From: Longimicrobiales bacterium
GTDB lineage: Bacteria > Gemmatimonadota > Gemmatimonadetes > Longimicrobiales > Gaopeijiaceae
Direction of reading: 5' to 3'
Assembly (NCBI GenBank): GCA_963664435.2
Contig: CAXXKM010000002.1
Span: forward strand, 192,001 to 256,000
DNA length: 64,000 nt
Part shown: piece by piece, positions 1 to 64,000 of the stretch
How the letters are laid out: every line of letters starts with the position of its first letter
How positions within the stretch are numbered: position 1 is the stretch's first letter
The notes under the pieces: model-generated
What the model was told of the DNA's origin: nothing
Databases searched by the model: none
What the model saw: the letters and a program-made list of their open reading frames with translations, nothing else
Position numbers and translations under genes: made by a program

Positions 1-1258
1 CGGCGGGCGGCCAGCTCTCGTGGCGGCGCCAGACGTTGGCGCCGGTCTCGAAGACCACGGCCTCGTGCGGGGTCCAGCCCTCCGCCCCGCGCAGGTGGTG
101 CTCGAAGAAGGGGAACTGCACCTCGCGCTGGAACGTGATCGAGGTCTCGTCCCCGAACTCGATGCACCCCAGGTGGTCGCCCAGCATGCGCCGCCATCCG
201 CCGTGCAGCCATGGCCCGGCGGCCAGCGTGTTCTCCGTGCCCGGATTCTCGGCCTCGATCGTCCGGTAGATCGACATCGGGCCGTAGAAGTCCTCGGTGT
301 CGAACCATCCCGCGACGTTCAGGACAGGGTGGCGGATGCCGCCGAGGTTCGCGAGCGCGTTCTGGTTCTGCCAGTACTCGTCGTAGGTGTCGTGCTCCAT
401 GAAGTCGTTCCAGGCCGGGACTTCTCCATGGAAATAGAGGTCGTCGATGTTGGATGCGGCGCCCGCCTCGAGGAAGAAGTCGTAGCCGGAGTCGGTTCCG
501 TAGTCGAAGGCCGTCCCCCTCGCATCGGTCGGTCCGTCGCGGCGACGCGCGTTTCCGGCGAGCCAGGAGAAGGCGTACATGATCCTGAAGGCGCCGTTGT
601 GGTGCCAGTCGTCGCCGATGAACATGTCCGCGGGGGAAGCCTGCGGGGACGACGCCGCGAGCGCCGGATGCGCGTCGACCATGCCCATCACCGTCTGCCA
701 GCCCGGGTAGGAGATGCCCCACTGCCCCACCCTGCCGTTGTGGCCCTCCACGTTGGCGAGCACCCACTCGATGGTGTCGTAGTTGTCGGTGCTCTCGTCG
801 GCGGTGGTGGGCCCCCTGGGCGCCGGCGCAAGCGGCCGGATCACCTCGAAGTCGCCCTCGGACATGAACTGTCCGCGCACGTCCTGGAAGACGAAGATGT
901 AGCCGGCGCGGTCGAACTCGGCGGAGGGGCCGAGGGGATTGCGGTAAAGGCCGGGCTCGTAGGGCCCGACCGAGTAGGGCGTGCGGAAGAGCATCACCGG
1001 GAGCGGTTCGGTGATCTCGCGCGGCCTGTAGACGATCGTGAAGAGCTCGACGCCGTCCCGCATGGGCACCGTGTGCGAGGTCTTCTCGTAGCTGGCCTCG
1101 AGCCACGCAAGGTGGGCCGCGTCGCCGCCGTGCGGGACTTCCCGGGTACGATTCGCAAAGTCTTCACCGGCTGCTTCCCGGTCCACGGGAGCGCCGCAGC
1201 CTCCCCAAAGCACCGCGAAGAGCAGGGCCGCCGCGGCCGGCAGGCCTCTCCGCATCAT
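1..1258 (-). CDS. CocE/NonD family serine hydrolase (alpha-amino acid ester hydrolase-like), secreted; 3' end runs off the window
   Basis: My translation of the minus strand from ATG 1258 gives a signal peptide, then VPMRDGVELFT, RTPY, QDVRG and the nucleophile motif GISYPG. Absent from the ORF track because its stop lies outside the window. Confidence 0.88.
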   Translation of the reverse strand, partial: MMRRGLPAAAALLFAVLWGGCGAPVDREAAGEDFANRTREVPHGGDAAHLAWLEASYEKTSHTVPMRDGVELFTIVYRPREITEPLPVMLFRTPYSVGPYEPGLYRNPLGPSAEFDRAGYIFVFQDVRGQFMSEGDFEVIRPLAPAPRGPTTADESTDNYDTIEWVLANVEGHNGRVGQWGISYPGWQTVMGMVDAHPALAASSPQASPADMFIGDDWHHNGAFRIMYAFSWLAGNARRRDGPTDARGTAFDYGTDSGYDFFLEAGAASNIDDLYFHGEVPAWNDFMEHDTYDEYWQNQNALANLGGIRHPVLNVAGWFDTEDFYGPMSIYRTIEAENPGTENTLAAGPWLHGGWRRMLGDHLGCIEFGDETSITFQREVQFPFFEHHLRGAEGWTPHEAVVFETGANVWRRHESWPPA

Positions 1259-1497
1259 CGCTCCATCCCGAGTCCGGTCCTGTCGGCGCATGCCTGCTCC
1301 GGGGTCGATTGGTTGCTCGCAAACACCGTTCGTGCCAACGTGTTTCCGGCATCCGGGCGTGTGCGGTCCTGCTCGCGCGGGCCGGAGCCGGAACCTGGTC
1401 ATGATTCCGGCATACTTCGGAGACCGTAACACCGCCCGATGAGCGGGACAAACCACGTTTGCCCCGGATGATTCCGCCGTCGACACCGGATTTCGCC

Positions 1498-2322
1498 ATG
1501 AGTCGAAACGCCATCACCATCACGCCCGTGACTCCCGTAATCGGCGCCCACGTCGACGGGATCGACCTCGGCAATCTCTCGGACTCCGGGTTCGCGGTCC
1601 TGTACGACGCCCTCATGGCCCATGGCGCCCTGTTCTTTCACGACCAGGACATCTCCATCGTGAGCCAGAAGAGGCTGGGACAGCGCTTCGGCAAGCTGGT
1701 CGCGCACCCCAACGACCCCGGGGTGGACGGTCATCCCGAGGTCATGCCGATCCACGCGGACGAGAATTCGGTGCGCGCGACCGGCGAAGAGTGGCACTCC
1801 GACGTGTCGTGCGATCCGCTGCCGCCCATGGGCTCCATCGTGCGCATGCACATCGTTCCGGAGACCGGCGGGGACACCCTGTTCGCCTCCATGTACGCCG
1901 CGTACGAGGCCCTCTCCGAGGGGATGCGGACGCTGCTCGACGGGCGGCGGGCAGTGCACGACGGCGCGCCGTACTACCAGCGCGTGAATCGATTGCTCGA
2001 CCGCGACGACGGGGGCCGCACCTACCCGCGCGCGGAACACCGGGTGATCCGCACCCATCCGGTCACCGGCCGCAAGGCCCTGTTCGTCAACAAGCTGTTC
2101 ACCCAGTACATCGTCGGCGTTTCCGCCGCGGAAAGCCGGGCCCTTCTCGACTTCCTGTTCGACCACGTCAGCCGCCCCCACTTCCAGTGCCGGTTCCGCT
2201 GGCGCCGCAATTCGGTGGCCATGTGGGACAACCGCTGCACACAGCACCACGCGATCTGGGACTACTGGCCCGCAACCCGGTCGGGATACCGCGTAACCAT
2301 CCAGGGAGAAAAGCCAGAATGA
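1498..2322 (+). CDS. TauD/TfdA family Fe(II)/2-oxoglutarate dioxygenase
   Basis: WHSDVS (HxD), GGDTLF, HPVTGRKALFVN, WDNRCTQHHA and terminal R-V-T motifs; substrate unknown. Confidence 0.92.
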   Translation: MSRNAITITPVTPVIGAHVDGIDLGNLSDSGFAVLYDALMAHGALFFHDQDISIVSQKRLGQRFGKLVAHPNDPGVDGHPEVMPIHADENSVRATGEEWHSDVSCDPLPPMGSIVRMHIVPETGGDTLFASMYAAYEALSEGMRTLLDGRRAVHDGAPYYQRVNRLLDRDDGGRTYPRAEHRVIRTHPVTGRKALFVNKLFTQYIVGVSAAESRALLDFLFDHVSRPHFQCRFRWRRNSVAMWDNRCTQHHAIWDYWPATRSGYRVTIQGEKPE

Positions 2323-2657
2323 AGATCCGGACCGAACACCAGGACAGGGCACTCGTCGTGAGCGTGAGCGGCCGAATCGACTCCGGCAACGCGAGCGACT
2401 TCCAGTCGGAGATGGACGGCGTCCTCGACAAGGGAGGCAGGGGCGTGATCCTGGACTGCGAGCAGCTCAGCTACGTGAGCAGCGCCGGGCTGCGCGTCCT
2501 CCTCCGGGTCACCCGGCATCTGGACCAGAAGCATGTCCCGTTCGTGGTCTGCTCGCTGTCGCCCATGATTTCCGAGGTCTTCCAGATCAGCGGCTTCGAC
2601 AGAATCATCCCGGTCGCGGCGTCCCGGGCGGAGGCCCTCGCCAGCCTTCCCCGCTAA
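2319..2657 (+). CDS. STAS-domain anti-sigma factor antagonist
   Basis: C-terminal part of ORF 1791..2657 from ATG 2319 (ATGA overlap with the TauD stop); GRIDS and LSYVSSAGLRVLL phospho-Ser motif; EVFQISGF. Confidence 0.9.
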   Translation: MKIRTEHQDRALVVSVSGRIDSGNASDFQSEMDGVLDKGGRGVILDCEQLSYVSSAGLRVLLRVTRHLDQKHVPFVVCSLSPMISEVFQISGFDRIIPVAASRAEALASLPR

Positions 2658-2691
2658 GCAGCTTCCTCCAGACCCGGACGGGGAGAACCGC

Positions 2692-3561
2692 GTGCCGCCC
2701 CTGAGAATCGCGCTGCCCAACAAGGGCCGCCTGTCGGAGAGCGCCCTGGCGCTTCTGCGCAAAGCGGGACTTCGCGCCCGGATGCGCAGCGACCGTTCGC
2801 TCACCGCGCCGCTCGGCAACGACCACCAGGCCATCTTCCTGCGGGCGGCCGACATACCCGAACTGGTTGCGGACGGAGCCGCAGAGGTCGGAGTGACGGG
2901 CGCGGACCTGGTCGCCGAGAGCGGCTGCGAAGTGCGGGAACTGGTGGACCTCGAGTTCGGCCGCTGCCGGCTGGTGGTGGCGGTGCAGGACGAGAGCGAC
3001 ATCCGCGGCGTCACCGACATCCCCGCCGGCACCCGCGTGGCCACCGCGTTTCCGCGGCTGACGCGATCGTATTTCAACCGTCTCGGCATCGCGGTCGAGA
3101 TCGCGTCCGTGTCGGGCGCCGCCGAAATCGCGCCCCACCTGGGGGTGGCCGAGATCATCGTGGACCTCACGGCGACCGGCTCCACGCTGCGCGTGAACGG
3201 GATGCGGGAGGTGGAAACCGTCCTGGAGTCGACGGCCCGGCTGATCGCGAGCGAGGCCGTGCTGGGCGAGGCCGACTTCGCGGACAGGATCTCGGAGCTC
3301 TGTCTGGCGCTCGAGTCGGTGCGTCTCGCGCGCGCGAAGCGATACCTGATGGCCAACGTGCCCCGCGACCAGCTGGATGCGGTCAGGAAGGTGATTCCCG
3401 GCATTTCGGGGCCGACCATCGTGGAGGTGATGGGCGGGGGGCCCTGGGTCGCCGCGCACGCGGTGGTCGACGCGGATTGCCTGTCGAGCACGATTCCGCG
3501 CCTGAAGAAGCTCGGGGCGGAAGGAATTCTGGTCACCCCGATCGAGAGGCTGATGCCTTGA
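2692..3561 (+). CDS. hisG: ATP phosphoribosyltransferase, long form
   Basis: IALPNKGRL, DIPELV, GAAEIAP, IVDLTATGSTLRVNG, plus the C-terminal regulatory domain (LKKLGAEGILV). Confidence 0.96.
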   Translation: MPPLRIALPNKGRLSESALALLRKAGLRARMRSDRSLTAPLGNDHQAIFLRAADIPELVADGAAEVGVTGADLVAESGCEVRELVDLEFGRCRLVVAVQDESDIRGVTDIPAGTRVATAFPRLTRSYFNRLGIAVEIASVSGAAEIAPHLGVAEIIVDLTATGSTLRVNGMREVETVLESTARLIASEAVLGEADFADRISELCLALESVRLARAKRYLMANVPRDQLDAVRKVIPGISGPTIVEVMGGGPWVAAHAVVDADCLSSTIPRLKKLGAEGILVTPIERLMP

Positions 3562-4850
3562 GGCTTGCCTTCGACGCGCCTCTGGAGGCGATGAGTCCAG
3601 GTCAGCGCCGGCTGCTGCTGGAGCGCCGTCCTCCCGAGGAGGCGGGCGTGCGCGCGGCGGTCGCCGCGATCCTCGCGGATGTGCGTGCGCGTGGCGACGA
3701 AGCCCTGCGCGAGCTGGCGCGCGAGCACGATCAGGCCGAGCTGGACGCCCTGGAAGTCCCGCGCAGGCGGTGGAGGGAGGCGGCGGGCCGGCTGCCGGCC
3801 GACGTGACCGCGGCGCTCGAGCGCGCCGCGGCAAACATCGCCGCCTTCCACCGGGCGCAGCTGCCCGCCGACCGGGAGATGGAGACCGAGCCGGGCGTGG
3901 CCGTCGGGCGGCGCTGGGTGCCGCTCGCCGCGGCCGGGGTGTACGCGCCGGGCGGCCTGGCCGCCTACCCGTCCAGCGTCCTGATGGGGGTGATCCCCGC
4001 CCGCGAGGCCGGGGTCGACGAGGTGGTGGTGTGCTCCCCGCCCGGGCCGGACGGCGAGCCGCCGGAGGCGGTCATGGCGGCGTGCGCGCTGGCCGGCGCC
4101 ACCCGGCTGTTCGCGGTGGGAGGTGCGGGGGCGGTGGCCGCCATGGCATACGGCACCGAGTCGGTGCTGGCGGTCGACGCGGTGGTGGGGCCGGGGAACC
4201 GCTGGGTCACCGAAGCCAAGCGGCAGGTGGCGGGCGACGTGGTCATCGACGCGCCCGCCGGCCCCTCCGAGATCGCGGTGGTCGCCGACGACACCGCGCC
4301 CGCCCGGCTGGTCGCGCTCGAGATGGTCGCCCAGGCCGAGCACGACCCGGACGCATCGGCCGTGCTGATCACGCCCAGCGCCCGCCTCGCCGCGGAGGCG
4401 CGGCGGGAACTGGGCGTGATCGTGGCGAGGGCGGCGCGGCGGCGGGTGGTCAGCGAGGCGCTGGCCACCCGCGGTGCGATCGTCCTGACGCGCTCGCTCG
4501 ACGAAGCCACCGACTTCGCACGCGCCTACGCGCCCGAACATCTCGCCCTCTACCTCGCCGACCCGGACGCCGCCATGGAGCACGTCCCCACGGCGGGCAC
4601 GGTCTTCCTGGGGCCGGCCAGCTCGGTTGCCTTCGGAGACTACATGACCGGCGCCAACCACGTGCTTCCCACAGCGGGTCTTTCCCGGTCGTATTCGGGC
4701 CTGTCCACCGACCATTTCGTGCGCGCGTACACCTGGCAGCGCATTCTGCCCGAGGCGGCCGCGTCGCTCGCGCGGCCGGTGGCCCGCCTGGCCCGCCTCG
4801 AGGGACTCCCCGGTCACGCCGAGACCGCTCTTGCAAGGATGACCCCATGA
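3558..4850 (+). CDS. hisD: Histidinol dehydrogenase
   Basis: GVYAPGG..YPSSVLM, GPGNRWV, DAPAGPSE, QAEHD, APEHL, GDYMTGANHVLPT. Probable TTG start overlaps the hisG stop (TTGA). Confidence 0.96.
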   Translation: MRLAFDAPLEAMSPGQRRLLLERRPPEEAGVRAAVAAILADVRARGDEALRELAREHDQAELDALEVPRRRWREAAGRLPADVTAALERAAANIAAFHRAQLPADREMETEPGVAVGRRWVPLAAAGVYAPGGLAAYPSSVLMGVIPAREAGVDEVVVCSPPGPDGEPPEAVMAACALAGATRLFAVGGAGAVAAMAYGTESVLAVDAVVGPGNRWVTEAKRQVAGDVVIDAPAGPSEIAVVADDTAPARLVALEMVAQAEHDPDASAVLITPSARLAAEARRELGVIVARAARRRVVSEALATRGAIVLTRSLDEATDFARAYAPEHLALYLADPDAAMEHVPTAGTVFLGPASSVAFGDYMTGANHVLPTAGLSRSYSGLSTDHFVRAYTWQRILPEAAASLARPVARLARLEGLPGHAETALARMTP

Positions 4851-5974
4851 GCCCGTTTCCCCGCGAAGCCTTCCGCGCGCTCAAGCGCTACACCCCGATC
4901 GAGGATCCCGTCGAGATCGAGCTCTCCGACAACACCAACCTCTGGGGGTGCCATCCCGACGCCCTTTCGGTGATGCGTGGCGCGCGCTCCGGTGACATCT
5001 CCAACTACCCGCAGGCCTATTCGAGCGACCTGCGCGACGCGGTCGCCGCGAAGTTCGACGTTCCCGCCGACTGCGTCATCACCGGATGCGGCTCCGACGA
5101 CGTCCTCGACTCGACCTTCCGCGCGGTGTGCGAACCGGGTGCGCGGGTGGCGTTTCCGGACCCCACCTTCCTGATGATCCCGCACCTGCTGGTCGTCAAC
5201 AGCCTCCGGGGAGTCCCGCTGGGAGACGCGCGCCGGCCGCCCTCGCCACGGCAGCTGCTGGACGCCGATGCGGACCTCATCTACGTCTGCACCCCCAACA
5301 ACCCCACCGGCACCGCCCTCTCACGGGCCTGGATCGACGAACTCCTGGACGGAGTGGGATCCACCGGTCCGGTGGTCATCCTCGACGAGGCGTACTACGA
5401 GTTCGGGTTGGCGTCCCCCGGCTACGACCCGGGCGACGAGTCGCTCGTCGAACGCGCGCTCGCGGTTCCGCGCATCATGATCGCGCGCACCTTCTCGAAG
5501 GCATACGGCCTCGCCGGGCTGCGCGCCGGGTTCGGCATCGCACACCCGGATCTGCTGGGCGAGGTCGAAAAGGCCCGCGGTCCCTTCAAGGTCGGTCTGC
5601 TCGCGGAGCGGGCGGCGGCGGCGGCGCTGCGCGACCGGTCGGGCTGGCTCGAACCCACCGTGCGCGAGATCGTCGCCTGCCGCGAGCACCTGGTGGCCGA
5701 ACTGCGGCGGCGCGGCGGCGACCCCCTGCCCTCTTCCGCGAACTTCATCATGCTGCCGGTGCCGGCTCCCGCCGTCGAAGTGACCCGGGAGATGATCGCC
5801 CGGGGCATCGCGGTGCGCCCCTTCCCCGGCGTGCCCGGCGCGGGCGAGGCGCTGCGCGTGACGGTGGGTCCGCCACCGGTCATCGAGCGCTTCATCGAGG
5901 CATGGGAGGAGATCTGCCGCCCGGCCGCCGGGGACGCGAACCAGGAAACCCTCGCAGCCGAGGCTGCGGGATGA
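4847..5974 (+). CDS. hisC: Histidinol-phosphate aminotransferase
   Basis: GCGSDD, PNNPTG, LDEAYYEF, RTFSKAYGLAGLRAG (PLP Lys); ATGA overlap with hisD. Confidence 0.95.
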   Translation: MSPFPREAFRALKRYTPIEDPVEIELSDNTNLWGCHPDALSVMRGARSGDISNYPQAYSSDLRDAVAAKFDVPADCVITGCGSDDVLDSTFRAVCEPGARVAFPDPTFLMIPHLLVVNSLRGVPLGDARRPPSPRQLLDADADLIYVCTPNNPTGTALSRAWIDELLDGVGSTGPVVILDEAYYEFGLASPGYDPGDESLVERALAVPRIMIARTFSKAYGLAGLRAGFGIAHPDLLGEVEKARGPFKVGLLAERAAAAALRDRSGWLEPTVREIVACREHLVAELRRRGGDPLPSSANFIMLPVPAPAVEVTREMIARGIAVRPFPGVPGAGEALRVTVGPPPVIERFIEAWEEICRPAAGDANQETLAAEAAG

Positions 5975-6573
5975 CGCTGCGCGTCGGCGTCTTCGACTAC
6001 GGCGCGGGCAACCTGCATTCCCTGGTCAAGGCCATCGAGGTCTCGGGCGCGGTCACGCAGGTCTTCACCGACTGCCGGGAGGCGCTCTCGGCGGATGCGC
6101 TGGTCCTTCCCGGGGTGGGTTCCTTCGCGACCGCGGCAGGCGCGCTCGACCGCGCCGGAGACGAGGTGAGGGAGGCGCTCGAGGAGGGCCTGCCGTGCCT
6201 GGGCATCTGTCTCGGCATGCAGATTCTCTTCGAGGAGAGCGACGAGGGCGGCGGCCCGGGCATCGGCTTCCTGTCCGGACGCGTGGAGCGGCTGCGGGGA
6301 GAGATCGTGCCCCACATGGGATGGAACGACGTGGCCACTGGGGGCGATCCGCTCTTCGCGGACACGCCGGACCTCGTCGCCTACTACGCCAACAGCTACG
6401 TCTGCCGCCCCCGGGACCATGGCGCGGTGACCGCCTGGACCGAGTACCAGGGCGACCGGTTCGCGGCCGGCGTGCGCCGCGGGCGCTGCTGGGGAACCCA
6501 GTTCCACCCGGAAAAGAGCTCCCGGCCCGGACTGCGCATTATCGCCAACTTCCTCGCGGAGGCGGCGCGGTGA
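5971..6573 (+). CDS. hisH: Imidazole glycerol phosphate synthase glutaminase subunit
   Basis: DYGAGNL, LPGVG, GICLGMQ, PHMGWN, QFHPEKS. Confidence 0.96.
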   Translation: MTLRVGVFDYGAGNLHSLVKAIEVSGAVTQVFTDCREALSADALVLPGVGSFATAAGALDRAGDEVREALEEGLPCLGICLGMQILFEESDEGGGPGIGFLSGRVERLRGEIVPHMGWNDVATGGDPLFADTPDLVAYYANSYVCRPRDHGAVTAWTEYQGDRFAAGVRRGRCWGTQFHPEKSSRPGLRIIANFLAEAAR

Positions 6574-6628
6574 ACCGGAGATCCGCCCGGGGGAACGGGC
6601 TCTTCGAGGCCGCAGCGGGAGCCGGCCC

Positions 6629-7342
6629 GTGATTGCCGTCCCCGCGGTCGACGTCAGCGGAGGACGCTGCGTACAGTGGGTGGGCGGGCTTCCCGAGACC
6701 GAGCGGGTCTCCCTCCCCGACCCCCCGGCGGTGGCCGCGCGCTGGTGGCGCAAGGGCTTCGGCACCCTGCACGTCGTGGATCTGGACGCCGCGCTGGGCA
6801 GGGGCGACAACCGGACCCTGGTGCGCGAGCTGATCGCCCGCACGGGTGCGGTCACCCAGTTCGGGGGCGGGGTGCGGGACCGTGAGGGCATCGAGCGGGC
6901 GCTCGCGGCGGGCGCCGACCGGGTCATCGTGGGCACCCGGGCCGTCGAGGACTTCACGTGGCTCACGCGCGCGGCGGCGGCATTCCCCGGCCAGGTCGTG
7001 GTCGCCGCCGACATGCGCGACGGAAAAGTGCTGCGCCGGGGCTGGACCCGGAGCAGCGACACGACCATCGAGGACTTTCTGGCGGCGTTGGACGATCTTC
7101 CTGTTGCGGGGGTACTGTGCACGGACGTGGCCCGCGAGGGCCGGGTGCAGGGCAGCGACCTGGAGCGGGCCGGCGCCGTCATCCGGGCGTCGCGACATTC
7201 CGTATGGATGTCCGGGGGCATCAGCGGGCTGGACGAGCTGCGCCGCCTGGGGCGGGCGGGAGCCGCGGGCGCGGTCCTGGGTATGGCCCTCTACGACGGC
7301 ACACTGTCCGTCGAGGCGGTGGCCCGCGAGTTCGGTGGATGA
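6629..7342 (+). CDS. hisA: ProFAR isomerase
   Basis: PAVDVSGGRCV, LHVVDLDAA, QFGGGVR, TDVAREG, SGGI; position in the operon. Confidence 0.94.
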   Translation: MIAVPAVDVSGGRCVQWVGGLPETERVSLPDPPAVAARWWRKGFGTLHVVDLDAALGRGDNRTLVRELIARTGAVTQFGGGVRDREGIERALAAGADRVIVGTRAVEDFTWLTRAAAAFPGQVVVAADMRDGKVLRRGWTRSSDTTIEDFLAALDDLPVAGVLCTDVAREGRVQGSDLERAGAVIRASRHSVWMSGGISGLDELRRLGRAGAAGAVLGMALYDGTLSVEAVAREFGG

Positions 7343-7364
7343 TGCAACGAAAGACCGAGGAGCT

Positions 7365-7922
7365 GTGACGATGGCCGGGATCCTGCGCGAGACCGGGGAG
7401 ACGCGGGTCCGCATCGAGGTGAAGCGGGGCGGCGGGTCCCCCCGCATCGACACCGGCGACGGCTTTCTCGATCACATGCTGGTGACCTTCGCCCGCTACT
7501 CGGGGCTGGAGCTCGCGGTCGAGGCGCGCGGCGACCTGCACCACCATCTCGTGGAGGACGTCGCGATCGCCCTGGGGATGGCGCTGGCCGACATCGTTCC
7601 CGAGCATGCGGCGCGCTACGGCCAGGCGCTGATACCGATGGACGAGGCGCTGGTCCAGGCCGCGATCGACACCGGCGGGCGCGCGTATTACGTCGGCGAT
7701 CTGCCCACGAGCCTCGCCGATCACTTCTTCCAGAGCCTGTCCACGCATCTCGCCGCGACCCTGCATATCCGCGTCATCCGGGGCCGCAACCGCCATCACG
7801 TGATCGAGGCCGCGGTGAAGGCGACGGGACTCGCCCTGCGCCAGGCGCTCGAGGAGGGGGACGGCGTCTTCAGCACCAAGGGCTCGGTGCGGGTGACGCG
7901 CGATCCCGCTCCCGGCAACTAG
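7365..7922 (+). CDS. hisB: Imidazoleglycerol-phosphate dehydratase (monofunctional)
   Basis: [36 protein letters not shown]. Start is GTG 7365 or ATG 7371, after GAGGAG. Confidence 0.95.
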
Positions 7923-7930
7923 ATCCGGCC

Positions 7931-8716
7931 ATGTTGCGACCTCGAATCGTCGTTTGCCTTGACGTCCGGGATGGACGCGTGGTCAAGGGGACCCGCTTCG
8001 TGAACCTGCGCGACGTTGGGGATCCGGTGGAGCTGGCCGGCCGCTACGAGGCCGACGGGGCCGACGAGGTGGTCTTTCTGGACATCACCGCGTCCCACGA
8101 GGGTCGCGCCACGCTGCTCGATACGGTTCGCAGGACGGCGGAAGCGCTCTTCATCCCCTTGACCGTCGGGGGCGGGGTCCGGACCGTGGATGACGTGGGC
8201 GCGCTGCTGCGGGCGGGCGCCGACAAGGTGAGCGTCAATTCCGCCCTGGCCCGCCAGCCGGAACTCGCCGCCGAGTGCGCGGCGCGCTACGGCAGCCAGT
8301 GTCTGGTCGCCAGCATCGACGCGGCCCGCGAGGGGGATGGATGGCGCGTATACACGCACGGCGGCAGGTTGCCCAAGGACCTGGACGCGGTCGAGTGGGC
8401 CGCCGAGTGCGCCCGGCGGGGAGCGGGCGAGATCCTGCTCACGAGCATTGACCGGGACGGCTCCCGCATCGGTTATGATCTGGAGTTGACCCGGCAGGTC
8501 GCCGCGCGGGTATCGGTGCCGGTGGTGGCCTCCGGCGGCGGCGGTTCGGCGGCGGACGTGCTGGAGGTGCTTACCTCGGGAAGAGCCTCCGCGGCCCTGC
8601 TGGCCGGTATTCTGCACGACGGGGTGACTACCGTGACGAACATTAAATCCGTACTCACGGCGCGAGGAATGTCGATGCGATCGTCGAACGGCGCCGGAAG
8701 GAGCGACCCAGGATGA
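7931..8716 (+). CDS. hisF: Imidazole glycerol phosphate synthase cyclase subunit
   Basis: [44 protein letters not shown]. Confidence 0.97.
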
Positions 8717-9471
8717 CCGTCCCACCCGATGCACTGACCCGAGACGAACCGCCGGCCCTGCTTCCGGGCCGACGCATTCTGCGAACGCGCGACCTGAGCT
8801 ACGTGAGTTTCCGCGCCGACGGCCTCGTTCCCGTGATCGCGCAGGACGCCACGACCGACGAAGTCCTCATGCTGGCGTACGGCAACCGCACCTCGCTCGC
8901 CCTGACCCTGGATACGGGCCAGATGTATTACTGGTCCCGGTCCAGAAAGGAGATCTGGCGCAAGGGCGCGACCTCCGGGAACGTGCTGTCGCTGGCATCG
9001 CTGCACCTGGACTGCGACGCGGACGCGGTGCTGGCGAAAGTGCGCCCGGCCGGGCCGGTGTGCCACACGGGTGCGCGAACCTGCTTCGTCGAACCCGGGA
9101 CCGATGAACCGAAGCCGACCGTCGCCGTTCCCGGGGAAGACGATTCCGGGGGACGACCCACCTTCCGCGGAGGCGAGGTTCTGGACAACCTCTGGGTCAC
9201 GCTGCGCTCCCGCGCGAAGGAAATGCCGCCGGGCAGCAACACCGCGCTCCTGCTCGCGGACACCAACCTCCGGCTCAAGAAGCTGGGCGAGGAGCTGGTG
9301 GAGCTGACCGTCGCACTGACGCGGCGTGACCCTGCCGCGATTACCGAGGAGGCCGCCGACCTCCTGTACCATCTGATGGTCGCGCTCGTGGGCGCGGGCG
9401 TCTCGCTGCACACCGTCGGCGCCGAGCTCGCCCGCCGCGCGGGCGACAAACCACCTCGAACGGAGGAATGA
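8713..9471 (+). CDS. hisIE: Bifunctional phosphoribosyl-AMP cyclohydrolase / phosphoribosyl-ATP pyrophosphatase
   Basis: [29 protein letters not shown], then KKLGEE and EAADLLYHL. Confidence 0.95.
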
Positions 9472-9474
9472 CGC

Positions 9475-10368
9475 ATGACTTCCGCACTGCTTGCCATATT
9501 CACCATCATCGCCGGTGGAGTCATCCGCCTGTTTTCCACCACCACCGGCCGCAATCAGGGCATGACCAGGCTCATCTCCTATGGGGTGATGACGGCCGGC
9601 GTCGCCCTCCTGGCGATGAACTCCGTCATCCTGATTGACGTCGGGGAGGTGGCCGTGGAACACTTTCTGGGCCGCGTCAACCAGCGTCCCCACGCGCAGG
9701 GCGTGCACGTCGTGAATCCTTTCGCCAACATCGAGCGGATGTCGGTGCGCGAGCAGAGCTTCCCGCCGGGAGGCACGGTCGAGCGCATCGAGGCTCAGAC
9801 CAGCGAGCAGCTGAACGTGACGCTCGAGGTGTCGATTCTCTACCAGATCGAGGGCAGCAGGACCCCCACGCTGTTCCAGGAACTCGGCACCGAACGACAG
9901 ATCACCAACGCCATCGTCCTCAACTCGGTGCGCAACGGGGTGCGCGATGCGGTCGCCACGCGCTCGATCAACGAGATCTTCTCGCCGGACCGCGCCGAGC
10001 TCGCCGACAACATCGAGGGGGCCATCCAGAGCAATGCGCAGGATCGCATCCAGGTGGTGCAGGCCTTCGTGCGCGACATCCAGGCCCCGGAGGGCGTGCG
10101 CCAGGCCATCGAGGAACGCCAGCAGCGCGAGCAGCAGGTGGCGCAGGAGCGCTTCCAGACCGAGATCATCCAGGAGCGCGCCCGCCAGCAGATCGAGGAG
10201 GCGAGAGGCATCGCGGAGGCGCAGCAGATCATCTCCGAGGGGCTGACTCCGGAGTACCTGACCTTCCACTACATCGAGAAGCTGGGCGAGCTGCCCGCGG
10301 GCTCGGTGGTGTACGTGCCCACGGAGGGCGGGATTCCCCTGATGCGGTCGCTCGGCGGCGGCGGCTAG
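9475..10368 (+). CDS. SPFH/prohibitin family membrane protein
   Basis: Two N-terminal hydrophobic segments, GVHVVNPF, VRDI..P, and a coiled AIEERQ..EARGIAEAQ region. Confidence 0.88.
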   Translation: MTSALLAIFTIIAGGVIRLFSTTTGRNQGMTRLISYGVMTAGVALLAMNSVILIDVGEVAVEHFLGRVNQRPHAQGVHVVNPFANIERMSVREQSFPPGGTVERIEAQTSEQLNVTLEVSILYQIEGSRTPTLFQELGTERQITNAIVLNSVRNGVRDAVATRSINEIFSPDRAELADNIEGAIQSNAQDRIQVVQAFVRDIQAPEGVRQAIEERQQREQQVAQERFQTEIIQERARQQIEEARGIAEAQQIISEGLTPEYLTFHYIEKLGELPAGSVVYVPTEGGIPLMRSLGGGG

Positions 10369-10374
10369 CGCGCG

Positions 10375-11565
10375 ATGGGGGTCTCCCAGCCGAACGCCGG
10401 CGCACCGGGACCCCGGCAGGGCTGCCGCGCGCACGCGGCAGCCGGAAGGGAGCGCGGGAAAGAGGGCCGACCGCGCCCCGTCCGCGGGCGAACCCGCGCG
10501 CCGTGGGGGGTCGCAGCGCTCGGGCTTGCCGCCCTGGCCACCTCCTGCTCCCCCCTGTACGTCCTGCGCGCGGGATGGGAAGAGGCGCGCATCCTGACGG
10601 CCCGCCGGCCGATCGAGGACGTCATCCTCGACCCGGAGACCGACGACAGCACGCGCGGCAAGCTCACCTTCGCCCGACTGGCGCGCGCCTTCGCCATCGA
10701 GGAACTCGGGCTCGACGTCGGCGACTCCTACACGACCTACACCCGCCTCGACCGCGACACCCTGGCGATGGTGCTGTCCGCGGCCGAAAAGGACCGACTG
10801 GCGGCAAGGACCTGGTGGTTCCCCGTGGTGGGCCGGGTTCCCTACCGGGGGTTCTTCGACCTGGACGACGCTCTCGACGAACAGCGAAAGCTGGAGGAGG
10901 AGGGGTTCGACACCTGGCTGCGCCCCACCTCGGCCTTCAGCACGCTGGGGTGGTTCGCGGATCCGCTGATGTCCACCGTCCTGCGCCAGGACGAGATCGG
11001 GGTGGTCCAGACCATCCTGCACGAGGTCTCGCACGCCCACCTCTGGGTGGCGGGAAGCGTCAGCTTCAACGAGAGCTTCGCCACCTTCGTAGGCAATGCG
11101 GGCGCGGCCGCATTCTTCTGCGCCGATTCCGGCGAAATCGAGACCGTACGATGCACGCGCGCACGTCGGCGCTGGGGCGACGCGATGAAGTTCTCGGTAT
11201 TCCTGGACGGCCTGGTGGCGGACCTGGAACGCGTCTACGACGATGCCGCGCGAACCCGGGAAGAACGCCTCTCGGCGCGTGAACGGGTTTTCGCGGAGGC
11301 TCTGGCGCGCTTCACCGCCGAAGTGCAACCGACCTTCGAAGCGAGCACCTACGCGGGCTTCGTGGACACCCCGCTCAACAACGCCACGCTGCTCGCGCGC
11401 ATGCGCTATTACCACCGGTTGCCCGACTTTCAGGCGCTGCTCGACGACCACGACGGTGACCTGAGGACCGCGGTGGCCTGGATCGCGTCACGGGCTCCGG
11501 AACTCGCCGATCCGTTCGACGTGCTGCCGCGCGCTTCCGCGGCATCTACGGATGGAATATCGTAA
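10375..11565 (+). CDS. Putative zinc aminopeptidase lipoprotein (true start probably downstream of 10375)
   Basis: LAALATSC lipobox-like segment, WWFPVVGRVPYRGFF, AFSTLGWFADP, HEVSH (HExxH), FNESFA. Confidence 0.85.
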   Translation: MGVSQPNAGAPGPRQGCRAHAAAGRERGKEGRPRPVRGRTRAPWGVAALGLAALATSCSPLYVLRAGWEEARILTARRPIEDVILDPETDDSTRGKLTFARLARAFAIEELGLDVGDSYTTYTRLDRDTLAMVLSAAEKDRLAARTWWFPVVGRVPYRGFFDLDDALDEQRKLEEEGFDTWLRPTSAFSTLGWFADPLMSTVLRQDEIGVVQTILHEVSHAHLWVAGSVSFNESFATFVGNAGAAAFFCADSGEIETVRCTRARRRWGDAMKFSVFLDGLVADLERVYDDAARTREERLSARERVFAEALARFTAEVQPTFEASTYAGFVDTPLNNATLLARMRYYHRLPDFQALLDDHDGDLRTAVAWIASRAPELADPFDVLPRASAASTDGIS

Positions 11566-11652
11566 CTTTCTTTGTTTATTTGGGTTAGGAAATCATGTCT
11601 CCGACGGATACGGTCGGGAGTCCTACCTGAACCCTTGACGGAGGCAGGCATC

Positions 11653-12048
11653 ATGCGACGAACCGGAATGAAACTCGCGATGGCATTGTCGCTCATCATG
11701 CTTTGCTCGGCGTGCGTCTCCACGGGCAGCAGTGATGGAACTCGCCGCGACCCCGACCTGATCCTGGCCGAGGAGCTGGCGGACTATTCCACCATGAGGC
11801 TTACCGACGCGATCCGTCAGCTGCGCCCCCGCTGGATGAGCGTGCGTGGATCGGCCACGGGTAGCGCGGTGCCCGTCGTCATGGATGGCGGGGTTCCGCA
11901 GGACTGGGCGATCCTGGACTCGCTCCGCCCCGACCAGGTGCAGTCGATTCGCTTTCACAGCGCTGCCGACGCCACCATGCGCTGGGGGACAGGCTACCCC
12001 AACGGGCTGATCGAGGTGTTGACCCTGAGAGGACGGGGAGGCTGGTAG
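11653..12048 (+). CDS. Small lipoprotein with TonB-plug-like fold
   Basis: Lipobox LCSAC; DAIRQLRPRW; SIRFHSAADATMRWGTGYPNGLIEV resembles the end of a plug domain. Confidence 0.65.
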   Translation: MRRTGMKLAMALSLIMLCSACVSTGSSDGTRRDPDLILAEELADYSTMRLTDAIRQLRPRWMSVRGSATGSAVPVVMDGGVPQDWAILDSLRPDQVQSIRFHSAADATMRWGTGYPNGLIEVLTLRGRGGW

Positions 12049-12175
12049 CGGCGCGTCCGCCCGTCGGCGGCGTTCCCCTTCGGGAGCCGCCATCCAGTCA
12101 CGGATGACGGCGCGCGCGGACGGCCCGAACGGGGTGCCCGCGGAGGTTGCGAGAGGCTTTGCCGGGCGCGAACGT

Positions 12176-14632
12176 ATGGGTATGGAAGACACCCCCACCC
12201 ACAGCTACTCCCCCTCCCGGGTCGAAGCGAAGTGGCAGCGGATCTGGGAGGAGCGCGGCGCCAACGCGTTCTCGGCCGAAGAACTGCGTGACTGCGGGTC
12301 GCCGTTCTTCAACCTCATGATGTTCCCCTACCCCTCCGCCGAGGGGCTTCACGTCGGCAACATCTACGCCTTCACCGGCGCCGACATCCACGGGCGCTAT
12401 CAGCGGCTCCGCGGCCACGACGTCTTCGAGCCCATCGGCTTCGACGCCTTCGGCATCCACTCGGAGAACTTCGCGCTGAAGCACGGGACCCATCCGATGG
12501 ACCTGATCCCGGCCAACGTCGCCAACTTCACGCGCCAGCTGCGCCGTATCGGGGGAATGTTCGACTGGGATCACTCGGTGGACACCACCTCCCCCGACTA
12601 CTACCGCTGGACCCAGTGGATCTTTCTGAAGCTGTTCGAGGCCGGGCTCGCCGAGCGAAAGAAGGCGCCCGTCAACTGGTGCCCGTCGTGCATGACCGTG
12701 CTGGCCAACGAACAGGTCGAGGACGGCCTGTGCGAGCGCTGCGACGCCACCGTCGAACAGCGGGTGATCGCCCAGTGGTTCTTCCGCATCAGCGACTACT
12801 CCCAGCGACTGCTCGACAACCTGGACCACATTGACTGGTCGGAGTCGACGCGCAAGGCGCAGGCGAACTGGATCGGCCGCAGCGAGGGCGCCCGGCTCGT
12901 CTTCCCGGTGGCCGGCTCGGACGAGGTCATCGAGGTCTTCACGACCCGCCCGGACACCATCTTCGGGGCGACTTACATGGTGCTCGCTCCCGAGCACCCG
13001 CTGGTGGACGGCATCACCGCCCCCTCCCATCGCGACGACGTGCGCGCGTACATCAACCGCGTGGCGGCCATGGACGTGGTCAGCCGCCAGAAGACGGCCG
13101 GCGAGAAGACCGGCGTCTTTACCGGAGGGCACTGCGTGAACCCCGCCACCGGCGCGGAAATCCCGGTCTGGGTCGCGGACTACGTGCTCGCCGGATACGG
13201 CACCGGGGCGATCATGGCGGTGCCCGGCCACGACGAGCGCGACTTCGAGTTCGCGAACGAGTTCGGGCTGCCCGTGGTGCGGGTGGTGGCGGGGCCGGAA
13301 GACGGTGCCGACACCCCGCTCGAGGAGGCCTACACCGACAACGCCGCCGGGCGCATGGTCAACTCCGGGCGCTTCGACGGGCTGAGCGTGCCGGAGGGCA
13401 AGGCCGCCATCACCGCCGCCCTGGAAGAGCGGGGGCTGGGCGAGAAGCAGGTCAACTACCAGCTGCGCGACTGGTGCATCTCGCGCCAGCGCTACTGGGG
13501 CCCGCCCATCCCCATCGTGTACTGCCCGGACTGCGGCGCGGTCCCGGTGCCCGAGCGGGAGCTGCCGGTGATCCTGCCCCGCGTCGAGGACTTCAAGCCC
13601 GACGACGACGGCGTGAGCCCGCTCGCGCGCGTGGAGTCGTGGTACAGCATGGACTGTCCGGCCTGCGGGGGCGCCGCGCGCCGCGAGACTGACGTCTCCG
13701 ACACCTTCCTGGACAGCTCCTGGTACTTCCTGCGCTATCCGTCGGTGGGACGCGACGACATCGCCTTCGACCCGGACATCACCCGGCGCTGGCTCCCGGT
13801 GGACAGCTACATCGGCGGCAACGAGCACGCGGTGCTGCACCTGATGTACGCGCGCTTCATCACCATGGCGCTGCACGACATCGGGCTGCTGGACTTCGAG
13901 GAACCCTTCAGCCGCTTCCGCGCCCACGGCATCATCGTCAAGGACGGGCGCAAGATGTCGAAGACCCGCGGCAACGTGGTCACGCCCGATCCGGTCATTG
14001 AGGAGTTCGGCGCCGACACCTTCCGCCTGTACCTGATGTTCCTGGGGCCCTTCACCGAGGGCGGGGACTACCGCGACGACGGCATCCGGGGACCGCTGGG
14101 CTTCCTGAGGAGGCTCTGGGACGCCGTGCTGCGCGCCGCGGACAACGACGCCGATCCCGATCCCCGGCTGGAAGGGCGGCTGCATCGCACCATCGAACAG
14201 GTGACGCGCCAGATCGCGGATCTCCAGTACAACACCTGCATCTCGGGGATGATGGAGTACCTGAACGCGGTGCGCGCGGGGGGACGGACACCGGCGCGGG
14301 CCGAGATCGAGCCCGTCGTGCTCATGGTGGCGCCCTTCGCGCCGCACATCGCCGAGGAGCTGTGGGAGCGGCTCGGACACGAGGGCGGCCTGTTCGGGCG
14401 CGCCCGCTGGCCCGAATACGACCCGGAAAAGGCCAGGCGGCGCATCGTGAAGTTGGCGGTTCAGGTCAACGGCAAGGTGCGCGGCACCATCGAGGGTCCT
14501 TCGGAGATGAGCCAGGAGGATGCGGTGGCGCTCGCGCGCGAGCAGGAGAACGTCGCGCGCTTCCTCCGCAACGGGAGCGTGCGACGGGTGATCTACGTGC
14601 CGGGGCGGCTGATCAACCTGGTGGTCGGGTGA
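12176..14632 (+). CDS. leuS: Leucine--tRNA ligase
   Basis: MFPYPSAEGLHVGN (HIGH-like), FTTRPDT and GTGAIMAVPGHD editing domain, DWCISRQRYWG, KMSKT. Confidence 0.98.
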   Translation: MGMEDTPTHSYSPSRVEAKWQRIWEERGANAFSAEELRDCGSPFFNLMMFPYPSAEGLHVGNIYAFTGADIHGRYQRLRGHDVFEPIGFDAFGIHSENFALKHGTHPMDLIPANVANFTRQLRRIGGMFDWDHSVDTTSPDYYRWTQWIFLKLFEAGLAERKKAPVNWCPSCMTVLANEQVEDGLCERCDATVEQRVIAQWFFRISDYSQRLLDNLDHIDWSESTRKAQANWIGRSEGARLVFPVAGSDEVIEVFTTRPDTIFGATYMVLAPEHPLVDGITAPSHRDDVRAYINRVAAMDVVSRQKTAGEKTGVFTGGHCVNPATGAEIPVWVADYVLAGYGTGAIMAVPGHDERDFEFANEFGLPVVRVVAGPEDGADTPLEEAYTDNAAGRMVNSGRFDGLSVPEGKAAITAALEERGLGEKQVNYQLRDWCISRQRYWGPPIPIVYCPDCGAVPVPERELPVILPRVEDFKPDDDGVSPLARVESWYSMDCPACGGAARRETDVSDTFLDSSWYFLRYPSVGRDDIAFDPDITRRWLPVDSYIGGNEHAVLHLMYARFITMALHDIGLLDFEEPFSRFRAHGIIVKDGRKMSKTRGNVVTPDPVIEEFGADTFRLYLMFLGPFTEGGDYRDDGIRGPLGFLRRLWDAVLRAADNDADPDPRLEGRLHRTIEQVTRQIADLQYNTCISGMMEYLNAVRAGGRTPARAEIEPVVLMVAPFAPHIAEELWERLGHEGGLFGRARWPEYDPEKARRRIVKLAVQVNGKVRGTIEGPSEMSQEDAVALAREQENVARFLRNGSVRRVIYVPGRLINLVVG

Positions 14633-14796
14633 GGTTGGTTCCCCGGTACACCGCGCCGGCGTACTGCGCCCGCTCCAGCCCCGTTCTTTCCCGCCACGCG
14701 AGCGGTAGCCGCTGCTGCGCCCGTTCGCGGGCCCCACGCCCGCGTGCTGCGAACTGCATGCGCCGCCTTCACTTATCGCGGCGTCTGGATTCGCGA

Positions 14797-14832
14797 TTAC
14801 ACAATTTACGTAATTTACGCATTTTGCGTATT
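14797..14832. promoter_or_regulatory. Four tandem 9-bp units (consensus TTACGTAWT) upstream of tkt
   Basis: TTACACAAT TTACGTAAT TTACGCATT TTGCGTATT; an A/T-rich patch in GC-rich intergenic DNA. The same motif occurs at 56710. Confidence 0.6.
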
Positions 14833-14899
14833 TCCGTCGCTTGTCACCTGCCCGCCGTCTCGTCCCTGCCCCGCTCCCGCACCCTGAGGAAAGGCTGAA

Positions 14900-16942
14900 A
14901 TGCCCGCTTCCCCGCTTCCGGACGCCGCACTTTCGCGCCTGGCGATTGACGCCGTGCGCGTGCTCTCGATGGACGCCGTGCAGAAGGCCAACTCCGGGCA
15001 TCCGGGGGCACCGATGGGGCTGGCGCCGGTGGGATATCTGCTCTGGACCCGACACCTGCGCCACAACCCGGCGAACCCGGAGTGGAGCAACCGGGACCGC
15101 TTCGTGCTCTCGGCCGGGCACGCGTCCATGCTCATCTATTCGCTGCTGCATCTGACCGGATACGATCTGCCGCTGGAGGAGATCCGGAGCTTCCGGCAGT
15201 GGGCATCGCGCACGCCCGGGCACCCCGAGTACGGGCACACGGCGGGGGTGGAGACCACGACGGGGCCGCTGGGTCAGGGGGTCGCCAATTCCGTGGGGAT
15301 GGCGCTGGCGGAGCGCTGGCTGGCGCACCGGTTCAACCGGCCCGGGCACGCGGTGGTGGATCACCACACCTGGGCGCTCTGCTCGGATGGCGACCTGATG
15401 GAGGGGATCTCGCACGAGGCGGCCGAGTTCGCCGGCCATCAGCGGCTGGGCAAGCTGAACTGGGTGTTCGACGACAACCGCATCACCATCGACGGCGGGA
15501 CGGATCTCTCGTGCTCCACGGACCACGAGCAGCGCTTCCGCGCGTACGGGTGGGACGTGCGCCGGGTGGAGGACGGCACCGACCTGGCCGCACTGGACGC
15601 GGCGCTGGCGGGGGCGCGGGCAGAGGTGGAGCGGCCCTCGCTGGTGGTCGTGCGCACCACGATCGGGTACGGGAGCCCGGCCAAGGCGGGGTCGTCGAGC
15701 GCGCATGGGGCGCCGCTGGGGGTGGAGGAGGTGGATGCCACCAAGCGCAACCTGGGCTACCCCTCCCGCGACCCCTTCCACGTGGAGGCGGAAGCGCTGG
15801 CGCACTGGCGGGAGACGGCGGGGCGGGGGGCGGGGCTGGAGGAGGTATGGCGGGGGCGGTGGGCGGCCTACCGGGCGGAGCATCCCGCGGCGGCCGAAGA
15901 GCTCCGCGCCGCCTTGGCGGGCGAGCTGCCGGCCGGCTGGGACGCGGACATTCCCGACCTGAGCGCGCCGCCGAAACCGCTTGCGACCCGGGTGTACTCC
16001 GGGCAGGTGCTCCAGGGGCTGGGCAGGCGCATCCCCAACCTGTTGGGCGGCTCGGCCGACCTGGCCGGCTCCAACAAGACAACCCTGCCCTGGGAGGAGA
16101 ACCTGCTGCCCGGGACGCCGGGCGGGCGCACGATGCATTTCGGCGTCCGCGAGCACGCCATGGGGGGCATCCTGAACGGGATGGCGCTGCACGGAGGCGT
16201 CCGCCCGTACGGAGGCACCTTCCTCATCTTCTCGGACTACATGCGCCCCTCGATCCGACTGGCGGCGCTCATGCATCTGGCGCCCACCTACGTGTTCACC
16301 CACGACAGCATCGGCGTCGGCGAGGACGGCCCCACCCACCAGCCCATCGAGCAGCTGGTGTCGCTGCGCGCCATCCCGGGGGTGCTCGACCTGCGCCCCG
16401 GCGACGGGCCCGAGACGGCGGAAGCGTGGCGGGCGGCGCTCGCGTACACCGACGGTCCCAGTTTTCTGGCGCTCACCCGCCAGGCGGTGGCGACCATCGA
16501 CCGGAACGTGGCCGCCCCCGCGACCGGCCTGCACCGGGGCGGCTACGTCCTTCTGGAAGCGGACGGCGGGGACCCGGAAGTGATCCTTATCGCGAGCGGC
16601 TCGGAGGTCGGCGTGGCCGTGCAGGCGCGCGCCACGCTGCAGGCGGAGGGGGTGCCGACCCGGGTGGTGTCCCTGCCCAGCTGGTTCCTCTTCTCCCGCC
16701 AACCGCAGCGCTACCGCGACGAGGTGCTTCCCCCGAGCGTCACGGCTCGCGTGTCGGTGGAAGCCGGGACCACGGCCGGCTGGACCCGCTGGACCGGCGA
16801 CCGGGGCGCTTCCGTCGGCATCGACCACTTCGGGGCGTCCGCCCCCGGCGCGGTGCTCTTCGAGCAGTTCGGGATCACCGCGGAGGCGGTGGTGGCCAGG
16901 ACGCGCCCGCTGGCGAGGGTGCCGCAGCCGGTCCGGGGATAG
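14900..16942 (+). CDS. tkt: Transketolase
   Basis: [55 protein letters not shown]. Confidence 0.98.
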
Positions 16943-17079
16943 CCTGCCACGAGCGCCGCCCCACCAACCGGTCGGGCAGGTGCTTGCGTTCGACGGACAC
17001 CCCCCGATCAGCCCTCGTCGGTCTGGACCGGGACATCAACAACGCCCTTCGCTGAAGAGGGTGGGAGTTCCTTGCGTGT

Positions 17080-17104
17080 TTTCGATGCGGAGCGGGATTG
17101 CGAC
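17080..17104 (+). promoter_or_regulatory. Candidate alternative-sigma promoter TTTCG-N13-TTGCGAC upstream of the Ubl operon
   Basis: Identical bipartite motif and spacing at 19378-19402; followed by a Shine-Dalgarno ACAGGAG and ATG 17140. Confidence 0.65.
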
Positions 17105-17139
17105 TAATGGAATAGGCAATCTCAGACAGGAGCACCCCA

Positions 17140-17397
17140 ATGACCGCTTCAAACATCGAACAGTTCGGACGCCGCATCCCGTTCACGATCGACGGGCAAC
17201 CCTTCACAACGGACGACCTCAGTCAGCGTGCCTCGGCGCTTCTTCGTCTGGCCGGCCTGGACCCTGCCACCTTTGACCTAGGAGAACTACAAGGCAAGGA
17301 GCGTCCGCAGACGAAGCGCTTCCGCGATGACGAGATCGTCTCCATCGTCAAGGATGCCCGGTTCATTACAATCCGCCAGAGCGCACCGGTGGCCTGA
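17140..17397 (+). CDS. Ubiquitin-like (multi-ubiquitin family, single beta-grasp) protein
   Basis: Pattern FTIDG..F....ALLRLAGLDP..FDL....DDEIVSI....RFITI; good SD; first gene before the E2- and E1-like genes. Confidence 0.75.
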   Translation: MTASNIEQFGRRIPFTIDGQPFTTDDLSQRASALLRLAGLDPATFDLGELQGKERPQTKRFRDDEIVSIVKDARFITIRQSAPVA

Positions 17398-17744
17398 TGC
17401 AAACGGGTGTCGAAGCGTTCATGCGGGAGATGGCAGAGCTCGGCTTCGGGCCGACGCTCGAGGACGAGCTCGTCATCTACAAGCTAGCGGCGGTCGGCGG
17501 TGCCCACCCAGGAACATCGCTCGCAACTGGTGTCGGAGTTCACGAACTCCAGCCGTGGCCTCAGGCACCGCCGCACTGGCTTCACTTCTCAGCTGGCTTG
17601 AGGTTCACACGCACCAATAGCAGGCCGTCTCCGAAGTCTGGGTGGCTAATGCATAGCCGTCAGATAACGGGGTGGGGTGATGCCCCACCTGGAGTGGCGT
17701 GGGCAAGCCATGTCAGGGCGGTGCTTAGTGAGACGGTCGCGTGA
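17397..17744 (+). CDS. Prokaryotic E2/UBC-like protein (no cysteine)
   Basis: WPQAPPHWLH (the YP..PP-like E2 motif), GWLMHSRQ..W; TGATG overlap with Ubl; lies between Ubl and E1. Confidence 0.68.
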   Translation: MQTGVEAFMREMAELGFGPTLEDELVIYKLAAVGGAHPGTSLATGVGVHELQPWPQAPPHWLHFSAGLRFTRTNSRPSPKSGWLMHSRQITGWGDAPPGVAWASHVRAVLSETVA

Positions 17745-19246
17745 TGCGCCGAACATCAGTGGCCATGACGGCTGCGACCGAGGAGGCGCTTCTCCGCCAG
17801 ATTGTTCGCGACGACGGGCAAGAAGACCTTTGCCTCGCCACGTATCGGCCCTCCACCGGGCTGACCCGCTTCAGCGCCTTGGTCCGGGCGGTCGTCCGAC
17901 CCATGCCTGGGGATCGACTCGTCCATGGAAACGCCACTGTCACCGCCGATTACATCTTCAGGGCCGCGGAAGCGGCGCAGAAAGACAACTGCGGCGTAGT
18001 GCTACTCCACAGCCACCCCGGCGCCAGCAACTGGCAGCAAATGAGTGGTCCAGATCGCGAGTGCGAGGCCAGTTACGCCAACCTCGTGCGTGAGCTCACA
18101 GGACTTCCACTGGTTGGTATGACGCTGGCTACACGGAACCGCACCTGGTCGGCACGTCACTGGGACACCGGAGTCGGCCGAGCGGTCGATTGCACGCACT
18201 GCACGAACGTACGGGTAATCGGCGACAAGTTAGCGGTGTCTTGGAATGACGCAGTCCAACCACCTCCCCGGCCCAATGGCAGCCAGACCAGGACCGTTAG
18301 CGCTTGGGGCGAGCAGTGCCAAGCCGATCTCGTCCGGCGAAGAGTCCTTGTCGTGGGGACCGGTAGTGTCGGGCTCGATGTCTTCGTACGCCTCGCCGCA
18401 TCTGGGCTGTACCAGTTGACGGTGATGGATCACGACATCGTCGAAGTCCACAACCTGGACCGGCTTATAGGCGCGTCATCCCGCGATGCGCACCTGAGGC
18501 GGCCCAAGATTCACGTAGCCGTGCGGGAAGCCACGGCAGCAGCTACTGCGGACAGGTGCAGTATCCAGGCTTCGGACCGGTCCATCTGTGAACCGGAAGG
18601 GCTGCGGCTGGCACTCGATCATGACCTCATTTTCAGCTGCGTCGACAGGCCATGGCCACGAGCTGTACTCAATTCACTAGCGTACTCCGACCTCATCCCG
18701 GTTATCGATGGTGGCACGGCCATAGATACCTTCGACAGCGGGGAAATGCGCAATGCCACCTGGCGATCTCACGTCGTTAGACCGGGGCGTCCGTGCATGA
18801 GTTGCAATCGCCAGCTCCAACTCGGCGAAGTTGCTCTCGAGCGCCAAGGACTGCTCGATGATCCTGCTTACATCCAAGGCGTTGGAGAGGGACCGGCGTC
18901 AGTCAGCCCGAATGTGGCTCCGCTCTCTGCAAACGTTGCTGCGACCATCCTTGCTCAGTACGTCAGCTTCAGTGTGGCTCCTGCTGGCTTCGGCGATCCG
19001 GGCCCACTCCAGTACCTATTGAGCACTCACTGTCTCGAGCATCGCAGGGATGCGACAAGCCTACACTGCGCCGTTGAAGCTGACGAAGGTGTCGGCGATC
19101 ATCGCGTCTGCCTGACGGGCCTCCATGACGTCGCCGAACGACAACGACGACTCTCAAGGTCGGTAAGAACCCGCGTTCGTTGGCTCCGCTGGGTGGACGA
19201 TCGTACGCAATTCGTTACGAGGTGGTTGGACCGTGTCGTATCATGA
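17741..19246 (+). CDS. JAB metallopeptidase - ThiF/E1 adenylyltransferase fusion
   Basis: N-terminal E (GQED) and HSHP...S..D JAB motif; C-terminal VVGTGSVG, DHDIVEVHNLDRL, CVDRPWPR, IDGG, PCMSC. Confidence 0.88.
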   Translation: MMRRTSVAMTAATEEALLRQIVRDDGQEDLCLATYRPSTGLTRFSALVRAVVRPMPGDRLVHGNATVTADYIFRAAEAAQKDNCGVVLLHSHPGASNWQQMSGPDRECEASYANLVRELTGLPLVGMTLATRNRTWSARHWDTGVGRAVDCTHCTNVRVIGDKLAVSWNDAVQPPPRPNGSQTRTVSAWGEQCQADLVRRRVLVVGTGSVGLDVFVRLAASGLYQLTVMDHDIVEVHNLDRLIGASSRDAHLRRPKIHVAVREATAAATADRCSIQASDRSICEPEGLRLALDHDLIFSCVDRPWPRAVLNSLAYSDLIPVIDGGTAIDTFDSGEMRNATWRSHVVRPGRPCMSCNRQLQLGEVALERQGLLDDPAYIQGVGEGPASVSPNVAPLSANVAATILAQYVSFSVAPAGFGDPGPLQYLLSTHCLEHRRDATSLHCAVEADEGVGDHRVCLTGLHDVAERQRRLSRSVRTRVRWLRWVDDRTQFVTRWLDRVVS

Positions 19247-19377
19247 ATCTCGAGATTCTTGGCCGCGCCGCCTCCCGCGTTGAGATGCCGCATCGAAACT
19301 CGGACGATCCGGCGGTCCGTGCGGGGCAAACCAGCGTTGCCTCGCACGCGTCTGTCTACTTGGCGGGTGTGGTCCGC

Positions 19378-19402
19378 TTTCGCCCTCCACGTCGTTTGCG
19401 AC
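19378..19402 (+). promoter_or_regulatory. Second copy of TTTCG-N13-TTGCGAC, 12 nt before the sigma-factor start (near-leaderless)
   Basis: Direct match to 17080-17104; no SD before ATG 19415. Confidence 0.65.
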
Positions 19403-19414
19403 GGTTGAATTGAC

Positions 19415-20137
19415 ATGGACTCACGCGCAATCGACTCCACCCACCCACTCCTGGCGGACAGGGAGCGTCTCGATGCGATCGCCGACGTCATGTACGCAAA
19501 GATCCAGAAGACTCTCTTTCCAGGGAATCCGGTACGGCGCCGCCGGGCACTGGCGAGTCAATCCAACGATACGGGCGAGGGAGAACGGATTCTGGAGGGG
19601 ACCGGAGTCAGCGCGGATGATGTTCTCTCCGAAGCGCTTGTCGGACTTCTTCAGTACCCACCAGCGCGCCTCAAGAGCACATGGGAGGGCTTGGCTGTCA
19701 CGATCGCCCGAAACAAGGCAACCAGCGCGTTGCGCGCTTCGGGGAAAGGCCTGAGAGGCACTGACCATCGACCCAAACTGCAACTGGTGTCGGGCGATGC
19801 CGAACGGGAAGGTCCGTCCGGTGAAACCCAGCCAACGCTCTTCGCATCACTTCCTAGCAACTGGGTTGATCCGGAAACCGAATACACTGTCACACAAGGT
19901 GCATTGAAGTTGCTCGACCTCGCCCGAGAGATCCTCGATGAACGAAACCAAGAGATCTTTCTTGCGATTCACTTCCGTGGCGAAAGTCGCAAGGAAGTCG
20001 GTGAACGACTTGGTTTGACCACCCAGCGGATCGGACAAATCTACAATGGCGCCCTGGGCATGCTGGAAGCCCGCCCTGATTATCCCTTCAAGCGTAGCGC
20101 ACGAGTCGACCGTATTGCAACAAAGGGAAGCCGATGA
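19415..20137 (+). CDS. ECF-like sigma-70 family RNA polymerase sigma factor
   Basis: Region 2-like ADDVLSEAL...AVTIARNKATSALR; region 4 HTH LDERNQEIF...GESRKEVGERLGLTTQRIGQI. Confidence 0.82.
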   Translation: MDSRAIDSTHPLLADRERLDAIADVMYAKIQKTLFPGNPVRRRRALASQSNDTGEGERILEGTGVSADDVLSEALVGLLQYPPARLKSTWEGLAVTIARNKATSALRASGKGLRGTDHRPKLQLVSGDAEREGPSGETQPTLFASLPSNWVDPETEYTVTQGALKLLDLAREILDERNQEIFLAIHFRGESRKEVGERLGLTTQRIGQIYNGALGMLEARPDYPFKRSARVDRIATKGSR

Positions 20138-21033
20138 CCATTGAGCATGACGACCTTCGCAGATTCAAGGACTCCTACCTGGATTACCTTGAGGGCTACC
20201 GCGACGAGCCCCCCCGGCTCGAGAAGGTTTTATTAGAAGAGCGCGGAGCAGCTGCAGCGTTCATCGAATCGATTGCGGCGGCGCGCGGCATAGATCCCTA
20301 CGCTTCCAGACCGTCGATCGAGCAACTCCTGGCTCGGCGGCCCCAGACCAACGACAGCATTGCTGAACTCGGCGGCGTACTCCAGGAACATCTGCGATTC
20401 ACCGTTGATCCAGGCGCTTCGGTCACAGCGGACCTCGCTTCTGTTGCGGCCGGGCTGGCTTCTGTCTCGTTAATCCAAGCGCGTGGTATGCGTATCCGAG
20501 TAGTGCTGGAAGCAAATGCGGTGGACCTCGAATCCGCCATCGCCAGAAGAGCCCAACATATCGCCGACGTGTTCAGCGCCTTTCCCGACTCGCATGCGGT
20601 ACTCTACGCCACCACAGGGAGAGAATGTCTAGGAGTTGTGGTGGATCGGAGCGACGTCTACAGTGCCATCGAAACTCCCTCCGGCGAGAAACGGGCGCCT
20701 CGGCTGCAACGGTCGATCACCGACGCTGGAGTGGCATGCGAAGAGTGGCTAGCCGGCATGATCCCGAATTTTGAGCCCCTGAGCGCTGAACTCCTCGAAT
20801 CAGCTACTCATGAGTCGGCAGTAGATCCACTCCGCTTGGCAAGCGAGGCAGTACGGGAAGTTTCCATGGCCGGTGGACGAGCCAGGATAGGGGCCAAACG
20901 GGCCGCTTGGCGCGGCTTCGGGCTACAGGAGGCGCAACGTCTTGCTGCCATCCTTCGCGAAGCTGAACGCGGACAATTGTCAGAAGAGGTCTATAGGTCT
21001 CGCTTGGATGAATTGGTCAGGATAGCCGCATGA
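20134..21033 (+). CDS. Hypothetical protein (candidate anti-sigma / adaptor)
   Basis: 299-aa ORF coupled by ATGA overlaps to both the sigma and ATPase genes; helical N-terminus with YLDYLEG. Confidence 0.7.
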   Translation: MTIEHDDLRRFKDSYLDYLEGYRDEPPRLEKVLLEERGAAAAFIESIAAARGIDPYASRPSIEQLLARRPQTNDSIAELGGVLQEHLRFTVDPGASVTADLASVAAGLASVSLIQARGMRIRVVLEANAVDLESAIARRAQHIADVFSAFPDSHAVLYATTGRECLGVVVDRSDVYSAIETPSGEKRAPRLQRSITDAGVACEEWLAGMIPNFEPLSAELLESATHESAVDPLRLASEAVREVSMAGGRARIGAKRAAWRGFGLQEAQRLAAILREAERGQLSEEVYRSRLDELVRIAA

Positions 21034-22814
21034 TTCACAAAATACGCCTGCGAAACTGGCGATCCTACGAAGACCTCGACCTTCAGCTTGATCGGGGCAC
21101 GACATTTGTCGTGGCTCCCAACGGCGTGGGGAAAACGTCACTCGTGTACGGCCTCGCATGGGGTGTGTTTGGGCAACATAGCAGGGTCGACCCAAAAACC
21201 TGCATACGGGCGGCGGCGGCGAGTGCGGAAGTCGAGGTCGAGGTGGGTTTTCCCGACGGACGCCGGCTCACCATCAGACGAACTGCAAAGCGGCGAGGTG
21301 CTCCTACCGCTACATACGAAATGGGTGGGGCGAGGCTAACCGAGGGTGCAGCCCTGGCGAAAATGACGGAGGGATTTGGGATAGAACTCCCCGTGGCTGG
21401 TCGTTTGGCGATGATGCTGGGCGGGGGACACATCGAAGCTAGTCGCACTCTGAACCTCGAAGGCCACCTACATCATGCTTTCGGAGTTGCTCACCTTCTG
21501 GGTGCAGCCGAGACTGCACGGTCTGTTGCCAAGGAGGCTCAGAAGGCGCGAGCGGCCCTCCGGTTGACGACCAAGCAACGAATGGACAATCGCGCCGCAC
21601 TCGAGAGTGAGATCGCCCGTCTCGAATCAGAGATCAGCCAACTCACGCACCGTGGTGCCGACCTTGAGCGAATGCGGGACGCTGCTGCTATTCAAAGGTC
21701 GTTGGTCGAGCGGCACCTGGCGCTCGCGAATCAGTTCGAACGGTATGAGGGGCAACGCTCGCGCCTACTCGGCACGATCCAGGACCTGCTCGGCCGACGG
21801 GTCTCCCACGACAGCGACGAGTTAGTCCGTTCCGAGCTGCGGAGTGAGTTGGAAGCATCTGAACGCCGAATTCTCCAACTGACCGAGGGTGCTGTGTCGG
21901 CACGTTCTGCTATATCCGCTTCCAAACAGGCCGTTCGGTTGCTCGACGAACAACAGGCGACCTGTCCCACTTGCAGGCGTCCTCTTCCTCATCAGGAGTG
22001 GACCGCAGCGATATCTGCTCACAGGAGACAACAGGAAAAAGCAGAAGCGGAGGTAGAACGCCTTGAAGAGGCTCGCAGGGTGAGACAGACACACGCACTC
22101 ACGGTTTCTCGGGTGCTGGCCCGGCTAGAAGCGCTCCGGCCTCCTCGCATCCTCGTTGAGGACGACAGTCTCCCCACCCCTGCTGATGCTGACGCCCTGT
22201 ACCAACAGGCTAATGCTGATCTCGATGAACACAACCGGCGGCTTGGTGGAGTGCGTTCTCGTCTGGAATCTCTACGGACCAAGGTTGCTTCGGATGACCG
22301 GCTTCAGCAGGAGGAGCGAAGTCTTCGGTTGGCCTATCGGAGAGAGGCTGCCGCCCTTGCGGGAGAAAGGGTGTTGCGAGGGGCTGCTGATCACGTGATC
22401 GAGTCTCGCATCAAGCCGATGGCGAACGAGCTGCGAGGACGCTGGAAGCACCTGTTCACAAGCAATGGCCTCATCTTTAGGCCTGATGGGTCGATTACCA
22501 GGTTTCGGGCCGGGGAGGAGCTAGGATGGGATACGCTAAGCGGCGGTGAACAGACGTGGGCCAGAATCGTCACCCACTTGATCGTATTGAGTACTACGAC
22601 ATCCCTTCCCTTCGCATGGTTTGACGAACCGCTCGAACACCTTGACCCGCAGTTGCGTCATGCTGTCGCAGCAACCCTCGCCACAGCCACCGCTGGAGGT
22701 TCTCCCCGTCAACTCCTAGTTACGACCTACGAACACGCCATCGCGCAGCAGTTGGCTGATGACACGGATGGTGCTGGAATCATAGCCATACGGGAGTCCG
22801 GTGCCTCGCCATAG
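21030..22814 (+). CDS. Rad50/SbcC-like coiled-coil ABC ATPase with zinc hook
   Basis: IRLRNWRSY, Walker A APNGVGKTS, central CPTC, signature LSGGE, Walker B/D-loop FAWFDEPLEHLD. Confidence 0.9.
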   Translation: MIHKIRLRNWRSYEDLDLQLDRGTTFVVAPNGVGKTSLVYGLAWGVFGQHSRVDPKTCIRAAAASAEVEVEVGFPDGRRLTIRRTAKRRGAPTATYEMGGARLTEGAALAKMTEGFGIELPVAGRLAMMLGGGHIEASRTLNLEGHLHHAFGVAHLLGAAETARSVAKEAQKARAALRLTTKQRMDNRAALESEIARLESEISQLTHRGADLERMRDAAAIQRSLVERHLALANQFERYEGQRSRLLGTIQDLLGRRVSHDSDELVRSELRSELEASERRILQLTEGAVSARSAISASKQAVRLLDEQQATCPTCRRPLPHQEWTAAISAHRRQQEKAEAEVERLEEARRVRQTHALTVSRVLARLEALRPPRILVEDDSLPTPADADALYQQANADLDEHNRRLGGVRSRLESLRTKVASDDRLQQEERSLRLAYRREAAALAGERVLRGAADHVIESRIKPMANELRGRWKHLFTSNGLIFRPDGSITRFRAGEELGWDTLSGGEQTWARIVTHLIVLSTTTSLPFAWFDEPLEHLDPQLRHAVAATLATATAGGSPRQLLVTTYEHAIAQQLADDTDGAGIIAIRESGASP

Positions 22815-22920
22815 CACGAGTAATTCCGACAATGGTGTGGCGGGCCTGTTGCTAGCGGGCTGGCGAACGCGGATGCCCGGCGCGTATGTGTGGCCCGGGC
22901 TCGACCTGTCTCCGCCAAAG

Positions 22921-24300
22921 CTATTCTTGCTCTCCCGAGCGGCGCGCGATTTTGGCCATCAGGGCTTCGACTATCGCGTTCACTGTAGGGTCGTCTTCCA
23001 AGTCCCAGGACGCGAGTTCCGAATACCGAACATGTTGGATTGACAATGGGATGGGCTTCCCTTCAATGTGGGCCAAGAACGCGACTCTTCTGCCGTCCAG
23101 CACCCAGACCAGAGACAGCGCAACCGAAAACCCTCGGATTCCGCGTCCCGTGTAGCCCTTCCAATGGTAGTCTCTACGCAGCTCGATCTGCTGCTGGTCG
23201 CTCAACCGAAATCCCGGCGTCACCAAGCCCAGTTTGGTCTCTTCCCAATGTTCAATCTGGAGCAGGCTCCACGACCGCCTTACCGCGCGTTGCCCTACCG
23301 CCGCGTAGGACTCCCAAGTGCTTCCACTAAACAATCGACCTAACGATTCAAGCGCTCTATCCGCGCGGTCCAACGTCGGATTAACCCATCGCTGGAAAAC
23401 ATTATCCAGCACTTCGACATCCGCCACTCGCGGTTCACCACCCAAGTTCCGCCGGACGAAGAGTTCGACTTCCTTTTCGGCATCCCCGGCTTCGCGGATC
23501 GACTCTCCCTTCGCGACGCGAACCGCCAAGCCGATGGACCAAAAGACATTCTCAAGCATGAACCCTGCAAGCGGCTCCATCCGGCCCACATCGGCGTTCT
23601 GAAGCGCCCCGATATATCGGTCCCGCTCGGCGCTCTTGATCACCATCGGAGGCAAACCGGACCTCAGCAGGACGTAGTTGGTGAGCAGCCGCGCCGTACG
23701 TCCGTTTCCATCATCGAACGGATGAATCCGGAGGAAGCTCCAATGCGACTTGGCCAGGAAGAGGGGTAGGGGATCTGCGGTGCGCGCGAGATCCCGCTGG
23801 AAGTCCCGCGTCCAACGTTCCATCAACGCCGGCGTCTCCTCCGGCTCCGCGAATCGATGTAGTTCTCCGGTCGCAGTTCGCACGTGGTTCGGCTGCGTCT
23901 TGTACTCTCCCGGAACGATCCGCTTCCGGGTCTGCTGCCCGTCCGGAGTCTGCGCGATGTGCCAGAATGGCTCCTTCAGGAGAATCTTGTTCAGATCCCG
24001 GATGTCGCCCTCACCCAGAACGCGCTCGGCACTCGCCAGACTGCGCGTGTGGTCGATCGCTACATCGTGCGCCTTCATCTCCTCGTAGTGCCGCATCGGA
24101 TGCTCGCCAGCCGTTCGGCCATGGATGAGCAGCAGCTCGGTCTCGTGATAGGTGAGGGTGTTTCCCTCAATGTGATTGCTGTTGTAGTTCCACTCGAGGC
24201 GCAGCTTCCTCCACAGCCGCTCGTCATCTTCCTCACGCATGGTTGCCCGGCGTTCCCGCCATTCCGAGATCGCCGCCGCCAATGCCTCCGAGTCCATCAT
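22921..24300 (-). CDS. Fic family protein (N-terminal inhibitory motif, class II-like) with C-terminal extension
   Basis: SNHIEGN and HPFDDGNGRTAR. Confidence 0.92.
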   Translation of the reverse strand: MMDSEALAAAISEWRERRATMREEDDERLWRKLRLEWNYNSNHIEGNTLTYHETELLLIHGRTAGEHPMRHYEEMKAHDVAIDHTRSLASAERVLGEGDIRDLNKILLKEPFWHIAQTPDGQQTRKRIVPGEYKTQPNHVRTATGELHRFAEPEETPALMERWTRDFQRDLARTADPLPLFLAKSHWSFLRIHPFDDGNGRTARLLTNYVLLRSGLPPMVIKSAERDRYIGALQNADVGRMEPLAGFMLENVFWSIGLAVRVAKGESIREAGDAEKEVELFVRRNLGGEPRVADVEVLDNVFQRWVNPTLDRADRALESLGRLFSGSTWESYAAVGQRAVRRSWSLLQIEHWEETKLGLVTPGFRLSDQQQIELRRDYHWKGYTGRGIRGFSVALSLVWVLDGRRVAFLAHIEGKPIPLSIQHVRYSELASWDLEDDPTVNAIVEALMAKIARRSGEQE

Positions 24301-24409
24301 TCTCCCCTGCATGTTCCGCTGGCACCTGCCCGCCAGGCTCGTAGACCGTAGACCGTAAGGTATCGCGATGTCTCAACCTGGCCGCACGGGTTCCACGCCC
24401 TGCACCCCT

Positions 24410-25687
24410 TCACGGCCCCAAAACCCCCACCGGTATGACCCCCACGCCATCCGGCCGCTGGTAGCCATATCCGCTGCCGACGATGACGGCGAGTGCTGCC
24501 GGTTCACCGCTACCGGTCGTGTCCACACGATTCCCGAACTTGAGAAGCGCGGCTGCCGCTTCGTCGATTCGTCCCTGGCCCAGCGTCACTTCGAACGCGG
24601 CCCATCGGCCGGGACCGGCATCCACGATCGCGTCCACTTCGAGGCCCGTGTTGTCACGATAGTGGTATACGCGCCCGCCCATCGCCTGAGCGTACACGCG
24701 CAGGTCTCGAACGACCATGGACTCGAAGAGAAAACCGAACCACGGGATGTCCTTCATGAGGTTCCCGGGTCCGGCATTCAGCGCCGCCGTCGCGAGGGAT
24801 GGATCCGTGAAGTGTCGTTTCGGGGAGCGTCTGAGGCGTGATCGGGACCGAAGATGAGGGGCCCACGGTGGCTGCTGCTCAACCACCATGAGGCGTTCGA
24901 GCGCTGCGAGGTAGGAACGGGCAGTCTCCTTCGTGAGCGAATGGTCGGTGCCGCCTGCATCTCTCGCCATGGTCGCGACCGACGTGCAGGTAGCCGTGTT
25001 TCGCGCCAGCGTCTGGAGGAACCGGCCAACTCTCTCCGGATCCCTCACGATCCCGTCCACCCGCCTGATGTCCACCCGGCGGATTTCGTCCAGGTAGTCG
25101 CGGTTGGCCAGCAATGCGCCTTCCTCGGCCTTCCGGCGAAAATGCCCGGGCCAGCCACCGACGCAAATCAGCGTGGCCAAGTCCCGAAGGGGCAGGTCGT
25201 GAACCAGGCTGGGTACGGGCTCTCCGTCGAGGATTCGCTTCAAGGAGACCTGTCCCGTTGCGCGCCCGAGCTCGAACAGCGACATGGGACGGAGCCGAAG
25301 GCGGCTCATCCGGCCGGCTCCCGTATGCCGCGGGATGTCATCGGGTGGAACGGCTGAGCCGGTGAGGATGAAGTGGCCCAAGCCCGGGCGATCATCGACG
25401 GCGCGTCGCACGTAGTTCCAGATGTCGGGCTCGGCCTGCCACTCATCGATCAATCGCGGAGTCGCTCCTTCCAGGAGCAACCTCGGGTCGACAGCCATGG
25501 TCTGGGGCACGGCCGGATCGGCATCCATGAGCACTTCGCTCGCCGCCGCCTGCCGGGCCGTCGTGGTCTTGCCGCAGACCCTCGGCCCCTCGATCACGAC
25601 AGCTCCCGCTGCCGCGAGCCTTTCGGTCAATTCACGGTCAGCAATGCGGGGACGATAGCCTGACACGGATGTGGGATCGGGTGTCAT
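24410..25687 (-). CDS. AAA_14 / DUF4143 ATP-binding protein
   Basis: GPRVCGKTT, LIDEWQ, FILTGS, LRPMSLFE, PKRHFTDPS, LFES, HYRD..GLEVD. Confidence 0.9.
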   Translation of the reverse strand: MTPDPTSVSGYRPRIADRELTERLAAAGAVVIEGPRVCGKTTTARQAAASEVLMDADPAVPQTMAVDPRLLLEGATPRLIDEWQAEPDIWNYVRRAVDDRPGLGHFILTGSAVPPDDIPRHTGAGRMSRLRLRPMSLFELGRATGQVSLKRILDGEPVPSLVHDLPLRDLATLICVGGWPGHFRRKAEEGALLANRDYLDEIRRVDIRRVDGIVRDPERVGRFLQTLARNTATCTSVATMARDAGGTDHSLTKETARSYLAALERLMVVEQQPPWAPHLRSRSRLRRSPKRHFTDPSLATAALNAGPGNLMKDIPWFGFLFESMVVRDLRVYAQAMGGRVYHYRDNTGLEVDAIVDAGPGRWAAFEVTLGQGRIDEAAAALLKFGNRVDTTGSGEPAALAVIVGSGYGYQRPDGVGVIPVGVLGP

Positions 25688-25714
25688 GTAGGGGAGTATG
25701 GCAGATCGAGCGTG

Positions 25715-25829
25715 GTTTTGCAACGATATCAGCCGTCTGTTTGCAACCTATAAGACGGTCTGTTTGCAACGCACTTGATCGTGCGTTCGCAACTTCATCA
25801 GCCATGGATTTGCAATTTGCCTGTTTGAC
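25715..25829. repeat. Five-unit array with exact 23-bp period and conserved TT(T/C)GCAA core, overlapping the -35 of the DUF4143 gene
   Basis: Cores start at 25718, 25741, 25764, 25787 and 25810; the intervening ~13 nt vary. Confidence 0.8.
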
Positions 25830-25897
25830 GACCCCCCGCTGCCGCCTTGGCGATCGACCGCCATGCAGCTCCCGATCCACTCCGATCCCTCCGGGCG

Positions 25898-28800
25898 CTA
25901 CCCGCCAGCGAGGCGCCCCGCTGCGGCCAGCGCGCGGCGGACGAGGTTTCGCTCGATGGTTGCGGTGGGGGAGGGATCACCGGCGAGCGAATCGGCGCGG
26001 GCGCGCAGTGAGGCGACCGCTTCAGCATCGGCAGAATCGGTGTCGGACCCACCGCTGGCGCCCGCCCCCACGACCCCGAGCAGGAACCGCACCAGCTGCT
26101 CGTCCGGATCGAAGGGACGGCCCTGACCGAGCGATTCCGGCCATTCGAGCGCGGTTTCCAGGTGGCCGCGGGCGGCCGTGCGGCTCCCTTCATCGACTTC
26201 GTCGAGCGCGGCTCCGACATGCGCCAACTCGTAGAGGCGGTGGCTCTCGCGGGCGTTCTCCGAGGGAAGGACGTGCGTGTCCGCCAGGATCCGGATCGCC
26301 TCGCCGTGGTCGCCCGCCTGAAGAAGCGAGCGCACGTGCAGGAGATCGAGGTTGAAGTCGCCCGGGAAGAGCTCCCGACCCCGGCCGGACGCTTCGAGCG
26401 CCTCCGCCCAGCGTCCCGCTTCCTGCAGGTGCCGGACGAGGGCAACGTGGAGCAGACGGCTGCCGGGAGCCACCGCGACCGCGCGCCGGAAGTCGGGCCC
26501 CGGGTCGCCGTCCATCGCCCCCGTCAGGTGCGCGCGCGCCGCATACGCGGGTCCGTAGTCGGGCTCGTCGCCGAGGGTGGCCAGCACCTCGGCCGCCTCG
26601 GCATCGCGGTCGAGCGCCCACAGGTTCAGGCCCAGCAGGTAGCGCCAGCCCCAGTGCGGATCCTCGCCGGCTGCCCAGCGCAGGACTGGCAAGGTCTCGG
26701 CTCGGAAGGGAAAGGCGAAATTGGGATCCACCCCCGCGCTCAGCATGCCGGCATCGTCGACCAGGAAGGCGTGCCACGCCGCAGCCACGGGGCCGCCGTC
26801 CACCTCGTCCGCCAGCTCCAGCAGGTGCGCGGCATCGCTTGGCAGTCCCCGGTTCGCGTAGCTCACGGCGAGCTCCAGCAGCGTCTGCCCCGGGTACTCG
26901 CTCCGCATCGACGCGGTGAGGCGGGCAGCGGCGGACCCGCCCGCGGCCTCGGCGTCCCCGGATCCTTCGCCACGCGCCGCGAGATACCGCTCCGCCAGCG
27001 CGAAATGGTTGAGCGGGTCCAGCTCCAGCAGCTCCGCCAGCACGCCCGCCGCGCCGGCATCGTCCCCCTCCAGACGGGCCGCGATCGCCAGCACCTCGCG
27101 TGCGGGAATGCTTGCCCGGTCATGGTCGAGCGCCAGCCCGGCGTTGCGGCGCGCCTCCGCCAGGTCCCCGCCGTCGAGCGCCAGCTCCGCCAGCCGAATC
27201 CGGGCAGCGGCCCGGAAGGCCACCGAGCGGGCGGCCCAGCCGAACGCGTCGAACGCGTCGGCGCGGCGGCCGAGGGCGCGATACAGGTTCCCCGCGAGGA
27301 AGTTGGCCTCCGGGCCGTAGGTGTCCAGCTGGAGCGCGCGCCGCACGTGGTCGAGGCCCTCCTCGTAGCGGGCCGACCTCAGTGCCAGCGCGCCCAGGCC
27401 CAGCAGTGCCGCCCGGTTCCACGGTTCGGCCGCGAGCGCCTGGCCGTAGAGCGCCCGCGCCTCAGGGTAGCGGCGACCCCGCGCCAGCTCCCGCGCCTCG
27501 AACACGAGCCGATCCGTCTCCGGGAGCGCGTCCCACGCTTCGGCGCTCGTCGCAAATGGCCGGGACACGACGCGATCGCCATCGAGACCGCAAATGCCAC
27601 CGAGGCCGGCCTCGCCCGGGTTGGAACATCCCTCCAGCCCCAGTCCGGGCACCGAAACCCGCCACGGGCTGTCGGGCGCCACATCAACCTCGACCACCAC
27701 CGGCTCGAGCGGTTCGAGCGCCACGGTCCGCGCCGCGACCTGCTCACCGCCGGACCATGCCTTTACCGTGTCGGCACCAGCCCCGAACGCCTGGACCACC
27801 ACCCGAAGGCCGCCATCCTCCTGTTCAACGTGCAAGGCGCCGTAGGGGGAGGCGTCGGTGAGACCGCCCGTGCCCTCGAGCGGGAACCACACCTCGGTCC
27901 AACGGCTGGCCGAGAGCGGGTCGAACGCGGCCTGAGAGATGGGGTTGCGGTCGGCCCCGGGCTGGTACTGCACGTGCAGTCGGCCCGCCTGGAACTCGAC
28001 GTACTGCCCGTCGGTGTCGGTGAGCAGGTCCTCCCAGATGCCGCCTTCGCGCGACAGCGCCCACAGCCACATCTTGCGTCCGGGCATGTCCTCATGGCGG
28101 GCCCAATGTCCCCAGCCGTACTCCTCCTCGTGATAATAGCCGCCGAAGAAGTCGTTCAGCGCGCCCACCACGTGGTAGGACTTGCTTCCCCCGAACGCGT
28201 TGTTGCGGTAGAGGGGCAGGAAGCGCCCATCCTCGTCCACGGGCCACGGGCGCACCCGACCGGAGTGCTCCAGGTAGGCGTTGCCGGGCACGAACAGCTC
28301 CAGGTCGTCCTGGGCGAACGCCGCGGCTGTCATCCAGTTGTAGTAGGGCTGTTCCAGTGGGGTCGGGTTATGCCACAGAACACGCGTCTCGAAGGCGGCA
28401 CGGTCCGCAGGCAGGCGGATCTCGACGCGCCACGGGGTGCGCGACGGGAGGTCCGTGGCGCCGACGATGGTGCTCACGCTCCCGTCCGGGTTCTCCCGCA
28501 CCACATAGTCGACAGGCGTGGCGGTGGCCGGCGTGTGCCCGATCACCCCGAAGTTGAACTCGATACCGCCCGAGGTCCACGGCCCGCGCAGGGCGATGTC
28601 CCGGAATTTCATCACTTCGTTCCGGTAGATGAACTCGTGGCCGGTCGCCTTCACCACGGCGCCCCACACCTTGCCGCCCACTTCGGGAAGGACGAAGACC
28701 TCGATGAGATCGTTCTCCATCCTCACGACCTTCCATTCCCGGGGCTCCGGCGTCGCCGCGTATCCCTCGAAGGAGTGGTACGGGTACAGCCTCCGGTCGG

Positions 28801-28981
28801 TGGCGAGCACCGGCACCGGATTCGGGTCCGAGAACGGGTAGGTATCGAGGACGCGCTCTTCCTCCGAGATCCGGGCGCGGGGCCCGGGGGCGCACGAGGC
28901 GACGGTCAGGACGGCGCACAGAAACGCCGCTGAGACCAGCCCGCAAGATGTCGCGGCTGTTCGCCGATCGTGTGGTCTCAT
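25898..28981 (-). CDS. DUF5107 domain + TPR repeat lipoprotein
   Basis: LTVASC lipobox; MENDLIEVFVLPEVGGK, WTSGGIEFNF, YVEFQAG; C-terminal TPR-like helices. Confidence 0.85.
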   Translation of the reverse strand: MRPHDRRTAATSCGLVSAAFLCAVLTVASCAPGPRARISEEERVLDTYPFSDPNPVPVLATDRRLYPYHSFEGYAATPEPREWKVVRMENDLIEVFVLPEVGGKVWGAVVKATGHEFIYRNEVMKFRDIALRGPWTSGGIEFNFGVIGHTPATATPVDYVVRENPDGSVSTIVGATDLPSRTPWRVEIRLPADRAAFETRVLWHNPTPLEQPYYNWMTAAAFAQDDLELFVPGNAYLEHSGRVRPWPVDEDGRFLPLYRNNAFGGSKSYHVVGALNDFFGGYYHEEEYGWGHWARHEDMPGRKMWLWALSREGGIWEDLLTDTDGQYVEFQAGRLHVQYQPGADRNPISQAAFDPLSASRWTEVWFPLEGTGGLTDASPYGALHVEQEDGGLRVVVQAFGAGADTVKAWSGGEQVAARTVALEPLEPVVVEVDVAPDSPWRVSVPGLGLEGCSNPGEAGLGGICGLDGDRVVSRPFATSAEAWDALPETDRLVFEARELARGRRYPEARALYGQALAAEPWNRAALLGLGALALRSARYEEGLDHVRRALQLDTYGPEANFLAGNLYRALGRRADAFDAFGWAARSVAFRAAARIRLAELALDGGDLAEARRNAGLALDHDRASIPAREVLAIAARLEGDDAGAAGVLAELLELDPLNHFALAERYLAARGEGSGDAEAAGGSAAARLTASMRSEYPGQTLLELAVSYANRGLPSDAAHLLELADEVDGGPVAAAWHAFLVDDAGMLSAGVDPNFAFPFRAETLPVLRWAAGEDPHWGWRYLLGLNLWALDRDAEAAEVLATLGDEPDYGPAYAARAHLTGAMDGDPGPDFRRAVAVAPGSRLLHVALVRHLQEAGRWAEALEASGRGRELFPGDFNLDLLHVRSLLQAGDHGEAIRILADTHVLPSENARESHRLYELAHVGAALDEVDEGSRTAARGHLETALEWPESLGQGRPFDPDEQLVRFLLGVVGAGASGGSDTDSADAEAVASLRARADSLAGDPSPTATIERNLVRRALAAAGRLAGG

Positions 28982-29287
28982 CTAGGCGACCGCGTGCCGA
29001 GGCGTGACCTGTTCGGCGATCTCGCGACCCGCCTCGATCTCCGTTCGGCGAAGCTCCCAGGTCTTCTGCAGGTTCAGCCAGAGTTGCGGAGTCGTCCCGA
29101 AATATCTCGCCAGCCGCAAGGCCGTGTCGGCGGTCACGCCCCGCTGCCCGTTCAGAATCATTGTCACCCGGTTGACCGGCACGCCGAGCGCCTTCGAAAG
29201 CGCATTGGCCGACAGCCCCAGTTCGTCGAGTTCCTCGCGCAGGACTTCGCCCGGATGTACCGGCCTCATGCCGTTCCTCGCATTCAT
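28982..29287 (-). CDS. higA: HigA family antitoxin
   Basis: MRPVHPGEVLREE, HTH, TALRLARYFGTTPQLWLNLQ. Confidence 0.95.
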   Translation of the reverse strand: MNARNGMRPVHPGEVLREELDELGLSANALSKALGVPVNRVTMILNGQRGVTADTALRLARYFGTTPQLWLNLQKTWELRRTEIEAGREIAEQVTPRHAVA

Positions 29288-29298
29288 GCCACGTTCCC

Positions 29299-29577
29299 TC
29301 AATGATAATCCACGATCTCGACCTCGCTCGGCCCTTCGTCGGTCCAGCGGAAGCAGATACGCCATTGCGCGTTGATCCGAATGCTGTGCTGCCCGGCGCG
29401 GCCGCCTCGGAGTATCTCCAGCCGGTTACTCGGCAGCGCGGCCAAGTCGCCCAGCGTCTCCGCGCTGTCCAGCAGTGTCAGTCGGCGGACCGCCTGATCG
29501 GAGAACCCGTGAAACGCCGGGATACGCCGTCCCTCGAAGAAACGCCTCGTTTTCCGGTCCTTGAAGCTTCGGATCAT
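29299..29577 (-). CDS. higB: HigB (RelE/ParE superfamily) toxin
   Basis: MIRSFKD, PSNRLE, HSIRINAQWRICFRW, EIVDYH; toxin-first gene order. Confidence 0.95.
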   Translation of the reverse strand: MIRSFKDRKTRRFFEGRRIPAFHGFSDQAVRRLTLLDSAETLGDLAALPSNRLEILRGGRAGQHSIRINAQWRICFRWTDEGPSEVEIVDYH

Positions 29578-29585
29578 GTGACCCG

Positions 29586-29614
29586 AATGTACGCCGTATT
29601 ACGGATCCCGTAAA
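29586..29614 (-). promoter_or_regulatory. higBA promoter (TTTACG-N17-TACATT) with overlapping palindromic operator
   Basis: Inverted repeats TTACGG-ATC-CCGTAA (29599-29613) and CCGTA-T-TACGG (29594-29604); ATG lies 8 nt after the -10. Confidence 0.65.
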
Positions 29615-29756
29615 GGCTGGTTTGCCGCCTGACCGTGGGCCGACGACGAGGCCAGTGAGGCGCGGCGCCTACCCGCCAGCGTCCCGCAGCATGGGTGCGC
29701 GCTCATCGGTGACCCGCCCTGCCGTCCCAATCCAGCGGGTTGTCGTCCGGACCCCC

Positions 29757-32700
29757 CTACATGTTTCGCCGGTACTGCCCCCCGACTTCGTAGAGCACGG
29801 AGGTGATCTGCCCCAGCGTGCTCACCTTGCAGGCCTCCATGAGCGCGGCGAAGGTGTTGCCGCCCGCCAGCGCCACGCGCCTCAGTTCGTCCAGCGCGGC
29901 GTCGGCGCGGCCCTGATTGCGCGCCCTGAAGGCCCGGTTTGACGCGATGGCGTAGTCCTTCTCTTCGGGGTTGGCGCGGATGACCTCCTCGGGCACCCGC
30001 GTGGGCGACCCCTCCGGCCCCAGGAAGGTGTTCACCCCCACGATCGGCAATTCCCCGCTGTGTTTGCGCGACTCGTACTCGAGCGACTCGTCCTGGATGC
30101 GGCCGCGCTGGTACATGCGCTCCATCGCCCCAAGCACGCCCCCGCGCTCTGACAGCCGCAGGAACTCGCGCATGACCGCTTCTTCCACGAGGTCCGTCAG
30201 CTCCTCGATGATGAACGAGCCCTGCAGCGGGTTCTCGTTCCTGGACAGCCCCAGCTCCCTGCTGATGACGAGCTGAATCGCCAGGGCCCGGCGCACGCTC
30301 TCCTCGGTGGGCGTGGTGATGGCTTCGTCGTAGGCGTTGGTGTGCAGCGAGTTGCAGTTGTCGCAGAGGGCGTAGAGGGCCTGCAGCGTGGTGCGGATGT
30401 CGTTGAAGGCGATCTCCTGCGCGTGCAGGCTGCGTCCCGACGTCTGGATGTGGTACTTGAGCCTCCGGGAGCGGGCGTTGGCGCCGTACACGTGCTTCAT
30501 CGCCTTCGCCCAGATGCGGCGCGCCACCCGCCCCAGCACCACGTACTCCGGGTCCATGCCGTTGGAGAAGAAGAACGACAGATTGGGCGCGAAGTCGTCG
30601 ACGCGCATCCCGCGCGAGCGGTAGTACTCGACGTAGGTGAAGCCGTTCGCGAGGGTGAGCGCGAGCTGGGTGACGGGATTGGCGCCGGCTTCCGCGATGT
30701 GGTATCCGGAGATCGACACCGAATAGAAGTTCCGCACCCCCTCGTCGATGAAGTACTGCTGGATGTCGCCCATCAGGCGAAGCGCCAGCTCGATGGAGAA
30801 GATGCAGGTGTTCTGGGCCTGGTCCTCCTTGAGGATGTCCGCCTGGACGGTGCCGCGGACCACGGCGAGAGTCTTGCGCCGGATGCGCTCGTAGACGTCG
30901 GCCGGAAGGACTTCGTCGCCGCTCACGCCCAGCAGCATGAGGCCGAGGCCGTCGTTGCCCTCCGGCAGCGCGCCCTGGTAGCGGGGACGCTCCACGCCGC
31001 GCTTGCGATAGAGGGCCTGGATGCGCTCCTCTACCTCCGCTTCGAGCCCGTTCTCGCGGATATGGAGCTCGCACTGCTGGTCGATGGCCGCGTTCAGAAA
31101 GAAGCCGAGCAGCATGGGCGCGGGCCCGTTGATGGTCATCGAGACGCTGGTGGACGGGTCCGCGAGGTTGAAGCCGGAGTAGAGCTTCTTGGCGTCGTCC
31201 ACCGAGGCCACGCTCACGCCCGAGTTGCCGACCTTTCCGTAGATGTCCATGCGCTCGTCCGGGTCCTCGCCGTAGAGCGTCACCGAGTCGAAGGCGGTGG
31301 AGAGCCGGTTGGCCAGGCTGGCGCGGCTGAGGAAGTGGAAGCGCCGGTTGGTGCGCTCGGGGCCGCCCTCGCCGGCGAACATGCGCTGCGGATGCTCCTC
31401 GAGCCGCCGCAGGGGAAAGACTGCGGCGGTGTAGGGAAACGCCCCCGGGACGTTCTCGGTGAGCCGCCAGCGCAGCACTTCCCCCCAGTCCCGGAAGCGG
31501 GGGAGCACTACCCGGGGGATGCGCGAGCCGGCGAGCGACTCGCTGAACAGGCTCCGCTCCACCTTCCGGCCACGAACCTGGTAGGCGTAGGTGCCGGCCC
31601 GGTAGCGGCGCTTCACGGCCGGCCATTCCTCGAGCAGGGCCAGGCTGCGTTGGTCGAGGCGCGCGCGCGTCCGCCGGTAGAGGTCGACCAGGCGGGCGAG
31701 CGGTTCGTCTTCGCCGGCCGCGGCGGGGAGGTCGGGCGCGACCTCCTCCGGTTCGTCCCCGGCAGGCGCGCCCGACGCTCCGGGGCCCGCCCCTCCCCCG
31801 CGCCAGCCGGAAGCCCGCGTGTCAGCGTTGGCGGGCCGGGGGGCGCTGCCGGCAGTGGCCCCTTCCCGCAGCAGCCGGATCGCTCCGTGCAGCTGGTACA
31901 GCTGGCGGGCCAGGGCGGCCTGCTCGTCGGCGCGCCGGTCGTAGTCGCGCCCCGCCTCCACGATCTCCGCCAGGTAGCGGGTGCGTTCCGGCGGAATCGG
32001 CGTGTGTTCGGCACGGTCGTCGTCGACGGGATCGTGCTCGGTCGCGAGGGGCGCGCCGGTCTTGCGCCGCAGCTGGTCGAGGAGCGCCAGGTACAGACGG
32101 TTGACGCCGGCGTCGTTGAAGCGCGAGGCCACCGTGCCGTACACCGGAAGCGCCTCGTCGGGCGCGGTCCACATGCGGTGGTTGCGCCGGTACTGCTTGC
32201 GCACGTCCCGGAGCGCGTCCAGCGCCCCCGGGCGGTCGAACTTGTTGATGGCGACCACGTCCGCGTAGTCCAGCATGTCGATCTTCTCGAGCTGGCTGGC
32301 GGCGCCGTACTCGGCCGTCATCACGTACAGCGACACATCGGAGTGCCCGACCACTTCGGCGCCGAACTGACCGATCCCGGGCGTCTCGATGATCACCAGG
32401 TCGTAGCCGGCGGCCTTGCAGATGTCCACCGCGTGGCGCGCGTGCGGGGACAGGCCGAGGGTCGAGGCGCGGGTGGCCAGCGAGCGCATGTAGACCCGCG
32501 GGCTGGCGGCGGCGTTGACCCGGATGCGGTCGCCCAGCAGCGCGCCCCCGGTGCGGCGTTTGGACGGATCCACCGAGACGATCGCGACCCGGCCGTCGGG
32601 GGTGCCGGACAGGTAGCGCCGCACCAGCTCGTCCACCAGCGACGACTTGCCCGAGCCGCCCGTGCCCGTGACGCCCAGCACCGGCACGCGCCGCGCGGTC

Positions 32701-33284
32701 GCCATCTCCGCCACCATCTCCATCGCTTCGGCCGCGCCCGGGTATCCGTTCTCGGCCGCCGAGATCAGGCGCGCGACCGCCCCCACGTCCGCCCGCCCGA
32801 GCGCGCGCACGTGGCCCTCCGGATCGTCGAGCGACGAGCGCACCGAACGGCGGGCCCCCTCGAGCACTTCGTCGATCATCCCCTGGAGCCCCATCGCCCG
32901 CCCGTCGTCGGGAGAGAAGATCCGGTCGATGCCGCGCCGGTGCAGCTCTTCGACTTCCGTGGGGAGGATGGTCCCGCCCCCGCCGCCGAAGACGCGGATG
33001 TCCGCGCCCCGCTCGCGCAGCAGGTCGCGCACATAGGTGAAGAACTCCATGTGCCCGCCCTGGTACGAGCTGATCGCGATGGCGTGCGCGTCCTCCTGGA
33101 TCGCACACTCGACGATCTCGAGGGCGGAGCGGTTGTGCCCCAGGTGGATGACTTCCGCGCCGGAGTCCTGGAGGATCCGGCGCATCACGTTGATGGCGGC
33201 GTCGTGTCCGTCGAAGAGCGACGCCGCCGTGACTACCCGGATGGGCTGAGCGGTACGCGGCGGGGCGGCAGCAAGGCGATCCAT
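29757..33284 (-). CDS. icmF: Fused isobutyryl-CoA mutase / MeaI GTPase
   Basis: N-terminal B12-binding [10 protein letters not shown], GTPase GTGGSGKSS and NKFD, mutase RMFAGEG (Phe specificity residue), HIQTSGRSL. Confidence 0.95.
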
Positions 33285-33294
33285 CCAGCCTCCT

Positions 33295-34245
33295 TCACGG
33301 CACGATCACCGAGAGCGCCGAGGGGACGACATCCACGCGCACCTTGCCCGTGCGCGACTGATGCACGTCGCCGTCGACCTCGTAACGTACGCGCTCGCCG
33401 AACTGCACGGCAAAAGCGCGATGCTGGCGCAGAGAAACCTCCTTCGCGCCCACATGCCTGCCCTTCTCGGCGAGGCTGAACAGCCGGGCCCGTCCCAGCG
33501 GCGAGGAATCGGCGATCGCGCACGCGTCCAGCCGCCCATCCTCGAGGTCCGCGTCCGGGGCGATCGGGAATCCGCCCCCGAAGATGCGTCCGTTCGATAT
33601 GGTGAGGATGAGGTGCCGTCCCTCGGTCCTCCAGCCACCGCCGTCCGACAGGCGCAGCCGCGAACTCCGGTACAGGAACAACTGCTGCAGGGCGGTGACC
33701 TTGTACAGGACCGCCCCCCGCAGGAAGCGGGCTCTCAGGCTGGCGTCGATGACGGCGATGTCGAAGCCGAAACCCACCAGGTTCAGGAAGTGGCGCGGGG
33801 TATCGCGCCAGGCTGTGCCGGATGCCACCTCCGGATAGGGTGCGGGACGCCACCCCGACACCACCCGCCCCACGTCGATACGGCGGGTCCGGCCCGCCGC
33901 CAGCGCCGCCACCGCCTTCTCCGGGTCGCCGTAGCTGAGCCCGAGGCTCCTGGCGAAGTCGTTCCCGGTTCCCGCAGCCAGCAGGCCCAGCGACACATCC
34001 GTGCGCCCGGATGCCACCACGCGGTCGGCCACCTGGCTGCAGGTGCCGTCGCCCCCCACGGCCACGATCAGCTCCGCCCCGTCGGCGATTGCCTTGCCCG
34101 CGAGTTCGGCTTCCTCGCCCGGCGCCGTGGTCGACGCCCACTCGTAGGCATCGAGGTGCCTGTCGAGGAGCCCACGGTAGAGGGGGAGGCGGCGCGCGCC
34201 CCGTCCGCGGCCGGAAGCCGGGTTGAAGACGACGAAGGTGCGCAC
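33295..34245 (-). CDS. Diacylglycerol/sphingosine kinase family lipid kinase
   Basis: [32 protein letters not shown]. Confidence 0.92.
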
Positions 34246-34253
34246 CCCGTCGC

Positions 34254-34916
34254 TCAGATGTGCTCCAGTTCCTCGAATACCTGGACGCCGTTCCTCATCC
34301 ACTGCTCGCGAAACGGATAAGTGGCCACCTGGTCCAGGGTCAGCTGGGAGGTCATCGGGTGCTCATGCAGCTTCAGCGACCCCAGCTCCTCCTCGTGCTC
34401 GCTGTGCGGCCCCTGCATGTGGATGTCCACCTTGAAGCGGTCGTCGCCGTTGACCATGAACGACTGGTAGAGGTGATCGACCTTCGCCGACCGGTGGTCC
34501 GCGATCTCGAAATCCAGGACGGGCTGGTCTCCGTCGCGCACCTCCACCCGCATGCGTCCGTCCGAGGGCTGGAGGCTGATGTCGAGATCCTTCATGTAGT
34601 GCGGAAGATGCCAGCGCTCGATGGCGTGCTCGCGCGACGCCTCCGTGCTCGTCCCGACGAGGTAGGGGTAGAATGCGGATTTCGCCATACCCTGGCCCGG
34701 ACTCACCAGCGGCGGGACGATGACCGAAAGCACGATCTCCTGATAGGGTCCGACCATGCTGTCGGTGAAGTCGAAGGCGGTGACCGCAAGGATGCTTGCC
34801 TCGTGCTGCACTTCGAGCGGCTGCAGGTGCGGGGGAAGGATGCGGCGGGCATCCGAGGTGGCGATTTCGAAGAAGGCGCTGACCGCCTCCGAATAGTGAT
34901 ACCGGGTCAGGGGCAT
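34254..34916 (-). CDS. Acetoacetate decarboxylase (ADC)-fold protein
   Basis: C-terminal part of ORF 34254..36077 from ATG 34916; ARRILPPHLQP, DSMVGPYQE, ERWHLPH pattern. Confidence 0.65.
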   Translation of the reverse strand: MPLTRYHYSEAVSAFFEIATSDARRILPPHLQPLEVQHEASILAVTAFDFTDSMVGPYQEIVLSVIVPPLVSPGQGMAKSAFYPYLVGTSTEASREHAIERWHLPHYMKDLDISLQPSDGRMRVEVRDGDQPVLDFEIADHRSAKVDHLYQSFMVNGDDRFKVDIHMQGPHSEHEEELGSLKLHEHPMTSQLTLDQVATYPFREQWMRNGVQVFEELEHI

Positions 34917-36316
34917 TTTCCGTATTTCTTGAGAATGGAGACGATGATCTCGGCGCCCTCCTTCAACTCCGCCCGGGTGTGGGATGCCGAGATGGACATG
35001 CGGAAACGCGACTTGTGCTTGCCCACCGCCGGGAAGCGGACGGGGTTGATGTAGACGCCCGCGTGCAGCAGATCCTCCGCGATCTGGAAGATGCCGGCAT
35101 CGTCGCGGATCATGATGGAGATCACCTGCGAAGTGGAGTCCCCGACGTCCACGCCCGCCTCGCGCATGAGTGCGTGCATGTAGCGGGCGTTGTCCCACAG
35201 CCTCTCGCGGAGCTCCGGTTCGGACCGGGCGATCTCGAGCGCCTTCAGGAGCCCGGCCGTCACCGGGGGCGGAAGCGCGCAGGAGAAGACGCGGGAACGC
35301 GCGAAGCCGCGCAGATAGTAGATGAGCTCGGCGGGTCCGGCGACGAACCCTCCCAACCCGCCCAGGCTCTTGGAGAAGGTTCCCAGGTGGATGTCGACCT
35401 CGTCGTCGAGACCGAAGTGCTCGGCGACGCCGCGGCCGTTGGGCCCGTAGACGAAGGTGGAGTGCGCCTCGTCGATGAGGAGGCGCGCCCCGTGCTTGCG
35501 GCAAACGTCGACGATCGCGGGCAGATCGGCCACGTCCCCGTCCATCGAGTACACACCCTCGACGACCACCAGCTTCTTGCCGCTGAACCCGTTCAGCTTG
35601 CGGTCCAGATCCGCCGCGTTGTTGTGCTTGAAGAAGCGGGATGTCGCCTTGGACAGGATCATCCCGTCGACGACGCTCGCGTGGGCCAGCTTGTCCGCCA
35701 CCACCAGATCGCCCGGGCGCATCAGGCCGGCGATGAGCCCGACGTTGGCGCTGTAGCCGGTCGGGAAGATGAGTGCGGCTTCCTTGCCCTTGAAGGATGC
35801 GACCTCGTTGGCGAGGCGCTTGTGCAGGTCCGTGGTGCCGGAGAGCACGGGCGATCCGGAGGCGCCTGCCCCGTACTTGCGCACGGCGTCGCAGATGGCC
35901 TCGATCACCTCCGGGCGGTAGGAAAGCCCCAGATAGTTGTAGGACGCGAAGTTGATCAGGCCCTCGAGGTTTTCCCGGGTCTTGGGATCCTCGATCTCGA
36001 CTCGGGTCGCGGGCGCGGAACCCAGCGGCAACCCGTAAAGGTAGTAGCCCGCCCCGAACTCGGCGTCCTTCCACCACTCCCCGAAGGGCTCCAGAATCCC
36101 GAAGGGATCGGTGCCTGCTCCGAAATAGAAGTTGGTGTAATCGTAGTCGCTCAAGCCCCGCAGCGGCGGCCGGTCATCGTCCTGGGGGGTCGAGCCGTGG
36201 GAGGCGCCGCGCGCTCCGTCCGAATCGACGGTAGCGAGATCCGTTGCTCCGCCGGCCGCCGCCTGCCGCGTTGACGCCGAAGCGGATTTCCTGCTAGCGT
36301 TTCGAATGTCACTCAT
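34907..36316 (-). CDS. PLP-dependent alpha-oxoamine synthase (serine palmitoyltransferase/BioF/Kbl family)
   Basis: NFASYNYLGL, FPTGYSAN, HASVVDG, EGVYSMDGD, DEAHS, GTFSKSLG; lipid-gene neighbourhood favours SPT. Confidence 0.85.
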   Translation of the reverse strand: MSDIRNASRKSASASTRQAAAGGATDLATVDSDGARGASHGSTPQDDDRPPLRGLSDYDYTNFYFGAGTDPFGILEPFGEWWKDAEFGAGYYLYGLPLGSAPATRVEIEDPKTRENLEGLINFASYNYLGLSYRPEVIEAICDAVRKYGAGASGSPVLSGTTDLHKRLANEVASFKGKEAALIFPTGYSANVGLIAGLMRPGDLVVADKLAHASVVDGMILSKATSRFFKHNNAADLDRKLNGFSGKKLVVVEGVYSMDGDVADLPAIVDVCRKHGARLLIDEAHSTFVYGPNGRGVAEHFGLDDEVDIHLGTFSKSLGGLGGFVAGPAELIYYLRGFARSRVFSCALPPPVTAGLLKALEIARSEPELRERLWDNARYMHALMREAGVDVGDSTSQVISIMIRDDAGIFQIAEDLLHAGVYINPVRFPAVGKHKSRFRMSISASHTRAELKEGAEIIVSILKKYGKCP

Positions 36317-36370
36317 ATGTTTGCCCGATGTTCTTCCGATCGGACCACACCCGCCATTCAGGACACGTCA

Positions 36371-37141
36371 TTGGACCTCCGTGGCGCCTTGACTCTCACC
36401 GCGCTCGGCGCGGCGCTACTGGCCTGCGACCTTGTTCAGCGCCTCCTGATCGCACCCATGGCGCGATTGCTGCCGGGGAACCGTGACGCTCTGCTCACGG
36501 AGTGGCAGCGCTTCACGGCCCATGTGGTCATCTTCTTCCTTCGCCATATGGGCGGAGTGCGTTTCGGCGAGTTGCCGGACATCCCGTCAACCCGCGGCGT
36601 GCTGGTGCTCATGAACCACCAGTCGCTGCTCGACATCCCGCTCGTCGTGGCGTCGATGCGCGGCGTCTACCCCCGCATCGTCACGCGCAGGCGATACGCC
36701 CGCGGCGTTCCCCTAATATCCCACATGACAAGGCTGTACCGATACCCCTTGGTCGATGCGAGAGCAACCCTGCGCGGCGAGCTGAAGCGGCTTCGCCGGG
36801 AAGCGGCCGCTTCCACGCATCCCCTCGTCATCTACCCGGAGGGAACCCGGAGCAGGACGGGTCGCATCGGCCCCTTCAAGACGCTGGGGCTGGCGACCAT
36901 TCTGGCGGCGCGCCGCTGGAGCGTGTACGTCGTGGTGGCGGACGGATTGTGGAAGTGGACGCGACTCAGGGACTTCTTCGGAAACCTATCGTTGATGCGC
37001 ACCCGCGTCGAGTGCCTGGGACCCTTCGAATCGCCGGCGGCGGATGCCGATCTGGATGGGTTCATCATGGAGATGCGGGGCGTCATGATCGGAATGCTCG
37101 ACGAAATGCGGGGCGTCCCCACGGCGGCGGAGCCCGTATGA
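36371..37141 (+). CDS. PlsC-like lysophospholipid acyltransferase
   Basis: NHQSLLD (HxxxxD), IYPEGTRS, PFK. Probable TTG start at 36371. Confidence 0.88.
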   Translation: MDLRGALTLTALGAALLACDLVQRLLIAPMARLLPGNRDALLTEWQRFTAHVVIFFLRHMGGVRFGELPDIPSTRGVLVLMNHQSLLDIPLVVASMRGVYPRIVTRRRYARGVPLISHMTRLYRYPLVDARATLRGELKRLRREAAASTHPLVIYPEGTRSRTGRIGPFKTLGLATILAARRWSVYVVVADGLWKWTRLRDFFGNLSLMRTRVECLGPFESPAADADLDGFIMEMRGVMIGMLDEMRGVPTAAEPV

Positions 37142-38169
37142 CGAGCTCGGACGCGCCCATCGAGCACCTGGTTTCCGGGCTGCGGGAGACCGGCGGCGAC
37201 GGGCTGCTGGCGGTGCTGGCGTACGGCTCGCGGCTCGTGTCGGCAAGCCCGGACCGGCACAGCGCCTGGGACCTGGTCGTCGTGGTCGAAGACTACCGTG
37301 CGTTCTATCGCGCACTCCACGAAGACGGACACACGGCGCGCAGTGCGACGTTGCTCGCGACCGTGAGCCGCGTGCTGGCTCCGACCGTCATCGCCTTCTG
37401 GCCGGCTCCGCCGGACGGACCGCTGGCCAAGTGCCTCGTCCTCTCGCGCGCCGACTTCCAGCGGGAACTGGGGCCGCGCCGCCTCGACCACTTCTGCCTG
37501 GGCCGGATGGCGCACCACATCTCGGTCGTGCATGCCCGCGACCCGGACGCGGCCGCGTGGGTCGAGGGGCTGGTGGCCCGCGCACGGCAGATGGTGCTCG
37601 ACTGGACGCTCCCGTTTCTGGGGGGTTCGTTCTCCGTGGACGATTTCTGCCGGCGCATGCTCGAGATCTCGTACGCCGGAGAGATCCGGCCGGAACGCGG
37701 AGGCCGGGCAAGCGCCGTGTACGAGGCCCAGCGGGAGACGCTGCGCGGCATCTACACTCCCATCCTGGAGGCCCAGGTGGCGTCGGGGATGCTCGAGCGG
37801 ACGAACGGCAAGTACCGCGCGGCTCATCCCGCGTCGACCGTGGCCCAGCTCAGGCTGAACGCCTACTTCGGCATCAGCAAGGCACGCGCCACCACCCGCT
37901 GGGTCAAGCACATGCTCACGTTCGACAGCTGGTTCCCCTACATCGTGCGCAAGGTCGAACGGCGCACCGGGATGACGATCGAGATCACGCCTCTGGAGCG
38001 GCGCTTCCCCTTCCCGCTCCTGCTCCCCAAGGCGTTGCGGGTGCTGCGGGCACGCGGCCGGGAGCGAAACGGAAGCACAACGACGACGCGGACCGCCGCC
38101 GACAGGACGCACGGACGCCGTACGGCCGGGCCACGCGGCCGGAACCACCCCGGGGGCAAGGTCCCTTGA
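37138..38169 (+). CDS. Tam41/Mmp37-like nucleotidyltransferase (putative lipid cytidylyltransferase)
   Basis: LAYGS...DLVVVVEDY pol-beta-type motif, GRM, ISYAGEIRPE; coupled to PlsC and the CDP-alcohol transferase. Confidence 0.62.
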   Translation: MTSSDAPIEHLVSGLRETGGDGLLAVLAYGSRLVSASPDRHSAWDLVVVVEDYRAFYRALHEDGHTARSATLLATVSRVLAPTVIAFWPAPPDGPLAKCLVLSRADFQRELGPRRLDHFCLGRMAHHISVVHARDPDAAAWVEGLVARARQMVLDWTLPFLGGSFSVDDFCRRMLEISYAGEIRPERGGRASAVYEAQRETLRGIYTPILEAQVASGMLERTNGKYRAAHPASTVAQLRLNAYFGISKARATTRWVKHMLTFDSWFPYIVRKVERRTGMTIEITPLERRFPFPLLLPKALRVLRARGRERNGSTTTTRTAADRTHGRRTAGPRGRNHPGGKVP

Positions 38170-38900
38170 GACCCGAGCTGACGGTGCTGGTCGCGGTGGC
38201 GGGGTTCGCGCTCGCCACCATGCCGATCTTCGCGCTGAGTGCCGCCAACCGTGCGGTGGATGCGCTTGAGTCGACCACCCGGGGCAAGTTCGTTCTCGGT
38301 TCCTTTGCGCGCCGCTGGTTCTACTGGTTCGTGCGGCCTGTGGAGAAGGCCTCGCTCGCTCTTGGGCTTGCGCCGCTCTTCTACAACCTGCTCGGGGTTG
38401 CGTTCGGCGGGGTCGCCGGGTGGTTGTTCGCGTCCGGCCGATATGCCATGGGCGGCTGGTCGCTCCTGCTGAGCGGCGTCGCCGATGCCCTGGACGGGCG
38501 CATCGCGCGGGCGCGTGGACTGGCTTCGCCCCGTGGGGCGTTCCTGGACTCGACCCTCGACCGTTTCGCCGAGGTGGCCGCGTTCGTGGGGCTCGCGGTG
38601 GCGTTTCGCGGCTCCGGGGCGGCGCTCGCCGTGGTGGCGGCGGCGCTGGGTGGCTCGCTGCTTGTGAGCTACACGCGCGCGCGCGGCGAGAGCCAGGGCG
38701 TACTGTGCACGGCGGGCGTCATGCAGCGCGCCGAACGGCTCCTGCTGATCGGCTTCGGGGCGATCCTGGACGGCACCGGTTCCGCGCTGCTCGGGCGCGA
38801 CGCGGGCACGGTCCTGCTGGCCGTGCTCACGGTGACCGCGGTGGGCACCATGGCGACCGCCGTCTTCCGCACGGTGTGGATCGCGCGAAGACTGACGTAA
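38166..38900 (+). CDS. CDP-alcohol phosphatidyltransferase
   Basis: DALDGRIAR...GAFLDSTLDRFAE, VSYTRARGE, MQRAER; TTGA overlap with the upstream gene. Confidence 0.92.
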   Translation: MRPELTVLVAVAGFALATMPIFALSAANRAVDALESTTRGKFVLGSFARRWFYWFVRPVEKASLALGLAPLFYNLLGVAFGGVAGWLFASGRYAMGGWSLLLSGVADALDGRIARARGLASPRGAFLDSTLDRFAEVAAFVGLAVAFRGSGAALAVVAAALGGSLLVSYTRARGESQGVLCTAGVMQRAERLLLIGFGAILDGTGSALLGRDAGTVLLAVLTVTAVGTMATAVFRTVWIARRLT

Positions 38901-38981
38901 CGTCAGGGTTTGGGGCGCGGGGGACGCTGCGGTCCAAACAGATGTTCCGGCAATAGTCGCCCCGGCCGAGTCGACCCTGCT

Positions 38982-41900
38982 CTACGCGCCGCCCCGCCGC
39001 ACCGGCATCGTCACCGCTTCACCGGGGTCGGGCCGGATCCCCCGCTCGTCCAGCTGCCGGTAGAGGGCGGGCATCTCGTCGGCCACGATCTCGTTCAGCC
39101 GCTCGATCAGGGGAGGCACCCTCTCCCAGGCCCGGTCGAGCTGCCAGAGCTGGTCGGCGGTGGGGCGCGTGCTGGATGACTCGATGGCGCCGGCGCCGCG
39201 CGCGCCCGCGGCGGCCTGGTTGATGTCGCGCCCGAGTTCGCGCGCTTCCTCGAGCAGGCCGCTCACCTCTTCGCTCAACTCCTCGGGGGTCTCTTCCTGT
39301 TCGCGCAGGAGGGAGCTGACCTCCATGAGCTGGGTGGTGACGCGCCGGACGGCCTGACCGGCCTCGTAGACGGGACCGGCGAGGTCGTAGGCGCTCATCA
39401 GCGCCGCCTGGCGGGTCTCCAGGTCCGCGCGGCTCATCTCGACCCGGGGATCCAGGCGGATCGCCACCTGCCGTTCCTGCGTCACGCCGGCAGTCTCCAG
39501 CCGCACCGTATAGGTGCCGGGGAGCACCCGCGGGCCGCGCGCCTGGCCGCCCCCGAAGCCTCCGCCGAACTGCTGGGCCGGACCCGAGGGCGTGTAGGGC
39601 GGTTCGATCCGGAGATCCCATCTCACCTGCTGAATGCCCGCGGCCGCCGGCCCGGTGAGTTCGCGCACCACCTCGCCGCCGCCGCCAAGGATGGTGATCT
39701 TCGCCTGTCCCGACGCGTCTGCGGCGGCCTCCCGGCCACCGGCATCGCCGTCCCCACCGTTTCCGGGCGGCGACGCGGCCACCACACCACCCCCCGCGCC
39801 GGCCTCTCCGACGTAATAGCGGATGAGCGCCCCGGCCGGCGGATTGGGCGACACGTACACCCCGGGCGTCCATCCCTGGGGCGTGTAGGGGTTGTACAGG
39901 GTGGCCCGCCGCACCGGGAACAGGTGCGCGTCGGCGGCCAGCACCTCCGCGGTCAGGCCCTCCAGGGGAGCGATGTCCTCCATGATGTAGATTCCGCGCC
40001 CGTGCGTCCCCAGCACCAGGTCGTTCTCGCGCGGGTGGATCTTGATGTCGTCCACCGGCACCGCGGGCAGACCGTTGGCGAGGGCCATCCACTGCTCCCC
40101 GCCGTCCACCGAGAAGAACACCCCCACCTCGTTGCCCACGAAGAGCAGTCCGGCGGTGCGGTGGTGCTCGGTGATCACGTTGACCGAGGTCGCGGGCAGG
40201 CCGTCAACGATGCGGCGCCAGTTCTCGCCGTAATCCGTGCTCGCGTAGACGTGGGCGGCGAAGTCGTTGTTGCGGTGGCCGTCGAAGGTGGCGTAGACGG
40301 TGGCGACGTCGTGCGCCGAGGCGACCACCCGGCTCACGTAGGTGCGCTCGGGCAGCCCGGGGATGTTGCCGGTGACGTCCGTCCAGGAAGCGCCGCCGTC
40401 CCGCGTCACGTGCACCCTGCCGTCGTCGCTGCCCACGTAGAGGAGCCCCGCGTCGAACGGCGACTCCGAGATCGTCTCCAGGTTGCCGTAGGACGCCTGT
40501 CCGTCGTTGGCCGACATCTGCGGTTCCGAGCCGGCCACTCCCATGATCTCCAGCTCGGCACGGTCCATCGCGTGAGTCAGATCGGGGCTGATCTCCTCCC
40601 AGGTCATCCCGAGATCGCGCGAGCGGAAGAGCACGTTGCTGCCCACGTAGACGGTGTTCTCGTCGTGCTGCGACAGGAGCACCGGGGTGTCCCAGTTCCA
40701 GCGAAGCTCCCTCTCCTCGTCATCTTCCAGGGGACGCCCCACGGGCCGCATGCGGGTGCGCTCCATGGTCACCAGGTCGACGCGCATGAGGTTGCCCCCC
40801 TGCGACTCCGAGAACATCATCCGCGGGTTGTCCGGATGCATGACGGTGTAGAAGCCGTCCCCGCCCCCCACGTTGTACCAGTCGCGCGTGCGGATGCCCT
40901 GGTTGGACCAGGTGTCGCTCGGGGCGCACCAGGAGCCGTTGTCCTGCAGTCCGCCGCACACGTGATAGGGCTCGCGCATGTCCACGCCGATCTCGTAGAA
41001 CTGCGCAAGGGGGATGTTGGTCAGCTGGCGCCATGTGCGCGAGCGGTCCCAGCTGATCGCGATGCCGCCGTCTCCGCCGAGGATGAGATGGTCGGAGTTG
41101 GCGGGGTCGATCCACATGGCATGGTGATCGGGATGAACCTCGCTGGCGGCGTCGGGGGTGAAGGTGTTGCCCCCGTCGAGCGACTTGTACAGGCTCGACC
41201 CGGCCGTGTAGATGCGCTCGGGGTCGTCGGGATCGACCCAGATCTGGCTGTAATACATGGGCCGGTTGTTGGTCGTGCTGATCTGTTCCCAGGTCTCGCC
41301 CCGGTCGGTGGAACGGTAGACGCCGTTGCGCGAGGAGCCGCTCCCGCCGCCGCCGAAGCCCTGCCCGGGCGTGCGCTTGTCGGCCTCCACGATGGCGAAC
41401 ACCAGGTTGCCGTCGCCCCGGTAGATGTCCAGCCCGATGCGTCCCATGTCGCCATCGGGGAGCCCGTCCGTGAGCTCCACCCAGGAAGCCCCCCCGTCGG
41501 TGGTGCGGTGGATGCCGCTCCCGGGCCCGCCCCCGTTGAAGCCCCACGCGGTGCGCCGACGCTGGTACATGGCGGCGAACAGGGTCTCGGGATCGTTGGC
41601 GTCCATCGCCAGGTCGATGGCCCCCGTGTCCTCGTCCACGAAGAGCACCAGCTCCCAGCTCTCCCCGCCGTCGGTGGTCTTGTAGACGCCCCGCTCCGGG
41701 TTGGCGCCCCACAGCCGACCGACCGCCGCCACGTACACGATGGACGGGTCGCGCGGGTGGATGCGGATGCGCGAGATGTGGTGGGTTTCCGCCAGCCCCA
41801 TGTGCCGCCACGTGCGCCCGGCGTCGGTGGATTTGTAGACGCCGTTCCCCCAGGGCGAGCTCTGGCGGTTCTGCGGCTCCCCGCTTCCGACCCACACCAC

Positions 41901-42233
41901 GTTGGGGTTGGAGGGCGCCACCGTGACGTCCCCGACCGAGGTGGTCGGCTCGTTGTCGAAGACCGGCTCGAAGGTGGTGCCGTGGTTGACGGTCTTCCAC
42001 ACGCCGCCGGTGGCGGTGCCCACGTAGAAGGTGGACGGATCGGTCTCGACCACGGCCAGGTCCGAAACACGCCCGCCCATGATGGTCGGACCGATGTTGC
42101 GCCACTCCAGGTTGGCGACCGCCGCCTCCACCCGCGCCGCGTCCCCCTGCGCAACGGCGCCGGACGGCCAGACCGGCGCAAGCACGGCGACCAGGGCCAT
42201 CCCCACACGCAACGAACGGCTCTTGAAACTCAT
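38982..42233 (-). CDS. Secreted BNR/Asp-box (sortilin/Vps10-like) beta-propeller protein
   Basis: Signal peptide; many S/T-x-D-x-G-x-T/S-W repeats; GGLQDNGSW, GTHGRG. Confidence 0.88.
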   Translation of the reverse strand: MSFKSRSLRVGMALVAVLAPVWPSGAVAQGDAARVEAAVANLEWRNIGPTIMGGRVSDLAVVETDPSTFYVGTATGGVWKTVNHGTTFEPVFDNEPTTSVGDVTVAPSNPNVVWVGSGEPQNRQSSPWGNGVYKSTDAGRTWRHMGLAETHHISRIRIHPRDPSIVYVAAVGRLWGANPERGVYKTTDGGESWELVLFVDEDTGAIDLAMDANDPETLFAAMYQRRRTAWGFNGGGPGSGIHRTTDGGASWVELTDGLPDGDMGRIGLDIYRGDGNLVFAIVEADKRTPGQGFGGGGSGSSRNGVYRSTDRGETWEQISTTNNRPMYYSQIWVDPDDPERIYTAGSSLYKSLDGGNTFTPDAASEVHPDHHAMWIDPANSDHLILGGDGGIAISWDRSRTWRQLTNIPLAQFYEIGVDMREPYHVCGGLQDNGSWCAPSDTWSNQGIRTRDWYNVGGGDGFYTVMHPDNPRMMFSESQGGNLMRVDLVTMERTRMRPVGRPLEDDEERELRWNWDTPVLLSQHDENTVYVGSNVLFRSRDLGMTWEEISPDLTHAMDRAELEIMGVAGSEPQMSANDGQASYGNLETISESPFDAGLLYVGSDDGRVHVTRDGGASWTDVTGNIPGLPERTYVSRVVASAHDVATVYATFDGHRNNDFAAHVYASTDYGENWRRIVDGLPATSVNVITEHHRTAGLLFVGNEVGVFFSVDGGEQWMALANGLPAVPVDDIKIHPRENDLVLGTHGRGIYIMEDIAPLEGLTAEVLAADAHLFPVRRATLYNPYTPQGWTPGVYVSPNPPAGALIRYYVGEAGAGGGVVAASPPGNGGDGDAGGREAAADASGQAKITILGGGGEVVRELTGPAAAGIQQVRWDLRIEPPYTPSGPAQQFGGGFGGGQARGPRVLPGTYTVRLETAGVTQERQVAIRLDPRVEMSRADLETRQAALMSAYDLAGPVYEAGQAVRRVTTQLMEVSSLLREQEETPEELSEEVSGLLEEARELGRDINQAAAGARGAGAIESSSTRPTADQLWQLDRAWERVPPLIERLNEIVADEMPALYRQLDERGIRPDPGEAVTMPVRRGGA

Positions 42234-42581
42234 GTCGTCTCCCGGTTCTGAATGAGCACTCCGTTGAACTCACATTGTACGTTGCGGGCTTCCGTCGGGG
42301 GAGCCTCCGCAGGCAGCGCCCGTCCATCAGGGATTCGCACGGGTGGCGAGGTCCGGCGGCACACCGGAACCTGTCCGCCGCGGCCCGGACCGACCTCCCG
42401 GGGACGCCCCGCCGTTGTTCACATCGGAGCCCACGCACTACACTGTAATCTGCGCCGGAAGCGGGACGCGCGAACCGCGAGAGTCGATCACCACGAAGGC
42501 CGGTTTCCGGACGCGAATTCAAGCACGCCAAGCGGGGCGAACCCGATGACGGGATGGCCCCGGGACGATGAGGAGGCTCCG

Positions 42582-44087
42582 ATGAGACACCCCTGGATCC
42601 GCAACCCTGCCGGCGCCGCGGCGCTCGCGCTTCTCCTGCTCTCCGCTCCTCCGGCTCATGCCCAGCAAGCGCTCGCGGATGATCCCGGCGTCGCCGAAGC
42701 CCTGCATCTGCTGGATATCTGGATGGATGCGGCGCAGGCCTACGGGGGCATCCCCGGCGCCTCCCTCTCCGTCGTGCACGATCAGGAACTGGTGTGGGCG
42801 AAGGGATACGGGCACGCGCACCTGGAGGGCGCGGAGCCCGCGAGCCCGTCGACCATGTACTCGATCTGCTCCATCTCCAAGCTCTTCACCGCGGTCGGCG
42901 TGCTGCAGCTGCGCGACCAGGGCAAGCTGGGGCTGGACGACGCCGTGGCGAAGCACCTGGACTGGTTCAACATCAAGGACGATTACACCGAGGCGGGACC
43001 GGTCGACATCGAGGGGTTGCTCACGCACAGCTCGGGTCTCCCGCGCGAGGCGGGCGTACCGTACTGGACGGGGCCCGACTATCCCTTCCCGACCCCCGAG
43101 AAGATCGTCGAGACCCTGCCCACGCAGTCGATGCTCTATCCGCCGCGGACCTATTTCCAGTACTCGAATCTCGCACTCACGCTGGCGGGCGAGATCGTCG
43201 CGGAGGCGTCGGGGGAGAGCTACGACGACTATATCCGGGCCAACATCCTGGACCCGCTGGGGATGTCCAGCACCTTCACCGACCTGGAGGACCGCTTCCG
43301 CGGCAACCGCCTGGCCACCGGTTACACGGCGCGCGGACGGGACGGCGAGCGACATGTGATCCCGGACTACTGGGTGCGCGGCATCAGCCCGGCCGCCGGA
43401 TTCATCTCGACCGTCGAAGACCTCGGGCGCTTCGCCTCCTGGCAGTTCCGCGTACTCGATGGCGATGACGCCCTGCTCGACCGCAACACGCTGCGCGACA
43501 TGCATCGCGTGCACTGGTCGGAGCCTGACGGGAACACCACCTACGGGCTGGGCTTCTCGGTGTGGAAGTCGGACGGGGACACCTTCGTGGGCCACGGCGG
43601 CTCCTGCCCGGGATACCGCAGCCACCTGCTGCTGCGGCCCCAGGACAAGGTCGCCACGGCGTTCATGACCAACGGCCAGGGGGTGAACTCCCGGCAGTTC
43701 GCCCAGACCGCTTTCGACATCGTCGCGCCCGCGCTCCGGCGGGCGGGGAAGAAGTCGTCCGGGACTCCGGCAGACGCAGGCATGGTTGCGCCCGATGGCG
43801 CCGACGCTTCCGGCGAGAGCCTCGAGCCCTTCACCGGCACCTACCAGCGGCCCCTCGGCGGGGAGAGCGCGGTGCTGATCTGGCAAGGCGACCTGCACGT
43901 GCTGTCGCTCCCCACCAATAACCCTCTCAACTCCCTGACCCGGCTCCGCCACATCGAGGACGGCACCTTCCGGCGGGTGCGCGACAACGACGACCTGGGC
44001 GAAGCGTTCATCTTCGAAGAGATGCCCGATGGACGCATGCTGATGTGGCGCAACGACAACTACAGCGTCCGCCCGGCGGGGATGTGA
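42582..44087 (+). CDS. Secreted serine hydrolase, beta-lactamase/S12 family
   Basis: AGGAGG SD; SISK, LLTHSSG, YSN, GHGG. Confidence 0.9.
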   Translation: MRHPWIRNPAGAAALALLLLSAPPAHAQQALADDPGVAEALHLLDIWMDAAQAYGGIPGASLSVVHDQELVWAKGYGHAHLEGAEPASPSTMYSICSISKLFTAVGVLQLRDQGKLGLDDAVAKHLDWFNIKDDYTEAGPVDIEGLLTHSSGLPREAGVPYWTGPDYPFPTPEKIVETLPTQSMLYPPRTYFQYSNLALTLAGEIVAEASGESYDDYIRANILDPLGMSSTFTDLEDRFRGNRLATGYTARGRDGERHVIPDYWVRGISPAAGFISTVEDLGRFASWQFRVLDGDDALLDRNTLRDMHRVHWSEPDGNTTYGLGFSVWKSDGDTFVGHGGSCPGYRSHLLLRPQDKVATAFMTNGQGVNSRQFAQTAFDIVAPALRRAGKKSSGTPADAGMVAPDGADASGESLEPFTGTYQRPLGGESAVLIWQGDLHVLSLPTNNPLNSLTRLRHIEDGTFRRVRDNDDLGEAFIFEEMPDGRMLMWRNDNYSVRPAGM

Positions 44088-45703
44088 GCGCCGCCAGCCC
44101 GCATGCCATCCGGGCGCTGACGCGGATGCCAGGGTCCGCCCTGGTGCTGGCGTTCCTGGCCATCCCCGCAACCGGGGACGCCCAGAACGCCAGGCCACGC
44201 GACCCCGCCGAGGCCTTCCCGGTCGACCGGGCGATGATTGCGCGCATCCGCGAGGAAGGGCTGAAGCGCTCGCAGCTGGCCAACACCCTCTCCTACATGA
44301 CCGACGTGCTGGGCGGCCGCCTGACCAACTCGGACGCCATGGACCGGGCGCAGCGCTGGGTGGTCGGGGAGATGGAGCGCATCGGGCTGGTAAACGTAGA
44401 GCGCGAGCCCTTCATGCCCTACGGCGCGAGCTGGGACAACGAGTACGTCTCGGTCCACATGACCGCCCCCTCCTACCAGCCGCTGGTGGCCTACCCGATC
44501 GCCCACACGCCGGGGACCGGCGGACGTCTCGAGCTGGACGTGGTCATCGCGGACGTGCGCACGATCAACGACCTGGCCTCGGTGCGGGGCAGGCTACGCG
44601 GCAAGGCCGTGCTCTCCACCCCGCCGCCCGCCATCGACCTGACCCGCTTCGCGACCGGCACCCCGCGCAGGAGCGGGGAGGAGATGCGGCAGCTGGCCGA
44701 GGACGTGATTCCCCCCGCACCCGCGCCCGACGACTACTTCTCCCGCCTGTACCCCGACGCACCCGCCAACCCCGACATCCTCACCGCCGCGGAGCGGCTC
44801 GCCTTCTACGTGGAGGAGGGGGTGGCGCTGGTGCTCGAGTCCAACAGCGGCTGGCCGGGAGCCGTGCGCGGCTTCGCCCGGGCCGGCGCCCGCATCGACC
44901 GGTGGTCGCGGGATGCGACCCTGGCTTCCGTGCCGGTGGTGGCGGTAACCCCCGAACACTACAACCGCATGTACCGCATCCTGCGGCGTGACATCCCGGT
45001 CACGGTGCAGGCAGAGGTGCGCAACCGGCACGGGGAGGGGGTGACCGAAGCCCGCAACGTGCTGGGCGAGATCCGGGGCACCGACCTGGCGGACGAGGTG
45101 GTGATGCTGGGCGCCCATTTCGACACCTGGCACGCGAGCCCCAACGCGAGCGACAACACCTCCGGGGTGGCGGTCATGCTCGAAGCCGCGCGCATCCTGA
45201 ACGCCGTCGGGGCGCGCCCTCGCCGAACCATCCGCGTGGCGCTCTGGTCCGGCGAGGAGCAGGGGCTGTTCGGTTCGAGCGCCTACGTGCGCGAGCACTT
45301 CGGCGATCCCGCATTCGGCACCACACCCGAATACGAGACGTTCTCCGTGTACTTCAACCAGGACTACGGCCCCGGCCAGTACCGGGGCGTCTGGCTGCAG
45401 GAGAACGAACACGTGCGCCCCATCTTCGAAGCCTGGATGGAGCCCCTGCGCGACATGGGCATGACCACGCTCTCGACCCAGGGCGTCGGGAGCACCGACC
45501 ACGTCCCCTTCGACGGCGCCGGGCTGCCGGCCTTCCAGTTCCTGCAGGCGCGCGTGGGCGGCACCGGAGGCCATACCAACCTCGACTTCTACGACACCCT
45601 GCCCATCGACGAACTCATGAAGAACGCGGTCATCATGGCGTCCTTCGTCTACCATGCGGCCATCGCGGACGCGCGCATCCCGCGCAAGGGGATCGGACGG
45701 TAA
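44084..45703 (+). CDS. M28 family metallopeptidase
   Basis: GAHFDTW, ASDNTSG, WSGEEQG, STDHVPF, HTNLD; GTGA overlap. Confidence 0.9.
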   Translation: MSAASPHAIRALTRMPGSALVLAFLAIPATGDAQNARPRDPAEAFPVDRAMIARIREEGLKRSQLANTLSYMTDVLGGRLTNSDAMDRAQRWVVGEMERIGLVNVEREPFMPYGASWDNEYVSVHMTAPSYQPLVAYPIAHTPGTGGRLELDVVIADVRTINDLASVRGRLRGKAVLSTPPPAIDLTRFATGTPRRSGEEMRQLAEDVIPPAPAPDDYFSRLYPDAPANPDILTAAERLAFYVEEGVALVLESNSGWPGAVRGFARAGARIDRWSRDATLASVPVVAVTPEHYNRMYRILRRDIPVTVQAEVRNRHGEGVTEARNVLGEIRGTDLADEVVMLGAHFDTWHASPNASDNTSGVAVMLEAARILNAVGARPRRTIRVALWSGEEQGLFGSSAYVREHFGDPAFGTTPEYETFSVYFNQDYGPGQYRGVWLQENEHVRPIFEAWMEPLRDMGMTTLSTQGVGSTDHVPFDGAGLPAFQFLQARVGGTGGHTNLDFYDTLPIDELMKNAVIMASFVYHAAIADARIPRKGIGR

Positions 45704-45705
45704 AT

Positions 45706-45756
45706 CGGCCGATTCAAAAACCGATCTTGAATCAGCCGGCACCCACGTGCTAGCTT
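45706..45756 (+). promoter_or_regulatory. 12-bp inverted repeat overlapping a TTGAAT-N18-TAGCTT promoter
   Basis: CGGCCGATTCAA-N9-TTGAATCAGCCG (one mismatch); ATG lies 6 nt after the -10. Confidence 0.6.
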
Positions 45757-45762
45757 GACCGC

Positions 45763-46929
45763 ATGATTCCAAGACATCTGGCCCCGGAACTCCTCAGGGC
45801 CGCCGGCCAGGCGCCTTCCGTCACGCTCACCGGTCCGCGGCAGGGCGGAAAGACGACCCTTTGCCGAGCTCTCTTCCCCGAGCATCCCTATCGCACTCTG
45901 GAGACCCCCGACGACCGGCGGTTCGCGACAGAGGATCCCCGGGCATTCCTGGCTCAGTTTCCGGAAGGCGCGATCATTGACGAAGTTCAGCGTGTCCCGG
46001 ATCTGCTCTCCTACCTGCAAGGCATCATCGACGAGAACCCGGCACCCGGACGCTGGATTCTCACCGGTTCCCAGAACCTCTCGCTGCTGGCGTCGGTCAG
46101 CCAGTCGCTGGCCGGACGAACCGAAGTGCTGCATCTGTTGCCGCTGACCTGGAACGAGATCCGACGCTTCGATCCGCATCCCGGTTGCCTCGAAGAGGCG
46201 CTGTTCTCGGGAGGCTATCCGCGCATCTTCGACCGGCGGCTCGACCCGGTCCGCTGGTTGCGTTCCTACGTCGCCACCTACATCGAGCGCGATGTCCGCA
46301 CCATCAGCAACGTCGGGGATCTGACGACCTTTCAGCGCTTCGTCGAATTGTGCTCCGGGCGCACTGGCCAGTTGCTCAACTACTCCGGCTTGGCCGGCGA
46401 CTGCGGAATCTCCCAACCCACCGCCAAGGCGTGGATCAACATCCTGGAGACAAGCTTCATCGCCTTCCGCCTGCCCGCCTTCCACGCCAACCTGCGAAAG
46501 CGGCTCGTCAAGATGCCGAAGCTGTACTTCTACGACACCGGCCTCGCCTGCTGGTTGATGGGCATCCGGGAATCCGGACAGCTTCGATCGCATCCGCTGC
46601 GGGGGGCCATTTTCGAGACCTGGGTGGTTTCGGAGATCGTCAAGCAACGTATAAACCGGGGCGAGACCCGGGGGCTTTCCTTCTATCGTGACCGAAGCGG
46701 CGCCGAGGTCGACCTGGTCATCGACCAGCCTTCCGGACGCACCCTGCTGGAGGCCAAGTCCACCGGAACGCCGTCCGCGAGCCTGCTCCGTGGCGCCGAG
46801 CGGGTGCGCGGCCATTTCGGCCGTGGAACAGCGCCCGATGTGGCCGTCGTATACGGAGGCGAAGACCTTCAGGAGCGCACGGGCGGACGACTGATACCGT
46901 GGCGGATGCTGGGGAACACAACCTGGTGA
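45763..46929 (+). CDS. AAA_14 / DUF4143 ATP-binding protein
   Basis: GPRQGGKTT, IIDEVQ, ILTGS, GGYP, PKLYFYDTGL, IFET, EVDLV...EAKS. Confidence 0.92.
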   Translation: MIPRHLAPELLRAAGQAPSVTLTGPRQGGKTTLCRALFPEHPYRTLETPDDRRFATEDPRAFLAQFPEGAIIDEVQRVPDLLSYLQGIIDENPAPGRWILTGSQNLSLLASVSQSLAGRTEVLHLLPLTWNEIRRFDPHPGCLEEALFSGGYPRIFDRRLDPVRWLRSYVATYIERDVRTISNVGDLTTFQRFVELCSGRTGQLLNYSGLAGDCGISQPTAKAWINILETSFIAFRLPAFHANLRKRLVKMPKLYFYDTGLACWLMGIRESGQLRSHPLRGAIFETWVVSEIVKQRINRGETRGLSFYRDRSGAEVDLVIDQPSGRTLLEAKSTGTPSASLLRGAERVRGHFGRGTAPDVAVVYGGEDLQERTGGRLIPWRMLGNTTW

Positions 46930-46987
46930 GAATCGGCACCGCCGGCGTGTGAAGCAAACCACCCGCAAACCTAGTATGTTGGAAGCC

Positions 46988-47659
46988 ATGAATACCCACC
47001 GCATCGTGCTCTTCGCACTCCTCGCCGCCACCCAGGCCTGCGCCGGCTCCGGCCCCGGCGCACCCCCGCCCGCCGCGCGCCCCGACGCAGACCGCATCGC
47101 CCGGCTCGAGGCCATCTACCAGGCGCGCGCCGACAGCCTTCTGCTCAACCCGCACGAGGCCGACGTGCATTTCATCACCGGGATGATCGGGCACCACGCC
47201 CAGGCGTTGGTCATGGCGGGTTTCGCGCCCGAAAACGGCGCCAGCCCCGCGGTCCAGGTCCTCTGCGCGCGCATCATCAACGCCCAGAGCGACGAGATCG
47301 CGATCATGCAGCGCTGGCTGCGCGAACGCGGCCTTCCGGTGCCCGAGATCCACATCGAGGGCAGCACGCTCATGGTCCACGGACCGGAGCACGCGATGAA
47401 CATGCCGGGGATGATCTCTCCGGAGCAGCTGCGCGAGCTGGAAGCGGCCCGGGGACCGGACTTCGACCGGCTCTTCCTCACCTACATGATCCAGCACCAC
47501 GAGGGCGCCGTCACCATGGTGCACGATCTCTTCGCCTCCGACGGCGCGGCCCAGGGCGACTTCATCTTCAAGATCGCCTCCGACATCCAGGTCGATCAGG
47601 CCACCGAAATCGCCCGCATGGAGCTGATGCTCGCGGAGATGACGACGCCCGGCCCGTGA
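46988..47659 (+). CDS. DUF305 ferritin-like lipoprotein
   Basis: DVHFITGMIGHHAQA, MPGM, FDRLFLTYMIQHHEGAVTM, DQATEIARM. Confidence 0.88.
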   Translation: MNTHRIVLFALLAATQACAGSGPGAPPPAARPDADRIARLEAIYQARADSLLLNPHEADVHFITGMIGHHAQALVMAGFAPENGASPAVQVLCARIINAQSDEIAIMQRWLRERGLPVPEIHIEGSTLMVHGPEHAMNMPGMISPEQLRELEAARGPDFDRLFLTYMIQHHEGAVTMVHDLFASDGAAQGDFIFKIASDIQVDQATEIARMELMLAEMTTPGP

Positions 47660-47763
47660 CCTGGAGCAAAGCCCCTCGATGCCGGCCCCGACCTGCCTGC
47701 CCGCGCTGACCCGACCCCACCGCCTGTTCTGACCGATACATCCACTCGAAACGAGGAAGTGAC

Positions 47764-49764
47764 ATGACCTCTCCGCGATCGACGCGTGACCGCGTCCGGG
47801 TCCCCGCGCGCCTCGGTGCGCTCCTCTCCTGCGCGGTGCTGCTGGTGCTCCTGCCGGCCTGCTCCGCCTACCAGTCCCCCGACACCGGCATGGCTCCCGC
47901 AGGGCTCGCCCCGCTGCGCGTGAATGCACCCGCTCCGGATCCGCGCGTCGGCCTGGCCCCCGGCCTGTTCGACGCCGGAGAGGCCGCCTGGAACCTGCGA
48001 CTGATCTCGACGACTCCTCCCACGGAGCCCTTCGTCGGCCAGACCAACTCCGACCTGGCCTTCACCGGCGATTACGTCATCCAGGGCAACTACGACGGCA
48101 TCCAGATCTGGGATATCTCCGATCCGACCAGCCCGGAGTCGGTGGTCACCTACCGGTGCCCGGCGTCGCAGAGCGACGTGTCGGTCCACGAGAACCTGCT
48201 CTTCGTGTCGGGCGAGGGACTCGGCGGGCGGCTCGACTGCGGCGACGAGGGCGTCCAGGAGGCAGTGAGCCACGACCGGCTGCGCGGCATCCGCATCTTC
48301 GACATCACCGACATCACCGCGCCCGAATACGTCGCCAACGTCCAGACCTGCCGCGGCTCGCACACCCACACCGTGCTCGAGCATCCCGGCGACGACGAGA
48401 ACGTATACATCTACGTTTCGGGCTCTTCGGCGGTACGGCCCGCGGAGGAACTCCCGGGCTGTTCCGATGGGCCGGTCGAGGACAACCCCAACACGGCGCT
48501 CTTCCGCATCGAGGTCATCCGGGTGCCCCTGGCGGATCCGGCCAGCGCCGAGATCGTGAGCTCGCCCCGCATTTTCGGGGACCTGGTGGCGCCTCCGACC
48601 CATGGCCTGGCGCCCGATGACCTCCTGGAAATCGAGGAAGCGCGCGAGCGCGGCGCCTTCATCATGGAAGGCGCGGGCCAGCCGAGGGTGCTGCGCGACC
48701 GGCAGGTGGTTCAGCTGCTCGAACAGATCGTGCAGCAGCGGGGCGGCGAAGGTCCCCCGACCGCCGCGGACAGCGCGACCCTGCGGCAGATGCTTCCACA
48801 GATGGCAGCGCAAAGGGCCGCCAGAAGCAGCAGCGGGCCGACCCAGTGCCACGACATCACCGTGTACCCCGCCATCGGGCTCGCGGGCGGCGCCTGCGGC
48901 GGATACGGCATGCTGATCGACATCAGCAACGCGGAGGCCCCGTTCCGCCTCTCCGAAGTGGCCGACTCCAACTTCTCGTACTGGCACTCGGCGACGTTCA
49001 ACAACGACGGAACCGCCGTCATGTTCACCGACGAATGGGGCGGCGGCGGATCCCCGAAGTGCCGCGCATCCGACCCGATGGAGTGGGGCGCCAACGCCGT
49101 GTTCACCATCGAGGACGGCGACATGGTGTTCCAGAGCTACTACAAGATGCCGGCACCCCAGACGACGCTCGAGAACTGCGTCGCGCACAACGGCTCGCTC
49201 ATCCCCATTCCGGGCCGCGACATCATGATCCAGGGCTGGTACCAGGGCGGCATCTCGCTCATCGACTGGACCGATCCGGCCAACCCGGTCGAGATCGCGT
49301 TCTTCGATCGCGGACCGGTGGATGCCGAGGTCATGCGGAGCGGCGGCAGCTGGTCGGTCTACTGGTACAACGGCCTGATCGTCAACTCCGAGATCGCGCG
49401 CGGGCTCGACATCTTCGAGCTGACCACGAGCGAGGTGATGACGCAGAACGAGATCGACGCGGCCAACTCGGTGCGTCTGACCCAGCTCAACTCCCAGGGC
49501 CAGCCCATCTTCGAGTGGCCTGCAACCTACGCGCTGGCTCGTGCGTATCTGGACCAGCTGGAGCGGCACCGCGGGCTGAACGCGGCGCGGATCCGGGAGG
49601 CGCGGAGCGAGCTGGCCAGGACCGAGGAGATGGCGTGGCCGGCGCAGGGTGCGGCGCTGCGCTCCCTGGCCGACGCGCTCAGCTCCGATGCCCTCGGAGC
49701 GCTGGATCGAGCCAAAGTGGCGAAGCTGGCCGACGCGGTGCGCGACCTGGCAGCCGCGGGCTGA
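47764..49764 (+). CDS. LVIVD-repeat beta-propeller lipoprotein (paralog 1)
   Basis: LPAC lipobox; NSDLAF, QIWDISDP, QTCRGSHTHT, QCHDIT, WHSATF, CVAHNG. Confidence 0.85.
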   Translation: MTSPRSTRDRVRVPARLGALLSCAVLLVLLPACSAYQSPDTGMAPAGLAPLRVNAPAPDPRVGLAPGLFDAGEAAWNLRLISTTPPTEPFVGQTNSDLAFTGDYVIQGNYDGIQIWDISDPTSPESVVTYRCPASQSDVSVHENLLFVSGEGLGGRLDCGDEGVQEAVSHDRLRGIRIFDITDITAPEYVANVQTCRGSHTHTVLEHPGDDENVYIYVSGSSAVRPAEELPGCSDGPVEDNPNTALFRIEVIRVPLADPASAEIVSSPRIFGDLVAPPTHGLAPDDLLEIEEARERGAFIMEGAGQPRVLRDRQVVQLLEQIVQQRGGEGPPTAADSATLRQMLPQMAAQRAARSSSGPTQCHDITVYPAIGLAGGACGGYGMLIDISNAEAPFRLSEVADSNFSYWHSATFNNDGTAVMFTDEWGGGGSPKCRASDPMEWGANAVFTIEDGDMVFQSYYKMPAPQTTLENCVAHNGSLIPIPGRDIMIQGWYQGGISLIDWTDPANPVEIAFFDRGPVDAEVMRSGGSWSVYWYNGLIVNSEIARGLDIFELTTSEVMTQNEIDAANSVRLTQLNSQGQPIFEWPATYALARAYLDQLERHRGLNAARIREARSELARTEEMAWPAQGAALRSLADALSSDALGALDRAKVAKLADAVRDLAAAG

Positions 49765-49777
49765 ACGGAAACCCGAC

Positions 49778-49820
49778 GGAGGTGCGGTTCGTCCCTGATC
49801 AGGGGGCGAACCGCAGCTCC
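49778..49820 (+). other. Strong intergenic hairpin between the LVIVD paralogs
   Basis: TGCGGTTCGTCCCT-GATC-AGGGGGCGAACCGCA flanked by GGAG/CTCC; no U-tract. Confidence 0.6.
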
Positions 49821-49849
49821 CGTACATCCATTCTCAGATAGAGGAATCG

Positions 49850-51853
49850 ATGACCTGTCTACCATCGACGCGTGACCGCATCCAAACCCCGGCGCGCCCG
49901 GGCGCGCTGTTTTCCTGCGCGGCGCTGGTCGTGCTCCTGTCCGCATGCGGCGGTTATTCGCCCCCCGGAACCGGCATGACTCCGGCAAGCCTCGCGCCGC
50001 TGAGCGTGAATCCGCCCACGCCCGACCCGCGCGTGGGGTTGGCGCCGGGACTCTTTGACGCCGGTGAAGCGATCTGGAATCTGCGCCTGGTCTCGGCCAC
50101 GCCCCCGACCGAGCCCTTCGTGGGTCAGACCAACTCGGACCTCGCCTTCACCGGCCCGTACGCGATCCAGGGCAACTACGACGGCATCCAGATCTGGGAC
50201 ATCTCCGACCCGGCCAACCCCGAGTCGGTGATCACCTACGTGTGCCCCGCCTCGCAGAGCGACGTCTCCGTCTACGAGCATCTGCTCTTCGTGTCGGGCG
50301 AGGGGATGGGCGGGCGGCTCGACTGCAGCGGGGAGGGAATCGAGGAGGCCGTGAGCCACGACCGGCTGCGCGGCATCCGCATCTTCGACATCTCCGACAT
50401 CACCGCGCCCGAGTACGTCGCCAACGTGCAGACCTGCCGCGGCTCGCACACGCACACCGTGCTCGAGCACCCCGGCGACGACGAGAACGTGTACGTCTAC
50501 GTGTCCGGCTCCGCTCCGGTCCGGCCCGCCGAGGAGCTTCCGGGCTGCTCCGATGCCCCCCCGGAGGAGGATCCCAACACGGCGCTCTTCCGCATCGAGG
50601 TCATCCGCGTGCCCCTCGCCGATCCGGCGAGCGCCGCGGTCGTGAGCTCGCCCCGCATCTTCGAGAACCTGGTGGCGCCGCCGACCCACGGGCCGGCCCC
50701 CGATGACCTCGCGCAAATCGAGGAAGCCCGCGAGCGCGGCGCCTTCATCGTCGAAGTCATGGGCCAGGAGATGGTCATGCCGGACTTCGCGGTCGAACAG
50801 ATACTCGGACAGATGTTGGCCGAGCGCGGGGAGGAAGGACCACCCACCGCCGCGGACAGCACGATGTTGCGCGAGATGCTTCCCATGATGATCGCCGCAC
50901 AGATGCCGGGGAGCGACGACGCCGGCCCGACCCAGTGCCACGACATCACCGTGTACCCGGCCATCGGCCTCGCGGGCGGGGCCTGCGAAGGGTACGGCAT
51001 GCTGATCGATATCAGCGACCCGGAGAACCCGGTGCGGCTCTCCGAAGTGGCCGACTCCAACTTCTCGTACTGGCACTCGGCGACGTTCAACAACGATGGC
51101 ACGGCCGTCATGTTCACGGACGAGTGGGGCGGCGGCGGATCGCCCAAGTGCCGTGCCTCGGACCCGGTGGAGTGGGGCGCCAACGCCATCTTCACCGTCG
51201 AGGACGGGGAGATGGTATTCCAGAGCTACTACAAGCTGCCCGCGCCGCAGACGCCGCAGGAGAACTGCGTCGCGCACAATGGTTCGCTCATCCCGATCCC
51301 CGGCCGCGACATCATGATCCAGGGCTGGTACCAGGGGGGTATTTCCCTGATCGACTGGACGGATCCCACCAACCCGGTCGAGATCGCCTACTTCGACCGC
51401 GGGCCCGTCGACGGCGAGGTGATGCGGATGGGCGGCAGCTGGTCGGTCTACTGGTACAACGGCGTGATCGTCAACTCCGAGATCGCGCGCGGGCTGGACA
51501 TCCTCGAGCTCGTTCCCAGCGACGTGATGACCCGGAACGAGATCGACGCGGCCAACGCCGTTCAGCTGACCCATCTCAATTCCCAGGGCCAGCCCATCTT
51601 CGAGTGGCCGGCGACCTTCTCGCTGGCCCGGGCCTACCTGGACCAGCTGGAGCGGCATCGGGGTCTGGACGCTGCCCGAATCGCGTCGGCGCGCGGCGAG
51701 CTGGACGCGGCCGAGGGCATGATGGGGTCGGGGCGCGCCTCGGCGTTGCGCTCTCTGGCGGATGCGCTGGATGGCGACGCCGGCAGAGCGCTCGATTCCG
51801 CGAAGGTAGAGAAGCTGGCGGAGGCCGTGCGGGAGCTGGCGGACGCGGGTTAG
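49850..51853 (+). CDS. LVIVD-repeat beta-propeller lipoprotein (paralog 2)
   Basis: Colinear and highly similar to 47764..49764; LSAC lipobox. Confidence 0.85.
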   Translation: MTCLPSTRDRIQTPARPGALFSCAALVVLLSACGGYSPPGTGMTPASLAPLSVNPPTPDPRVGLAPGLFDAGEAIWNLRLVSATPPTEPFVGQTNSDLAFTGPYAIQGNYDGIQIWDISDPANPESVITYVCPASQSDVSVYEHLLFVSGEGMGGRLDCSGEGIEEAVSHDRLRGIRIFDISDITAPEYVANVQTCRGSHTHTVLEHPGDDENVYVYVSGSAPVRPAEELPGCSDAPPEEDPNTALFRIEVIRVPLADPASAAVVSSPRIFENLVAPPTHGPAPDDLAQIEEARERGAFIVEVMGQEMVMPDFAVEQILGQMLAERGEEGPPTAADSTMLREMLPMMIAAQMPGSDDAGPTQCHDITVYPAIGLAGGACEGYGMLIDISDPENPVRLSEVADSNFSYWHSATFNNDGTAVMFTDEWGGGGSPKCRASDPVEWGANAIFTVEDGEMVFQSYYKLPAPQTPQENCVAHNGSLIPIPGRDIMIQGWYQGGISLIDWTDPTNPVEIAYFDRGPVDGEVMRMGGSWSVYWYNGVIVNSEIARGLDILELVPSDVMTRNEIDAANAVQLTHLNSQGQPIFEWPATFSLARAYLDQLERHRGLDAARIASARGELDAAEGMMGSGRASALRSLADALDGDAGRALDSAKVEKLAEAVRELADAG

Positions 51854-51907
51854 TGGAGTGACGTCAGGTCGGGCGCCTGGTGCCTGACCGGGATCCCGCG
51901 GAAAGTT

Positions 51908-51941
51908 ACGGCCCGTCCCCATCGGGGGGCGGGCCGTGTTT
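51908..51941. terminator. Probable intrinsic terminator between convergent genes
   Basis: ACGGCCCGTCCCC-ATCG-GGGGGCGGGCCGT followed by GTTT. Confidence 0.6.
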
Positions 51942-51967
51942 CCCATGGCCAGCGGCGGAACGCCGTG

Positions 51968-52207
51968 TCACCGGACCTCCACCGACAAGGGCTCCGCAGG
52001 ATTGAGCCCATTCTCCAGCAATGTCTCGATGAAGAGACGTTTTGCGGCCTGCAGGTTGCGCCGCGCTTCCCGGGGAGTGTCTCCGTGACTCTCGCACCCG
52101 GGCAGCTCGACTACGCGCGCCAGGTAGCACCGGGTGCCGTCCGTACAGTCCTCAAGGCTGACCTCTTCCCTGTAGGGGAGTCCGGCGTAATACTCAACGT
52201 TTTTCAT
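51968..52207 (-). CDS. hicB: HicB family antitoxin (short form)
   Basis: YYAGLPY, YLARVVELPGCESHGDTPREARRNL. Confidence 0.85.
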   Translation of the reverse strand: MKNVEYYAGLPYREEVSLEDCTDGTRCYLARVVELPGCESHGDTPREARRNLQAAKRLFIETLLENGLNPAEPLSVEVR

Positions 52208-52430
52208 GGCGGATGTCCCCACTCACCTGTTCAAGATCTTCGATGAGCCTCAGTGCGGTCCGAACATAGCCCGCAGGTAACGACCTGTGACGCGCTACGG
52301 TCGCGACGAGTCGCGGATGGTCAGGGTGCCAATCTACACTATGCCTGCCTCCTTCGCGCCTCTTGAAGCCGTAGCTGGCCCGAATCTCCGGGCGACAGGA
52401 TGGAAGAATGACGCGTTCCATGCCCTCCAT
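52194..52430 (-). CDS. hicA: HicA-like toxin, N-terminus atypical (possibly degenerate)
   Basis: YGFKRREGGRH..HP...TVARH..L..GYV; directly upstream of and overlapping hicB. Confidence 0.55.
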   Translation of the reverse strand: MEGMERVILPSCRPEIRASYGFKRREGGRHSVDWHPDHPRLVATVARHRSLPAGYVRTALRLIEDLEQVSGDIRHEKR

Positions 52431-52540
52431 ATCTTGCCGCACGCGTGCGCGCGCCGTACTAGTCAATTGGATGCAAGGCTCTTCGCGTCGCTGGAAATCG
52501 GTGGCGGGAGGGAAGCCGCTCACCCTGGCCGGAGGTCGAG

Positions 52541-53356
52541 ATGGTGGAAGTTGATCGCAAAACCTTCCTCGCAAGCCTTCCCGCGGGTGCTCTCGCCGTC
52601 ATGTCGCACGAGGACAAGGCGGAGGCGCTCGAGCACTACATGGAAGACGAGCTGGACGACAGGATCGCCGCACGGCGAGGGGAGGCGGACGGAGAAGCCG
52701 GCTCCATCATCACTCTCGATGAGCTGGAGCAGGAGGGACCCCGGGCGCCGCGCGGCACCGGACGGCTCTTCCAGCCGACGGAAGACGAATTCGCGCCGAT
52801 GCCGGACGTCCCGACGCTGCTCGACTTCTTCCGGCTGCGCTTCGCGCCCGCGAACCACGTCCTGCAGAGCGCCACGCACGCGCTCACCACGGGACAGCCC
52901 GAGCGGACGATCTTCGCGTGCCTGATGCACGACGTGGTGCTCAACCTGATCAAGGGCGACCACGGCTGGTGGGGCGCCCAGCTGATCGAGCCCTACGTGG
53001 ACGAGCGCATCTCCTGGGGCATCCGCTATCACGGGCCGCTGCGCTTCTATACGGATGAGGAGTTCGGGTACGAGTATCCGGAGATGTACAACCGCATCTT
53101 CGGGCACGACTACGTGCCGGAGCCCTACATCAAGCAGGCCTACGAGTTCGCGCGCGGCCACCGCTACTACGCGGAGGCGCGGCTGATCACGGTCAACGAC
53201 ACCTACGCGTTCCAGGACAACATGGACGTCGACATCGAGGTGTTCACCGACATCATCGGGCGTCAGTTCAAGCAGCCGAAGGAAGGGCTGGGCTACGACA
53301 ACAGCCCGGTCGCGCACATGTGGCGGACGATGGCGAACCCGAACAGGCCGCTGTAG
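52541..53356 (+). CDS. HD-superfamily protein, PhnZ-like motif pattern
   Basis: NHVLQSA, ACLMHDV, DHGWWGA, IRYH, VND; GGAGG SD. Confidence 0.65.
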   Translation: MVEVDRKTFLASLPAGALAVMSHEDKAEALEHYMEDELDDRIAARRGEADGEAGSIITLDELEQEGPRAPRGTGRLFQPTEDEFAPMPDVPTLLDFFRLRFAPANHVLQSATHALTTGQPERTIFACLMHDVVLNLIKGDHGWWGAQLIEPYVDERISWGIRYHGPLRFYTDEEFGYEYPEMYNRIFGHDYVPEPYIKQAYEFARGHRYYAEARLITVNDTYAFQDNMDVDIEVFTDIIGRQFKQPKEGLGYDNSPVAHMWRTMANPNRPL

Positions 53357-53708
53357 AGGGAAGAACTTCTCAAAGGGAGCCGGGACGAGTTCGGAGTGTT
53401 GAACTCGGACCGGCGGCGAGGTTCCGAGCCGGATCGAGGCTCGCCGGAACCTGGAGCGCGCGTCGAGACCCGCGGGCTCGGCCTGATCGGCCGGGTTCGC
53501 GGGCTTGCCATTTGCCGGCGACGGATGTGCGTGGCCCCGGTTGGTCCTCCGGTCCCGGATCAGCCCGGCTCTTCCCGGGGGACGGGTGTCCATGCCGGGA
53601 TCCTGACAATTCCCTTGCACCCGGATCGTTGAGCGCGGCTGCCTGACCGGTACCTTCAGAGTATGGTAAAGGACCGCATGATGACCCGCCGGCGTCGGAT
53701 GGTCACGT

Positions 53709-56657
53709 GTGACGAGTGTGCGTTTGCCGACATTGGTGTTGGCGGGGATGGGGGGCAGTCAGGTGGATGAGAAGGCAAGGCAGGAACGGATCGGAGCCCG
53801 GCACCGACGCACCGTCGGGGGCCTGGCTCCGAGTTTTTTCGTGATGGCTCTGTGCTCGCTGGCGATGGTCCGGCCCCTCCCGGCATTGGCCGCGCCCCGG
53901 CCGGACAGCCCTGCGGCATCGAGCGCCCCGGCCACGCCGCTGCAGGCGCCGCGGGAGTACCGGGTGCGGGGCGTCGTGACCGACTCGTCGGGCGCGGCGT
54001 TGCACAACGCCATGGTGGTGGCGCTTGCGAGGCAGGACTCGGTGCTGGTCGAGTACACGCTCAGCTCCCAGGACGGCCGCTTCACCATCGAGGGCCTGCC
54101 GGCGGGCGGCTACATCCTCCAGGTCACGCTGATCGGTTACGGGACGTTGCGCCGCGACTTCGACATCGCCAACACCGATATCGATGCCGGCGGCATCGCG
54201 CTCTCGTCCACGGCGCTGGAGATGGACTCGGTGGTCGTCAGCGTGGAGCACGTCCCCTTCGTGAATCAGCGCGACACCTTCAGCTACAACGTGCAGGCGT
54301 TTCCAACGCCGCCCAACGCGACCGTCGAGGAGTTGTTGCGGCGGCTTCCCGGGATCGATGTCGACGCCGACGGGTCGATCACGGCACAGGGCGAAGCGGT
54401 CGCGAAGATCCTCGTGGACGGCAAGGAGTTCTTCGGCGACGATCCGACGGTCGCGATGGAGAATCTGCCCGCGGACGCCATCGAGCAGATCGCCGTGTAC
54501 GACAAGGAATCGGACATGGCCGAGTTTACCGGCATCCCCGACGGCGAAGAGGAGCGCACGATCAACCTGAAGCTCAGGGAAGAGGCGAGAAGCGGCTATT
54601 TCGGGCGCGCCCGGGGCGACATCGGGGGCGACGGCGGCAGCCGGGCCCGGCTTACCGCGCCCGTGGGCAGCGAAGCGAGGTACAACGGTTCGCTTTCCCT
54701 GAACCGCTTCTCGCCCACCGTCCAGCTGGCGCTGACCGCAAACGCGAACAACGTGAACCAGGGACGCTCCCGCGGTGGCTTCCCGAATCTCGCCGCCGGC
54801 ATGCCGGGTGGAGGAGGCGGGAGGTCGAGCGACGGTCTTACCGAAACGATGAGCCTCGGGGTCAACGGAAGCCGGGAGTACAGCGAAGAGACCTGGCTGC
54901 GGGGCAGCTACACCATCAGGCAGCTGGACAATCTCCAGGACCGGAGCCTGCAGCAGCGGGCCCTGTTCGGATCGGATGTCGCGTCGCTGGTCGACCAGAC
55001 GAGCAAACAGGAAGCCGGCAACGTGAGTCATCGCCTGGACCTGAACGGGCAGGTCGAATTCTCGGAAGGGCATGGGCTGCGGCTGCGCATGAGAGGAAAT
55101 GCGCGCGGGTCCTCGCTCACCTCGTTCGCCAATCGGCAAACGCACACCCTCGGCGGGGACATGCTCAATTCCGCCACCACCGCCTACGGGGTGAACGGGG
55201 ACGAACTGGGCGGGGACGGTCGGCTCACCTGGCGCAAGCGTCTGAACGAGGAGGGCCGCAGCCTCGTCGCGGAACTGACGAGCGACCTTGAGGATTCCGA
55301 CCTCTCCGCCGACCTGTCTTCGCTGGTTACGGGAGAGAGGCTCACCAGGGACGCCGGAGACGATGTCGACGATGTTCGCGAGATCCTTCAGGAGCAGTCG
55401 CGCGTGGGGTGGACCCGCAGCAATTCGGCGCGCCTCTCGCTGACCCAGCCGCTCGCGGAAGGCCACACCATCGAGCTGTTCGGCCAGCGTAACGCGACCC
55501 ACCAGGACCGCAACAATGCGGTCTACGATCGCGTCGACGGCACCCTGGTTCACAACCCCGGGATGAGCTCGGGATTCGAGCGAGCCTACACCTATTTGCA
55601 GGGCGGCACCCGCTACAGCCGCAACACCGAGAGCTCCTGGCTCACGCTCGGGATTCGCGTGCAGAGATCCAACCTCGACGGCGTCATCCTGGGCCGGAAC
55701 GAGTCCATCGCCAACGGCTACACGCACCTGCTCGGCAACGCGCGGCTGAAGAAGGAGATCAAGGAAGGGCAGACCCTCCAGGTCCGCTACGAAGGCTCGA
55801 GTCGCGAGCCGTCGCTGACGCAGCTCCAGCCCTACGCCGACAACACCGATCCCCTCAACGTCTACTCCGGGAACCCGGATCTGCGCCCGGAATACCGGCA
55901 CCGGGTCAACGCCGACTACCGTCTGTTCGACGAGGTGACCTTCATCAACCTCCGCACCTTCGCCCGCTTCACCTACACCGACGACAACATCTCGACATCC
56001 CGGGTTTTCGACGAGCGCGGCTTTCAGACGCGGATGCCGGTCAACACCAGCGGCGAGTGGTCCGGCAACATGGGAGCCAACTTCGACACCCCGGTCCGGA
56101 GGCTGGGCATCGACGTGGAGCTCGAATACGAGGTGTCCTATTCGGAGGGGACGGAACTCGTGAACCACGCGGCCAACGAGAGCCGCATCCTGCGCAACTC
56201 GCTCGAGATCGGAGTGGACAACCGGGAGAAGGACCGGCTGGACGTGCGCGCTTCGGTCAGCTTCAACTTCAACAACGTCGCGTACTCGCTGAACCAGGAG
56301 CTCGACCGCGGCTACGTCAACAGCCAGTACCGCGCGGAAGCTACCTGGCACATCGGTGACGCCTGGACCCTGGAATCGGATTTCCGCCACCGGGTCTTCG
56401 ACCAAGGCCTCTTCGGGGAGGCGCGCAACGTCGCGCGCTGGGATGCCGCCATCTCCCGGCGCGTGCTCGAGGAACGCGCCGAGATCGAGCTGCGGGCCTA
56501 CGACCTCCTGAACCAGAACCAGGGCGTCGCCATCACCAATTCGGCGAACTACATCGAGGAGTCGCGGACGGACGCGCTCGGGCAGTACTTCATGCTGAGG
56601 GTGATGTACCGGCTGGGAACGCCGATGAACCGTAGGGGGTCGAGGAGAGGACGGTAG
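53709..56657 (+). CDS. Outer-membrane beta-barrel / TonB-dependent-receptor-like protein (start uncertain)
   Basis: N-terminal carboxypeptidase-regulatory-like domain, EELLRRLPGIDV plug, VDGKEFF, GNPDLRPE, terminal YFMLRVMYRL strand. Confidence 0.85.
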   Translation: MTSVRLPTLVLAGMGGSQVDEKARQERIGARHRRTVGGLAPSFFVMALCSLAMVRPLPALAAPRPDSPAASSAPATPLQAPREYRVRGVVTDSSGAALHNAMVVALARQDSVLVEYTLSSQDGRFTIEGLPAGGYILQVTLIGYGTLRRDFDIANTDIDAGGIALSSTALEMDSVVVSVEHVPFVNQRDTFSYNVQAFPTPPNATVEELLRRLPGIDVDADGSITAQGEAVAKILVDGKEFFGDDPTVAMENLPADAIEQIAVYDKESDMAEFTGIPDGEEERTINLKLREEARSGYFGRARGDIGGDGGSRARLTAPVGSEARYNGSLSLNRFSPTVQLALTANANNVNQGRSRGGFPNLAAGMPGGGGGRSSDGLTETMSLGVNGSREYSEETWLRGSYTIRQLDNLQDRSLQQRALFGSDVASLVDQTSKQEAGNVSHRLDLNGQVEFSEGHGLRLRMRGNARGSSLTSFANRQTHTLGGDMLNSATTAYGVNGDELGGDGRLTWRKRLNEEGRSLVAELTSDLEDSDLSADLSSLVTGERLTRDAGDDVDDVREILQEQSRVGWTRSNSARLSLTQPLAEGHTIELFGQRNATHQDRNNAVYDRVDGTLVHNPGMSSGFERAYTYLQGGTRYSRNTESSWLTLGIRVQRSNLDGVILGRNESIANGYTHLLGNARLKKEIKEGQTLQVRYEGSSREPSLTQLQPYADNTDPLNVYSGNPDLRPEYRHRVNADYRLFDEVTFINLRTFARFTYTDDNISTSRVFDERGFQTRMPVNTSGEWSGNMGANFDTPVRRLGIDVELEYEVSYSEGTELVNHAANESRILRNSLEIGVDNREKDRLDVRASVSFNFNNVAYSLNQELDRGYVNSQYRAEATWHIGDAWTLESDFRHRVFDQGLFGEARNVARWDAAISRRVLEERAEIELRAYDLLNQNQGVAITNSANYIEESRTDALGQYFMLRVMYRLGTPMNRRGSRRGR

Positions 56658-56709
56658 TTGGTCCGCGGGTGAACCGCGCGAGCAGGCGCGGGGCTGGCTG
56701 GGTCACGGA

Positions 56710-56736
56710 TTACGTAATTTACGTATTTTATGTAAT
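56710..56736. promoter_or_regulatory. Three tandem 9-bp units (TTACGTAWT) upstream of the Ig-repeat gene
   Basis: TTACGTAAT TTACGTATT TTATGTAAT; matches 14797-14832. Confidence 0.6.
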
Positions 56737-57019
56737 CTGCTCGATCCAGCGCCGAGGCATCGCCGTTCAAATGCCGGGGGGAGAGTTCACCTGCGGGCTG
56801 GCGGTGCATTGGAGATGGCCAGCCGCACTGGGCGCGGCGCCCCTGGCACGGTCGAGGTCGCGGTTCACGGAAACCCACGCTGTCCGCGTTGCGTGCTCTG
56901 CGCGCATGGCATAGCCTTGCGGAAGTTTCAGGCTCGTCACGTCCGAGGGTCCTCGTGCGTGGCGGCCCGCACCCATTGAAGACGCAGCGCACACCACGTC
57001 ACACGGAGCAAGAGCGCAA

Positions 57020-58642
57020 ATGCGAGCAATCCGAGTCCTGGCCCTGGTCCTGATGACGGCAGGAGCTCCCTTGTGGGTGGCGACCTGCGGCGGTGACGGC
57101 GGTACGGAACCGACCCCTACCACCCCTCCCACGCCTCCCCCACCCCCGCCACCCGCGAATCGCGCGCCGACCGCCACGGGCAGCATAGATGCCCAGACGG
57201 TCGTCGCCGGGGAGAGCGTTTCGGTCAATGTGGCCGGAAACTTCACCGACCCGGACGGCAACACGCTGTCCTTCTCGGCGGCGAGCTCCGACGACGCGGT
57301 CGCCACGGCTTCGGTTTCGGGGAGCAACGTGACCATCAACGGCGTCGCGGCAGGAACCGCGACCGTGACCGTGACGGCAAGCGACCCGGGCGGACTGTCC
57401 GCGACCCAGAGCATCAGCGTGACGGTCGAAGCCGTCAACCAGGCGCCCGTGGGAGAGGGCATCATCGACGACCAGGGTATGGTCGTGGGCGATGAGGTTA
57501 CCGTGGACGTGACCGACAACTTCAGCGACCCGGACGGCGACGAACTGACCTACGCCGCCACCAGCTCGGATACGGCCGTGGCGACCGTCGCGACCGAGGG
57601 TGCGATGGTGACCATCACGGCCGTGGCCGCGGGGAGCGCCACCATCACCGTGACCGCCACCGATCCGGGCGAGCTCTCGGCCAGCCAGGAGTTCGGCGTG
57701 ACCGTCGAGGAATCCAACGAGGCACCCGTGGCGGAAGGCGCCATCGACGACGTGACCGTGGTCGCGGGCAGCGAGGCGACGGTGGACGTGACGGACAACT
57801 TCCGCGATCCGGACGGTGACGACCTGACCTACGCCGCGACCAGCTCGGATGAGGCGGTGGCAACCGTCTCCACCGAGGGTGCCGTGGTGACCGTCATGGG
57901 CATCGGGCCGGGCGACGCCACCGTGACCGTGACCGCCTCGGACGCGGGCATGCTTTCGGCCAGCCTGGAGTTCGGCGTGACCGTCACGCCGCCCCCGGTC
58001 CCACCCGAGATCACCGACACGATCCCGACGCACGACATGATCGTGGACAGCATGGTGGTGCTCGACGTGTCGTCGTACTTCGAGGACGCCGAGCTGACCT
58101 ACATGGCCACGACCTCGGACGAGACGGTGGCGTCGACATCCGTGGACGGCAGCACGGTGACCACGACGGGCACGGGCGCCGTCGAGGACAGCATCAGCGT
58201 GGCGATGCTGGCGGTCACGGCCACGAACGAGGACGGGTTGTCGGTCACCCAGGACTCGATCATGGTGCGGGTGCACCAGGAGGCGTATGACAGCCTGCCG
58301 GGGATCACGGTGAGAGAGGACGGCGTTCTGCTTGCCGAGGTAGTCGGAACGACCACCCCGCTCACCATCTGCCTCCAGGTTCGCAACTTCCCGGTCGCCG
58401 GAACCAGTTTCACCGTGTTCTGGTCGGAGTGGCAGCGCGCGGTGGGCAGCGGCTGGGTCGTCGCCCAGGACAACAACAAGGCCCACGTAACCGCCGGCGA
58501 GGGTCTGGGAGGCTCGGTCTGTCCGATCAATATCCTCGAAGACGCGTTTCCGCCGGGCATCTACCGTCTCGTCGGCTTTGTGATGCTCGGCGAGGAGACC
58601 GGGTACTACAAGACCAACACCTTCGAGAAGCGGCAGCCGTAG
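57020..58642 (+). CDS. Surface lipoprotein with tandem Ig/cadherin-like domains
   Basis: VATC lipobox, Pro-rich linker, 93-aa repeats beginning NxAP at 57158, 57437 and 57716 with FxDPDG, plus a diverged fourth repeat. Confidence 0.88.
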   Translation: MRAIRVLALVLMTAGAPLWVATCGGDGGTEPTPTTPPTPPPPPPPANRAPTATGSIDAQTVVAGESVSVNVAGNFTDPDGNTLSFSAASSDDAVATASVSGSNVTINGVAAGTATVTVTASDPGGLSATQSISVTVEAVNQAPVGEGIIDDQGMVVGDEVTVDVTDNFSDPDGDELTYAATSSDTAVATVATEGAMVTITAVAAGSATITVTATDPGELSASQEFGVTVEESNEAPVAEGAIDDVTVVAGSEATVDVTDNFRDPDGDDLTYAATSSDEAVATVSTEGAVVTVMGIGPGDATVTVTASDAGMLSASLEFGVTVTPPPVPPEITDTIPTHDMIVDSMVVLDVSSYFEDAELTYMATTSDETVASTSVDGSTVTTTGTGAVEDSISVAMLAVTATNEDGLSVTQDSIMVRVHQEAYDSLPGITVREDGVLLAEVVGTTTPLTICLQVRNFPVAGTSFTVFWSEWQRAVGSGWVVAQDNNKAHVTAGEGLGGSVCPINILEDAFPPGIYRLVGFVMLGEETGYYKTNTFEKRQP

Positions 58643-58746
58643 CCCAGATGTGACCGCTCCCGGTCCTGCCGGATCTCTCTGACGCGCCACAGGTCGCGTT
58701 TCGGCGCCGTCGCTCGTTGAAGAGACGGGGGCGCCGAAGCGTGATT

Positions 58747-61700
58747 TCAATCACTCACCGGCGGCGGATCCTCTTCCTCCTCCTCTTCCGGCGGCCGCGG
58801 GCGATTCATGCGCAGCGTGACCCCTCCGAAGAAGGTGGAGCCTGAGCGCTCGACCTTGTGGTCGCCCTCGTACAGGTAGTCGAGGATGGCCTGGTCCCAC
58901 GAGAGCCCTGCCTTCGCGACCAGCTCCATCCACGGGCCGTACGCAGTTTCGTCGGGCGCCTCGGTGGTGCCGCTCCAGATGGTGACCCGCGGGTTGTAGC
59001 CGCCCCCGCCCCCTCCCGATGATCCCTTGAGGGGCATCTGGATCAGGACGCTGTCGGTCATGGGCAGGCGGAAGACGTCCGTGTCGAAGTCGGCGCCGTA
59101 GCGCTGGTAGCGGGCGTAGGTGCGCTGGTTCATCTCGAAGACATCGCGGTTCGAATTGATGCCCCGGGTGATGTAGTCGCGCAGCTGGAAGGCGGCGTCC
59201 CGGTGCCGCGGGAACTCCGGGTTGTCGATGTAGCCGAATCCCGGCATGAACCAGCCCTTGTTGAATCCCCAGTTGCGCTCGGTTACGCGCCCGCGGCGCA
59301 CGAGCCCCGTGTATTCCGAGAAGAGCTGCACCACCTGGTGCGAGGGATAGCCGTGCGGGTTCAGGAAGATGTCGGGCAGCCACGCCTCCCAGAGCCGGCC
59401 GCGCACCTTCGATTCCGGGTAGATGGGATGGTCGTCGCCCGAGCCCGAACTGACGTCGATGCCGAGCGAACCCAGGTAGCCCGCGTGCAGGATGTAGTCG
59501 GGGGTGGAGCGGTACAGGTCGTACGCCAGCTGGGCGCCGTCCGGGTTGGTGAAGGGATGGATGATGACGTTCACGCGGTCCAGCTTCGGGCGCTGCTCCG
59601 GGTCGGTGAGGAGCAGCTCGGCGTGGCGCAGCACGTGGCTTGTGGAGGACACCTCGTTGGCGTGCTGGCGCGCGGAATAGATGACGGTCGGCTTGTACGT
59701 GGTGGCCTTGGCGCGGGACCAGTGTGAGGCGGTGATCGCCGGCATCAGGTCCATCGCCCAGGTGGTCTTGCCCAGGTAGGACTCACCGACCTGGTAGACG
59801 TGCGCCTCCTCGAAGGTCGCCCCCATCTGCGCCAGGATGCGATGGCCCTCCGGCGGCGGCATGGGCGTATCCCACTGCACGAGGCGCTCGCCCGAGTAGC
59901 TCCAGCCCTCGGGGAGGAGCGCGCGCCAGTCCGGTAGCGGGGCGGGCGTGCCATTGGCCGCAAGATGGATGGTGCGGCGGGACTCGGGGTCCTCTTCATG
60001 CGTCCATTCGGCGTGCACCTCCAGCGATCCCAGACCCGGGAACGCCAGCGCCGATGCGTACATGCCGCGGTCGCGCATGGCCTCGATGTGCCCGAGGGTC
60101 GCCTCGACCTGCTCGGCCGAGAGCATGCGCTCGTCGACCTGCAGGGGCTGGGCGTAGGCGAGCAGACTGTCGCGCATGTCGGCTTCGGTGTCGACGCGCA
60201 CGCGCAGGGCGAGGTGCGAGAGGCCGGGCGTGCCCTCGCGCACGTGTGCTTCGCGCGCGGAGGGGCGCTCCATGGTGATGCGCGGGATGTCCAGGCGCAC
60301 CTCGCCGGTCTCGCCGGAGCGGTCGCGATATCGGACGACCACCGCTGGCCGCGAGGTGGCGAACCCCGAGAGGGAGATGTTGGCGGTTCCCGCCGTACCG
60401 TCCGATTTGGGCGTCATCAAGGGGATGACGCGGCCGGGGAAGGTGAGCCCCTGCCCCCGCGAGTTGCGGCCGATCAGGTCGAAGAACTCGATGGTGCCGA
60501 AATACACCTCCTCGTGGAGGGCATCCATGGTGGAGTGGATCTCGTTGTCGATCTCCAGGCGGTAGTCGGGCTCGCTCAGCTGGACCTCGGCCACCAGCTC
60601 ACCGAAGAACGGGGCATCCGCGTTTCCGCCCCGCGGGATGCCCTCGTGGCGCTCCATGACGTAGTCGTAGACGGCCGGCAGGATGGTCTCCTGGTAGTAG
60701 TCCCAGAACGCCTCCGGGTCGGTGACGATGCGTTCGTCCGCCAGGACGCGGTCCGCGGCGCGCGCCTCGATCCAGCCGGTGGTGACGCGCACGTGCTCGT
60801 AGTCGCGGAAGCGGTCGACGTACGGGCGCATCACCCACTTGGGGTCGAAGGTCTCGGTGAGGAATACATCGCCGGACGGATCGGTCACTTCGACTTCGTA
60901 GGTCGGGCCCTCCAGCACCTCCTCGAAGCGGATCCGTTCCAGGTCGATGCCCAGGTCGCGCGCCAGCACTTCGTCGATGGGGAAGATCTCGTGCAGCCAG
61001 CGCACCGGCGTGTGGATGGCCTGCTGGGGCCACTCCTCGGGCGGGTCGTTGCGCCGGAAACGGATGAGAATTTCGCCGATTTCGGCGCCCTCCAGTTGCG
61101 GGCGCACGCCCTCGTACAGCCAGTAGTAGCCCTGTTTGAAGGCCGAGCGTACTTCGACGACGGTCGCTTCCGGGTCGGCGCCGCGCTCGAGGAGGGCGCT
61201 CCGCACCTCTTCCTCCAGCCGGCGGCGCACCTCCGGCGGCTCGCTCAGGCGGGCGTGGACGGTGACCGGCTCCCCGGATGCGACGGCCGGGAGCACGTCT
61301 TCGTCGACGATGGCGCGGAAGCGCTCCACCTCGGAGGGCAGCGTGATGGACTCGGAGAAGATGGAGGCTGCGTTCTGCACGTCGCGGTCGTCGACCGTCA
61401 CGTTGATCTCGCCGGCGCCCAGGGCGGCCGCGCGCTCGCGGACGAGGTCGGAGAGGCCGGGATCGGGCTTCTCCACGGAGATCAGCACTTCGGCGGCGGC
61501 CAGGTCGCGGCCGCCGAGATCTGCCAGGATGCGGTCGAGCTTGTAGAGGCCGATGGCCGCCTGACCCGCGGGGGAGCGGCCGGAGAGCGCACTCCAGAGT
61601 GCCTGCTCCACATCGTCGAGGGTGGGGCGGTCGTCGCCCCGGGCATCCAGGTGGGGGAGGGTGAGGGCAAGGTGGTCGAGGGCGCGGCGCGCTCCCGCGG

Positions 61701-63300
61701 GGTCCCCACCGGTCACCACCAGCGAAGGCTTGCTGCCGAAGGCGTCGGGCACGAGTTGGATGAGTCCCTCCCCGGGCTGGAGGCCGGCCAGGTCGACCCT
61801 GCCGCTGTCGGCGAGCTGCTCCGTGAGCGGGTTGTCGGTGCCGGCCAGCACCAGGGTGGGACGGGAGGCGGGGCGGTCCAGGCCGGCGGCGGGCTCCACC
61901 AGCGGCACCACCAGCCCGGTCGCCTCCAGCCCGAGGCGGGCGGCAAGGTCGGGCAGCGCCTCCACCGCGGCCGCGCCCGGGGCGAGCAGGGCGTCGATCC
62001 GGTCGGGAATCTCGTTGTTGTCGGAGTCGCCCAGCAGGCCGTCGGGGGTGTACAGGTTGGACAGGTCGAGCGACCCCTTCGCGCCGCTGCCCGGTCGACC
62101 CGCGACCGGTCCGGGCGCGTCCGGGGCGGCCCGGCCCGGGATACGCACCACTGGACCGGAGGCAAGGCGCACCTCCACCGAGCCCAGGCCGGGATAGGCG
62201 AACGGGTCGTCCGACTGTTCCGGTGCATCGGCCGCCTGCGGGTCGTCCTGCCCGGCGGGGTCCGCCCCGGGGTCAGCCGGGCCGGCGGGTTCCGTCGCGG
62301 CCGGCGTGTCCTGCCCGGTGGCGGCGTCCTGCCCGGTCGTGGTCGGGACGTCCTCTCCGGCGGCGAGCGCGCGCAGCACCCCGGCCGCCTCCTCGACATC
62401 GGCCACCGCCACCCGCACGTTCGCGATCAGGCGGTTCACCCCGTCCGATCCGGCGCGCGCCCGGGCCTGCCAGAGCCGGACCTCCTCCACCTCCACCCCC
62501 GACGCTTCCAGCGCGTCGCGCACGTCGTCGCCCGCGGCCGACAGCAGCGGCGCGGACAGGGTGCGCGTGTGCGGCAGCGCGCCCGCGAACATGCGGGCCG
62601 CCGCCACCAGCCCCTCGTCATCCCCACCCACCACCACCACCCAGCGCCGGCCGTCCGCCTCGCGCACCACCACCGCCCCCTCATCCGCATCGAGCGAGGC
62701 CGGATCGACCCCCGGCGAATCCAGCCCCGACGCGGCCAGGCCACCCCGGCCCACCACGACCAGCACCCCTTCCGCCTCCGTGCCGCGAGCCAGCGGCAGG
62801 TCCAGCGCCATGGTCTCGAAGCCCAGGCGGGCCGCAATCTCGGCGGCTGCGCGCGTCTCGCCCGGCGTCGGCGCCTCTCCCGTCACCAGCGAGGCGTTGA
62901 CAAAGTCCGGCACCTCGTCGCCGTTGGTATCCAGGACGAGGCCGCCGACCTCGAAAAGCGTGGTCAGGTCACCAGGAGTGGAGACGGCCGGAGCTGCCTG
63001 GGAGGCCCCGGGCGCGGGCACCAGCGCCCACAACGCCAACGCGGCCATGGCCGACAGCCACGCCGCCAATGCCGGAGGTCGCGAGAAACCCGCGATGCGT
63101 CCTGCGTCCACACCTGAACGTCTACGGCCGGCCGCTCGTGGGCCGTGGGTCGCCAGCCCTCCAGCGTCGGGCGCGTCACGTCCCTCGTCGCCCGCCGCTG
63201 AACCGCGGTACGCCGGCCCCACAACCTCCGTCGCAACCTTCAGCCTGCTCCGGCCCGCCCCGAACCGCGCGCGGAGCGCCTCCGGCCGGAGCGCGCTCAC
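58747..63300 (-). CDS. Large secreted M14 family zinc metallopeptidase (start GTG 63300 or ATG 63048)
   Basis: C-terminal ARQHANE, NPDG, FLNPHG, TEAPDE; signal peptide after 63048. Confidence 0.82.
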   Translation of the reverse strand: MSALRPEALRARFGAGRSRLKVATEVVGPAYRGSAAGDEGRDAPDAGGLATHGPRAAGRRRSGVDAGRIAGFSRPPALAAWLSAMAALALWALVPAPGASQAAPAVSTPGDLTTLFEVGGLVLDTNGDEVPDFVNASLVTGEAPTPGETRAAAEIAARLGFETMALDLPLARGTEAEGVLVVVGRGGLAASGLDSPGVDPASLDADEGAVVVREADGRRWVVVVGGDDEGLVAAARMFAGALPHTRTLSAPLLSAAGDDVRDALEASGVEVEEVRLWQARARAGSDGVNRLIANVRVAVADVEEAAGVLRALAAGEDVPTTTGQDAATGQDTPAATEPAGPADPGADPAGQDDPQAADAPEQSDDPFAYPGLGSVEVRLASGPVVRIPGRAAPDAPGPVAGRPGSGAKGSLDLSNLYTPDGLLGDSDNNEIPDRIDALLAPGAAAVEALPDLAARLGLEATGLVVPLVEPAAGLDRPASRPTLVLAGTDNPLTEQLADSGRVDLAGLQPGEGLIQLVPDAFGSKPSLVVTGGDPAGARRALDHLALTLPHLDARGDDRPTLDDVEQALWSALSGRSPAGQAAIGLYKLDRILADLGGRDLAAAEVLISVEKPDPGLSDLVRERAAALGAGEINVTVDDRDVQNAASIFSESITLPSEVERFRAIVDEDVLPAVASGEPVTVHARLSEPPEVRRRLEEEVRSALLERGADPEATVVEVRSAFKQGYYWLYEGVRPQLEGAEIGEILIRFRRNDPPEEWPQQAIHTPVRWLHEIFPIDEVLARDLGIDLERIRFEEVLEGPTYEVEVTDPSGDVFLTETFDPKWVMRPYVDRFRDYEHVRVTTGWIEARAADRVLADERIVTDPEAFWDYYQETILPAVYDYVMERHEGIPRGGNADAPFFGELVAEVQLSEPDYRLEIDNEIHSTMDALHEEVYFGTIEFFDLIGRNSRGQGLTFPGRVIPLMTPKSDGTAGTANISLSGFATSRPAVVVRYRDRSGETGEVRLDIPRITMERPSAREAHVREGTPGLSHLALRVRVDTEADMRDSLLAYAQPLQVDERMLSAEQVEATLGHIEAMRDRGMYASALAFPGLGSLEVHAEWTHEEDPESRRTIHLAANGTPAPLPDWRALLPEGWSYSGERLVQWDTPMPPPEGHRILAQMGATFEEAHVYQVGESYLGKTTWAMDLMPAITASHWSRAKATTYKPTVIYSARQHANEVSSTSHVLRHAELLLTDPEQRPKLDRVNVIIHPFTNPDGAQLAYDLYRSTPDYILHAGYLGSLGIDVSSGSGDDHPIYPESKVRGRLWEAWLPDIFLNPHGYPSHQVVQLFSEYTGLVRRGRVTERNWGFNKGWFMPGFGYIDNPEFPRHRDAAFQLRDYITRGINSNRDVFEMNQRTYARYQRYGADFDTDVFRLPMTDSVLIQMPLKGSSGGGGGGYNPRVTIWSGTTEAPDETAYGPWMELVAKAGLSWDQAILDYLYEGDHKVERSGSTFFGGVTLRMNRPRPPEEEEEEDPPPVSD

Positions 63301-64000
63301 GAACCGTGACGCGCCGGAGCCCCCGGTCCGCCCGCGGCAATCGCCATCCGGATCGCCGCCAGCGCCTCGAACACGAGCCACAGCACCAGCACGAAGATCA
63401 GGCCCCCGACCCCGAACAGGAGCCAGGTCTCGCTGGTCCAGTAGCCGATCATGTTGATGACCATGGCCCACGTCGTCATCACGAGCAGGAAGCTCAGCGG
63501 CACGACCGTCACCCAGATCCTCCGCTTCAGGCTGAAGAGGAAGAGGCTGATGACAAGAAGGCTCATCGCCCCCGTGAGCTGATTGGTGGTGCCGAAGAGC
63601 GGCCAGAGGCGCATGCCCCCCGCGCCCCGGTCCACACCCAGCGCCAGCAGGGCGCAGCTGGAAACCGCGAGCGTCGTCGCGATCCAGCGATTCTGCGCGA
63701 ACTTGATCTTGTACTCGGCTCCCAGCTCGGAGATGATGTAGCGCTGCAGCCGAACCCCGGTGTCCATGGTGGTCGCCGCAAAGCTGATGACGACCACCGC
63801 CGCGAAGGTGACCGCGAGCCCCTGCGGAATGCCGATCCCCTGCGCCAGGAATCCCACGCCCTGCACGAACGCCTGGGTCGCACCCGCCGAAGCCGACGCG
63901 AACGACCCGTAGTGATCGTGCCAGCCGTCCACCCCCACCACGACCGCGAAACCGGCGGTGGTGGCGAGAATCGCGGTGAGCGCCAGCGATCCCTCGCCGA
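63297..64000 (-). CDS. cstA: Carbon starvation protein A family transporter (3' part; start lies outside the window)
   Basis: SFAATTMDTGVRLQRY, LWPLFGTTNQL, multiple transmembrane segments. Confidence 0.9.
   Translation of the reverse strand, partial: GEGSLALTAILATTAGFAVVVGVDGWHDHYGSFASASAGATQAFVQGVGFLAQGIGIPQGLAVTFAAVVVISFAATTMDTGVRLQRYIISELGAEYKIKFAQNRWIATTLAVSSCALLALGVDRGAGGMRLWPLFGTTNQLTGAMSLLVISLFLFSLKRRIWVTVVPLSFLLVMTTWAMVINMIGYWTSETWLLFGVGGLIFVLVLWLVFEALAAIRMAIAAGGPGAPARHGS

Follow-up and report, generated by a model that had tools for sequence, protein, structure and literature searches.

A conserved bipartite promoter probably serves an island sigma factor's own operon and a neighbouring ubiquitin-like conjugation operon

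Introduction

The closest described relatives of the conjugation operon considered here are the Type I Bub systems (6E.1; BubAB-BubCD-BubE), for which, according to the accessible part of the source, neither trigger nor role is known (PMC11601596). As described there, these systems produce a ubiquitin-like protein (Ubl) ending in Gly from a Ubl-E2 fusion pre-protein, carry S-x-H in the E2 and are placed under CapW, CapH/CapP or CapK/CapS repressors. The locus analyzed here, located in a window of 64,000 nucleotides (the whole stretch of DNA under study) from a Longimicrobiales bacterium, shares with them a JAB-E1 fusion that keeps the crossover Tyr, an E2 with an invariant Ser whose fold best matches that of BubB, and a position among defence and mobile genes. 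Unlike them, it encodes Ubl and E2 in separate genes, has a Ubl ending in Ala and S-R-Q in the E2 (14/15 homologs), lacks BubE and is preceded by a putative sigma promoter.

The CapW cassette and those of CapH+CapP and CapK+CapS respond to DNA damage and, like the module studied here, are portable regulator cassettes found before varied immune and stress operons, including Bub (PMC13373217). As far as that text describes them, however, they are repressors acting on palindromic operators, whereas here a positive sigma switch would act on its own promoter; no HTH, WYL or STAS regulator is present among the six genes. Bacillus subtilis plasmid pBS32 offers an example of a mobile-element sigma factor that feeds back positively and whose regulon does not extend beyond the element: this factor, SigN, is tied to DNA damage, switched on when LexA repression is lifted and held in check by an antisense RNA (PMC10601692), but, compared by description, that system has no SMC protein, partner or Ubl pathway.

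Among autoregulated ECF promoters, that of Mycobacterium tuberculosis SigH reads GGAAYA-17 bp-GTT (10.1101/534826). In the texts available to us, such systems resemble the present one in combining a sigma2/sigma4-only factor with a rigid-spacer bipartite promoter, one copy of which precedes the factor's own gene, a co-transcribed +1 gene and a pyrimidine-purine step at the start site, and ECF218 and ECF225 share the CGAC-type -10 element (PMC7826278). In contrast to them, the -35 element here is TTTC(R), region 4 of the factor resembles those of group 3 and primary sigmas, and the +1 gene encodes a nuclease-fold protein with no anti-sigma match, followed by an SMC ATPase, an arrangement not found for any ECF group in the portion of the ECF literature searched. 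A CxxC SMC ATPase of about 600 aa following a nuclease-fold protein with C-terminal helices is instead familiar from Lamassu LmuA/LmuB(/LmuC) and SbcCD/Rad50 (PMC12663957). Going by the accessible description, the differences from Lamassu are that the SMC protein scores similarly against LmuB, MAD3 and Rad50 profiles, that its partner has neither an LmuA match nor a catalytic motif, that LmuC is missing (as it also is in type I Lamassu) and that the output appears to be transcription rather than killing. No description of the cassette or its promoter was found in the literature searched, of which published text was partially covered.

Results

Two motif copies in the window and the genome

The original prediction held that an identical bipartite motif, TTTCG-N13-TTGCGAC, precedes both operons of the island (Table 1) and serves as the promoter that the sigma factor encoded on the island recognizes. 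Exact matching confirmed the 12 shared bases, the 13-nt gap and the unrelated spacers at both sites, and the coordinates bear out their placement, with copy 1 upstream of the Shine-Dalgarno sequence (AGGAG, 17128-17132) and ATG (17140) of the Ubl gene and copy 2 ending 12 nt short of the sigma ATG (19415). By itself, the two-copy match is weak evidence for a motif; 86 of 1000 shuffled pairs of both intergenic regions share at least 12 bipartite bases, the start-codon position lying outside the score. The genome-wide scan proposed as a check returned these sites as the only exact copies in the 4.5-Mb genome and, with a PWM trained partly on the two sites themselves, as its top matches (28.1 and 23.6 bits, against 19.8 for the next). 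The half-motifs gave two unrelated matches at spacing 16 and none at spacings 10-12, 14, 15, 17 and 18, and no sigma70 consensus was found upstream of either operon.

Table 1. Predicted promoters and genes of the island, in window coordinates
Feature	Positions	Strand	Details
Promoter copy 1 (Ubl operon), predicted	17080..17104	+	-35 TTTC 17080-17083; 17-nt spacer; -10 CGAC 17101-17104
Ubl, 85 aa, single beta-grasp, C-terminal Ala	17140..17397	+	Pfam Multi_ubiq in homologs
E2-fold protein, 115 aa	17397..17744	+	model pLDDT 93.9
JAB peptidase-E1 fusion, 500 aa	17744..19246	+	ThiF, weak Prok-JAB
Promoter copy 2 (sigma operon), predicted	19378..19402	+	-35 TTTC 19378-19381; -10 CGAC 19399-19402
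Sigma70-family factor of 240 aa, limited to regions 2 and 4	19415..20137	+	TIGR02937, Pfam
Partner, candidate anti-sigma/adaptor, 299 aa	20134..21033	+	fold model, homologs
Short Rad50/SbcC/LmuB-like SMC ATPase, 594 aa	21030..22814	+	profiles; invariant CPTC zinc hook

Conservation across homologous loci

The check on conservation came out in favour of the motif, in a form different from the one first described. Homologous loci define the core TTTC(R)-N17-CGAC(A), which in relaxed form lies upstream of 31 of 32 distinct sigma genes and 30 of 30 Ubl genes and is common to at least seven phyla. The exact 12-base form, present twice in the window, occurs at just 5 of 61 homologous sites, and GAAT, which follows copies 1 and 2 after 5 and 4 nt, respectively, is found within 12 nt at 4 of 61; because of this rarity, neither was retained as motif-defining. 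The strict 17-nt spacer occurs in 52 of 62 leaders, every other spacing accounting for 0 to 5, and the strict pattern precedes none of 97 internal genes, although the relaxed one matches 10 of these 97 leaders. The loci are related by descent, and such counts therefore overstate independence.

Every copy is oriented toward its gene, in divergent and tandem layouts alike: most loci carry their two copies in a head-to-head arrangement that amounts to a large inverted repeat, and the tandem loci (the window, L008 and L037) have one directional copy per operon. Between the two copies of the same locus (29 loci), the elements are 97% identical (226/232), compared with 36% for spacer positions 2-13. 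Three held-out loci (L037, L093 and L096) likewise have two copies each. Where the -10 element has changed, it has changed in concert, to GGAC at both copies in L035 and to CAAC at both in L096, although copy-to-copy conversion could account for part of this joint change, given that the two L096 spacers resemble each other. The sigma-side copy in L016 reads CTTC. In L094, an Xre-RES pair precedes the sigma gene; this pair lacks a copy of the motif.

A pyrimidine-purine step at +9/+10 is present at 47 of 61 homologous sites, in agreement with the ECF start-site rule as given in the accessible text (10.1101/2020.06.23.168245), and on this basis transcription is predicted to start at A17114 for the Ubl operon and G19412 for the sigma operon, 3 nt further downstream than the positions near 17111 and 19409 guessed originally. 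The sigma mRNA would thus have a 3-nt leader and be nearly leaderless; the shortest sigma leader among the homologs, 9 nt past CGAC, sets the ATG at +1.

The sigma factor and its predicted recognition code

The sigma factor, which has 251 homologs, scores 44 bits against TIGR02937 (cut-off 42.9); in Pfam, region 4 exceeds its threshold (26.3 versus 24.1), region 2 falls below it (18.3 versus 24; E = 0.002), r4_2 stays below gathering and no r3 was found. For region 4, PF04545 is a better match than PF08281, and the best PDB matches are of the WhiG, SigF and RpoD types. Judged by these matches, the ECF identity originally assigned holds for the architecture (sigma2 and sigma4 without sigma3), but region 4 is closer to group 3 and primary sigmas, so we do not assign the protein to a known ECF group. 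A 540-aa protein, P0135, with a sigma followed by the partner, was considered as a natural fusion and rejected, its sigma breaking off within region 4 in a frameshift-like manner.

TTTC, at -34 to -31, would be contacted by sigma region 4, and CGAC, at -13 to -10, by region 2. In the sigma alignment, the column that we take to be that of RpoE Asn84 holds Asp in 34 of 40 sigmas, and the one presumably equivalent to RpoE Lys56 holds Lys or Arg in 0/40 and 0/28; searching the PDB with just the region 2 sequence gave no match. Under the RpoE-based code, to the extent that it is set out in the text available, Asp at the former position specifies -13C/-12G, and an acidic rather than basic residue at the latter accompanies -11A (10.1101/2020.06.23.168245). 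The L096 sigma, whose promoters read CAAC, has Gln at the -13/-12 column. The fit is imperfect: the window sigma has Ser instead of Asp there, 8 of 28 sigmas have Gly with CGAC unaltered, and the L035 sigma has Asp, yet its promoters read GGAC. On the -35 side, a QR region-4 helix accompanies TTTCR at 44 of 44 sites and a PG helix at 1 of 17, a covariation that amounts to only two changes on the tree; L096, a PG locus found later, has TTTCA at one copy.

Extent and distribution of the predicted regulon

Across ten module-bearing genomes, 18 of 50 pattern matches are module promoters; the remaining 32 lie outside the module, mostly within ORFs, and have no downstream gene in common, and a wider regulon was therefore dropped. 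No relative of the sigma was found among viral contigs or phages; plasmids yielded one match, and 300 other genomes of the same phylum yielded none.

A predicted Bub-like operon and the partner-SMC gene pair

The Ubl operon is predicted from its sequences to encode a cysteine-free, Type I Bub-like pathway with an Ala-ended Ubl. Pfam Multi_ubiq is matched by 12 of 19 Ubl homologs (the window's own copy has no match), 18 of 19 end in Ala, and no locus has Ubl and E2 joined in one ORF. The E2-fold protein has no conserved Cys and an invariant His86-Ser87-Arg88 (15/15), with Gln at +2 from Ser87 in 14/15; its best structural match is Citrobacter BubB (Z 7.8, rmsd 3.8, 111 aligned), ahead of other E2 folds, and judging solely from the offset at which the aligned ranges end, Ser87 would correspond to BubB Ser333. 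The JAB-E1 fusion, with E27/H89/H91/D104 and Tyr376 invariant (14/14), finds BubCD as its best PDB match (E 2.5e-22), Tyr376 aligning with the BubCD crossover-loop Tyr. There is no conserved fourth gene, and no BubE (DUF6527) among 108 flanking ORFs of at least 130 aa at 20 loci. The E1 would adenylate the Ala-ended Ubl and pass it via Tyr376 and E2 Ser87 to targets, from which the JAB domain would strip it.

The partner gene, conserved as the +1 gene, overlaps that of the sigma and is tied to the motif as closely as the sigma gene is; 395 homologs of its product were found. The modeled protein (pLDDT 75, pTM 0.50) consists of an N-terminal helical hairpin, a PD-(D/E)xK-like middle fold without the nuclease catalytic motif and C-terminal helices, with an Hjc-like structural match (Z 8.3, rmsd 3.6, 108 aligned). 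It matched nothing in Pfam, NCBIfam or PADLOC, LmuA was not among its profile or fold matches, and anti-sigma searches gave no match, the N-terminus resembling neither an anti-sigma family nor an anti-sigma structure. The SMC gene overlaps the partner gene directly, with no LmuC between; its product scores E 7.8e-15 over its length against PADLOC LmuB, 3.5e-17 against MAD3 and 2e-16 against Rad50, and Rad50 is its best PDB match.

A sister family with different cargo

In a sister sigma-partner-SMC family without Ubl genes nearby, TTTC-N16/17-CGAT lies upstream of the sigma in 20 of 24 cases, and a second copy precedes other cargo (a SnoaL-type ECF sigma, a DrrA or MsbA-like exporter, or a glyoxalase) in 10 of 13 extended loci, with CGAT at sigma-side and cargo-side copies alike. 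Strict sites number 17, against 0.37 in shuffles; a strict copy is absent from 4 of 24 sigmas and 3 of 13 extended loci. Cargo has been swapped while the sigma keeps the motif, which therefore travels with the sigma and not with the Ubl genes.

Discussion

The motif is conserved, keeps its spacing and orientation, shows a start-site signature, changes jointly in both copies and stays with the sigma in the sister family. Together, these features support the original prediction that the motif pair is the cognate -35/-10 promoter of the island sigma, which would transcribe its own operon, in positive feedback, and the Ubl operon as a private two-operon regulon; we assign this reading a probability of roughly 0.88. 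That both promoters depend on the island sigma is what we infer from the sequences. An operator bound by some repressor or activator, such as the 299-aa partner, and overlapping a host-sigma promoter, would also explain the close association of motif and partner, whose fold is of a DNA-binding type, as well as the large inverted repeat and the precedent of Bub repressors (PMC13373217, in the part consulted). We consider it improbable, however, given that the copies are non-palindromic and point at their own genes even in tandem loci, that the spacer is rigid, that the +9/+10 step, the fit to the region-2 code and the Gln/CAAC case are observed, and that neither a sigma70 consensus nearby nor an HTH regulator in the module was found. 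Recognition by a host alternative sigma, with the island sigma a passenger or a reader of other sites, finds some encouragement in that CGACA and CGACT are predicted as -10 elements for subgroups of ECF218 and for ECF225 (PMC7826278), but the same motif recurs in all those phyla, the window's genome has no comparable site elsewhere, the outside matches in the ten other genomes share no target, and TTTC was not seen in the ECF supplement text available; this is very improbable. As for chance similarity or a functionless relic of local duplication, the shuffled pairs show how readily two regions alone may agree, but the conservation of the elements with free spacers, in the 29 two-copy loci and in the sister family, refutes it to the point of a negligible probability.

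How the sigma is controlled is a separate matter. The translationally coupled partner may keep the sigma inactive until the Rad50-like SMC protein meets DNA ends and frees it, such that damage or an invader would switch on the cargo; this model of DNA-end sensing and partner release is borrowed from Lamassu and SbcCD, as partially described (PMC12663957), and we regard it as plausible at somewhat below even odds. Weighing against it are the partner's N-terminus, with no anti-sigma resemblance, and the sister-family cargo, which is not obviously anti-phage. Alternatively, the promoter may be as proposed with partner and SMC protein as sigma-induced outputs that form an effector pair, for repair or of a Lamassu-like kind, and the trigger elsewhere, which contests the regulatory step and leaves the promoter assignment intact. 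The absence of anti-sigma homology and a layout recalling LmuA/LmuB or SbcD/SbcC speak for such outputs, whereas the missing catalytic motif, the retention of sigma, partner and SMC together while cargo changes, as for a regulator unit, and the need of an autoregulated sigma for a brake, none other being encoded, speak against them; we treat this as a real but minority possibility.

Returning to the sigma-promoter reading, we tentatively suggest, aware that the odds are against it, that the module represents an undescribed signalling class, in which an SMC DNA-end sensor akin to Rad50 or Lamassu, a dead-nuclease anti-sigma and a dedicated sigma with its own promoter code are joined to interchangeable outputs. 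If so, one output would be Ubl conjugation, whose cassette moves across phyla; within an actinobacterial class, the outputs would be drug exporters or a sigma cascade of the SigG type. What SMC DNA sensors set free in known systems is a killing effector (Lamassu) or a nuclease (SbcCD); here, it may instead be a sigma factor. The natural promoter variants (CGAC, CAAC, GGAC and CGAT), together with their own sigmas, offer a ready test of recognition rules and, possibly, orthogonal switches. The private, predictable promoter would provide a direct reporter for the signal inducing Bub-type ubiquitination, and the module, if the proposal is true, would be a LexA-independent switch from DNA ends to transcription and the missing trigger for that pathway.

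The motif and its genomic setting

Both operons of the island lie in a stretch of 60% GC inside 69% GC DNA, located after a transketolase gene. This gene is kept in 12 same-genus genomes, often with Fic or AAA/DUF4143 genes beyond it; the island block has no match in these 12 genomes, and the sigma was found in 0 of 300 other genomes of its own phylum. The segment between transketolase and island, with scattered copies (75–92%) in relatives G141 and G199, probably represents a short repeat marking the edge of the insertion. Variable subsets of the Fic and AAA_14-DUF4143 genes found downstream of the island follow transketolase in relatives, marking a defence hotspot.

The original prediction of an identical motif before both operons proved real, the two sites being the only ones at this spacing in the 4.5-Mb genome. 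Because the motif had been discovered by comparing two leaders, the chance rate was estimated by shuffling: at least 12 common bipartite bases arose in 86 of 1,000 shuffled leader pairs, and the window by itself is therefore no proof of a motif. Among 61 homologous sites, the exact 12-mer recurs in 5 and GAAT, originally noted just after each copy, in 4, so both were dropped and the definition was changed to TTTC(R)-N17-CGAC(A). The sigma70 consensus is absent before either operon, and no wider regulon emerged from the window's own genome or ten others.

Features of the island and of homologous loci (L numbers)
Feature	Position	Strand	Description
Gap segment	window 16944–17052		~108 bp, between transketolase and island
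Operon 1			Ubl 85 aa, E2-fold protein 115 aa, JAB-E1 fusion 500 aa
Motif copy 1	window 17080–17104	+	TTTCG-N13-TTGCGAC, precedes operon 1 (Ubl)
Predicted start 1	window 17114		
Operon 2			sigma 240 aa, unnamed partner 299 aa, short SMC ATPase 594 aa; all genes overlap
Motif copy 2	window 19378–19402	+	TTTCG-N13-TTGCGAC, precedes operon 2 (sigma)
Predicted start 2	window 19412		
Fic and AAA_14-DUF4143 proteins	window 22921–25723		PADLOC PDC-S04/SoFic-like and PDC-S01-like
Two small ORFs	window 28982–29577	minus	presumably HigB/HigA-like toxin–antitoxin
Doubled Ubl-side promoter	L010: 9866 and 9937		tandem, 71 nt apart
CBASS	L004: 9753–17029; L012: 9995–17231		patatin-SMODS-E1/E2, after SMC, same direction, without motif copy
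Gene pair	L015: 5173–7453; L017: 2709–4989		165 aa + 601 aa, common to both, after JAB-E1, same direction; weak DUF4209/DUF7380 match
Toxin–antitoxin pair	L094: 8610–9931		Xre/MbcA-RES, immediately upstream of sister-family sigma; leader of the pair without motif copy

Conservation across homologous loci

Relatives of the sigma were taken from 19 GTDB genomes, which span at least 7 phyla, and from 16 metagenome contigs. Sigma, partner, SMC and Ubl are present in all 19 GTDB loci, E2 and JAB-E1 in 18. The two operons diverge in all of these loci but one, L008, where they run in tandem as they do in the window, on a Mycobacterium plasmid and in two metagenome loci. After removal of four near-identical loci, the relaxed core NTTN-N17-SGAC precedes the sigma gene in 31 of 32 cases and the Ubl gene in all 30; the motif is conserved upstream of homologs of both genes. 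The strict TTTC-N17-CGAC occupies 52 of 62 leaders, against 0–5 for other spacings; before internal genes, the strict pattern is absent (0/97) and the relaxed one occurs in 10 of 97. In the 29 loci with two copies, the eight element bases are identical between copies at 226 of 232 positions, whereas spacer positions 2–13 are only 36% identical. CGAC lies 9–14 nt from the sigma start and 32–55 nt from the Ubl start, every copy faces its own gene in divergent and tandem layouts alike, and three later-found loci (L037, L093 and L096) carry two copies each.

Several loci have features of their own. The full six-gene cassette of L037 (NZ_CP076857.1), tandem and with both promoter copies, resides on a mobilizable Mycobacterium avium plasmid, its genes mostly annotated as hypothetical. 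L004 keeps both copies, yet its Ubl is broken and E2/E1 are lost; in L012, the sigma match is split over two frames near its end. High-scoring orphan sites in L074 and L075 (29.9 and 25.5 bits) have no module gene or long ORF behind them. By manual reading, 13 of 20 loci have defence or toxin–antitoxin genes no more than ~3.5 kb away.

Evidence for a probable promoter of the island sigma

Two alignment columns of the island sigmas, taken here to correspond to Asn84 and Lys56 of RpoE, hold Asp in 34 of 40 sigmas and never Lys or Arg, respectively. In the study by Todor et al. (10.1101/2020.06.23.168245), Asp at Asn84 selects -13C/-12G, -11A goes with an acidic rather than a basic residue at Lys56, and 67% of ECF promoters start at a pyrimidine-purine step counted from the -10 base. 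Such a step follows CGAC at +9/+10 in 47 of 61 sites (next-best positions, 34 and 29), which, matched to this rule, places CGAC at -13 to -10 and TTTC at -34 to -31. The step sets the predicted transcription starts, under which loci with a 9-nt CGAC–sigma distance would be exactly leaderless. The geometry matches the rigid 17-bp spacer described for SigH (10.1101/534826).

Against the region-2 code, the window sigma has Ser and one clade Gly at the Asn84 column, with CGAC unchanged. Both copies change in concert to GGAC in L035, for which the code gives no explanation, and to CAAC in L096, whose sigma carries Gln at that column. TTTCR is present at all 44 sites that belong to a sigma with region-4 helix QRxGQ, but at 1 of 17 where the helix reads PGxTH or PGxAD; on the tree, this covariation comes down to just two changes. 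Four loci of the altered-helix clade (L015, L017, L032 and L034) have an SMC ABC signature LSDGE instead of LSGGE, the latter being retained by clade member L016. CGAC-type -10 elements have been predicted for ECF218 subgroups and ECF225 (PMC7826278), and TTTC does not occur in the searched part of that study's supplement. Conservation, direction, start step and concerted change support the original proposal of a cognate promoter joining the two operons; on sequence grounds, we put the probability that the motif is the promoter of the island's own sigma at about 0.88.

The motif follows the sigma in a sister family

Profile matches to the partner occur in 30 of 113 genomes from a single class of actinobacteria (a tally including four unpublished genomes, excluded from everything else) and in 4 of 10 genomes of another order, with homology covering the entire partner (hhalign 99.4%). 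Among 27 sister loci examined, 24 have the sigma and 27 the SMC, with no credible Ubl, E2 or E1 match within 1.5-kb flanks; in L108 and L113, partner and SMC are present and an upstream sigma was not detected at E 0.01. TTTC-N16/17-CGAT stands just upstream of the sigma in 20 of 24 loci, typically 11 nt before its GTG. In 9 of 13 extended loci, a second copy directly follows the SMC stop, and in a tenth it precedes a nearby gene; of the other three, L176 carries a CGAA variant, and L171 and L179 have none. Strict sites number 17, versus 0.37 in shuffles, and strict cargo copies lie 31–38 nt upstream of the start, similar to the Ubl gene. The cargo comprises a TIGR02960 SnoaL-type ECF sigma alongside a PIG-L-type deacetylase, exporters of DrrA-family and MsbA-like type, and a glyoxalase. 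Genes for DNA polymerase IV and LigD polymerase adjoin some loci. We take SigG of M. tuberculosis to be a member of the same SnoaL-type family. DNA damage induces SigG, which up-regulates glyoxalase-like genes (PMC3776920). The motif is retained with the sigma in loci without nearby Ubl genes; sigma-partner-SMC is thus the stable unit, and the promoter tracks the sigma, not the Ubl genes, and appears to be copied before whatever genes the unit controls.

The predicted Ubl pathway and a possible switch

The best match of JAB-E1 is to BubCD of Citrobacter (E 2.5e-22, crossover Tyr aligned), the JAB metal residues and Tyr376 being invariant (14/14). The predicted E2 structure best matches BubB (Z 7.8), with Ser87 invariant and no conserved Cys. 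Ubl is Multi_ubiq-like in 12 of 19 homologs and ends in Ala in 18 of 19. As no pre-protein needs processing here, the likely role of the JAB domain is deconjugation. Type I Bub requires a Ubl-E2 fusion and BubE (PMC11601596), whereas the island has neither; its pathway is predicted to work like Type I Bub yet falls outside that type.

The partner consists of an N-terminal helical hairpin, a Hjc-like fold at 71–211 (Z 8.3, near noise level, although many PD-(D/E)xK matches concur) and C-terminal helices; Ser and Arg replace D/ExK on the catalytic strand, and no anti-sigma homology was found. Walker motifs are intact in the SMC, which also bears a CPTC hook and scores similarly against LmuB, MAD3 and Rad50. 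Lamassu senses DNA ends and then releases its partner (PMC12663957), and 278 of 544 Bub operons (219 + 59) adjoin DNA-damage-responsive regulators (PMC13373217). On these grounds, we favour SMC-controlled release, akin to that of Lamassu but with sigma as the output: the partner would bind and hold the sigma, the SMC would sense DNA ends, and the sigma, once freed, would amplify itself. We advance this scheme tentatively, at somewhat less than even odds.

Autoregulated alternative-sigma promoters, Bub-like conjugation and portable defence regulators are already known kinds, and a mobile sigma that has a regulon to itself is known from SigN of pBS32 (PMC10601692). The literature searched describes neither this family of sigmas nor its promoter nor the sigma-partner-SMC unit. 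The unit may, with a chance nearer one in three, represent a sigma switch of a new class, triggered by an SMC.

Follow-up and report, generated by a model that had tools for sequence, protein, structure and literature searches.

The locus analysed here raises the question of why a ubiquitin-like conjugation operon should lie beside the genes for a sigma factor and a Rad50-like ATPase, and whether the six genes concerned act as one system. They lie in the window, by which we mean the whole 64-kb stretch of DNA analysed, and are listed with their predicted promoters in Table 1.

Table 1. Genes and predicted promoters of the six-gene locus (window coordinates)
Feature	Position	Strand	Remarks
Predicted promoter of private sigma, TTTC-N17-CGAC, before Ubl operon	17080-17104	+	top genome-wide score, conservation
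Ubl gene	17140-17397	+	85 aa
E2-like gene	17397-17744	+	115 aa
JAB-E1 gene	17741-19246	+	501 aa, GTG start
Second predicted promoter copy, 12 nt before sigma start codon	19378-19402	+	second-best genome-wide score, conservation
ECF-type sigma gene	19415-20137	+	240 aa
Predicted anti-sigma gene (299-aa protein)	20134-21033	+	299 aa
Rad50/SbcC-like ABC ATPase gene	21030-22814	+	594 aa

Gene order and genomic setting

The first-pass annotation described two co-oriented three-gene operons, and the six open reading frames are indeed arranged in this way, with stop/start overlaps (TGATG, GTGA, ATGA and ATGA) inside the operons and a 168-nt gap between operon 1 (Ubl, E2 and JAB-E1) and operon 2 (sigma, 299-aa protein and ATPase). 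They also form the A/T-richer island that had been reported, with a GC content of 0.58-0.63 in the six genes, below both the genome-wide value of 0.68 and the 0.73 of the transketolase-like gene upstream. A public contig, which may be the window's own source, is identical at every letter over positions 16327-27000. The six genes are a mobile cassette. The adjacent Fic (PF02661) and AAA_14/DUF4143 genes are confirmed by family matches, but their suggested association with the system does not hold, since congeners without the cassette carry Fic and DUF4143 genes at the same site; they are residents of a hot spot and not parts of the system.

A probable conjugation operon of the Bub lineage

Operon 1 belongs to the Bub/6e lineage and represents a known kind of operon: in 2006 an E2-like gene standing alone between the Ubl and JAB-E1 genes had already been noted for operon type 6e (PMC1779556), and the predicted chemistry matches that of Bub. 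Neither the Ubl nor the E2 has a family match on its own sequence, and both assignments are supported by homologues and by fold. The Ubl is a single beta-grasp domain with the C-terminus ...SAPVA, ending in Ala without Gly; PF14452 (Multi_ubiq) is matched by 32 of 43 homologues at E<=0.1 (best 3.2e-9), and the Ubl profile matches Ubl-BilA (8u38, E 0.0014). The E2 is a stand-alone protein of E2/UBC fold (AlphaFold model pLDDT 96.4) with invariant Ser87-Arg88, His60 and His105 and without a conserved Cys. Its S87 and R88 are kept in 43 of 43 homologues, and its top VIA match is BubB (9eav_D; Z 7.6, rmsd 3.7, 110 aligned), with E2/UEV chains ranking next. JAB-E1 matches ThiF (PF00899, E 5.9e-24) and, weakly, Prok-JAB, and its best PDB match is BubCD (E 4.6e-19, residues 9-354). 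Residues H90, H92, D105, R241, C352, C355 and Y377 are present in all 60 homologues and E28 in 58 of them, and none of the 60 has a Cys in the crossover loop (356-395); Tyr377 is equated with BubCD Y370 by its position past the aligned stretch.

Because the Ubl lacks a terminal glycine, operon 1 could be read as something other than a protein conjugator, using a sulfur carrier or a non-covalent Ubl. Among 81 relatives 67 Ubls end in -VA, eight in Glu and only one in Gly, and the top library matches are ThiF/MoeB (all far under the cut-off), as this reading would have it. On the other hand, Tyr377 and Ser87 are invariant at the positions of the Bub catalytic Tyr and Ser, as are the adenylation residue Arg241 and the JAB zinc ligands, the closest structural relatives are BubCD and BubB, and sulfur-metabolism families are not recurrent among the neighbours. 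One Ubl (locus L012) has two extra residues after -VA, which fits expectation if JAB trims after the Ala. We consider a non-conjugating operon very improbable; operon 1 quite likely specifies an active conjugation pathway.

A sigma factor and the predicted promoter motif common to both operons

The first gene of operon 2 encodes a protein with sigma regions 2 and 4 only (Sigma70_r4, E 5.3e-6; Sigma70_r2, E 0.002) that passes TIGR02937 (44 bits against a cut-off of 42.9), and a bipartite promoter motif precedes its own gene; these features identify it as an ECF-type sigma factor.

The earlier proposal of a promoter motif common to both operons is well founded, and across loci the presence of the motif tracks the sigma gene. 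The pattern TTTCG-N13-TTGCGAC has only two matches in the window, at the two promoter sites of Table 1, and none in each of 100 dinucleotide shuffles, a control that on its own is circular because the pattern was derived from these same two sites. With a matrix trained without them, the site before the Ubl operon (24.8 bits) and that before the sigma gene (22.9 bits) rank first and second among 167 core-motif sites in the 4.5-Mb genome. The core, TTTC-N17-CGAC (shuffle background 0.5%), lies before the Ubl gene at 38 of 43 loci linked to a sigma gene but at 1 of 16 without one, and it is found before the sigma gene itself in 40 of 47. Two loci (L011 and L074) have a JAB-E1 nested in the sigma clade but are accompanied by HTH and IrrE genes, and both lack the motif.

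The sigma very probably drives both promoters; the 19378 site is predicted to autoregulate the sigma operon, and the sigma transcript is probably near-leaderless. The protein is divergent, as its region 2 score and a match to the KORA repressor model (E 0.0014) attest, and one might propose a repurposed DNA-binding repressor or activator for which the motif is an operator and not a holoenzyme promoter. This is very improbable given that the motif is bipartite and non-palindromic, does not vary in spacing or direction and sits a few bases 5' of sigma start codons, that no sigma-70 consensus was found before either operon, and that the TIGR02937 cut-off is passed.

A predicted anti-sigma protein

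It had also been suggested that the ATPase senses DNA ends or damage and releases the sigma from the 299-aa protein, so that the sigma switches on the conjugation genes. The link between the sigma and these genes is supported by the covariation of motif and sigma gene, and the role of the 299-aa protein as sigma partner by its behaviour as an anti-sigma in a complex model and by distant homologues bearing a zinc domain of anti-sigma type. The prediction of a sigma/299-aa complex, proposed as a check, came out positive: the model scored 0.83 in three runs, against 0.00 for the best of three controls, its contacts agree in at least 79% and fall on sigma residues 16-79 and 159-218 (regions 2 and 4), and the partner pLDDT is at least 83. 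The mark applied to such models is passed by 116 of 157 solved pairs versus 2 of 215 mismatched pairs. A pass may reflect resemblance to solved sigma/anti-sigma pairs.

The 299-aa protein comprises an N-terminal helical module predicted to bind the sigma (~1-70), a restriction-nuclease-like fold (~64-211) and C-terminal helices. VIA matches of the middle domain are BpuSI (Z 8.2) and Hjc (Z 7.9); the fold match is middling (Z 7-8, model pLDDT 69.7). The usual D/E-x-K position on the third strand holds R120 (46 of 50) and R122 (47 of 50), in a register taken from secondary structure and not from residue-level structural alignment, and the nuclease fold, without PD-(D/E)xK catalytic residues, appears dead. 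The protein is homologous to the zinc-anti-sigma-bearing family A10 (97.2%), with the homology confined to the C-terminal two thirds; the profiles of its N-terminal module and the zinc anti-sigma domain do not align (2.2%), and the HxxxCxxC zinc motif invariant in that family is absent from the window's protein. In six loci (L013, L015, L064 and L109-L111) the same N-terminal module is fused to a domain with an HExxH motif, and no ATPase gene occurs within the available flank; a relative matches IrrE (PF06114, E 1.9e-4). Very probably the 299-aa protein is the anti-sigma of the adjoining sigma.

The Rad50-like ATPase

The last gene product is a short ABC ATPase that matches SMC_N (E 1.5e-15) and, weakly, a zinc-hook family, and it has coiled coils and a CxxC hook. 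Walker A (G34-K35-T36), the hook (C312/C315), the signature (S504-x-G506-E507) and Walker B (D532-E533) are invariant in 25 of 25 sequences, and the H-loop position reads T-T-Y, with Thr/Tyr where His is expected, so that turnover may be unusual. Its best PDB matches in a profile search are Rad50, and no chain named LmuB was listed there; the best PADLOC LmuB model matches over the full length (E 7.8e-15), and the Mad3 model also matches (E 3.5e-17).

By analogy, we lean towards the ATPase being the upstream DNA sensor. An unlikely arrangement is that sigma and anti-sigma control both operons while the ATPase is an output or brake; for example, it and the dead nuclease might form a DNA-binding or scaffolding complex that resets the switch, with the signal reaching the anti-sigma by another route such as proteolysis. 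This would accord with the ATPase gene being itself transcribed from a predicted sigma-type promoter, with the altered H-loop, and with the persistence of sigma and N-terminal module without an adjacent ATPase in the HExxH fusions. However, full-length genes of the 299-aa type are followed by an ATPase gene on every contig that reaches far enough, all ATPase-led loci that include sequence upstream have a neighbour of this type, and the catalytic motifs and hook are invariant. Moreover, the ATPase is lost exactly where a domain of peptidase type replaces the C-terminal part, a pattern consistent with sensor modules that can be exchanged.

Co-occurrence and modularity

All six genes occur together in 17 of the 23 genome loci retrieved through the 299-aa family, spread over several phyla, and in 19 of the 80 metagenome loci that JAB-E1 retrieved (many on short contigs, and with three near-duplicates counted in). 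The operons are head-to-head in 41 loci and in tandem in seven; a third order, with the triad directly upstream of Ubl, occurs in L084 and L151, where the core motif was not found. The co-occurrence on which the six-gene claim depended thus extends far beyond one genome and to two orientations. The sigma-linked JAB-E1s form one clade (support 96 in a quick tree), so the loci are related and the counts are not independent.

The association is broad but not obligate, and to this extent the claim of a six-gene system has to be modified. In 19 of 33 well-flanked metagenome loci (including L084, with a distant triad) the Ubl operon occurs without the triad, and 18 of 20 scanned sigma-less metagenome loci have HTH and/or IrrE-type peptidase genes upstream, regulators already published for Bub (10.1101/2024.11.21.623953; PMC13373217). 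Conversely, 13 of 16 further ATPase-bearing genomes (drafts) have no JAB-E1 relative at E<=1e-20. Stand-alone triads form a sister clade without JAB-E1 and precede other genes, e.g. another ECF sigma or an ABC-2 exporter, and a variant motif, TTTC-N16-CGAT, lies before their sigma and just after their ATPase in six of eight loci with flanks. Their targets are not obviously DNA-repair or defence genes.

These distributions bear on a closed circuit in which the anti-sigma or the ATPase is itself the protein that receives the Ubl, or in which ATPase and pseudo-nuclease act as an E3-like target finder, making operon 2 a part of conjugation and not only its regulator. The close linkage of the operons, seen in two orientations and in a third gene order, and the absence of a BubE or E3 gene would suit such a circuit, which is nevertheless quite unlikely in view of the triad-less Ubl operons and the ATPases without JAB-E1. 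The best reading is that the cassette is modular, and that sigma, anti-sigma and ATPase together are a portable switch for the operon that lies next to them.

Proposed mechanism and significance

On balance, we favour an overall explanation in which a Bub-lineage conjugation operon has come under the control of a portable transcription switch made of three genes. At rest, sigma regions 2 and 4 would be held, as modelled, by the N-terminal module of the 299-aa protein, whose dead nuclease fold and C-terminal helices would tie it to the ATPase and/or DNA. Once the ATPase encounters DNA of abnormal structure, with free ends produced by damage or brought in by an invading element as the likeliest case, the anti-sigma would release the sigma; the sensing of such DNA is drawn from Rad50/LmuB. 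The freed sigma, judging from motif covariation, would transcribe both TTTC-N17-CGAC promoters, giving on its own operon a positive loop with a built-in brake and on the other the Ubl operon. By analogy with Bub biochemistry, E1 would adenylate the Ala-ended Ubl and pass it via Tyr377 to Ser87 of E2 and on to targets, and the JAB domain would trim or remove it.

An anti-phage purpose, suggested by analogy, is conceivable rather than probable. We found no description of this six-gene combination in the literature searched, and we only tentatively suggest an undescribed signalling class, in which a Rad50/SMC-family ATPase that reads DNA ends directly gates the anti-sigma of a soluble ECF sigma, so that a Lamassu-like sensor leads to transcription and not cell death. 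It would serve as a plug-in controller of different neighbouring operons, here of BubE-less conjugation of an Ala-terminated Ubl. Bub pathways have known chemistry and no demonstrated protective role (PMC13373217), and a private sigma with a defined promoter offers a direct handle for switching the pathway on and reading conjugates and phenotype. If the ATPase does gate the anti-sigma, SMC-family DNA sensing would be linked to transcription initiation, and the controllers known for immune operons, which are of repressor type, would be joined by a positive-acting class; the cassette may be an undescribed bacterial way of turning a DNA alarm into gene expression. An Ala-ended Ubl would widen the substrate rule of Ubl-activating enzymes.

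Comparison with known systems

The nearest relative of operon 1 is Type I Bub (BubAB, BubCD and BubE; formerly 6e/DUF6527; 10.1101/2024.11.21.623953; PMC1779556), with which it shares a JAB-E1 fusion with a crossover-loop Tyr and no catalytic Cys, an intact JAB zinc site (E28/H90/H92/D105 here), a Ser-type E2 of BubB fold and a Multi_ubiq-type Ubl. It differs in that the Bub Ubl forms a fusion with E2 that is cut after a conserved Gly, whereas here the genes are separate and the Ubl ends in Ala; the Bub E2 has S-x-H plus Asp and ours H-S-R plus a downstream His; and here the E1 retains CxxC and a C-terminal extension and the regulator is a sigma triad. No bubE (PF20137), an operon member in both types of Bub, was found in the genome (G000, 96% complete) or among 39 ORFs scanned downstream of JAB-E1 relatives. 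Bil (types I and II) has a separate JAB and Cys-type E1 and E2, unlike the fused JAB-E1 here, where neither E2 nor the E1 loop has a conserved Cys. Type II CBASS (Cap2/Cap3) has a CD-NTase and an E2-E1 fusion; E1-E2 models match only the adenylation part here, and none of the six cassette proteins matches a CD-NTase.

The sigma triad lies, usually divergently, in the slot beside Bub-type operons that is also used by the Cap regulators CapH+CapP, CapW and CapK+CapS, which are repressors relieved by an ssDNA-activated peptidase, WYL or kinase (PMC13373217). CapH+CapP-like HTH+IrrE pairs alternate with the triad in this slot, and a response to DNA damage or invaders is presumed for both; the triad is instead positive-acting, built of a sigma, its predicted anti-sigma and an ATPase of the SMC family. 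Lamassu (LmuA/LmuB/LmuC; PMC12663957) likewise has a ~600-aa Rad50-like ATPase with a CxxC hook, preceded by a ~300-aa partner of nuclease-type fold with a helical C-terminus. Here, however, the nuclease fold seems inactive, a sigma factor takes the place of a toxic effector as the output, and in the PDB search the ATPase profile is nearer to Rad50 than to any LmuB chain. LmuA/LmuC models have no match in 50 members of the 299-aa family at E<=0.05; LmuA is not among the listed fold matches of the 299-aa protein, a listing that does not exclude it. Finally, the N-terminal bundle of helices, which in the model binds regions 2 and 4 of the sigma, resembles class I ASD/ZAS domains, and DdvS-DdvA of Myxococcus xanthus, which controls a defence island, pairs an ECF sigma with an N-terminal anti-sigma domain binding the same regions (PMC11506125). 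DdvA lies in the membrane and has a periplasmic TPR-CHAT sensor, whereas the anti-sigma here is predicted to be a soluble protein, has no zinc ligands and is accompanied by a predicted DNA ATPase.

Genomic site of the cassette

The six open reading frames, their overlapping stop and start codons, the lower GC content and the motif shared by the two operons, as described in the first-pass annotation, are every one present in the window sequence. The cassette is flanked by a transketolase-like gene on one side and a Fic / AAA_14-DUF4143 pair on the other. It is absent from this site in all 18 other genomes of the genus; one congener (G010) has a single short, distant JAB-E1 match at a different place, and a sample of 300 genomes from the phylum contains no match to the window's ATPase. 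The same site is occupied by a type III restriction-modification cluster in the congener G009 and by a DUF222-HNH gene with transposases in the congeners G001 and G008. Given this absence from congeners and the other cargo found there, the cassette is a recent horizontal arrival at a variable site that also receives defence genes. The closest JAB-E1 relatives, at no more than 82% identity, lie in records titled Deltaproteobacteria, Latescibacterota, Chloroflexota, Acidobacteriota and Alphaproteobacteria, and many of their source organisms are presumably sponge symbionts. The cassette is real, conserved and mobile.

Many congeners carry Fic and DUF4143 genes in the hot spot past the transketolase-like gene, and these genes, being same-site residents, were dropped as parts of the system. 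The tandem repeats there are likewise matched at the same site in congeners. Joints in public sequence runs, considered as traces of cassette excision, were set aside because their sides are too short.

Coordinates of the cassette and of features in the window and in loci of relatives (L numbers)
Feature	Sequence	Positions	Remarks
Predicted promoter before Ubl	Window	17080	TTTC-N17-CGAC
Operon 1: Ubl (85 aa) > E2-like (115 aa) > JAB-E1 (501 aa)	Window	17140-19246	
Predicted promoter before sigma	Window	19378	TTTC-N17-CGAC
Operon 2 (triad): ECF-type sigma (240 aa) > predicted anti-sigma (299 aa) > Rad50-like ATPase (594 aa)	Window	19415-22814	
Variable hot spot	Window	16942-26000	Past the transketolase-like gene
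Tandem repeats	Window	25708-25815	4-5 imperfect 23-nt repeats ending TTGCAA, shortly before the DUF4143 gene
Second, distant Ubl > E2-like > JAB-E1 operon	L091 (window's genome, G000, contig C1, about 737-741 kb)	9150-13239	
Conserved 350-390-aa gene after JAB-E1	L013	4080-5126	No Pfam match
Conserved 350-390-aa gene after JAB-E1	L015	6432-7610	No Pfam match
Conserved 350-390-aa gene after JAB-E1	L064	10525-11652	No Pfam match
Distant co-oriented version	L084	706-6970	
Distant co-oriented version	L151	4181-11574	
LigD primase-polymerase gene	L139	10644-11567	Adjoins stand-alone triad
LigD primase-polymerase gene	L144	5462-6475	Adjoins stand-alone triad

The conjugation operon

Both the JAB site and the adenylation domain of the JAB-E1 protein are intact, and among solved structures the protein's closest relative is Citrobacter BubCD (E 4.6e-19). 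In its crossover loop Tyr377 is invariant and Cys is absent (60 relatives), which fits the Tyr oxyester chemistry of Bub as given in 10.1101/2024.11.21.623953. The Ubl is a Multi_ubiq-type beta-grasp protein. The model of the E2-like protein (pLDDT 96.4) has BubB as its best match among 48,161 chains (Z 7.6, rmsd 3.7, 110 aligned), with E2/UEV chains next, and its Ser87 is invariant among relatives. Pfam, PADLOC and NCBIfam gave zero matches for the Ubl or E2-like protein on its own; for the E2-like protein, comparison with the PDB by sequence gave nothing useful and Foldseek with the model no match at E<=0.001. The ESM Atlas returned only scores below 0.9.

Operon 1 is predicted from its sequence to work like Bub, yet it departs from Bub in two defining features. 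Published Bub includes BubE, whereas none was found in the window's genome or among 39 ORFs downstream of JAB-E1 relatives, and the Ubl ends mostly in -VA (67 of 81 distinct relatives, with -VE in 8 and Gly in 1). CBASS Cap2 accepts an Ala-ended substrate. Operon 1 is of the Bub lineage and a new variant of Bub; the operon type with a stand-alone E2-like gene between the Ubl and JAB-E1 genes (type 6e) is already described in PMC1779556.

Glu endings (-PVE) occur in the Ubl genes of L053, L059, L062, L069, L071, L075, L079 and L084, with E1/E2 motifs otherwise intact. In the second operon of the window's genome, JAB-E1 is 42% identical to that of the window, a divergent HTH + IrrE pair is present and the Ubl-like ORF ends ...SQLDG.

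The sigma factor, its predicted anti-sigma partner and the ATPase

Sigma regions 2 and 4 are both present in the 240-aa protein. For the 299-aa protein there are zero family matches in Pfam, PADLOC and NCBIfam, and its model found no Foldseek match at E<=0.001. This model (pLDDT 69.7) has a helical module at the N-terminus, then a central domain and C-terminal helices. The central domain resembles PD-(D/E)xK nucleases with middling scores (BpuSI Z 8.2, Hjc Z 7.9), and because R-x-R stands where the catalytic strand would be expected, we read it as a probable dead nuclease fold.

The first-pass annotation made the 299-aa protein the partner of the sigma factor, and complex prediction agrees: placed on the sigma, residues 1-72 reach 0.83 over three runs, while the best of three controls gives 0.00, with modelled contacts of these residues to sigma regions 2 and 4, at least 79% contact agreement between runs and partner pLDDT of at least 83. 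The mark used was attained by 116 of 157 solved pairs and 2 of 215 mismatched pairs, counts that are only approximate for alignments of our own, and resemblance to anti-sigma complexes of known structure may add to the score. Independently, homology points to an anti-sigma role: the C-terminal two thirds of the protein share homology (97.2%, E 4.3e-11) with a family in which an N-terminal HxxxCxxC motif is invariant and two of 49 members are annotated as zf-HC2, and a further relative has zf-HC2 above the cut-off and a match to the ChrR anti-sigma model. Counting against this role, the window's own N-terminal module gave no alignment with the zinc domain of this family. The prediction that operon 2 encodes a sigma/anti-sigma pair is well supported.

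An apparent sigma/299-aa fusion, P0267 (540 aa), and P0264 (205 aa) are likely frameshift read-throughs and were left out of the evidence. In two distant relatives of the 299-aa protein, P0335 and P0388, an additional insert separates the N-terminal module from the nuclease-like fold; that of P0388 matches an XRE-type HTH (PF13560).

The 594-aa protein is a short Rad50-like ATPase whose core motifs and hook are all invariant (25 relatives); its H-loop reads T-T-Y.

Linkage of the two operons

The six genes had been put forward as one system. They do co-occur, all six being present in 17 of the 23 genome loci retrieved through the 299-aa family (sigma with a complete Ubl operon in 20), but they are not a fixed six-gene unit, as the triad also stands alone. 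Among the best 80 of 467 metagenome loci retrieved through JAB-E1, 27 have sigma and 19 have all six genes; where at least 1.5 kb is available on both sides, sigma is present in 14 of 33. These linkage counts include near-duplicates. The operons lie head-to-head in 41 loci and in tandem in seven, the window among them, and so their linkage outlasts rearrangement.

Of the sigma-linked loci, 38 of 43 have TTTC-N16-18-CGAC ahead of the Ubl gene, and 40 of 47 have it ahead of the sigma gene. Among loci that lack sigma it occurs in only 1 of 16 whose flanks are complete and in 2 of 19 short ones, these two ending just past JAB-E1. The pattern was picked by eye, the counts take in the window and leave out duplicates, and the shuffled background is 0.5%. 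With a matrix trained without the window, its two sites rank first and second of 167 core sites in the genome, for which no wider regulon is claimed. No sigma-70 consensus lies ahead of either operon.

The distant version in L084 and L151 is co-oriented and runs from an unassigned 311-337-aa protein through a 433-aa zinc anti-sigma protein and ATPase to Ubl, E2 and JAB-E1. The 311-aa first gene of L084 has no sigma-profile alignment (0.5%) and no sigma Pfam match, and is a positional candidate only. Decaying copies were also seen: a 3.5-kb insertion splits JAB-E1 in L094, and in L100 and L113 the Ubl operon is gone, with a remnant or Ubl alone remaining. Sigma or ATPase is frameshifted in L022, L098 and L064, which may reflect assembly errors.

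Stand-alone triads

An ATPase-led search around two Actinomycetota-titled records (401 + 401 genomes) found 15 and 3 carriers; the 15 take in an unpublished genome, G050, on which no claim is based. Among 16 new carriers examined, all draft genomes, three have the Ubl operon adjacent, and in 13 no relative of JAB-E1 is found at E<=1e-20. Carriers without JAB-E1 make up a more divergent group whose motif differs (TTTC-N16-CGAT); in six of eight stand-alone loci with flanks this variant precedes sigma and recurs directly after the ATPase. Behind this second site four loci have another ECF sigma, in two cases fused to SnoaL, and two loci have an ABC-2 exporter; extra motif sites in these genomes lead to short or unassigned ORFs. 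With the motif ahead of such varied neighbours, the triad would thus be a portable controller of whatever adjoins it. The second sigma and the exporter, as targets, give no pointer to defence. The LigD genes beside two triads may hint at a connection with break repair, or may be there by chance.

Exchange of regulators

HTH and/or IrrE-type peptidase genes lie upstream in 18 of 20 sigma-less metagenome loci scanned. This is the arrangement of CapH/CapP beside Bub, as reported in PMC13373217 and 10.1101/2024.11.21.623966. A quick tree of 60 JAB-E1s places all 39 sigma-linked ones in one clade (support 96), within which L011 and L074 have HTH + IrrE instead and lack the motif. In six sigma-bearing loci the N-terminal module is fused to an HExxH domain with no ATPase alongside; these 362-369-aa fusions fall below the IrrE Pfam model and are assigned as IrrE-type from HExxH and the relative P0354. 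The sigma/anti-sigma core thus works with C-terminal partners that can be exchanged, and one of these belongs to a type known for its response to DNA damage. Mainly for this indirect reason we infer a sensing role for the ATPase.

The three loci with a conserved gene after JAB-E1 (L013, L015, L064) belong to those with a peptidase-type anti-sigma.

Comparison with known systems

We did not find the six-gene combination in the literature, though subscription papers, supplements (Bub Table S1) and the ABC-ATPase and ECF group classifications might mention it. An ABC-ATPase classification is reportedly that of Krishnan et al. 2020. For the ATPase, Lamassu offers a precedent: PMC12663957 describes an ATPase of 600 aa, derived from Rad50, which binds DNA ends and releases its partner. 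The window's ATPase is a possible member of Lamassu, and membership of the 299-aa partner is unsupported. DdvS-DdvA, as presented in PMC11506125, is a precedent for an ECF sigma governing a defence island, and its membrane sensor sets it apart from the cassette.
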